This document shows positions 1 to 24,000 of a stretch of DNA of 24,000 nucleotides, one piece after another (the stretch's first letter is position 1; the number at the start of each line of letters is the position of its first letter). The notes under the pieces were generated by a model. That model searched no databases. It saw nothing but the letters and a program-made list of their open reading frames with translations, and was not told the origin of the DNA. Source of the stretch: Corynebacterium lowii (GTDB lineage Bacteria; Actinomycetota; Actinomycetes; Mycobacteriales; Mycobacteriaceae); contig NZ_LKEV01000004.1 of NCBI RefSeq assembly GCF_001412085.1, positions 193,217-217,216 of the forward strand, written 5' to 3'. Position numbers and translations under genes: made by a program.

Positions 1-4
1 CCCT

Positions 5-1105
5 ATGCCCCGCCGGAATACCTCCAAGGCCACCTTGGCCTCTATTGCTGCTGAATTGGGGGTTTCCCGCACCACTGTTTCCAATGCCTATAACCACCCC
101 GAGCAGTTATCCCCCAAGCTCAGGGCGAAGATTCTGGCCGTGGCGCGGGCCAAGGGATATAGCGGCCCCGACCCCACCGCCCGCAGCCTACGCAGCGGGC
201 ACGCCGGGGCCATCGGCGTGGTGCTCACCGAGGACCTCACCTACGCCTTTGACGATCAACCCTCCGTGGACTTCCTCGCTGGGGTGGCGGAGGCCTGCGC
301 GGATTCGGAGACCTCGCTCACCCTCATACCCGTGGGCGCCCATGCCCCGCGTCGCACGAGCCTGGTGGCCGGGGCCTCCGTGGACGGCTTCGTGGTCTAT
401 TCCGTGGCCGAGGACGACCCCGATTTACGCGCCGTGCTCGCCCGCGGTTTGCCCACCGTGATTTGCGGCCAGCCCACCACCATTGAGGACGTGCCCTTCG
501 TGGGCATCGACGACCGCCGCGCCATCCGCCCTGCCGCCCAGGCCCTCGTGGAGGCGGGGCATAGGCACGTGGGAATCCTGGCGATTCGCCTGCACCGTGA
601 CCCCGTGGACGGCTTTATCGACCAGGCCGATCTTGACCGCGCGAGCCTTCACATTCAGCGCGACCGCGTGCTCGGCGCCCTGGACGTTTTTGCCGAGGCC
701 GGGCTGGATACCGCCGCGATTCCCGTGGTGACCAGGCATATTAACGACGCCCCCCGCGCCTACCAGGCCGCGCAGCAACTGCTCGAAACCCACCCCGAAC
801 TCACCGCCGTGCTGTGTACCACCGACTCGATGGCCCACGGGGTGCTCGCCTATGCCGCCGACCACGGCCTGCGCGTGCCCGAGGACTTATCCGTGACGGG
901 CTTTGACGGCGTGGCCGCCGCCTTGGAACGCGGACTCACCACGGTGATCCAGCCCAACCGCATGAAGGGCGTGGCGGCGGGAACAGCCCTGCTCGAACAA
1001 GTGAGCACGGAGGCGAGCTGGGAACACACGGCGGGAGAACCCCAGCGAACCATCCTGAGCACGGAGTTCTATCCCGGCCGCACGGTGGCACCGCCGCGCC
1101 ACTAG
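5..1105 (+). CDS. ipsA: LacI-family transcriptional regulator (IpsA-like by synteny)
   Basis: Full ORF. It has an N-terminal HTH (TLASIAAELGVSRTTVSNAYN) typical of LacI/GalR, followed by a sugar-binding-type domain. Its position beside otsB-otsA-thrE matches the C. glutamicum cg2910 neighbourhood as I recall it. The symbol rests on synteny only. Confidence 0.8.
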   Translation: MPRRNTSKATLASIAAELGVSRTTVSNAYNHPEQLSPKLRAKILAVARAKGYSGPDPTARSLRSGHAGAIGVVLTEDLTYAFDDQPSVDFLAGVAEACADSETSLTLIPVGAHAPRRTSLVAGASVDGFVVYSVAEDDPDLRAVLARGLPTVICGQPTTIEDVPFVGIDDRRAIRPAAQALVEAGHRHVGILAIRLHRDPVDGFIDQADLDRASLHIQRDRVLGALDVFAEAGLDTAAIPVVTRHINDAPRAYQAAQQLLETHPELTAVLCTTDSMAHGVLAYAADHGLRVPEDLSVTGFDGVAAALERGLTTVIQPNRMKGVAAGTALLEQVSTEASWEHTAGEPQRTILSTEFYPGRTVAPPRH

Positions 1106-2157
1106 CCGAGGTAGGTGCGCGCCCCCAGAGCCATGGCGAGTTCCCGGCTGCGCTGAAAAATCTCCGGGCAGAGATCTTGAGCAAGAAGCCGGGCAAAGGC
1201 GCTATCCTCCCCGGCTGCCTCCACAGCCGACGCCGTGGCGGCGGTGAAGCGCGCCCACGCTTGGGAGGGGTGGGCGGCCTCGGCGGAGATGAGCGGGGCG
1301 AGCAGATCGCGGGTGTGGGCGTCCCACTGCTCCGGGGTGGCCTGCACTAACACGGCGGCCAGTTCCGCCGCCGCGAGGTGGAAGTGCTGCGCGGGGTTGA
1401 GCGTGGCGACGTCGATACGCTCGGCGCGGGCGCGCGCCAGGGCGTCGAGAAGCTCCCCGACTTCTTGAATATCGGCCACGCGGGTGTTCGCGGCGGTGTC
1501 GCCCTGGCCGACCTTGACGGAGAGATCGCCGCTGCCCATCACCTCAAAGCCGTGTTCATCGGTGGTGTCATCGCCCAGGAACACCGTGGCCTGGGGCTGC
1601 CAGCGCTCCATCTCGCCGCGCAGCCAGGTGCCCTTGGTGGCGGTGGAAACGGAAAACTCCACCACGCGCTTGCCCCAGGTCACGTGTGTGCCGCGCGGAT
1701 CGAGTTGGGAGACCTCATCGAGCAGGCCGCGCATGACCTCCTCGTCACGCACCCGAATGTAGTGGAATACCCGCTGGTAGGGCTTGTATTCCACGAAGGC
1801 CCCCTCCACTCCCTCGCAGAGGGCTTCCAGCTCGGCCGCCAGGGCGTCGAGAGCCGCGCGCTGCTCGGGGCTGAGCTCCGCCTCGTGGCGCTCCGGCTCC
1901 GCGCCGTGGGAGCCCACCCGCGCGATGGGGGGCTGCGTGGGGCATACGACGTCCAGTTGGGCGAGGTTGCGCCCGCTCAGAATCACCACGCGGGTATCCG
2001 GCATACCGGCCAGCGCTGATAGCGCCGCCACGGAGGTGCGATTAACCGGGACGTTCATGGGGTCCTCGCTGATACCGGCGAGGGTGCCATCAAAATCGCT
2101 GACGACGAGCAGGCGCGGGGCCTGGGCTGCGGAGGAGACGGTGTTGTGGAAAGACAT
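1102..2157 (-). CDS. otsB: Trehalose-6-phosphate phosphatase (HAD family) with ~100-aa C-terminal extension
   Basis: HAD motifs are present: VVSDFDGTL (motif I), ILSGR (II), K...FLGDDTTDE (III). I moved the start from the ORF-track 2406 to the ATG at 2157 (MSFHNTV...). The upstream 83 codons are Pro/Arg-rich and overlap the neighbouring lipoprotein gene. Confidence 0.85.
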   Translation of the reverse strand: MSFHNTVSSAAQAPRLLVVSDFDGTLAGISEDPMNVPVNRTSVAALSALAGMPDTRVVILSGRNLAQLDVVCPTQPPIARVGSHGAEPERHEAELSPEQRAALDALAAELEALCEGVEGAFVEYKPYQRVFHYIRVRDEEVMRGLLDEVSQLDPRGTHVTWGKRVVEFSVSTATKGTWLRGEMERWQPQATVFLGDDTTDEHGFEVMGSGDLSVKVGQGDTAANTRVADIQEVGELLDALARARAERIDVATLNPAQHFHLAAAELAAVLVQATPEQWDAHTRDLLAPLISAEAAHPSQAWARFTAATASAVEAAGEDSAFARLLAQDLCPEIFQRSRELAMALGARTYLG

Positions 2158-2173
2158 GCGCCCCACGCTACCT

Positions 2174-2671
2174 TTAGGCGGCGTTGGTGGTGAGCCGGAT
2201 GGCGGGGGCGTCCACCTCATCGGAGCGCTGCGTGAGCACCAGCTCCGCCTCCGAGGGCTGGGCGATGGTGAAGTCCCCGCGCAGCAGATCGCGCAGCGTG
2301 GCATCCGTATAGGCCGCCCCGCCCTGGCAATCCTCGCTGCGATCCTCAAAGTCCACCTGCTCAAAGGCCACGGTATCGGCGTCCTGGGCGGGGGAGGATT
2401 CCCCATCCTTGGTGAAGTTCACGATGCCCTGGATGCGGGAACACCCCGTGGAACCCGCGATGGTGCCCTCCCCGAAGGAGAACATCGCCAGGCCCGCCGC
2501 GCTGGCGGGGAGATCGCCGCTTTCTGTGGGATCGAGATACAGGCCGGTGACCTGCCAGGTGGGACCCACGACCGCGCTGTGTTCCTGGGCACAGGCAGCG
2601 AGAGCGGTCGCGGCGATGGTGGCGGCGAGGGTGGCTGCCTTTGCAGGGTGCTTCTGTCTCGTCTGCTTCAT
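2174..2671 (-). CDS. Putative lipoprotein with META-like domain
   Basis: The start is MKQTRQK at 2671. A signal peptide ends in the lipobox LAAC. The pattern TWQVTGLY ... GSTGCSRIQG ... EDC ... LVLT resembles the META/HslJ domain. The ATG overlaps the otsA stop (ATGA). Confidence 0.6.
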   Translation of the reverse strand: MKQTRQKHPAKAATLAATIAATALAACAQEHSAVVGPTWQVTGLYLDPTESGDLPASAAGLAMFSFGEGTIAGSTGCSRIQGIVNFTKDGESSPAQDADTVAFEQVDFEDRSEDCQGGAAYTDATLRDLLRGDFTIAQPSEAELVLTQRSDEVDAPAIRLTTNAA

Positions 2672-4170
2672 CGCGGCTCCGCGGTGGGGGTTGGGGTGGT
2701 TGCTTGGGTGCCGTGCTCTTGTGCGGCGGCCTCGTCTAGGCTGCTCAGGAAGGCACGTGCCCACAGGTTGACATCGTGCGTGTGTACCTGCTGGTGCATG
2801 GCCTCCATGCGGGCGCGGGTCTCCTGCGGTGTGGTGCGCAGATCGCTGGCGGCGCGGTGGATGCTGCGCTTGATCGCCTCCAAGTCAAAGGGATTGCACA
2901 GGTAGGCCTGGGGAAGTTCCTCGGCGGCCCCGGCAAACTCGCTGAGCACCAAGGCGCCGCTGCCATCGGGGTGCGCGGCCACGTACTCCTTAGCCACCAG
3001 GTTCATGCCGTCCTTAAACGGGGTGACCAGCATAATATCGGCTGCCGCATAGTAGGTGGCCAGCGTGGACTTGGGCACCGAGCGGTGCAGGTACTCCACC
3101 ACGGGTCGCCCTGGAGTGCCGTGCTGGCCGTTAATCCGGCCCACCGCCTCTTCCACCTTGGAGCGGGTGCGGCGGTAGTGCTCGATCCGCTCGCGCGAGG
3201 GCGTGGCGATCTGCAAGAACACCGTCTTGGGTGGTAGGGCACCGGCGGCCAGCAGTTCCTCGTAGGCGCGCAGGCGCTGCAAGATGCCCTTGGTGTAATC
3301 CAAGCGGTCCACGCCCAAGATGATGAGGTCGGGCTCTCCCAGGTCGCGGCGCAGCGCGGCAACCTTTTCGGGCTCGGGTTGGGGCACGGAGGCGACGTCG
3401 ATAGAGATGGGGAAGGCACCCACGCCCACCTGGCGGCCGTCGGGAGCCGTGACATGGGCGTTGATTGCGCGGGTGGCTACCTCGCCGCGAATATGCAGGG
3501 TATCCGGCTGGCCCGTGTGCGAACCGGCGGCACCGGAAACCTGCGCGGCCAGGGTGAGGAAGTTCCGCGCATTGTCCTCTAGATGGAAGCCGATCACATC
3601 GGCGCCCAGCAGCCCGCGCACCACCTCTTCGCGCCAGGGCAATTGACGGAAAAGATCGGGGCTGGGGAAAGGAATGTGGAGGAAGAAACCGATGGTGAGG
3701 TCCGGGCGCATCTGGCGCAAAATACCGGGTACCAGCTGCAATTGATAATCCTGCACCCACACGGTAGCGCCCTCGGCAGCCACGTGCGCCACGGCCTCCG
3801 CGAACTTGAGGTTCACCTCCCTATAGGCGGCCCACCACTCGCGGTGGAACTCCGGGGTAACGATGAGATCGTGATACAGGGGCCACAGGGTTGCATTAGA
3901 AAAGCCCTCGTAGAAGTCCCGATAATCCTCGGCGGAAAGCGTGACCGGGTAGAGCAGCACTCCCTCATCGGTGCGGAAGGGCTCGGGGGCCTCGTCAATC
4001 ACCCCAGGCCAGCCCACCCAGCAGCCCTGCTGGCTCTCTAGCACCGGGGAGAGGGCCGCCACCAGACCGCCGGGGCTGGGAACCCAGCGCGGCGAGCCGT
4101 CCTCCGCCCGCTGCATATCCACCGGCAGGCGGTTAGCCACCACCACAAAATTATTGTTGCTTTCACCCAT
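2668..4170 (-). CDS. otsA: Alpha,alpha-trehalose-phosphate synthase (GT20)
   Basis: 500-aa ORF. The N-terminus FVVVANRLPV and the blocks GFFLHIPFP, LGVDRLDYTKGI and PFKDGMNLVAKEY are classic OtsA/GT20 signatures. Confidence 0.95.
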   Translation of the reverse strand: MGESNNNFVVVANRLPVDMQRAEDGSPRWVPSPGGLVAALSPVLESQQGCWVGWPGVIDEAPEPFRTDEGVLLYPVTLSAEDYRDFYEGFSNATLWPLYHDLIVTPEFHREWWAAYREVNLKFAEAVAHVAAEGATVWVQDYQLQLVPGILRQMRPDLTIGFFLHIPFPSPDLFRQLPWREEVVRGLLGADVIGFHLEDNARNFLTLAAQVSGAAGSHTGQPDTLHIRGEVATRAINAHVTAPDGRQVGVGAFPISIDVASVPQPEPEKVAALRRDLGEPDLIILGVDRLDYTKGILQRLRAYEELLAAGALPPKTVFLQIATPSRERIEHYRRTRSKVEEAVGRINGQHGTPGRPVVEYLHRSVPKSTLATYYAAADIMLVTPFKDGMNLVAKEYVAAHPDGSGALVLSEFAGAAEELPQAYLCNPFDLEAIKRSIHRAASDLRTTPQETRARMEAMHQQVHTHDVNLWARAFLSSLDEAAAQEHGTQATTPTPTAEPR

Positions 4171-4233
4171 GCGTTTAAGGCTAGTCGCTTTTGCTCAGCC
4201 CCGCCCTATGAGGTGGCGGCTTCGATGAACCTC

Positions 4234-4614
4234 TTAGGAGGTTTTCTTTGCCGTCTTTTTTGCGGTGGTCTTTTTGGTGGACTTCTTAGCTGTGGTTTTC
4301 TTTGTGGTCTTTTTGGTTGTCTTTTTTGTAGTTTTTTTGGTGCTCTTCTTAGCCGCAGTCTTTTTGGTGGTTTTCTTCGTGGACTTGCGGGTGCGCTTGG
4401 TGGCCTTCTTCGGCTCCGGCTCCTTGTACTCCTCCGCGAACTTGCGGTGCACCAACCCCGCGGGCTCCACGCCCAGCATGGACATCAGCGTCACGCCGTC
4501 AAGCATATTTTCGGCATAACTCGCCACAATGCGGCGGGCGGCAGCGGCCGTCTCCTCCTCGACCCGGTGCAGGGTCTCGGCGCTTGGGCGGGTGTCAGTA
4601 ACCTTGGGCGGCAC
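4234..4614 (-). CDS. Small protein with Lys/Thr-rich histone-H1-like C-terminal tail
   Basis: GTG start at 4614 lies 5 nt after an AGGAGG. A ~70-aa N-terminal domain is followed by ~55 aa of KKTT/KKST repeats. No family is recognised for the N-terminal domain. Confidence 0.65.
   Translation of the reverse strand: MPPKVTDTRPSAETLHRVEEETAAAARRIVASYAENMLDGVTLMSMLGVEPAGLVHRKFAEEYKEPEPKKATKRTRKSTKKTTKKTAAKKSTKKTTKKTTKKTTKKTTAKKSTKKTTAKKTAKKTS
4237..4400 (-). repeat. Degenerate in-frame 12-15 nt coding repeats (KKTTKK units)
   Basis: Repeated ggtctttttggt / gtcttttttg-type units are visible on the plus strand. They correspond to the Lys-rich tail. Confidence 0.6.
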
Positions 4615-4716
4615 GAATCCTCCTGGTGCGTGGGGCTAAATACTCAGGCACATCATTCTACGCTATGGGCGGGGCACGTGCCCTTATCGGTGTTTGCCGG
4701 GGCTTATCGACGCCAC

Positions 4717-6198
4717 TTAGCGACGCCGCGCGCCCCGGCGTCGCAACTGTTGCCGGGCCTGCTGAGCCTGTTGGAGCGTGGCCCGGCCTGCGACCTTGAA
4801 CCCGCGATAGGGGTTGAAGCGTTGCGGACGGCGCACGCGCCGCGCGATCCATTCACCAAACACCACGCCCGCTGCCAGACCACAGGAGATAGCCAGCGCC
4901 GTGGCGATATTGGTGAAGCCCACCAGCATTTGCTCATTCAAGGCGGCGTACATACCGCGATATACCGCCAGGCCAGGCAGCATGGGCGTAATACCGGCAA
5001 TCGCGATAATCAGCGGCGGCACCTGGAAACGGCGTGCCAGAAGGCCACCGGCAAAGCCGATAATCACGGCGGCCATCGAGCCGGCCATCACCGTGGAAAC
5101 GCCCATCGGCACGAAAAGGAAGTAATAGAACACCGAACCCGTCATGGCGGTAATGCCGGAAAGCAATACCGCCGACCACTCCGCATAACAGGCAATGGCA
5201 AACCCCACGGAGGCCGCCGTACCCGCGAGAACCCTCACCCCCGGCGAGGCCGGATTAGGGGCAGCCACCGATTCCATCGGTGGCAAAGAAATACCCACGT
5301 AGGAGGATAATTGCAGGCCAATAGCCACGCCCGCCACGATGGCGCCAGTGAAAAGGAGGGTTTCAAAGAAGTGCGCGCTGGCCGTCACCGGGGCGCCGGT
5401 AATGCCGTCTTGGAGAGATTGCACGAGCGTTAAACCGGCCAGCATCACGATAATTCCCGAGGCCACAATCTGGCTGGGCCGCAATTCCACCCCAAACTCC
5501 GCCGCTGCGGCGTAGGAAAGAGCCGCGGGAATAGTGGCCATAACGCCGCCAATGACGTTTTGGAAAAACACCGGTAGGTGGTGCTTGGTCAAAAAAAGGC
5601 TCATCGACATGATGACGATGGAGGTGATAAAGGAGATAACACCCACCAGCGGAGTACCGCCCAGCAGCATCGACACCGCGCCACCCATGAGGCCCCAACC
5701 AAAGATCGAGGTCGCCGGGCCATAAGCCGTGGGCTGGGCCTCGATTTCATCGAGAATCCGCTCCGCGACGTCGGGAGGCGTAGCACCCGCCTGAATGGAA
5801 CGGATCAGCCGGTCCACCGCCGAGAGCTTGGAAAAGTCCGTGGTCAGCGTGCGCACCACGCGAAACACCGTCACCGGAGACTTCCTGGTGGTGCCGATGT
5901 GCGTGGAAACGGTGATGTTATTCATCGTGATGTCCACGTGGCACCACCACAGGCCATAAGCCGAGGTCACCGCGTGCATCTGCGCCTTGGTATCGCTATT
6001 CGACGTCCCGGAGGACAACAAAATATCCCCAATGCGGGCGGCAAGGTCCATCACGCCCGCCACCTGGTTATAGTCCGTGAGATCCACGGGGGCCAGGGGG
6101 GAGGGCGGGGGAGCGGCCTTGGCGGTATCAATCGTGGCTGCGTGCGGGGACTGATTGCGCCAGTTGCTCAGACGTTCGCGGATATTTGGCACGCTCAC
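4717..6198 (-). CDS. thrE: Threonine/serine exporter ThrE family membrane protein
   Basis: GTG start at 6198. The N-terminal stretch AKAAPPPSPLAPVDLTDYNQVAGVMDLAARIGDILLSSGTSNSDTK and the ~10-TM body match my recollection of C. glutamicum ThrE. Synteny with otsA agrees. Confidence 0.85.
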   Translation of the reverse strand: MSVPNIRERLSNWRNQSPHAATIDTAKAAPPPSPLAPVDLTDYNQVAGVMDLAARIGDILLSSGTSNSDTKAQMHAVTSAYGLWWCHVDITMNNITVSTHIGTTRKSPVTVFRVVRTLTTDFSKLSAVDRLIRSIQAGATPPDVAERILDEIEAQPTAYGPATSIFGWGLMGGAVSMLLGGTPLVGVISFITSIVIMSMSLFLTKHHLPVFFQNVIGGVMATIPAALSYAAAAEFGVELRPSQIVASGIIVMLAGLTLVQSLQDGITGAPVTASAHFFETLLFTGAIVAGVAIGLQLSSYVGISLPPMESVAAPNPASPGVRVLAGTAASVGFAIACYAEWSAVLLSGITAMTGSVFYYFLFVPMGVSTVMAGSMAAVIIGFAGGLLARRFQVPPLIIAIAGITPMLPGLAVYRGMYAALNEQMLVGFTNIATALAISCGLAAGVVFGEWIARRVRRPQRFNPYRGFKVAGRATLQQAQQARQQLRRRGARRR

Positions 6199-6422
6199 AC
6201 AACCTTTCTGGGCTCACGGGTGGTTCATGGGTGCTAGGTGCTTGCAGAGCGTGGTGGTGAGACCAGTGCGCAAGCGACGGTGGAAGAAACTTTAGCGGGG
6301 CACCGGGGCGGCTGCATAGGGGCAGGTGAGATGGGTAAAAGGGGTGTGGGTAGAGAGGTGGACTCGGCTATCCTGTACCATCTTCCACAACGCTGTTGCC
6401 GAGAGTGCTCGGCGGTGTTGTT

Positions 6423-6498
6423 GCTGGAGTGGCGCAATTGGTAGCGCAACGGTCTTGTAAACCGTAGGTTGCGAGTTCAAGTCTCGTCTCCAGCTCCA
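6423..6498 (+). tRNA. tRNA-Thr (anticodon UGU), CCA encoded
   Basis: Hand-folded cloverleaf. Acceptor GCTGGAG pairs with CTCCAGC, D stem GCGC/GCGC, anticodon stem ACGGT/ACCGT with loop CTTGTAA (TGT). T stem is GCGAG/CTCGT with loop TTCAAGT, then discriminator T and CCA. Confidence 0.9.
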
Positions 6499-6530
6499 AG
6501 GGGGAAGCCAGGGGAGCTGAGGGGGAAATT

Positions 6531-7427
6531 ATGCCTGGTAGTAGAAAAACATTGGGGGAGAACGTTGTAGTTGAAGAGCCGACATGGCTTAGGTGGATTG
6601 CGTCATGTCCACAGGCACTTCCTCCACTGCTGATGAGTTTGGCGGCTATTCCGGGTGCCTTTATTCGTGAAACTGATGGGCACCTTGATTGGTGGTGGCT
6701 GGCGCTAACGGGGCTGATGATAATTACAGGTGGAACTCTCACGGCTATGAGAATGGGGCGTGAAGAGAAAGTGCAGAAGAAAATGGATGAGGAAACTCGA
6801 AGGCGCCTCATGGAAGAAGGGGAAACGTATGAGTTCTATCTAGAGCAAATAGGTGTTGCGATATATCTACTGGTTAATGGTCTCATGGCGACCACTCCAT
6901 CATCTTTGAAGGTGCAGATGGAGATTGTACGTAAGTCTATTCTTGGCTTGATTCGGAGTTATCTTGGCCCGGAGACGGTAGGGGTGCGAGCCAACCTCTT
7001 TATCGTCGATCGCGTGGACCCTCCGCGCCTTGTGGCCTGGGGATGGGGCCATGAAGGTGGTAGTGGAACCCCGTCGCGGAGAGTATTTGAGCCGGGGGAT
7101 AAGACCTTTGACTTAGCCCTTCGGAAGTATGAACGATATGAACCCGATACCGCCCACTTGCCGATGGCGGAGCGCTCTCATCGGGGATATGGTTCGTTCG
7201 CTACATATCCAGTTTCAAGTAATGATAAATTGTTTGGAATCGTGACGATAGACGCGCCGCGCGCTAATGATATTCAACCATTAGACGTGGTTCTTCTGGG
7301 ATACTATGCGGGAATGTTGGCAATTACTTTTTCTGTTGTGAAAGATACACCTGCAATAGATCGCAGGTTGGGGTGTATGATGTGGGGCACTGGTCGTGAC
7401 GCAGAGGAGGGCAACGGCAATGCGTAA
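6531..7427 (+). CDS. Membrane protein with C-terminal GAF-like domain
   Basis: ATG follows a GAGGGGG SD, 33 nt after the tRNA. Hydrophobic segments are WWWLALTGLMIITGGTLTAM and IGVAIYLLVNGLMA. The C-terminal pattern VRANLFIVD ... GYGSFATYPVSSNDKLFGIVTIDAP ... LLGYYAGMLAITFS resembles GAF. GC is lower than in the flanks. Confidence 0.6.
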   Translation: MPGSRKTLGENVVVEEPTWLRWIASCPQALPPLLMSLAAIPGAFIRETDGHLDWWWLALTGLMIITGGTLTAMRMGREEKVQKKMDEETRRRLMEEGETYEFYLEQIGVAIYLLVNGLMATTPSSLKVQMEIVRKSILGLIRSYLGPETVGVRANLFIVDRVDPPRLVAWGWGHEGGSGTPSRRVFEPGDKTFDLALRKYERYEPDTAHLPMAERSHRGYGSFATYPVSSNDKLFGIVTIDAPRANDIQPLDVVLLGYYAGMLAITFSVVKDTPAIDRRLGCMMWGTGRDAEEGNGNA

Positions 7428-7581
7428 ACGCTATAGGGGAACGGACGCGCTGTACACGGAGAAGGTGCTTCTGCTTCAGGCAGACCCGGAACGATACTTC
7501 AGGGAAAATCCCAAACCGCAGTCAGGGTCTAGGGGTGCCCATTGGTTCTACAAGGAGGAAAGCTCCGAGGTGAGCCGATAG
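7420..7581 (+). CDS. Small basic hypothetical protein (53 aa)
   Basis: The ATG at 7420 overlaps the upstream stop (ATGcgTAA) and is preceded by GAGGAGGG. The stop lies in the loop of the hairpin at 7569-7596. No homology is recognised. Confidence 0.35.
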   Translation: MRKRYRGTDALYTEKVLLLQADPERYFRENPKPQSGSRGAHWFYKEESSEVSR

Positions 7582-7596
7582 TCCCGGTGGCTCACC
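7569..7596. terminator. Hairpin between convergent genes (possible bidirectional terminator)
   Basis: GGTGAGCC (7569-7576) and GGCTCACC (7589-7596) are a perfect 8-bp inverted repeat with a 12-nt loop. No U-tract follows on either strand. Confidence 0.4.
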
Positions 7597-7599
7597 CCG

Positions 7600-8481
7600 C
7601 TAAGTCGCCTTCACTACCCACTCATACAGCCCCTCCCACAGGTCCTTGCTCTTGCTCCTAAAGAAGCCCATGTGCCCAATCTCCTTGGCTCCAATAGAAG
7701 CCGGGCTAATATCCCGCTTTTCCACGCTGGCTCCGGTGAGGCGACGCAGCAGAACGTCGGAGGCCTCCCTGGTGGCCCAGGGGTCGTCGTTCAGCACAAT
7801 AGAGAGCACGGGCGCGGTGACCTTGGCAAAGCGCTGGGGGAGCGGGGTGCCTTGGTCGGGGAAGTTCGGATCGTCGAAGAAGTATTGGGGCATGCGCGTC
7901 CAGTGTCGCCATTGGAGCATGATGCCGGCGGGTACGGGCTTGCCCATGCCGATCTTGTCCACGGGAACGTAACCCAAGAAGCGGGCCGTGAGCGGGGTAA
8001 AGACGTTGAATACGAACCCCACTTTGAGTCGTTCTGGGAGGGGCGGAATGAGCCGCGTAATTCCGGCGTGGCTGGCCACGAGTGCGATGGCGTCTACGGG
8101 CTCGTCCTGGAAGGAAACGAGCTGGCCGTGTCCGCCCACGGAGTGTCCAATGGCGACGATTTTGCGGTCGGGGTAGCGTGAGCGCAGGAAACGGTTGGCG
8201 GCGGGGACGTCGCAAAGCATCCAGTCGCTCATGCCGATGTTTTTATCTTTGTAGTCGCTGGGCAGGGCGGATTCGTTGGTGCCGCGATAGTCGTAGGTGA
8301 GCACGGGGATTCCGTGGTCAGCGAGGTATTGTGCGCAGGCGGCGTAGAGGCCCTTGTGGACGCCGGTGGCGGGGTGAATGACTACGGCGGGCAGTGTAGT
8401 GTCCTCGTGTTCGGGGAGGAAGAGTTGGGCACTGAGTTCGCGGTTGTCTGAGGTTGGGATGGAAGCGCGCATGGCCTGCAT
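7600..8481 (-). CDS. Alpha/beta-fold hydrolase
   Basis: Nucleophile elbow GHSVGG is present, with an overall alpha/beta hydrolase pattern (VVIHPATGV ... YDYRG). The start is uncertain: ATG at 8481 or 8472 is preferred over the GTG at 8526. Confidence 0.75.
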   Translation of the reverse strand: MQAMRASIPTSDNRELSAQLFLPEHEDTTLPAVVIHPATGVHKGLYAACAQYLADHGIPVLTYDYRGTNESALPSDYKDKNIGMSDWMLCDVPAANRFLRSRYPDRKIVAIGHSVGGHGQLVSFQDEPVDAIALVASHAGITRLIPPLPERLKVGFVFNVFTPLTARFLGYVPVDKIGMGKPVPAGIMLQWRHWTRMPQYFFDDPNFPDQGTPLPQRFAKVTAPVLSIVLNDDPWATREASDVLLRRLTGASVEKRDISPASIGAKEIGHMGFFRSKSKDLWEGLYEWVVKAT

Positions 8482-8540
8482 GTTATCAGAATCACTAAAT
8501 ATGGGAGAGAGTTTCGCCCAGCACACTGGGGATGTACTAG

Positions 8541-11165
<2,625 letters not shown>

Positions 11166-11173
<8 letters not shown>

Positions 11174-13784
11174 CGCTGCCTCCTGTCGCGGCGGGAAGGG
11201 AAAGGATCATGGTGGCTCCGCCACCGGGGGTATCGTCCACGCGAATGTCCCCGTGCATGGCCTCGGCAAAACCGCGCACCACGGCTAGGCCGAGCCCCAA
11301 CCCCGTGCCGGTATCGTTGCGGTGCACGAAGGGGGTAAAGAGGGTTTCGCGCTGATCCTCGGGGATACCGGGGCCGTGGTCAATCACCTGAATCTCCACG
11401 GTATCTTCCACGGCCACGGCGCGCATCAGCACCGGGGCTTCGCCGTGCAGCAGGGCATTGCGCAGCAGGTTCGCCAGGGCGCGTTGCAGCAAACCGGAGT
11501 CGCCCAGCAAGGCGGGAAGTCCCTCGCTCACCTCCACCCGGATGTGCTCGCGCAGTTCGGGTTGCTCCGCGAGCACGGCCTCGATGATCTCGGCGGCGCG
11601 CAGGCGGCGCTGGTGTACGGCGATGGTCCCGGAGTTGAGCCTGCTCATATCCAGCAGATTGCCGATTACGGTTTCTAACCTATCGGCGGATTCCTCAATG
11701 CTTTCGATCAGTGCGGCGTGCGCCTCGGGGGGCAGGGGGACGTCGCCAAGCATGAGCCCGGAGACCGCGGCCTTGATACTAGCCAGCGGGGTGCGCAGAT
11801 CGTGGGAGACGGCGGCGAGCAGGGCCGAACCCACCCGATTGCTGGTTTCTAGGGCGGCCGCGGCGCGGCGCACGGCGTCGATCTCCTGGCGGTCCAGGAT
11901 GGCGGTAATCCGTGCGCCGCGAGCCTCGATCATGGTGCGCTGCTCGGGGCGAATCTCCGGGCCCGCCATGCTCAGGCGCAGGCGCGGCCCCAATTCCACC
12001 CGCTCCCCGGCCTCCGGGTCCCACTTATCGACGAGCCCGCGCGGCGAGGTGGATTCCAAGGTCACCCATTGGTGGCTTTCCGGCGCCCAGCGCTGCAAAT
12101 CCACGCGGTGCAGGGAGAAGGTCTGCTGGATACGCCGGAGTAGGGAGGGGAGATCGTCGCCCTCGTGAATCGCCCCGCGCGCGAGGTCGGCCAGCACAAT
12201 TGCCTGGGCCTGGCGCTGTTGCGCCTGGTGGGTACGCTGTGCTGCCACGTCCACGATCCAGGCCACGCACACCGCCACGATGAAAAAGAAGAGAATACTG
12301 ATGAGCGATTCCGGCTCGGTGATGGTGAGGGTGTGCTCCGGGGTGGTGAGGAACCAATTGACCAGCAAGGAACCGGAAAGCACCGCGAGGATCGCGGGAC
12401 GCAAGCCCCCGGCTAGGGCGGCAAAGACCACGATGGTCAAGTACCCCAGCAGCACGGCCCCCACATAATCCGGGCTGGGGTGAAAGGCGGTGAGCGCGAG
12501 CGTTACCAGCGGGGGCGCAACCGCGGCCACGCCCCAGCCCACCGCCTTGCGCCCGGTGCTTAGGTAATTGCGGCGGGCTTGGGCGGGGGCTTCCGACGCC
12601 ACCCCGGCACCCGTTCCCTCAGCCGCCACGATGTGCACGTCCACGTGCCCGGCCTGGTTGATGATTTGCTTGCTCAGCTGCGTGGCCCCGAGGCGGTGGC
12701 GCCGCGTGCTGGCCCCCAAACCAATGACGATCTGGGAGGCATTGAGCGTGCGGGCAAAACCCAGCAGGGTATCGGCCACCTCATCGCCGGCGATCACCCG
12801 CCACTGGCCGCCTAGATCCTCGGTGAGTTTTTGCAGGCTGCGCAGGGAATCGGGGGGTCGTCGGGAAAAGCCATCATCCCGTGCCACGTGGACTACCACC
12901 AGCTCGCGGTCGGCCACCCGTCCGGCGATCCGCGCGCCGCGGCGAATGAGCACGTCCGAGCCGGGGGAACCGGAAACCCCCACCACCACGCGCTCGCGGG
13001 TGGGCCAGGAGGCGTGAATATCGCGTTCGGTGCGGTACTGCGCCATGCCCTCTTCCACCTTGTCCGCCAACCACAGCAGGGCGAGTTCCCGCAGCGCGGT
13101 GAGGTTACCCAGGCGGAAATAATGATCGAGGGCGCGCTGGGCGGTATCGCCCTGGTAGATCAGCCCGCGCGCCAGGCGCACGCGCAGGGTATCGGGGGAG
13201 AGGTCCACTAGCTCGATCTGGTCGGCCTCGCGCAGCACCCTATCCGGCAGGGTCTCGCGCTGGCGCACCCCTGTGATGGCAAAAACGACGTCGTTAAGCG
13301 ATTCCACGTGCTGAATATTCAGCGTGCTCAGCACGTTAATCCCGGCGTCGAGAAGCCGGTGCACATCCTGCCAGCGCTTAGCGTCGGGGGCCTGGGCGGA
13401 GCCGAGCACCGTGTGGGCGAGCTCATCTACCAGCACGGTATCCGGGTGGGCGGCGAGCACGGCTTCCACGTCGAGTTCTCCGTACATGGAACCGTGTTCG
13501 TAGTGGCGGGGCAGCACCTCTAGGCCCTCCACCAGGGCGGCGGTGCGGGGGCGGCCATGATCCTCCACCACGCCCACGAGCACGCTGCGCCCCTGGGCCA
13601 CTAACTCGTGGGCCTCGTTGAGCATGGCGCAGGTTTTCCCCACGCCGGGGGCAAAACCCAGGTAAATCTTCAAGCGCCCGCGCCGGGGCTGGCCTGTCGG
13701 AGCGTTGTGTGCCTCTACCAACCGTTGTTCCACCAAGAATCTCCTACTACCCGGAATGTCGCGCGGCTTCCGCCACGGCGGCAT
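11166..13784 (-). CDS. kdpD: Sensor histidine kinase KdpD
   Basis: N-terminal KdpD domain with P-loop GFAPGVGKTCAM, a Usp-like region, a 4-TM block, H-box SHDLRTPL and an HATPase (GTGLGLGLAVV). Start alternatives are ATG 13784 (38-nt overlap with kdpC), TTG 13736 or GTG 13733. Confidence 0.9.
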
Positions 13785-14346
13785 TGAGCGTGGTGACGTT
13801 CACCGGAGGCCCATCGGCAGAACCATTGAGCGCAAAGGGCTGCTGATTCTGGGCGATGAGGCGGCGCAGCGTCCCCTCGGCCAGGCCCGTATTGCGAGCC
13901 ACCCGAGGTACCTGCATCTCAGCATAGGTCCGAGAAATATGGGGGTCGAGCCCCGAACCGCTGGCGGCCACGGCCTCGGCGGGAACCTCCTGGGGAGCCA
14001 CCTGCTCGCGCTCGGCCACCTCCACTCGCCGTTGCTCCACCAGGGCCGCATAAGCGGGATCGGCGGGGGACATATTCGAGGCCTGCCCCTCCCCGGCGCT
14101 GGGACGCGGATAAAACCACCCCGCATGCTGGGGCTGTTGCTGCTGCGGTTGCTGAGCCAGCAAGGCGGAACCGCGCACCTGCCCGGAGGCATCGTAGAGG
14201 GGAGAACCCGCCGCCTGATGCGGCAGGGCAATCATTCCGATTCCCACCAGGGTGAGCGGATAACACAGGCCCAGAATGACGGTGAAAAGCCCCACGGTAA
14301 CCAGGGCGGAACGCGCGGTGCGCAGCACGGTACGAGAGGGAATCAC
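13747..14346 (-). CDS. kdpC: K+-transporting ATPase subunit KdpC
   Basis: It has an N-terminal TM ([17 protein letters not shown]), the motif [10 protein letters not shown], and the expected operon position. The GTG start overlaps the kdpB stop (GTGA). Confidence 0.88.
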
Positions 14347-16397
14347 AGGAGACCTCCGGGAAGAGCGCTAAGAATCAGATCAATGGCCTTGATACCCAAG
14401 AAGGGAACGAGCACCCCGCCCAGGCCAAAAACGGCGAGGTTGCGCCGCAGCAGGGTGGCCGCCCCGCTGGGGCGATAGCGCACCCCGCGCAGCGCCAGGG
14501 GAATGAGCGCCAGGATCACTAGGGCGTTGAAGATCACCGCAGAGAGGATGGCCGTGTGCGGGCTGTGAAGGTGCATGACGTTGAGCACCGCTAGGCCGGG
14601 AAAGGCACCAATAAACATCGCGGGGATGATGGCAAAGTACTTGGCTACGTCGTTGGCGATGGAGAAGGTGGTCAGCGCCCCACGGGTAATGAGCAGCTGC
14701 TTTCCGATGTGCACGATGTCGATGAGCTTGGTGGGGTCGCTATCGAGGTCGATCATGTTCCCGGCCTCCTTGGCCGCCGAGGTGCCGGTATTCATCGCCA
14801 CCCCCACATCAGCCTGGGCCAGGGCGGGGGCGTCATTCGTGCCATCGCCCGTCATGGCTACCAGGTGCCCACCGGCCTGCTCGCGGCGAATCAGCGCCAA
14901 CTTATCCTCCGGGGTGGCTTCGGCCAGAACATCGTCCACCCCGGCCTCGGCGGCGATGGCGCGGGCGGTCAGCGCATTATCGCCGGTAATCATCACTGTG
15001 CGAATACCCATCGCGCGCAATTGCGCAAAGCGTTCCGTCATGCCGGGCTTCACCACGTCTTTGAGGTGAATCACGCCCAGCACCACGCCCGCGGTGGGCT
15101 CCCCGGTGGCGGGATCGCAGTCAAGGTGCGCCACCACCAGAGCCGTGCCTCCCGAGGCACTGATCTCCTTCACGATCTGAGAGGTCAGCGAGGCAACGGT
15201 GCCACCCAGGCTTTCGACGAGCCCGCAGACCTCGCTGGCGGCACCCTTGACGATCCGCTCGCGCGGATTGATCTGAGCCCCGCTCATGCGGGTCTGCGCG
15301 CTAAAGGGAAGGAAGGTCAGCCCGCTATACTCCTGGGGATTCACCGCGCGGGTGCGCGTATCCGCCAGCGTGACCACGGAACGCCCCTCCGGGGTTTCGT
15401 CGGCCAGCGAGGCCAGCTGGCAGGCCTTGGTGAACTCCGCAGCCGAGGTGGTACCCACCGGAATCAGGTCCACGGCGCGGCGATCACCCACGGTGATCGT
15501 GCCGGTCTTATCCAGCAAGAGGGTGGATACATCCCCGGCGGCCTCCACCGCGCGCCCGGACATAGCCAGCACATTGCGCCCCACCAACCGATCCATGCCC
15601 GCGATACCGATGGCGGAGAGCAACGCCCCGATGGTGGTGGGAATGAGGCACACCATGAGCGCCACGAGCACCACGGGGGACTGCTCCGCGCCGCGGAAGG
15701 CCGCCATCGGAGCAAGGGTGAGTACCACCAGCACAAAGATCACCGTGAGCACCGTCAGCAACATACTCAGAGCCAGCTCATTGGGGGTTTTCTTGCGCTG
15801 CGAACCCTCCACCAGGCCGATCATGCGATCCATGAAGCTCTGCCCCGGCTCGCTGCTCATGCGCACGATAATGCGATCGGACAGCACCCGCGTACCGCCC
15901 GTGACCGCGCACCGATCCCCACCCGATTCCCTAATGACGGGGGCAGATTCCCCCGTAATCGCGGACTCGTCCACGCTCGCGGCCCCGGCCATCACATCGC
16001 CATCGGCGGGAATGACCTCGCCCGCCAACACCAGTACGTGATCGCCCTTGCGCAGGGACTCGGAACCGATGATCTCCGCGGTGTCCGCGGGGGCGTCGAT
16101 AAGCGTATCCGAGGGAACGCGCCGGGCGGTGGTGCTGCCGCGCGAGGCGCGGAGCGACGCCGCCTGGGCTTTGCCGCGCCCCTCTGCCACTGCCTCAGCC
16201 AGGACGCCGAAGAACACCGTGGCCCACAGCCAGGCGGAGAGGAAAAGGGTGAAGAAACTGGGTTCAACTATCCCCATGACCAGGGTAAAAGCCGCCCCGA
16301 TCTCCACCAGGAACATCACCGGAACCCGCACGAGGCGGCGGGGATTGAGCTTGCGCAGCGCCAGGGGAAGGGCGCCGAGAATAACGTGCTTATTCAT
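14343..16397 (-). CDS. kdpB: K+-transporting P-type ATPase subunit KdpB
   Basis: Motifs DKTGTIT, MITGDN and [18 protein letters not shown] are present. The start is at ATG 16397 (MNKHVILG...), overlapping the kdpA stop (ATGA). The ORF-track extension to 16634 is rejected. Confidence 0.95.
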
Positions 16398-18034
16398 AGG
16401 GAGAAAGCCTCCGCGAGCGGGCCGAGAACGAGGGCTGGAAGGAAAGTGAGCGCGCCCACGATGAGGGCGACCCCAACGAGCAGCCCCACGAAAAGCGGGC
16501 GATGAGTGGGCATGGTGCCCGAGGTAGCCGGAATGGGCTTTTGCGACGCCAGCGAACCGGCCAGCGCGAGCACCATCAGCATGGGAACAAAGCGACCCAG
16601 CAGCATCACCACCCCCAGGGCGGTGTTCCACCACGGGGTATTGGCGTCCAACCCGGCAAAGGCAGAGCCATTATTATTGGCCGCGCTGGCCAGCGCATAC
16701 ACCACCTCCGTGAAACCATGAGCACCATCCGTGGTGGTAGAAAGCGTGGCGCGCGTGCCGGGAAGCACCACCGAAAGAGCCACCCCGCCCAACACCAAGG
16801 CGGGCATGACCAAGATGTACAGGCAGACCTTGACCATCTGCGGCACCCCAATGCGCTTACCTAGATACTCCGGGGTGCGGCCCACCATGAGCCCGGCCAG
16901 AAACACCGTGAGCAGCGCCAAGATGAGCATGCCGTAGAGCCCGGAACCCACCCCACCGGGGGAAACCTCCCCCAGTAACATGTTCAGCAGCAACATTCCG
17001 CCGCCCAAGGGGCTATAGCTGGAATGAAAGGAATCCACCGCCCCCGTAGACGTCATGGTGGTAGACACCGCAAAGAACGCCGAGGGCACCGTGCCAAAGC
17101 GTAACTCCCGGCCCTCCAGGTTGCCGCTTTCCGCGAGCAACACCACGGCCAAGGAAGCCACGAAAAGCACAGACATGGCGCCCAGCAGCGCCCAGCCTTG
17201 GCGACGATCCCGCACCATCACGCCGAAGGTACGGGTGAGGCTCACCGGTATGAGCAGAATGAGGAAAATCTCTAGCATGTTGGAGACCGCAGTGGGATTT
17301 TCCAAGGGGTGCGCAGAATTGGCTCCAAAATAACCACCGCCATTAGTGCCCAACTCCTTAATGGCCTCCTGGGAGGCCACCGGGCCGCCGGGAATCATTT
17401 GGGTACCGCCGGTGAATGGGTGTACGGCAATGGCGGGGTGGAGATTCTGAATGACTCCCTGGGTGAGCAGGAGCAGAGCGGCAATTCCCGCTAGAGGCAG
17501 CAAAATACGCAGCACGCAGCGGGTGAGGTCCACCCAGAAATTACCAATCCGCCCCTGGGCGTCCCGGCAGGCGAGACCGCGAATAAGAGCCACCGCCACG
17601 CTGATACCCACCGCGGCAGAAAGGAAGTTCTGCACCGCCAGACCCATCATCTGAGTGAGCGGGCTCATGGTGGACTCCCCGGAATAGGACTGCCAATTGG
17701 TATTGGTAACAAAGGAGGCCGCCGTATTCCACGCCTGCCCCGGAGAAACCGCCGCGAAACCCTGGTGAAGCGGCAAAAATGCCTGGCAGCGCTGCATCGC
17801 ATAGAGTGCCACGAGGGAAAAGATAGAGAAGAAAAGAACCCCGGAGGCGTAGCGCGTCCACCGCTGAGACACATCGGGATGGACCCCCATGAGGCGATAC
17901 AAAGCGAGTTCAAAGAAGGTATGGCGCGGGCTGGAAAACACGCGCGCCATATACGAACCCAAGGGAAGATAAACCCCGGCGAGAGCCAGGAACACCGCCA
18001 CGATGGGAAAAACAGCGTTAAGCGTGGCGCTCAT
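16394..18034 (-). CDS. kdpA: K+-transporting ATPase subunit KdpA
   Basis: Polytopic protein with KdpA-type selectivity-filter-like blocks ([24 protein letters not shown]). The start is ATG 18034 (MSATLNAV...), preceded by GGAGGA. The ORF-track extension to 18274 is rejected. Confidence 0.95.
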
Positions 18035-18123
18035 GCGAAATCCTCCGGACGCAGCAAAGCAACCAGGAGATACACCAGGGAGGCCAAGCCCAGGAACAGG
18101 CCCACGGCGCAATCCGACGTCAC
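18031..18123 (-). CDS. kdpF: KdpF small subunit (30 aa), not in ORF track
   Basis: Hand translation gives (GTG)[30 protein letters not shown]. This is a single TM with a C-terminal LLxPExF-type ending, like the mycobacterial KdpF as I recall it. Its stop overlaps the kdpA ATG (ATGA). Confidence 0.75.
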   Translation of the reverse strand: MTSDCAVGLFLGLASLVYLLVALLRPEDFA

Positions 18124-18206
18124 AGCGCATCCACCCCCTTGACGAGGAGGAGCAGGCAAGAAAAAACCGCGCCCGTGACGGCGAGGTAGAGAAGATCACT
18201 AACCAT
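18120..18206 (-). CDS. 28-aa hydrophobic peptide upstream of kdpF (KdpF-like?)
   Basis: Hand translation gives MVSDLLYLAVTGAVFSCLLLLVKGVDAL*. Its TGA overlaps the kdpF GTG (GTGA). There is no SD, but a TAGGTT -10-like hexamer lies 7 nt upstream, which suggests a leaderless start. Confidence 0.4.
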   Translation of the reverse strand: MVSDLLYLAVTGAVFSCLLLLVKGVDAL

Positions 18207-18245
18207 GCGCAACAACCTAAGCCCGGTGGGTGGGGATTGAGCTCG

Positions 18246-18266
18246 ATCTTGACGGAATCTTGACGG
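18246..18266. promoter_or_regulatory. Tandem direct repeat ATCTTGACGG x2 (11-bp period), candidate KdpE site
   Basis: ATCTTGACGG occurs at 18246-18255 and again at 18257-18266. The pair lies 40-60 nt upstream of the first kdp-operon ORF, in the divergent intergenic region. Confidence 0.4.
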
Positions 18267-18294
18267 GGTGTCATGAGGGGAGCAGGCTGGGGCT

Positions 18295-18891
18295 ATGGCG
18301 GCTCATAGCACTCGAAGGGACTTCCTCGACTTCCTGCGGCGGCAGTGCAGTCACGTGGTGGAAGAAAACGCCGAGGGGCTGGTGGTGCACGATGAGGAAT
18401 TGGGGGCGATTCCCGTGGTAGCCACCGAGGCGGAATGGGAGGAATACCGGGTGGGCTGCGCGGAGTGGGATACGCACCCACTCTCGCTCATGGGGATACA
18501 TCTGGATGAGGCCCTGGCGAATATTCACTTCCGAGGGCTTTCCCACGCGGGAATAGTGATAGATCGCGGAGGATTCACCTGGGCACAGTACGTGACGGTT
18601 CACCAGCAGGCCAGGAAGGTGAAAAGGGAGTTCCACGCCTACGTGAACGATTCCTGGTTTATGCGGGAATTGGGGTTAGACGAAGAACACGGGGATATAT
18701 GGGTGGAGGGGCGGCGGCGTATTCCCCTTACTGGCAGTGATGAGCAATGGGTAGCCTGCGCGCGGAATTATCAGGGCACCGAACACTCGGAGTATTTGCT
18801 CATGCTCATGGCACTCGATGAACTGCTAGATCGTAGTCAGAACCCCGTTTGTGTTGCTGTGAGCGGTGAAGGCTTTGCCATCCCTAGATAA
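18295..18891 (+). CDS. Hypothetical protein built of two ~95-aa homologous modules
   Basis: Internal duplication: RDFLDFL...IPVVATEAEWEEY...LSLMGIHLDEAL...GIVIDRGGF versus REFHAYV...IPLTGSDEQWVAC...YLLMLMALDELL...CVAVSGEGF. No family is recognised. Confidence 0.7.
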   Translation: MAAHSTRRDFLDFLRRQCSHVVEENAEGLVVHDEELGAIPVVATEAEWEEYRVGCAEWDTHPLSLMGIHLDEALANIHFRGLSHAGIVIDRGGFTWAQYVTVHQQARKVKREFHAYVNDSWFMRELGLDEEHGDIWVEGRRRIPLTGSDEQWVACARNYQGTEHSEYLLMLMALDELLDRSQNPVCVAVSGEGFAIPR

Positions 18892-19243
18892 ACTTTGTGG
18901 TGGGATCAATCCGAGCGCTAGCGAGCGCCCCGAGCTTTAGGGCGTAGAGGGGAACGGAGGCTCCGCGCAGATCGGCTCCGTTGAGGCGGCAGGCCTCGAT
19001 ATTGGCGGCATAGAAGAGCGCGCCGCGTAGGTCCGCCCCGCTAAAGTCCACCTCTTCAAAGGTGGCCTCGGTGAAGTCTGCCCCGCGCAGGGAACAATTG
19101 CGGAAGTTCACCTGATGGAACTCCACCCAGACGGATACGAGCTCATCGAGGTTGAGATCAGAAAAATCCTCCCCGCGTATTGGCGTATTGACTTCTAGGA
19201 ATGGAGTTCCATCGGGGAGGATATGAAATAGCGGGGAGGACAT
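18884..19243 (-). CDS. Pentapeptide-repeat protein (short, 119 aa)
   Basis: Consecutive A(D/N)LxG-type pentapeptides: NFRNCSLRGADFTEATFEEVDFSGADLRGALFYAANIEACRLNGADLRGA. It is convergent with the preceding gene and overlaps it by 8 nt. Confidence 0.8.
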   Translation of the reverse strand: MSSPLFHILPDGTPFLEVNTPIRGEDFSDLNLDELVSVWVEFHQVNFRNCSLRGADFTEATFEEVDFSGADLRGALFYAANIEACRLNGADLRGASVPLYALKLGALASARIDPTTKFI

Positions 19244-19268
19244 ATGGAACCTAAGGGGAACTGAGAGG

Positions 19269-19564
19269 GAGTTTGCGAATTATCTCACGCGGTGGGGAAG
19301 TCGGCTCTACCCGGTGGAAGAGATTGCCGAGAGGTTTGTGCTACGTGATGAATAATTAGACGTAATCCCTGTGGTGGTTAGCGAAGGGGAATGGGAAGAA
19401 TGTGGGAGAAATTATGGGAAATATATACATACTCACTTTCGCTTATTGGTATTCATTTTGATGAAGCCGTGCGGAGTGTTGGTAGCTGTGGGCTGATCTG
19501 TGCGGGGATAGTGATTAACCGAATGTCTGCTCATTCTTATCTTATGTGGCTTGATGAACTATGA
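19269..19564 (+). pseudogene. Decayed paralog of the 18295-18891 module
   Basis: Translation gives EFANYLTRWGSRLYPVEEIAERFVLRDE*LDVIPVVVSEGEWEECGRNYGKYIHTH. After a frame change near 19434-19438 it continues LSLIGIHFDEAVRSVGSCGLICAGIVINR. This aligns with RDFLDFL...IPVVATEAEWEEY...LSLMGIHLDEAL...AGIVIDR. An in-frame TAA sits at 19353-19355. Confidence 0.6.
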
Positions 19565-19795
19565 GAAAATATGAGTGGACCTAGTGCTGTGCGTAGGTGA
19601 TGAGGGCTGTTCTCGCTCCTCTGTCCTCGGGGAGGTAACGCCCGGGCAGGGCTTGGCATGTGCCGATGTGGTCTAGGGCGTCCGCAAGGGTAGGCATGAT
19701 GTGGGGCGCATGTGGCTGGCGCAGTGTACTGGAGGGGTTGGTGTGGGGGAAGGATTGAAGCGGTCGATGCCCAATGTAGTGTGCTTGTGAATATA

Positions 19796-19814
19796 AAACA
19801 TTTACAAAATGTTT
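19796..19814. promoter_or_regulatory. AT-rich palindrome AAACATTT-ACA-AAATGTTT upstream of the MspA-like gene
   Basis: Perfect 8-bp inverted repeat with a 3-bp spacer, ~60 nt upstream of the GTG start. It is followed by the direct repeat TGTGACT (19819-19825, 19828-34). Confidence 0.3.
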
Positions 19815-19872
19815 CTGCTGTGACTAGTGTGACTCTCCACTGCAAAAGGACTAGGAAATATGGAGGTATGCA

Positions 19873-20817
19873 GTGATAAAGCAGATAGCACGCTTCAGTA
19901 TCGGGGTTGTGGGAGTCATGTCTGTGTCTGGTGTGTCGATGGCTCAGGCGGCACCAGTGGTGGATGCGGTGCCGTGGCCGGCTGCTCCCTTTGGTGGGGA
20001 GAAGCCCCTGGAGAATCGGTATGTGGAAAAGACCACCGAGGATGGTTGGGTGCTCCACGCAGAGAAGAAAGATGAGACGATCAATGTGGCACCGCCCTTG
20101 GATTCGGCGGTTACCACGGGGGAGAGCTTTGGCAGCTTGAAGGCCAAGGTGTGGATCACCGGCCAGGGAGAACCAGAACTGCGTGGTGCTGTCTTTGAGG
20201 CTGGCTATCAGGTGGGTTGCGGGGTGGACATCTCTACTGGTGTGGATTATGAGGTGGCCGGAACAGTAGGTGTTGCTCCGCGGGTCAGCGGTGGAGTGGA
20301 AGGCGGCCCGAGCGTTTCCGGTGGAGTTGAGGGTGGTCCGAGTGTCTCTGGTGGGCTAGAGGGTGGTCCGAATGTGGGTGTTGGTGGTGAGGCTGGTCCG
20401 AGTGTTTCGGTGAGTCTGCCGGAGGGCAATGTGCAGGTAGGGGCAGACGGAAAAGTTAAGGGGGAGGCCGGGGCCGATGCCACGGGCAAGGTAGAAGGTG
20501 GTGCTGACGCGACCGGCAAGCTAGAAGCCGGAGCGGACGCTACCGGCAAGGTTGAGGGCGGGGTTGATGGTAAGGCCGAGATCGCTCCGGCGATTAAGGG
20601 GCATCTGGATCCTGGCAAGATCACCAATGTTGCTCTGGTTTCCATGCCTATTGATAAGGAATATAAGCGTGCTGCGGGTGGTTTCACCGGGGCTCATCTT
20701 CAGGTCAATGGGTGCGCGGGGCCGGTGACGGTGCGTTCTTACGTGACGATTTCTACCGTGAGCCCCACGTCTGTGGATGCTGTGAACGTATACGGCGATC
20801 CGCAGCGCATCCGATAG
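19873..20817 (+). CDS. MspA-family porin-like secreted protein with Gly-rich repeat insertion
   Basis: GTG start is 7 nt after GGAGG. The signal peptide ends in MAQA. Rim-domain similarity to M. smegmatis MspA as recalled: PLD...GAVFEAGYQVGCGVDISTGVDY vs GTLELGYQIGFPWSLGVGINF, PGKITNVALVSMPID vs PGIQEVATFSVDV, and GAHLQVNGCAGPVTVRSYVTI...VYGDPQRI vs NAHGTVTGAAGGVLLRPFARLI...TYGEPWNM. Confidence 0.75.
   Translation: MIKQIARFSIGVVGVMSVSGVSMAQAAPVVDAVPWPAAPFGGEKPLENRYVEKTTEDGWVLHAEKKDETINVAPPLDSAVTTGESFGSLKAKVWITGQGEPELRGAVFEAGYQVGCGVDISTGVDYEVAGTVGVAPRVSGGVEGGPSVSGGVEGGPSVSGGLEGGPNVGVGGEAGPSVSVSLPEGNVQVGADGKVKGEAGADATGKVEGGADATGKLEAGADATGKVEGGVDGKAEIAPAIKGHLDPGKITNVALVSMPIDKEYKRAAGGFTGAHLQVNGCAGPVTVRSYVTISTVSPTSVDAVNVYGDPQRIR
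20284..20403 (+). repeat. 4 x 30-bp in-frame tandem repeat (VSGGVEGGPS units)
   Basis: Units at 20284, 20314, 20344 and 20374 encode VSGGVEGGPS / VSGGVEGGPS / VSGGLEGGPN / VGVGGEAGPS. Confidence 0.85.
20449..20574 (+). repeat. ~4 x 30-bp in-frame tandem repeat (GKVEGGADAT units)
   Basis: Encodes GKVKGEAGADAT / GKVEGGADAT / GKLEAGADAT / GKVEGGVDGK. Confidence 0.8.
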
Positions 20818-20833
20818 GAAGGAAAGCACAATC

Positions 20834-21109
20834 ATGACACAGGCAGAACAGCAGGAGTATCCGGTGGAGGTCTCGAAGGCAACGGCGCAGGTACCGCGCA
20901 AGCAGCCGTTATGGATTCCCATTGCCAATTTGGTTATCGGCGTTGCGGTGGTACTAGGAGCGCTGACGTGGTCGCAGTATCTTGACGAGCCGATTGCACA
21001 GTATGGCTATGTGAAGGTGATGTTCTTTTACGTGGTGCTGATGATTATTGGCGGTGGTCTGATGGTGTCAGGGTTTACTACGTTGTGGGTTCGGGGAACG
21101 TCGCGATAA
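20834..21109 (+). CDS. Small 2-TM membrane protein (91 aa)
   Basis: ATG follows AGGAAGG. Two hydrophobic spans are LWIPIANLVIGVAVVLGALTW and VMFFYVVLMIIGGGLMVSGF. It is tightly packed between the MspA-like gene and the next ORF. Confidence 0.6.
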   Translation: MTQAEQQEYPVEVSKATAQVPRKQPLWIPIANLVIGVAVVLGALTWSQYLDEPIAQYGYVKVMFFYVVLMIIGGGLMVSGFTTLWVRGTSR

Positions 21110-21117
21110 AGGGAACC

Positions 21118-22632
21118 ATGATGAAGAACCAAAAGAGCAAGGTGTGGCGGCGCTATGGAGCGGCGATTGCTGCCGGTACAGTGATGGTGCTGGTGACGCC
21201 GCAGGCTGGGGCGGAAACCCCAGAAGAGCGGTGTGCCAGGGAAACCGCTGCCCATAATGCCACGATGGAAGCATTATGGCGTGCTTCTCATCCTGGCCAA
21301 GAGCCAGGTCCTGGTGCGTGGCCTCCCTATGTGTGCGTTGGTGGGCCAGAGGGAAATAATGATACCGGAGGGCAGAATACGAATCCTGCTCCCCCTGCCG
21401 GAGGACAGCAGGGTGCTACTGGTGGTCCTACCGGTGGTGAAGAGGATTCTGCCCCTCTGTATGGGCGAGACCACCGATGGGATGAGGATACTACTGGTGG
21501 TCATGAACGTACCCATCAGTGGGACGATAGCGATGGGACTGGAACGCAACGTACTCACCAGTGGGATGATTCAGGGCGCACTCCTTCGCAGTATGAACAG
21601 GATATGCAGTTAGGCCCATTAGGGGACGCTCGCAGGAGTACTGGGCAAACTGGTGGCAGTGGGCAGGGGGATCGTCGATCTGCTGCTGATAGTGCGCGGT
21701 CGAATGTTCCTACGGTACCGGTATGGGAAGAACAGGTGCGTGGAAATGATGGACAGCAGCGTACGGTGCGCGTGGCTGATCTTGGCAACGGTGTGCAAGC
21801 GGTGGTTGATGATACTGGGCGCGGTACCGGTGAGGTGGTACGGGTAGACCCTGCCACGGGGGAGAAAAGTATCGAGATTCACGATGATCTCGCAGGTGAA
21901 AGCCTTGTTGTAGACCCTAGCGAAGAAAGAGAAGAGGCTGCGCCTGCAAGCGCTGCGCCGGGAGAGGCGGAGAGTACACAGACTTCCGCTATCCCGGAGG
22001 CACCAGTAGTACCGGTGGAGGGAGAAACCGGGGATACTCGTGGTGATGATGGGGGTGAGCCTGTGGGGCCGTTGGGTGCTGTGGGCGCTGCTATTGGTGG
22101 ATTAGGTGTCTTGGAACGCCGGCGACGTCGTGATCGTTCATGGCAGGGTGATATTGATTGGGGGGAGGGGCGTGAGCAATCGCTGATTGTGCTCGAAGGT
22201 CCGGAGTCTCCTCGGGAATATCGCTATGACCTTGATGTTCCTCCTGGTGGGCAGGTTGTAGAAAACCCGGATGGCTCGGTGGATGTCCTTGATGCGCAGG
22301 GTAACGTGACGAAACATGTCAAGGCCCCGTGGGCCTATGATGCCGCTGGGCGGGAAGTGCCTACTTATTTTGAGGTAGACCCGGAAACCGGTGAGTTGGT
22401 GCAGGTGGTGGATCCGGAGCGTACGACGGTGTTGCCGATTGTGGCGGACCCGGATAAACGCACTATGCCTGAGTATGAGAGCGATGATATGTCGCCGTCA
22501 AGGGCGGCGCAGGAGAAGGCTCGGCGAGAGAAAGAGAAACATAGTGCAACGAAGCCTGCGAGTGATAATCCTGCGAAAAATCCGGAGAATATGACGAAAA
22601 ATCCGGTGACGGGCAGCGTTCCTGGGAATTGA
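21118..22632 (+). CDS. Signal-peptide protein with acidic repeat region, internal hydrophobic/Arg5 segment and C-terminal globular domain
   Basis: The start is set at MMKNQKSKVWRRYGAAIAAGTVMVLVTPQAGAE (signal-peptide-like), 8 nt after the upstream stop. It has 3 x 14-aa R(T/D)H(Q/R)WD(D/E) repeats. The segment GPLGAVGAAIGGLGVLERRRRRDR is followed by a ~170-aa domain (APWAYDAAGREVPTYFEVDPETGELVQVVD). Confidence 0.7.
   Translation: MMKNQKSKVWRRYGAAIAAGTVMVLVTPQAGAETPEERCARETAAHNATMEALWRASHPGQEPGPGAWPPYVCVGGPEGNNDTGGQNTNPAPPAGGQQGATGGPTGGEEDSAPLYGRDHRWDEDTTGGHERTHQWDDSDGTGTQRTHQWDDSGRTPSQYEQDMQLGPLGDARRSTGQTGGSGQGDRRSAADSARSNVPTVPVWEEQVRGNDGQQRTVRVADLGNGVQAVVDDTGRGTGEVVRVDPATGEKSIEIHDDLAGESLVVDPSEEREEAAPASAAPGEAESTQTSAIPEAPVVPVEGETGDTRGDDGGEPVGPLGAVGAAIGGLGVLERRRRRDRSWQGDIDWGEGREQSLIVLEGPESPREYRYDLDVPPGGQVVENPDGSVDVLDAQGNVTKHVKAPWAYDAAGREVPTYFEVDPETGELVQVVDPERTTVLPIVADPDKRTMPEYESDDMSPSRAAQEKARREKEKHSATKPASDNPAKNPENMTKNPVTGSVPGN
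21466..21591 (+). repeat. 3 x 42-bp in-frame tandem repeat (RTHQWDDS... units)
   Basis: Encodes RDHRWDEDTTGGHE / RTHQWDDSDGTGTQ / RTHQWDDSGRTPSQ at 21466, 21508 and 21550. Confidence 0.8.
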
Positions 22633-23840
22633 ATGATGGGCGCATTGTGACGGAGCATCCGCGTGAGGATGATTCTGGACGTACGGATTGGACTTTGACG
22701 AATAAGGATGGAACAAAGCAGGAGTCGCTGTCGCAGGTTCAGTCGGATGTGGATGGAAGTCCCACGAATCTTAAAACTATTGATAATTCTGAGGTAGATT
22801 TACCGCAGCAGGATCGTCAGGATTGGGCGAATCGTACGGGAACTCGTGAGGGTTCTAATGTGGATAATCACCCGTTTAATAATGGTGATGCGACGTTTTC
22901 CGATCCGACGCAGGGGACAGTGGTACCAGGTTATTATAACCGGGAGTTGGATAAGCGTTCCTTTGCTGATGGTGAAGGTGGGTATGTCACTGAACATCCT
23001 AATGGGGATGGTACGTCGGATTGGACGCATAATAATACGGAGGGGCAGCAGGAGGCTGTGGCTTCGTTGGAATGGAAGGATGAGGGTGGCCTAGATAATG
23101 CCACGATGATTGATGATACGTTGGTTACTTCTCCGCCGGAGACAGGAGAGAACGATCAGACGTGGTACAACGGGACTGTTACTCAGGATCCGTATGATGG
23201 GATGTTCCAGGATGAGCAGGGGCGTTGGCACGATGGTGCTAAGAATCATGAAGGTGCAGATACACCAGCTTACCGCTTAGAAAATGGAAATATTCTGTAT
23301 GGGGTCAATGCGGAAGATGGTCATACCGATTGGGTGACGGAAAATAAAGACGAAAAAGTTTCTGCTGTTCGTGAACTAGAATGGGACGATAATGGTGACC
23401 CTGTAGTTAAGAGGCAGGATGGGTATATATCAAAGAAAGAATACGAATCGAAAAAAGGAGGACCTTTTTCCGAAACGGACATTGCTGGTGGTGTTTATAA
23501 TGTAGGAACTGGAGCTTCTTTTGGTGCTGCGGAAAAAAGTGCATACCTTGCTAAGGAAGCCGGAGAAAAGGTTGATGATTTAGCGAAGGCTGCTAAATAT
23601 GGTGGACGTGGAGCGAGTGGTTTTGGTGTAGCCGCTGGGGCAATGATGGATATTGAACAAGGAGGGATGGATCCTACTAAGGCTTGGACCACAAATGCAT
23701 TAGGTGGGGCGGCAGCTCTGGGTGTGGGGCTGTTTATTGGTCCTGGTGCTCCGGTAGCCGCAACAGTAGCAGCTACGTATGCAGCGGGACTGTTAGTAAC
23801 TAAGGTATCTCAGCAGTTTTGGAGGGATCCAGTTGAATAG
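22629..23840 (+). CDS. Three-module repeat protein with Gly/Ala-rich glycine-zipper-like hydrophobic C-terminus (candidate membrane-active toxin)
   Basis: No ATG is available. The start is TTG 22629 (TTGA overlap with the upstream stop) or GTG 22647. Three ~112-aa modules begin at G(R/G)(I/Y)VTEHP..D...DWT..N. The C-terminus is GASGFGVAAGAMM...ALGGAAALGVGLFIGPGAPVAATVAATYAAGLLV. No signal peptide is seen. Confidence 0.7.
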   Translation: MNDGRIVTEHPREDDSGRTDWTLTNKDGTKQESLSQVQSDVDGSPTNLKTIDNSEVDLPQQDRQDWANRTGTREGSNVDNHPFNNGDATFSDPTQGTVVPGYYNRELDKRSFADGEGGYVTEHPNGDGTSDWTHNNTEGQQEAVASLEWKDEGGLDNATMIDDTLVTSPPETGENDQTWYNGTVTQDPYDGMFQDEQGRWHDGAKNHEGADTPAYRLENGNILYGVNAEDGHTDWVTENKDEKVSAVRELEWDDNGDPVVKRQDGYISKKEYESKKGGPFSETDIAGGVYNVGTGASFGAAEKSAYLAKEAGEKVDDLAKAAKYGGRGASGFGVAAGAMMDIEQGGMDPTKAWTTNALGGAAALGVGLFIGPGAPVAATVAATYAAGLLVTKVSQQFWRDPVE

Positions 23841-24000
23841 TAAGTCTGCAATATTGAGAATCTTCTATTCCGCATATAGAGTTTTTATGTTCCTTGTTCT
23901 TTTTGTTCTTCCTATCTATGCGATTATCATTGGGTGGCATGAGGAAAATTATGTAATGGGACACTTAATTCCCATTGGGGTCATCCCTCTGGTGATTATT
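23833..24000 (+). CDS. AT-rich membrane ORF, 3'-truncated by window end (candidate immunity protein)
   Basis: The frame is open from TTG 23833 (GGAGG 7 nt upstream, overlapping the upstream TAG) to the window end. It encodes hydrophobic RVFMFLVLFVLPIYAIIIGW and LIPIGVIPLVII. By hand count of 23841-24000 the GC is ~36%, against >60% in the backbone. Confidence 0.45.
   Translation, partial: MNSKSAILRIFYSAYRVFMFLVLFVLPIYAIIIGWHEENYVMGHLIPIGVIPLVII

Follow-up and report, generated by a model that had tools for sequence, protein, structure and literature searches.

The last part of the 24,000-nucleotide window analysed here (the whole stretch of Corynebacterium lowii DNA under study) raises the question of why a gene for an MspA-like porin should stand at the head of a tightly packed run of genes for membrane proteins and a modular exported protein. 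How the Mycobacteriales bring proteins over the mycomembrane has been debated for a long time, and few outer-membrane channels have yet been linked to secretion. No Bam or Omp85 machinery is known in this order (PMC10868439). A sequence-only reading of the window had proposed a polymorphic toxin/immunity-type module tied to a mycomembrane porin homologue, a class call that comparative evidence supported. We uphold it because of swapped C-termini, orphan cassettes, a gradient of sequence identity, differing genomic contexts and a constant linkage to MspA-like genes. We consider it likely that the region is a partly decayed polymorphic toxin-immunity locus of mycolic-acid bacteria (Mycobacteriales), of a type undescribed in libraries or the searchable literature.

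All five plus-strand ORFs (A to E; Table 1) were present, as were the gaps of 8-16 nt and the overlapping junctions described earlier: the TGA of C and the TTG of D overlap as TTGA (22629-22632), and E, with its TTG at 23833-35, overlaps the TAG of D (23838-40). The reported drop in GC content along the cluster was also confirmed, from 0.65 in the kdp backbone to 0.60 in A, 0.54 in B, 0.58 in C, 0.485 in D and 0.36 in the part of E within the window (0.41 over the whole E/F region). Positions 10834-24000 are 100% identical to contig JAUSQY010000001.1 of GCA_030811495.1, and D is 100% identical to the NCBI protein Clow_01602 of C. lowii. Of the original five-gene model, the five ORFs stood but five separate genes did not, as C and D are a single putative toxin gene that the loss of 1 nt has cut in two. 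Similarly, the last ORF is AT-rich and of membrane type, as proposed, but not intact.

Table 1. Predicted features of the cluster, in window coordinates.
Feature	Position	Strand	Residues and remarks
ORF A, MspA-family beta-barrel protein	19873-20817	+	314 aa
A, signal peptide	19873-19950	+	aa 1-26
A, conserved Cys116	20218-20220	+	
A, expanded stem-hairpin region	20263-20601	+	aa ~131-243
A, conserved Cys281	20713-20715	+	
ORF B, 2-TM protein	20834-21109	+	91 aa; gap after A, 16 nt
ORF C, putative toxin gene, 5' half	21118-22632	+	504 aa counted from ATG; gap after B, 8 nt
C, signal peptide	21118-21213	+	aa 1-32
C, two-Cys helical N-domain	21214-21336	+	aa 33-73
C, low-complexity region with (E/Q)RTHQWDD repeats	within 21118-22632	+	
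C, beta domain	21715-21882	+	aa 200-255
C, hydrophobic segment and RRRRR	22057-22137	+	aa 314-340; hydrophobic part aa 314-333
C, pre-toxin-type beta domain, ending LPIVADPD	22138-22458	+	aa 341-447
Frameshift site in the putative toxin gene	22609-22614	+	1-nt deletion in a Thr codon
ORF D, putative toxin gene, 3' half	22629-23840	+	403 aa
D, three beta-meander repeats	22629-23423	+	aa 1-265
D, variable C-terminal Gly/Ala-rich helical domain	23466-23837	+	aa ~280-403
ORF E, start of AT-rich immunity-like polytopic membrane-protein gene	23833-24000	+	continues past window

The MspA-like porin call for A held up well, with a match to the Pfam MspA family (PF09203; E 6.8e-44, 150.3 bits against a cut-off of 22.9) and one to the MspA structure (PDB 1uun_A; E 7.6e-6) in which the strands of the rim domain align. 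Orthology to MspA itself was rejected, as the NCBIfam equivalog NF053716 gave 26.9 bits against a cut-off of 280; judged by its sequence, A is a member of the MspA family and not MspA. Its two conserved cysteines are kept as a pair in 28 of 31 toxin-linked MspA-like proteins in our alignments, in which M. smegmatis MspA lacks both, and the toxin-linked pores form a distinct MspA-like subfamily marked by this pair. The stem hairpin of A is ~70 aa longer than that of MspA, as judged by alignment to 1uun and to shorter-stemmed homologues from Gordonia and Nocardia. This region contains tandem repeats of 30 nt (10 aa), with about four copies each of GGVEGGPSVS and GADATGKVEG between 20289 and 20550 (TRF, period 30). 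Read from the sequence, small apolar residues alternate with charged ones in these repeats.

ORF B has hydrophobic segments at aa 24-48 and aa 58-86 by hydropathy. Its place between the MspA-like and toxin genes is conserved by tblastn in Corynebacterium loci L006, L007, L009-L015 and L017, and Rhodococcus plasmids carry a ~132-aa 2-TM protein at the equivalent position (L042, 3754-4152). Pfam assigned B to no family, with DUF6249 and Phage_holin_10 both below their cut-offs (for the latter, E 0.037 and 14.5 bits against 27), and a search of PHROGs returned zero matches. The sub-threshold holin match, like the low GC of the cluster, would fit a lysis or holin-type cassette of a prophage, or a system for defence against phages. 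However, none of seven proteins tested matched PHROGs or PADLOC, nulls that effectively refute this explanation, and the flanks hold no phage genes; we give it next to no credence.

Several observations point to C and D as the halves of a single ancestral toxin gene of ~900 aa. In a DNA alignment, C. oculi reads GTG ACC GGG CAA where C. lowii reads GTG AC- GGG CAG, and the tblastn match to the C. mastitidis protein P0002 changes frame here, from +1 (aa 1-250, ending at 22614) to +3 (aa 250-668, starting at 22611). Homology to D in its own frame likewise begins at 22611, ahead of the TTG, and two of its direct homologues, which number only four and are all from Corynebacterium, are fusions with C. 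Three C. lowii assemblies carry the identical deletion, and a SNP sets one of them apart. Its fixation in at least two strains could instead mean that the split is functional, either as a programmed -1 frameshift at 22609-22614 or as two working proteins, C being anchored in the envelope and D, the toxin part, being translated through coupling at TTGA. If ribosomes slipped by -1 after ACG, the product would read exactly PVTG followed by QRSWEL, and both half-ORFs are open over their full length with overlapping stop and start. Yet the site has no slippery X XXY YYZ heptamer, D carries no signal for export, and every orthologue (C. mastitidis, C. oculi, C. uberis) is a single ORF, intact in L007, L009 and L015. 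The gene is also disrupted independently, at other places, in related strains, and the immunity-like gene is frameshifted too; we regard a functional split as decidedly unlikely.

That second frameshift lies ~130-145 nt past the end of the window (~13295-13310 in L003, the extended sequence), where C. mastitidis downstream proteins of 259 aa and 240 aa align across two frames. As the last ORF is frameshifted in addition to the C/D split, the C. lowii copy is probably disabled.

What an undisrupted locus looks like could be read from C. mastitidis DSM 44356 and C. uberis, in which four genes follow one another in the order MspA-like protein (Sec-exported and with the conserved Cys pair), 2-TM protein, modular protein and polytopic membrane protein. 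The modular protein, ~870-1000 aa long, starts with a signal peptide and a two-Cys helical N-domain of ~40 aa. Low-complexity linkers and a hydrophobic segment with an Arg cluster come next, then a pre-toxin-type domain of ~100 aa whose last residues are LPI(L/V)ADPD. The polytopic membrane protein co-varies with the variable C-terminus that follows. Disrupted copies occur within the clade in C. lowii, C. mastitidis (L006 and L014) and C. oculi (L015).

In C, the signal peptide is of Sec type, with an AxA site followed by an invariant ETP (alignment A1), and the AF2 model contains a helix at 35-57 and beta domains at 200-255 and 341-443 (pLDDT 75-94). No Pfam family matched C. Sortase anchoring of C, which the sequence-only reading had called an anchored repeat protein, was not borne out: C lacks an LPXTG motif, the sequence reading EPVGPLG, and scored 10.2 bits against a cut-off of 20 for Gram_pos_anchor (E 0.78), so the hydrophobic segment and RRRRR are not a sortase anchor. 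This segment is followed by ~170 aa in C and by ~570 aa in intact orthologues. A type VII substrate of the WXG100/LXG kind was rejected too, given the Sec-type signal peptide, the absence of a Pfam WXG/LXG domain and the lack of esx genes in the flanks shown. For D, the AF2 secondary structure comes from a low-confidence model.

Comparison of 19 proteins (alignment A1) revealed conservation up to LPI(L/V)ADPD and, beyond it, at least five unrelated types of C-terminus. One relative (P0023) ends in a TNT-type NADase (PDB 6yge, E 2.9e-6), as does, by type, a protein of Rhodococcus plasmid L042; in Gordonia and Nocardia the members end in a metalloprotease, calpain-like protease or DUF6973 domain and are directly followed by small genes for lipoprotein-like or membrane-anchored proteins. 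The domain at aa 346-445 of C was found in more than 800 proteins, Ntox15, Endonuclea_NS_2 and TNT toxins among them, and is also common to DUF4258-bearing proteins. The C. lowii C-terminus itself had no match in Pfam, NCBIfam or the PDB, and the Gly-zipper families of Pfam did not match D. It ends in Gly/Ala-rich hydrophobic helices (aa 352-394; by eye, hydropathy and alignment A2), and textbook-type GxxxG runs occur in relatives P0013, P0014, P0027-29 and L011. We infer that this C-terminus is a membrane-active toxin domain.

Between species, identity falls from 98-100% in the N-domain to 90-92% in the pre-toxin domain, 81-82% in the beta repeats and 47-50% in the C-terminus, and to ~25% in the immunity-like protein, the identity between the E/F region of C. 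lowii and its homologue downstream in C. mastitidis. Profiles of four loci, from C. lowii, C. mastitidis, C. oculi and C. uberis, show the GC content dropping to 0.36-0.45 in these immunity-like genes. Besides a full-length gene, C. uberis has four orphan C-terminus cassettes (L007, 8741-14510); a membrane-protein gene comes after each of them, and two classes of C-terminus are matched to two unrelated families of downstream membrane protein. The extended C. lowii locus contains no orphan cassettes. From these sequence patterns, the downstream protein is a candidate immunity protein for the toxin C-terminus.

Such features also bear on a reading without antagonism, in which an ordinary housekeeping envelope module, made up of a porin with accessory membrane or surface proteins, would serve permeability or adhesion. 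A is a true MspA-family member, the C. lowii C-terminus holds no recognised toxin domain, and the proteases of some Gordonia members could be nutritional exoenzymes. Against this, C-termini are swapped past a fixed motif, orphan cassettes come with co-varying partners, TNT, Ntox15 and nuclease domains occur in proteins with the pre-toxin module, and a hypervariable C-terminus and partner sit beside an N-domain that hardly varies. Moreover, the distribution is patchy. Comparison across Corynebacterium showed that the locus is not core and that its neighbours change with the species: kdp (C. lowii), hisS (C. mastitidis) and opuA/ISL3 (C. uberis). It is not composed of housekeeping families either. 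We therefore consider a housekeeping role very improbable. The earlier remark that no characterised system has such a composition agrees with our searches, as none matched in curated libraries or the searchable literature.

The toxin-immunity reading leaves the role of the porin homologue to be explained. In all 35 loci whose upstream sequence could be read, from Corynebacterium, Gordonia, Nocardia and Rhodococcus, the toxin gene is immediately preceded by an MspA-like ORF on its own strand; this linkage was counted one way, from toxin loci to MspA-like neighbour, and most loci were seeded on the N-domain motif. Three Rhodococcus plasmids found through the pre-toxin domain, and not the N-domain, also have an MspA-like gene upstream, annotated by NCBI as 'MspA family porin'. 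In keeping with the linkage, monoderm relatives (Arthrobacter and Clavibacter) have no MspA neighbour. Against it, one further Rhodococcus plasmid match shows no MspA gene in its gene table, which is incomplete. Neither curated libraries nor the searchable literature describe a linkage of toxins to MspA.

We propose that the toxin would pass the plasma membrane by Sec and then, with its invariant N-domain, engage its cognate MspA-like pore in order either to cross the mycomembrane or to be anchored there, making pore and toxin a functional analogue of two-partner secretion (CdiB/CdiA). The Gly-rich repeat expansion of Corynebacterium would extend the pore stem into a longer conduit. The C-terminal Gly/Ala-rich helices would then insert into the membrane of a competitor and damage it, and the downstream membrane protein would shield the producer. 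In C. lowii the toxic half would be severed from the export half, so that the locus is probably no longer a working weapon. Tentatively, and with slightly less than even confidence, we read the Cys-pair MspA-like subfamily as a dedicated mycomembrane translocator or docking pore for Sec-exported toxins or effectors, with cargoes that share a ~40-aa two-Cys N-terminal domain beginning ETPxxRC.

Two observations complicate such passage. The solved MspA pore is ~1 nm (about 10 Å) across at its narrowest (PMC11434571), so cargo would have to pass unfolded. In addition, the positive-inside rule predicts that the hydrophobic segment and the RRRRR after it hold the toxin half in the cytoplasm, which a simple 'Sec then porin' route leaves unexplained. 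Both would be accommodated if the toxins are real but leave the cell some other way (through ESX, lysis or vesicles, for example), the MspA-like gene serving not for export but as a hitch-hiking general porin, a surface anchor or receptor for the N-domain, or a component of self-recognition or entry. The mycobacterial toxin CpnT is reported to go via ESX systems and EsxEF. However, the co-oriented adjacency is without exception among the readable loci of four genera and recurs on plasmids found by another domain, the linked pores form a subfamily of their own, and the toxins carry Sec signal peptides and no WXG/LXG domain, with no ESX genes in the flanks shown. We consider a non-channel role unlikely.

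If the pore reading were true, a two-partner-like secretion pathway would cross the mycolic-acid outer membrane in Corynebacterium, Gordonia, Nocardia and Rhodococcus. Coupling an MspA-family gene to a Sec-exported protein with a fixed N-domain and swappable cargo makes pore plus recognition tag a genetically tractable hypothesis. Corynebacteria of skin, eye and udder, as well as soil mycolata, would also harbour in these loci a stock of interbacterial toxins, among them TNT-type NADases, proteases and membrane-active domains. The analysis defines two protein modules absent from the libraries searched, the ETPxxRC N-domain and the ADPD pre-toxin domain, and for annotation it means that two C. 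lowii 'hypothetical proteins' are the halves of a single disrupted gene.

Parts of this arrangement recall known systems. Rhs/YD-repeat toxins are similarly modular, with beta-rich repeats before a variable C-terminus, and Rhs cores were the best, non-significant Foldseek matches of the D model (8qja, E 1.7e-3; 7q97, E 3.6e-3; TM-scores ~0.1). Unlike Rhs proteins, the loci here lack a Pfam match to RHS_repeat and any PAAR, VgrG or T6SS context, and D has only three short meanders in place of a cage. TspA-TsaI of Staphylococcus aureus pairs a glycine-zipper membrane-depolarising toxin, an LXG-type substrate of type VII secretion, with a polytopic partner encoded directly downstream, sometimes in multiple copies. 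The Gly/Ala-rich hydrophobic C-terminal helices and downstream polytopic membrane protein of C. lowii, whose activity is only putative, resemble this pair, with no sequence relationship detected.

MspA of Mycolicibacterium smegmatis (1uun), known as a general nutrient porin, shares with A the PF09203 family, the rim-strand alignment and a Sec signal peptide, but differs in its missing Cys pair, its shorter stem and its lack of Gly-rich 10-aa repeats; in the loci examined, A-type proteins are, unlike MspA, paired with a toxin gene. CpnT-IFT of M. tuberculosis is also an outer-membrane-associated toxin of a mycolic-acid bacterium with an adjoining immunity gene (immunity-like here), and its TNT NADase C-terminus has counterparts in P0023 and L042. 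CpnT differs in that it is reported to rely on ESX systems and the EsxE-EsxF channel and to have an N-terminal channel domain of its own, whereas the loci here have a Sec signal peptide, a separate MspA-family gene and no esx in the flanks.

Membership of two-partner secretion (type Vb) was rejected, as Pfam gives only MspA in A and nothing in C, with no TPS and no PT-VENN domain. CdiB-CdiA-CdiI systems of Gram-negative hosts use an Omp85/POTRA barrel and a ~250-aa TPS domain, whereas these mycolata have an MspA-family barrel of the multi-subunit goblet type, a ~40-aa two-Cys N-domain, a 2-TM accessory protein and an internal hydrophobic/Arg segment. The likeness to type Vb is an analogy of layout and not membership: in both, an outer-membrane beta-barrel gene lies directly 5' of the gene for a large Sec-exported protein, in which a conserved N-terminal recognition region and a pre-toxin motif (VENN in Cdi, ADPD here) precede a variable C-terminal toxin (putative here), followed by a cognate immunity gene (immunity-like here) and by orphan C-terminus/immunity cassettes.

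The five co-directional ORFs that the sequence-only reading placed at the 3' end of the window are all present, and their junctions are as tight as it said, with 16-nt and 8-nt gaps followed by a TTGA overlap and by a TTG start that overlaps the preceding TAG (see table). Its lower GC content also holds, at 0.60 for ORF A, 0.54 for B, 0.58 for C, 0.485 for D and 0.36 for the in-window part of E, versus 0.65 for the kdp backbone. Scans for promoters and terminators returned signals no better than those in shuffled sequences. NCBI assembly GCA_030811495.1 contains positions 10834-24000 at 100% identity, and its record carries the locus onward downstream (contig L003); ORF D is NCBI protein Clow_01602 of Corynebacterium lowii.

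Features of the C. lowii locus, its surroundings and related loci (window positions unless another contig is named)
Feature	Contig	Position	Strand	Remark
ORF A	window	19873-20817	+	MspA family
ORF B	window	20834-21109	+	2-TM protein
ORF C	window	21118-22632	+	counted from ATG
ORF D	window	22629-23840	+	
ORF E	window	23833 to past window end	+	TTG start
Stem repeats of A	window	20289-20550		10 aa, Gly-rich
Repeats in C	window	21460-21590		(E/Q)RTHQWDD
198-aa ORF	window	18295-18891		
Pentapeptide-repeat gene	window	18884-19243	-	
Degenerate copy of 198-aa ORF	window	19260-19522		intergenic, upstream of A
Second low-GC patch	window	6500-7500		
298-aa ORF	window	6531-7427	+	
sdaA fragment	L003 (C. 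lowii)	13983-14471	-	SDH_alpha
Intact sdaA	L006 (C. mastitidis)	14389-15792		467 aa
Frameshift-disrupted locus	L006 (C. mastitidis)	9193-9927 / 9896-12028		
Frameshift-disrupted locus	L014 (C. mastitidis)	8582-9632, 9992-10858		
Frameshift-disrupted locus	L015 (C. oculi)	8692-9704, 12663-13387		
Small secreted protein	L042 (Rhodococcus plasmid)	3243-3629		~127 aa
Small secreted protein	L043 (Rhodococcus plasmid)	4277-4657		~127 aa
Small secreted protein	L044 (Rhodococcus plasmid)	2785-3165		~127 aa
Second MspA-like gene	L029	15507-16399		~5.5 kb downstream of first

ORFs C and D, read earlier as an anchored repeat protein and a separate glycine-zipper protein, are one gene split by a 1-nt deletion. 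A search of 5.8 billion proteins found only four homologues of D, each in a Corynebacterium; for those of C. mastitidis (675 aa) and C. heidelbergense, the homology extends over the C-terminal third of C as well. In a tblastn search, residues 1-250 of the C. mastitidis protein P0002 aligned in the frame of C up to nt 22614 and residues 250-668 in the frame of D from nt 22611. DNA alignment places the change in a Thr codon that has lost one base (GTG ACC GGG CAA in C. oculi versus GTG AC- GGG CAG in C. lowii). The identical deletion is found in all three C. lowii assemblies, one of them set apart by a nearby SNP, and is thus real and common to at least two strains. The toxin gene is an intact single ORF in C. 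mastitidis DSM 44356, C. oculi and C. uberis. Programmed frameshifting is less likely than decay, as the site has no slippery heptamer.

The last gene is also broken. Intact counterparts of E in C. mastitidis encode 240-259 aa, with around four TM segments and, at the C-terminus, a soluble domain carrying IPGT and I(R/K)SGxLL motifs. Matching them to C. lowii DNA takes two reading frames, which change over ~130-145 nt past the window end, and the C. oculi homologue is likewise split. In locus L009 the cognate downstream gene occupies 12677-13399. With a toxin half devoid of an export signal and an interrupted immunity-like gene, the C. lowii copy is probably a decayed, disabled member of its kind. 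Independent disruptions affect the toxin N-terminus in one C. mastitidis locus (L006), toxin and pore in another (L014) and pore and immunity gene in C. oculi (L015), and no long homopolymer was present at the frameshift sites inspected in these two species. Locus disruption seems common in this clade. In two independent C. lowii Logan assemblies, L001 (SRR35197550) and L002 (SRR28260140), a contig ends ~64 nt past the D stop, where the AT-rich gene begins; reduced coverage or variation between strains at that point may be the cause. The differing gene contents of L001 and L003 (110, 288 and 326 aa) are a matter of gene calling, as their DNA is identical.

A word-indexed protein search found 26 homologues of the C half, of which 19 were aligned. 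The aligned proteins begin with a signal peptide and an invariant mature N-terminus, ETPxxRC...W...HPG...WPPYxC (the N-domain), followed by low-complexity linkers, a small beta domain and a Gly/Ala hydrophobic segment with RRRR after it. The last conserved part is a beta domain of ~100 aa that closes with LPI(L/V)ADPD (the ADPD domain); beyond this motif the sequences are unrelated. Among the C-terminus types are that of C. lowii, further Gly-zipper types, two soluble domains and a TNT-family NADase, the last in P0023 (6yge, 2.9e-6). In C. lowii the N-domain spans aa 33-73 of C, and the C-terminus aa ~280-403 of D. The low-complexity region of C also holds three imperfect His/Trp/Asp-rich repeats, whose copy number varies across relatives (alignment columns 170-215) and whose composition could suit metal binding. 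The 'anchored' label fell when read as a sortase anchor formed by the hydrophobic segment plus RRRRR, the LPXTG motif being absent.

In C. uberis, four orphan C-terminus fragments lie 3' of the full-length gene, each followed by a membrane protein, and the array ends at an ISL3 remnant; two C-terminus classes there are matched with two unrelated families of downstream protein. Identity between C. lowii and C. mastitidis/C. oculi runs from 98-100% in the N-domain through 90-92% in the ADPD domain and 81-82% in the beta repeats of D down to 47-50% for the C-terminus and ~25% for the protein encoded downstream. GC content drops towards the C-terminus and immunity-like gene at all four loci compared (C. 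lowii, C. mastitidis, C. oculi and C. uberis), and the genes flanking the locus vary from species to species. On these results, the locus has the structure of a polymorphic toxin-immunity system. The toxin/immunity-type module proposed earlier is supported by C-terminus swapping, cassettes, the identity gradient and varied flanks, and the locus is neither core genome nor built of housekeeping families, outcomes that would have counted against that reading.

The ADPD domain occurs widely, as a module of pre-toxin type. Searched exhaustively with HMMER, the full-length profile matched 3049 proteins (E<=1e-3), and most of the best 150 match just ~100 positions ahead of ADPD. Examples carry a C-terminal Ntox15 or Endonuclea_NS_2 domain, and plasmid-encoded proteins that contain the ADPD domain and are annotated 'TNT domain-containing' or 'DUF4258' come from Rhodococcus, Streptomyces, Clavibacter, Bacillus and Clostridium. 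AF2 predicts a confident beta domain (pLDDT 75-94) for which Foldseek found no solved relative; the model of C matched nothing in the PDB below E 0.09.

Genes with the N-domain are linked to MspA-like pore genes. Corynebacterium, Gordonia, Nocardia, Rhodococcus and a Mycobacteriaceae MAG account for the 33 loci found when one genome per GTDB species was scanned with the N-domain motifs. A same-strand MspA-like ORF, detected with the family HMM, lies directly upstream in 35 of the 35 loci with upstream sequence available, a count that takes in L006 and the C. uberis locus L007. The full upstream ORF is missing only in two contig-truncated loci, L008 and L017, the latter retaining its 3' end. 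Partner proteins outside Corynebacterium are shorter, with a signal peptide, the N-domain and a Pro/Thr linker ahead of the cargo. Among the cargoes are a metalloprotease of M10 type, a calpain-type protease and DUF6973, and several of the partner genes have a small lipoprotein-like or membrane-anchored gene directly 3'. As a check independent of the N-domain motif, the ADPD domain led to three Rhodococcus plasmids that encode, in this order, an 'MspA family porin', a small secreted protein, a 2-TM protein, a toxin (TNT in one case) and a small gene. No MspA neighbour was found beside homologues of the monoderms Arthrobacter and Clavibacter, or in the incomplete gene table of one Rhodococcus plasmid match. 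The small secreted protein, encoded between the MspA-family and 2-TM genes, has a signal peptide and two Cys near its C-terminus, with no counterpart at Corynebacterium loci. Multiple MspA-like/effector pairs with differing cargoes occur within single genomes, in Gordonia effusa (L020, L026, L030 and L032) and in Gordonia sp. CPCC 205333 (L036, L038 and L028), and locus L029 has a second MspA-like gene, a pattern that points to a multi-copy effector arsenal.

ORF A matches Pfam MspA (6.8e-44) and M. smegmatis MspA (PDB 1uun, 7.6e-6). It is not an MspA orthologue, since it scores 26.9 bits against an NCBIfam cut-off of 280. Its stem-hairpin region is ~70 aa longer than that of MspA, the extra length consisting of tandem 10-aa repeats with alternating small apolar and charged residues. 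Two Cys are common to the toxin-linked pores (28 of 31) and absent from M. smegmatis MspA. Repeat copy number varies by species (homologues in L006, L007 and L009-L016), protein lengths being 314 aa (C. lowii), 284 aa (C. mastitidis, as called) and 296 aa (C. uberis), and the stem expansion is wholly absent from Gordonia and Nocardia partners.

The lower-GC island seems to start at ~18290, right after kdpA/kdpF, as the 198-aa and pentapeptide-repeat ORFs there have a GC content of ~0.575. These two overlap tail-to-tail; the former has no Pfam family on record, and its degenerate partial copy retains 47-51% identity over two pieces, with a stop and a frameshift within. Just downstream of the locus, ~820-1300 nt past the window end, lies a fragment of sdaA (serine dehydratase) encoding the C-terminal ~117-162 aa, and an intact sdaA occupies the equivalent place in C. 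mastitidis. This suggests that the island moved or was rearranged along with a piece of its old neighbour. The second low-GC patch (0.50-0.53 versus ~0.62-0.68 around it) has a strongly positive GC skew and overlaps the 298-aa ORF.

No Pfam or NCBIfam model matched B, C, D, E or 10 Corynebacterium relatives. Phage-lysis and defence readings were rejected, as PHROGs and PADLOC matched none of the seven proteins searched, C, D and E among them (and B for PHROGs). The N-domain, ADPD domain and C-terminus have no model in these two collections, nor in Pfam (2025) or NCBIfam (2026). The best Foldseek matches to the low-confidence model of D were Rhs cores (E 1.7e-3, TM ~0.1), a weak lead. Searched against the PDB, the C-terminus profile gave only sub-threshold Gly-rich membrane proteins (NDUFA11, E 0.05; Tim22, E 1.5), a resemblance we read as compositional. 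A word-indexed protein search with that profile returned two fragments, low-complexity words having probably filled the candidate list, and no solved relatives were found for the C-termini of the relatives P0011 and P0012.

Alongside the observed gene order, modular architecture, polymorphism, frameshifts and pore-gene co-occurrence, we propose, by analogy with CdiB/CdiA, that the toxin would be exported by Sec, that its N-domain would then engage the MspA-like pore of its own locus, either to be passed across or to be anchored, and that the C-terminus would be delivered while the downstream membrane protein protects. Passage of cargo would have to be through a ~1 nm pore. The C. lowii C-terminus may, from its composition, act on membranes. 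The hydrophobic/RRRRR segment, with which B co-occurs, should hold the toxin half in the cytoplasm, perhaps in a state of arrested export with a loose parallel in CdiA. In the searchable full text, which covers few subscription journals, no paper tied MspA-family genes to toxins or dedicated secretion, and TiME (Rv3705c) is a different 'secretion tube'. We rate the kind of system as known, that of polymorphic toxin systems, and its delivery context as probably new.

Follow-up and report, generated by a model that had tools for sequence, protein, structure and literature searches.

Within the 24,000-nt window of Corynebacterium lowii DNA analyzed here, the downstream end is occupied by a run of genes on the plus strand that begins with a member of the MspA family of mycomembrane channels (19873 to 20817), continues with a small gene for a 91-aa membrane protein (20834 to 21109) and two overlapping reading frames (21118 to 22632 and 22629 to 23840), and closes with a gene that starts at 23833 and is visible as far as the window end at 24000. 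The second of the overlapping frames, which runs from TTG 22629 to TAG 23840 and comprises 403 codons, had been singled out in an initial annotation as an independent gene for a protein of three modules with a toxin-type C terminus and no signal peptide. Promoter and terminator scans gave results at chance level, and no Rfam family was found.

The MspA-family gene, with GGAGG 6 nt ahead of its GTG start, is the first gene of a conserved module. Its product matches PF09203 with an E value of 6.8e-44 (150 bits against a cutoff of 22.9); because the NCBIfam MspA equivalog scored far too low (26.9 bits against a cutoff of 280), we regard it as a member of the family and not as an orthologue. Clear as its kinship with the MspA porin of Mycolicibacterium smegmatis is (PF09203; PMC10868439), the C. 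lowii protein differs in its central stem region, which is replaced by Gly-rich, hydrophilic 10-aa tandem repeats (30-nt tandem repeats at 20289 to 20550), and in being linked to a toxin gene instead of standing alone as a nutrient porin. The second conserved gene of the module encodes a protein with two hydrophobic segments that belongs to no family at curated cutoffs (17.9 bits against 33 for DUF6249 and 12.7 against 100 for an anti-sigma model); homologues of this two-transmembrane (2-TM) protein are encoded after the MspA gene and before the toxin gene at every locus, with tblastn E values from 1e-5 to 1e-44. The pair was found directly upstream of the toxin gene in all 10 of the loci with enough upstream DNA. 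This arrangement was not described in any of the literature that we searched, and a metagenome scan with the MspA-like protein returned nothing.

The 22629-to-23840 frame is open on the plus strand for 403 aa, as the initial annotation had it, and the other unusual features that it had pointed out were also seen: no in-frame ATG lies near the 5′ end, and TTG 22629 shares the tetranucleotide TTGA with the TGA of the upstream ORF, giving a 4-nt overlap. The GenBank annotation begins the product at GTG 22647 (397 aa), for which an exact-protein look-up gave no record. A properly spaced Shine-Dalgarno sequence is present at the neighboring genes and absent at both TTG 22629 and GTG 22647. The view that these features mark a stand-alone, TTG-started gene under translational coupling did not survive comparison with the orthologues, which are continuous through the junction (NPVTGQRSWEL); the boundary in C. 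lowii is a 1-nt deletion. The frameshift site is the GGG at 22611 to 22613, where orthologues have GGGG or the equivalent ACC GGG: C. heidelbergense reads AATCCGGTGACGGGGCAG and the window AATCCGGTGACGGGCAG, with one G missing from the G4 run. Frame A (21118 to 22632) ends in a premature TGA made by the frameshift, and frame B (22614 to 23840), of which the reported ORF lacks the first five codons, reads QRSWEL..., in agreement with NPVTG-QRSWEL of the orthologues. In both C. mastitidis and C. heidelbergense, the protein is a fusion spanning the junction, and ORFs uninterrupted from the signal peptide to the C-terminal tip are found in C. uberis (4736 to 7873) and C. oculi (8411 to 11299), with which frames A and B together align collinearly; in these and other relatives, the two C. 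lowii ORFs form one protein of ~900 aa. This comparison of sequences indicates that the reported ORF is probably the 3′ two-fifths of a single polymorphic-toxin gene of ~907 codons (21118 to 23840), split by the loss of one G at 22611 to 22613. The apparent non-ATG, overlapping start and the missing signal peptide then result from the splitting of one long gene by a 1-nt deletion, with the signal peptide located on the upstream half.

It is unlikely that the downstream frame is nevertheless an independent gene, whose leaderless product would arise by termination-reinitiation at the TTGA overlap and act as a stand-alone toxin. The overlap itself, the 403 open codons without a further lesion, and the retention of the split in two C. 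lowii strains would suit such a gene; however, neither a ribosome-binding site of its own nor orthologues starting at the same point were found, the TTG is a weak start without a properly spaced Shine-Dalgarno sequence, the orthologues are continuous where the 1-nt deletion produced the split, the product would lack a signal peptide and so could not exit the cell, and invariant residues have undergone changes that suggest decay. A sequencing or assembly error in an uninterrupted gene is highly improbable: although homopolymers are often miscounted in sequencing and the gene shows no other damage, a second C. lowii assembly from a different run (L008; SRR28260140), 99.94% identical to the window and 8 SNPs apart, has the identical G3 frameshift. 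Since this second, nonidentical assembly carries the same lesion, we consider the frameshift to be real and the gene to be probably a pseudogene. The toxin gene holds 3 of the 8 SNPs, all nonsynonymous; one replaces an otherwise invariant Trp by Ser in the window, and another an invariant Thr by Met in strain L008, which suggests decay or relaxed constraint.

Frameshifts were also observed elsewhere in the family, in C. mastitidis and C. oculi (L006), at different places. Together with the position of the C. lowii lesion in a homopolymer, they might be signs that a costly weapon is switched on and off, in which case the gene would be functional through slippage at the G run, whether ribosomal (−1) or transcriptional, or through phase variation in the length of that run. 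We think there is little chance of this, since G3 or G4 makes a rather short run for slip-strand switching, the two C. lowii sequences available both carry G3, neither an X XXY YYZ slippery heptamer nor an obvious stimulatory structure was seen in the sequence at the frameshift site, and the frameshifts of the other species lie at unrelated, non-homopolymer-specific positions. The C. lowii toxin is most likely dead, its gene a recent pseudogene. Because there is a single lesion and both halves are otherwise open, some residual function of the split gene is possible.

The upstream half appears to be a conserved trafficking region, which 26 Corynebacterium homologues have in common, with differing C termini. 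It begins with a Sec-type signal peptide (21118 to 21213; MMKNQKSKVWRRYGAAIAAGTVMVLVTPQAGA, followed by ETPEE) that has a basic n-region, a hydrophobic core, and a cleavage-like site (AGA-E), features that we read from the sequence and its hydropathy and not from a predictor; its position is conserved among the homologues. A Gly/Ala-rich hydrophobic segment followed by RRRRR (22069 to 22131; hydropathy of 1.31 over 19 aa) is kept in all family members, and AF2 confidence is low there. This segment could be either a stop-transfer-like anchor or have some other role; if the positive-inside rule is applied to it, the toxin half would stay cytoplasmic, which mismatches simple Sec/MspA export. A sortase signal was considered and rejected, as no LPXTG was read in the sequence ahead of the segment. 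There follows a beta-sandwich domain (22135 to 22467; REQSL..PWAYDAxGR..ADPD) that is the most conserved block of the family alignment and is modeled at a pLDDT of ~90 (residues 340 to 450). It had no PDB match with an E value of <0.02, and Foldseek searches of the upstream half against the PDB returned generic Ig-like sandwiches only; the same domain occurs directly after the signal peptide in an unrelated metagenome protein. Pfam and NCBIfam gave no match on the upstream half (21118 to 22632), and a PDB sequence search with the profile of the N-terminal region yielded nothing significant, with no solved structure matched. In intact relatives, the protein opens with the Sec signal peptide, after which come a helix with two Cys residues, disordered stretches and a small beta domain, the Gly-rich hydrophobic segment with its RRRR, the beta-sandwich ending in ADPD, a linker and the NPVTGQ motif, ~2.4 acidic beta-hairpin modules, and an Ala/Gly-rich helical C-terminal domain of ~125 aa.

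The acidic beta-hairpin modules (22647 to 23408) comprise two full units of ~111 aa, from 22647 and 22986, and a core-only third at 23310 to 23408. Modules 1 and 2 align over ~105 aa with a z score of 9.2 (200 shuffles), the other self-alignments gave z scores of 5.1 and 6.2, and the DNA itself repeats at a 333-nt spacing; each module core is predicted by AF2 to be a four-strand meander (pLDDT of 70 to 88). The repeats noticed in the initial annotation are therefore real, but the three modules of ~112 aa described there reduce to ~2.4, as only a core of ~35 to 45 aa is left of the third (z = 5 to 6). The initial annotation did not recognize the module family, and this still holds: no match to it came from Pfam, NCBIfam, or PHROGs, in which the whole ORF was searched, or from PDB sequences, and a profile of the module itself, searched against the protein database only, retrieved solely members of this Corynebacterium toxin family. 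The Foldseek comparison with the PDB that had been proposed as a check gave, for the model of the ORF, no more than a weak resemblance to Rhs and OspA sheets (E value of ~7e-4, TM score of ~0.1). Rhs/YD-repeat polymorphic toxins likewise place long beta-hairpin repeats ahead of a variable toxic tip, and the modules find their best structural matches, which are still weak, in Rhs shells (RhsA and Rhs core, TM scores of 0.09 to 0.14); the C. lowii protein differs from them in having no RHS/YD Pfam match, and ~2.4 units of ~111 aa are far too few for a shell.

The C-terminal toxin-type domain (23457 to 23837) contains amphipathic helices, the motif DIxxG(M)DPTxAxxxN (23646 to 23696), a Gly/Ala-zipper hydrophobic hairpin (23697 to 23798), and TKxxQxxW, as seen in an alignment of 13 tips. 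The Gly/Ala-rich end, GxxxG-like spacing, and terminal helix pair claimed for this region were largely recovered: Ala and Gly make up 22% and 17%, respectively, of the last ~113 aa, the hydrophobic helical hairpin spans aa 357 to 390 of the ORF with a small-xxx-small run at aa 357 to 386, and the AF2 model has five helices at low confidence (pLDDT of 35 to 55), with two predicted at aa 349 to 367 and 376 to 398; strict GxxxG, however, occurs only three times. None of the 13 aligned tips matched Pfam Gly-zipper_YMGG, Gly-zipper_Omp, or DUF1269 even at E values of ≤5, the Gly-zipper models being matched by a few distant WXG-linked relatives only, and a PDB sequence search with the tip profile gave nothing significant. 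Searched against 1.84e9 proteins, the profile of the domain retrieved 72 relatives, many with WxG/T7SS-type N termini; a WxG motif lies at aa 41 to 58 in ~28 of the 72, and Pfam matches among them include WXG100, WXG100_2, T7SS_signal, and EspA/EspE, with Gly-zipper in some, the WXG matches being mostly under gathering scores. Profile-profile alignment with the tips of actinobacterial WXG/T7SS-type proteins (hhalign, 99.1%, E = 7.8e-19) indicates that the domain is homologous to these tips, with the caveat that profile matches to Gly/Ala-rich regions are prone to inflation by composition. For a Rhodococcus homologue of the WxG type, the gene is likewise followed by genes for a 4-TM protein and a paralogue of that protein. 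A similar hairpin was also found in prophage tape-measure-like proteins, so that the hairpin may be a general membrane-insertion element.

On these sequence comparisons, the ORF belongs to an apparently undescribed Corynebacterium polymorphic-toxin family, which combines a conserved N-terminal region of ~450 aa with exchangeable C termini. At least five types of tip occur among the 26 homologues, including the glycine-zipper-like domain of C. lowii, a classic GxxxG zipper, and a TNT NADase. Identity to the closest relatives falls from ~90% to 27 to 60% from aa ~200 of the ORF onward. The PF14021 (TNT) match at the C. oculi locus lies on ORFs that continue the family gene past a frameshift and correspond to the uninterrupted protein P0023. 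Both a conserved N terminus with swappable C termini and tips that are recognized toxin domains, by which polymorphic toxins are identified (Zhang et al. 2012; PMC3482391), are found here; the third such feature, orphan tip and immunity cassettes downstream, is seen in relatives, the window itself ending at 24000. In C. uberis, four orphan tips were found, each forming a cassette with a polytopic membrane protein of its own; this species also has paralogous immunity-like families, and TNT orphan tips occur in C. oculi. A scan of genome contigs for the family locus gave matches in C. mastitidis and C. oculi only.

These observations bear on whether the Gly/Ala-rich hairpin might be a membrane anchor, a channel-lining element, or a general insertion module instead of a toxin, for which one could cite the related hairpins in prophage tail tape-measure-like proteins, the matches of some relatives to generic Gly-zipper and DUF1269 membrane-protein models, and the absence of an enzymatic motif. 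We consider this explanation unlikely, as the hairpin domain sits exactly where paralogous genes have the TNT NADase or another tip, occurs in C. uberis as orphan cassettes with a cognate membrane protein each, shows an abrupt break in identity typical of toxin-tip exchange, and is common to WXG-type proteins with the same downstream partner architecture. The toxin-type C terminus put forward in the initial annotation is accordingly supported by its cassette behavior at the variable end of the family; the membrane depolarization proposed with it is something we infer. The gene from 23833 is a candidate for the immunity gene that polymorphic toxin systems carry next to the tip, on its downstream side: its TTG overlaps the toxin stop, a strong Shine-Dalgarno sequence (GGAGGG) lies 5 to 6 nt upstream, and the 56 aa visible before the window end contain two hydrophobic segments. 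Its GC content of 0.36 contrasts with 0.635 in the flanking genome, and relatives have polytopic proteins of 200 to 260 aa at this position; across species and the Rhodococcus locus, the immunity candidates are alike in architecture and have no BLAST similarity. This gene may still be useful to C. lowii.

The arrangement can be compared with several known systems. In the T7SSb LXG glycine-zipper toxins TspA and EsxX of Staphylococcus aureus and TelE of Streptococcus gallolyticus, a short helical zipper C terminus is the toxic part, and an adjacent gene, frequently one of a paralogous array, encodes a polytopic membrane protein that confers immunity (PMC7456083, PMC12744356, PMC10434224). The C. 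lowii protein resembles these, by architecture and not by direct sequence comparison, in its C-terminal hydrophobic zipper helix and in a tip homologous to actinobacterial WXG-type tips, but it has no LXG or WXG100 domain (no Pfam/NCBIfam match on either half), its family has a Sec signal peptide and a link to an MspA-like channel, and its host is a mycolic-acid diderm and not a firmicute. As in the type Vb CdiB/CdiA/CdiI systems (PMC11630599), an outer-membrane channel gene adjoins a gene for a large signal-peptide exoprotein with an exchangeable tip, a candidate immunity gene follows directly, and orphan tip/immunity cassettes lie further downstream; by analogy with CDI ionophore toxins (PMC11630599), some tips may be membrane active. 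Here, however, the channel is of the MspA family and not Omp85/TpsB, there is an extra 2-TM gene, the hosts have a mycomembrane, and the family lacks a TPS domain, FHA repeats, and the VENN motif, with no meaningful Pfam match on the 10 members searched. CpnT/TNT of Mycobacterium tuberculosis is likewise a mycomembrane-associated toxin with a C-terminal toxic domain, and TNT (PF14021) forms the tip of some family members; CpnT export requires ESX systems and EsxEF pores (PMC8593097, PMC7810871), and CpnT, unlike the Corynebacterium family, has neither a Sec signal peptide nor an MspA partner. ABP/BetaH systems were rejected, as the BetaH domain and adjacent S8 protease that they require were not seen here.

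In the mechanism that we propose for intact members of the family, the MspA-like channel and the 2-TM protein would help the Sec-exported toxin to cross, or to sit in, the mycomembrane. The amphipathic helices would carry the Gly/Ala-zipper hairpin into the cytoplasmic membrane of a target cell, where the hairpin would oligomerize into a small pore or ion leak, and the polytopic membrane protein encoded from 23833 would neutralize the toxin in the producer. We tentatively speculate, while thinking it somewhat less probable than its opposite, that the MspA-like channel and the 2-TM protein are a dedicated route by which Sec-exported polymorphic toxins are carried across or displayed on the mycomembrane, amounting to a two-partner-like secretion or CDI system of mycolic-acid bacteria whose tips are exchanged with the ESX/T7SS pool.

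It has long been asked how proteins pass the outer membrane of mycolic-acid bacteria; to our knowledge, ESX systems and Esx pores are required in the examples known so far. Polymorphic toxins with a Sec signal that are invariably encoded behind an unusual MspA-type channel and a 2-TM gene offer a genetically tractable candidate for export or presentation in Corynebacterium, and members of this genus are prominent on skin as well as in the eye and the udder. In addition, the family gives a new trafficking context to a putative membrane-active tip that is otherwise found on WXG/T7SS-type proteins. In C. lowii itself, the odd, seemingly leaderless and TTG-started gene is best understood as a frameshifted fragment, probably of a decaying weapon whose candidate immunity gene remains.

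The open reading frame (ORF) at 22629-23840 on the plus strand (TTG to TAG, 403 aa) starts within a TTGA in which its TTG overlaps the TGA of the upstream 515-codon ORF and has no in-frame ATG nearby, as the initial annotation had read from the sequence; GenBank annotates a hypothetical protein of 397 aa from the GTG at 22647. By protein search, the source organism is Corynebacterium lowii. The initial annotation had taken this arrangement for a translationally coupled gene with a non-ATG start, a reading that comparison with its relatives does not support. Searches recovered just four relatives of the ORF. In C. mastitidis and C. heidelbergense, the related protein extends upstream into sequence matching the final part of the upstream ORF in the window, with a junction reading '...NPVTGQRSWELGDGRRVTEHP...', and in C. 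uberis (L002 4736-7873) and C. oculi (L010 8411-11299) a single uninterrupted ORF runs from signal peptide to C-terminal tip. When one base is re-read, the reconstructed window gene aligns collinearly with the C. uberis and C. oculi ORFs. The junction DNA is ACG GGG CAG in C. heidelbergense, ACC GGG CAG in C. uberis and C. mastitidis, and ACGGGCAG in the window, where one G of the run is missing (22611-22613). The same G3 is present in a second C. lowii assembly from a separate run (L008; SRR28260140) that is 99.94% identical to the window over 12.8 kb; since this independent assembly differs by 8 SNPs, the lesion is real and inherited. Three of the eight SNPs fall in the toxin gene and all three are nonsynonymous; the Trp of a 'VQWDxDG' motif, kept in every relative and in L008, is Ser in the window, and an invariant Thr is Met in the L008 strain. 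Neither the TTG at 22629 nor the GTG at 22647 has a Shine-Dalgarno sequence with proper spacing, while GGAGG-type sites are present at the MspA-like gene and at the downstream gene. The read-through relatives, the inherited G3 lesion, and the lack of a properly spaced Shine-Dalgarno sequence argue against an independent, translationally coupled gene. Together with the nonsynonymous SNPs, they lead us to regard the ORF as the 3' portion of one gene (21118-23840) that was inactivated recently; the window holds a frameshifted, probably decaying member of its family.

Frameshifts were also seen at other loci, at unrelated positions: within the N-terminal region of the toxin in C. mastitidis (L001 9193-12028), at the junction before a TNT tip in C. 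oculi (L006 8001-11158), and, at the second C. oculi locus, in the MspA-like gene itself (L010 7333-8321). These may reflect recurrent decay of a costly weapon or errors in draft assemblies.

A search with the upstream half (21118-22632) identified 26 Corynebacterium proteins of 488 to 872 aa that share a signal peptide, an 'ETPEERCxRET...WPPYVC' motif, a Gly-rich hydrophobic segment followed by RRRR, and a 'REQSL...PWAYDAxGR...ADPD' domain, and that diverge completely after this conserved region. Their C-termini carry the modules and tip type of the window, other repeats with the same tip family, Lys/Pro-rich linkers with a classic GxxxG zipper, at least two globular tips of unknown kind, or a TNT-type tip. 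The TNT type was recognized in C. oculi, where ORFs annotated as PF14021 (TNT) come after the family gene; the first of these is a frameshifted continuation of that gene and matches a continuous protein (P0023). Identity between the window ORF and its closest relatives is 80-95% in aa 1-200 but only 27-60% beyond that point. Abrupt breaks of this kind typify tip exchange. Behind the intact C. uberis gene come a polytopic membrane protein and then four orphan tip fragments, each succeeded by its own membrane protein; tips and partners fall into two matching classes. This array (L002 7866-14510) terminates at an ISL3 transposase fragment, and one of its orphans, P0004, retains the modules. Against 0.635 for the flanking genome, GC content drops to ~0.49 across the modules and tip and to 0.36 in an ORF from 23833; this last ORF, of which only the start lies within the window, overlaps the toxin stop, has a strong Shine-Dalgarno sequence, and encodes a hydrophobic product. 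The swappable C-termini, the identity break, the orphan pairs of tips and membrane proteins, and the low-GC downstream ORF are together characteristic of a polymorphic toxin-immunity locus (PMC3482391). The ORF is the tail of a member of an apparently undescribed, MspA-linked polymorphic-toxin family.

Over the whole window (1-24000), GC content falls stepwise from ~0.68 to 0.36. The toxin module occupies 19.8-24 kb, with a strongly positive GC skew, and lies next to a minus-strand kdpABC/kdpDE operon (about 10.5-18.3 kb), with thiC at 8670-10499. The toxin module is consistent with an acquired island.

The ORF had been described as opening with three homologous modules of ~112 aa. The repeats are real, modules 1 and 2 aligning over ~105 aa (z = 9.2 relative to shuffled sequences) and the DNA repeating at a spacing of 333 nt, but they amount to about 2.4 units, as the third copy consists only of a core of ~35-45 aa (z = 5-6). 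AF2 models of each module core gave a four-strand beta meander (pLDDT 70-88), for which the best Foldseek matches were Rhs shells and OspA single-layer sheets (E ~7e-4, TM ~0.1); there was no Pfam RHS match in the modules, and a module profile matched members of this toxin family only. The modules are optional in the family, some members having Lys/Pro-rich linkers instead, and in orphan cassettes the third module goes along with the tip. The modules may form an acidic extended spacer or a target-binding region, whose conserved stretches would double as recombination handles.

Ala (22%) and Gly (17%) are abundant in the last ~113 aa of the ORF, which include a small-xxx-small run and, at aa 357-390, a hydrophobic hairpin, in agreement with the Gly/Ala-rich C-terminal domain and hydrophobic helix pair of the initial annotation. 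The window tip had no match among Pfam glycine-zipper models, and AF2 predicted five helices at a pLDDT of only 35-55. A tip profile (A3) built from 13 sequences and searched against 1.84 billion representative proteins matched 72 proteins with E <= 1e-3, of which 17 reached E <= 1e-10. Many matches outside the toxin family are proteins of 320-520 aa with the tip domain at the C terminus, and ~28 of these carry a WxG motif at aa 41-58; among 50 matches scanned against Pfam, 8 fitted WXG100, 4 WXG100_2, 3 T7SS_signal, and 1 EspA/EspE, most below gathering scores, and a few A3 matches also fit Gly-zipper or DUF1269 models. Profile-profile comparison aligned the toxin-family tips with this WxG-type group over 103 columns (99.1% probability, E = 7.8e-19), the two groups having in common the motif DIxxG-x-(D/S)-xx-A-xx-(S/T)N-xxG and, after it, a hairpin that has a Pro at its centre. 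A WxG-type member in Rhodococcus is followed by an overlapping-start protein with four transmembrane (TM) segments and a soluble tail, and then by its paralogue; the architecture is that of the immunity candidates in Corynebacterium, although BLAST found no similarity. At this locus (Rhodococcus sp. HNM0569, L016 5711-9450), a 97-aa gene that may encode a helper or WXG partner precedes and overlaps the tip homologue, P0055, and an LpqN lipoprotein gene lies between the two 4-TM paralogues. Hairpins resembling the tip also occur inside prophage tape-measure-like proteins: a hairpin with E = 4.5e-9 to the tip profile lies within P0045 (L017 8001-9968) and its relatives P0047 and P0080, which match tape-measure and head-morphogenesis PHROGs and are flanked by a tail-tube gene and a Sipho_Gp37 gene. 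These prophage hairpins, the missing Pfam glycine-zipper match, and the low pLDDT are caveats on the tip assignment. We infer that the window tip is a depolarising or small-pore toxin, as first proposed, a reading well supported by genomic context and homology and paralleled by the characterised glycine-zipper toxins TspA, EsxX, and TelE (PMC7456083, PMC12744356, PMC10434224).

Upstream of the toxin gene lie an MspA-family gene (19873-20817, plus strand; PF09203, E = 6.8e-44) and, between the two, a plus-strand gene for a 91-aa protein with two TM segments (20834-21109). This three-gene order was found in all 10 loci with sufficient upstream sequence, including those of C. mastitidis, C. uberis, and C. 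glyciniphilum, both C. oculi loci, two tandem copies in a metagenome-assembled genome (MAG), and two other metagenome contigs. The tandem copies (L007 1-10442) are complete and lie ~4 kb apart on one contig; both toxins have a GxxxG-zipper tip, and IS elements adjoin the second copy. No account of an MspA-linked toxin system was found in the literature searched; ABP/BetaH systems are different, requiring a BetaH domain and an S8 protease.

AF2 modeling of the toxin's upstream half gave confident domains at residues 35-57, 200-260, and 340-450, with long disordered regions between them, and no informative match was found in the PDB. Midway along this signal-peptide protein, the conserved Gly-rich hydrophobic segment with RRRR(R) (22069-22131, plus strand) looks like a stop-transfer anchor, in which case the toxin half would remain in the cytoplasm. 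Yet the beta domain after this segment recurs in an unrelated metagenome protein of 319 aa (L014 444-1403), where it comes immediately after the signal peptide; this placement suggests that it is extracytoplasmic. Scoring 26.9 bits against a cutoff of 280 for the NCBIfam MspA equivalog, the MspA-like protein is not an orthologue of MspA. In place of the MspA stem it carries Gly-rich 10-aa tandem repeats, encoded at 20289-20550 by two sets of 30-nt repeats (GGVEGGPSVS, three to four copies, and GADATGK(V/L)E, three copies); because these are Gly-rich and hydrophilic, the stem of the channel may be much longer or different in kind. The interest of the family lies in a possible export route across the mycomembrane.
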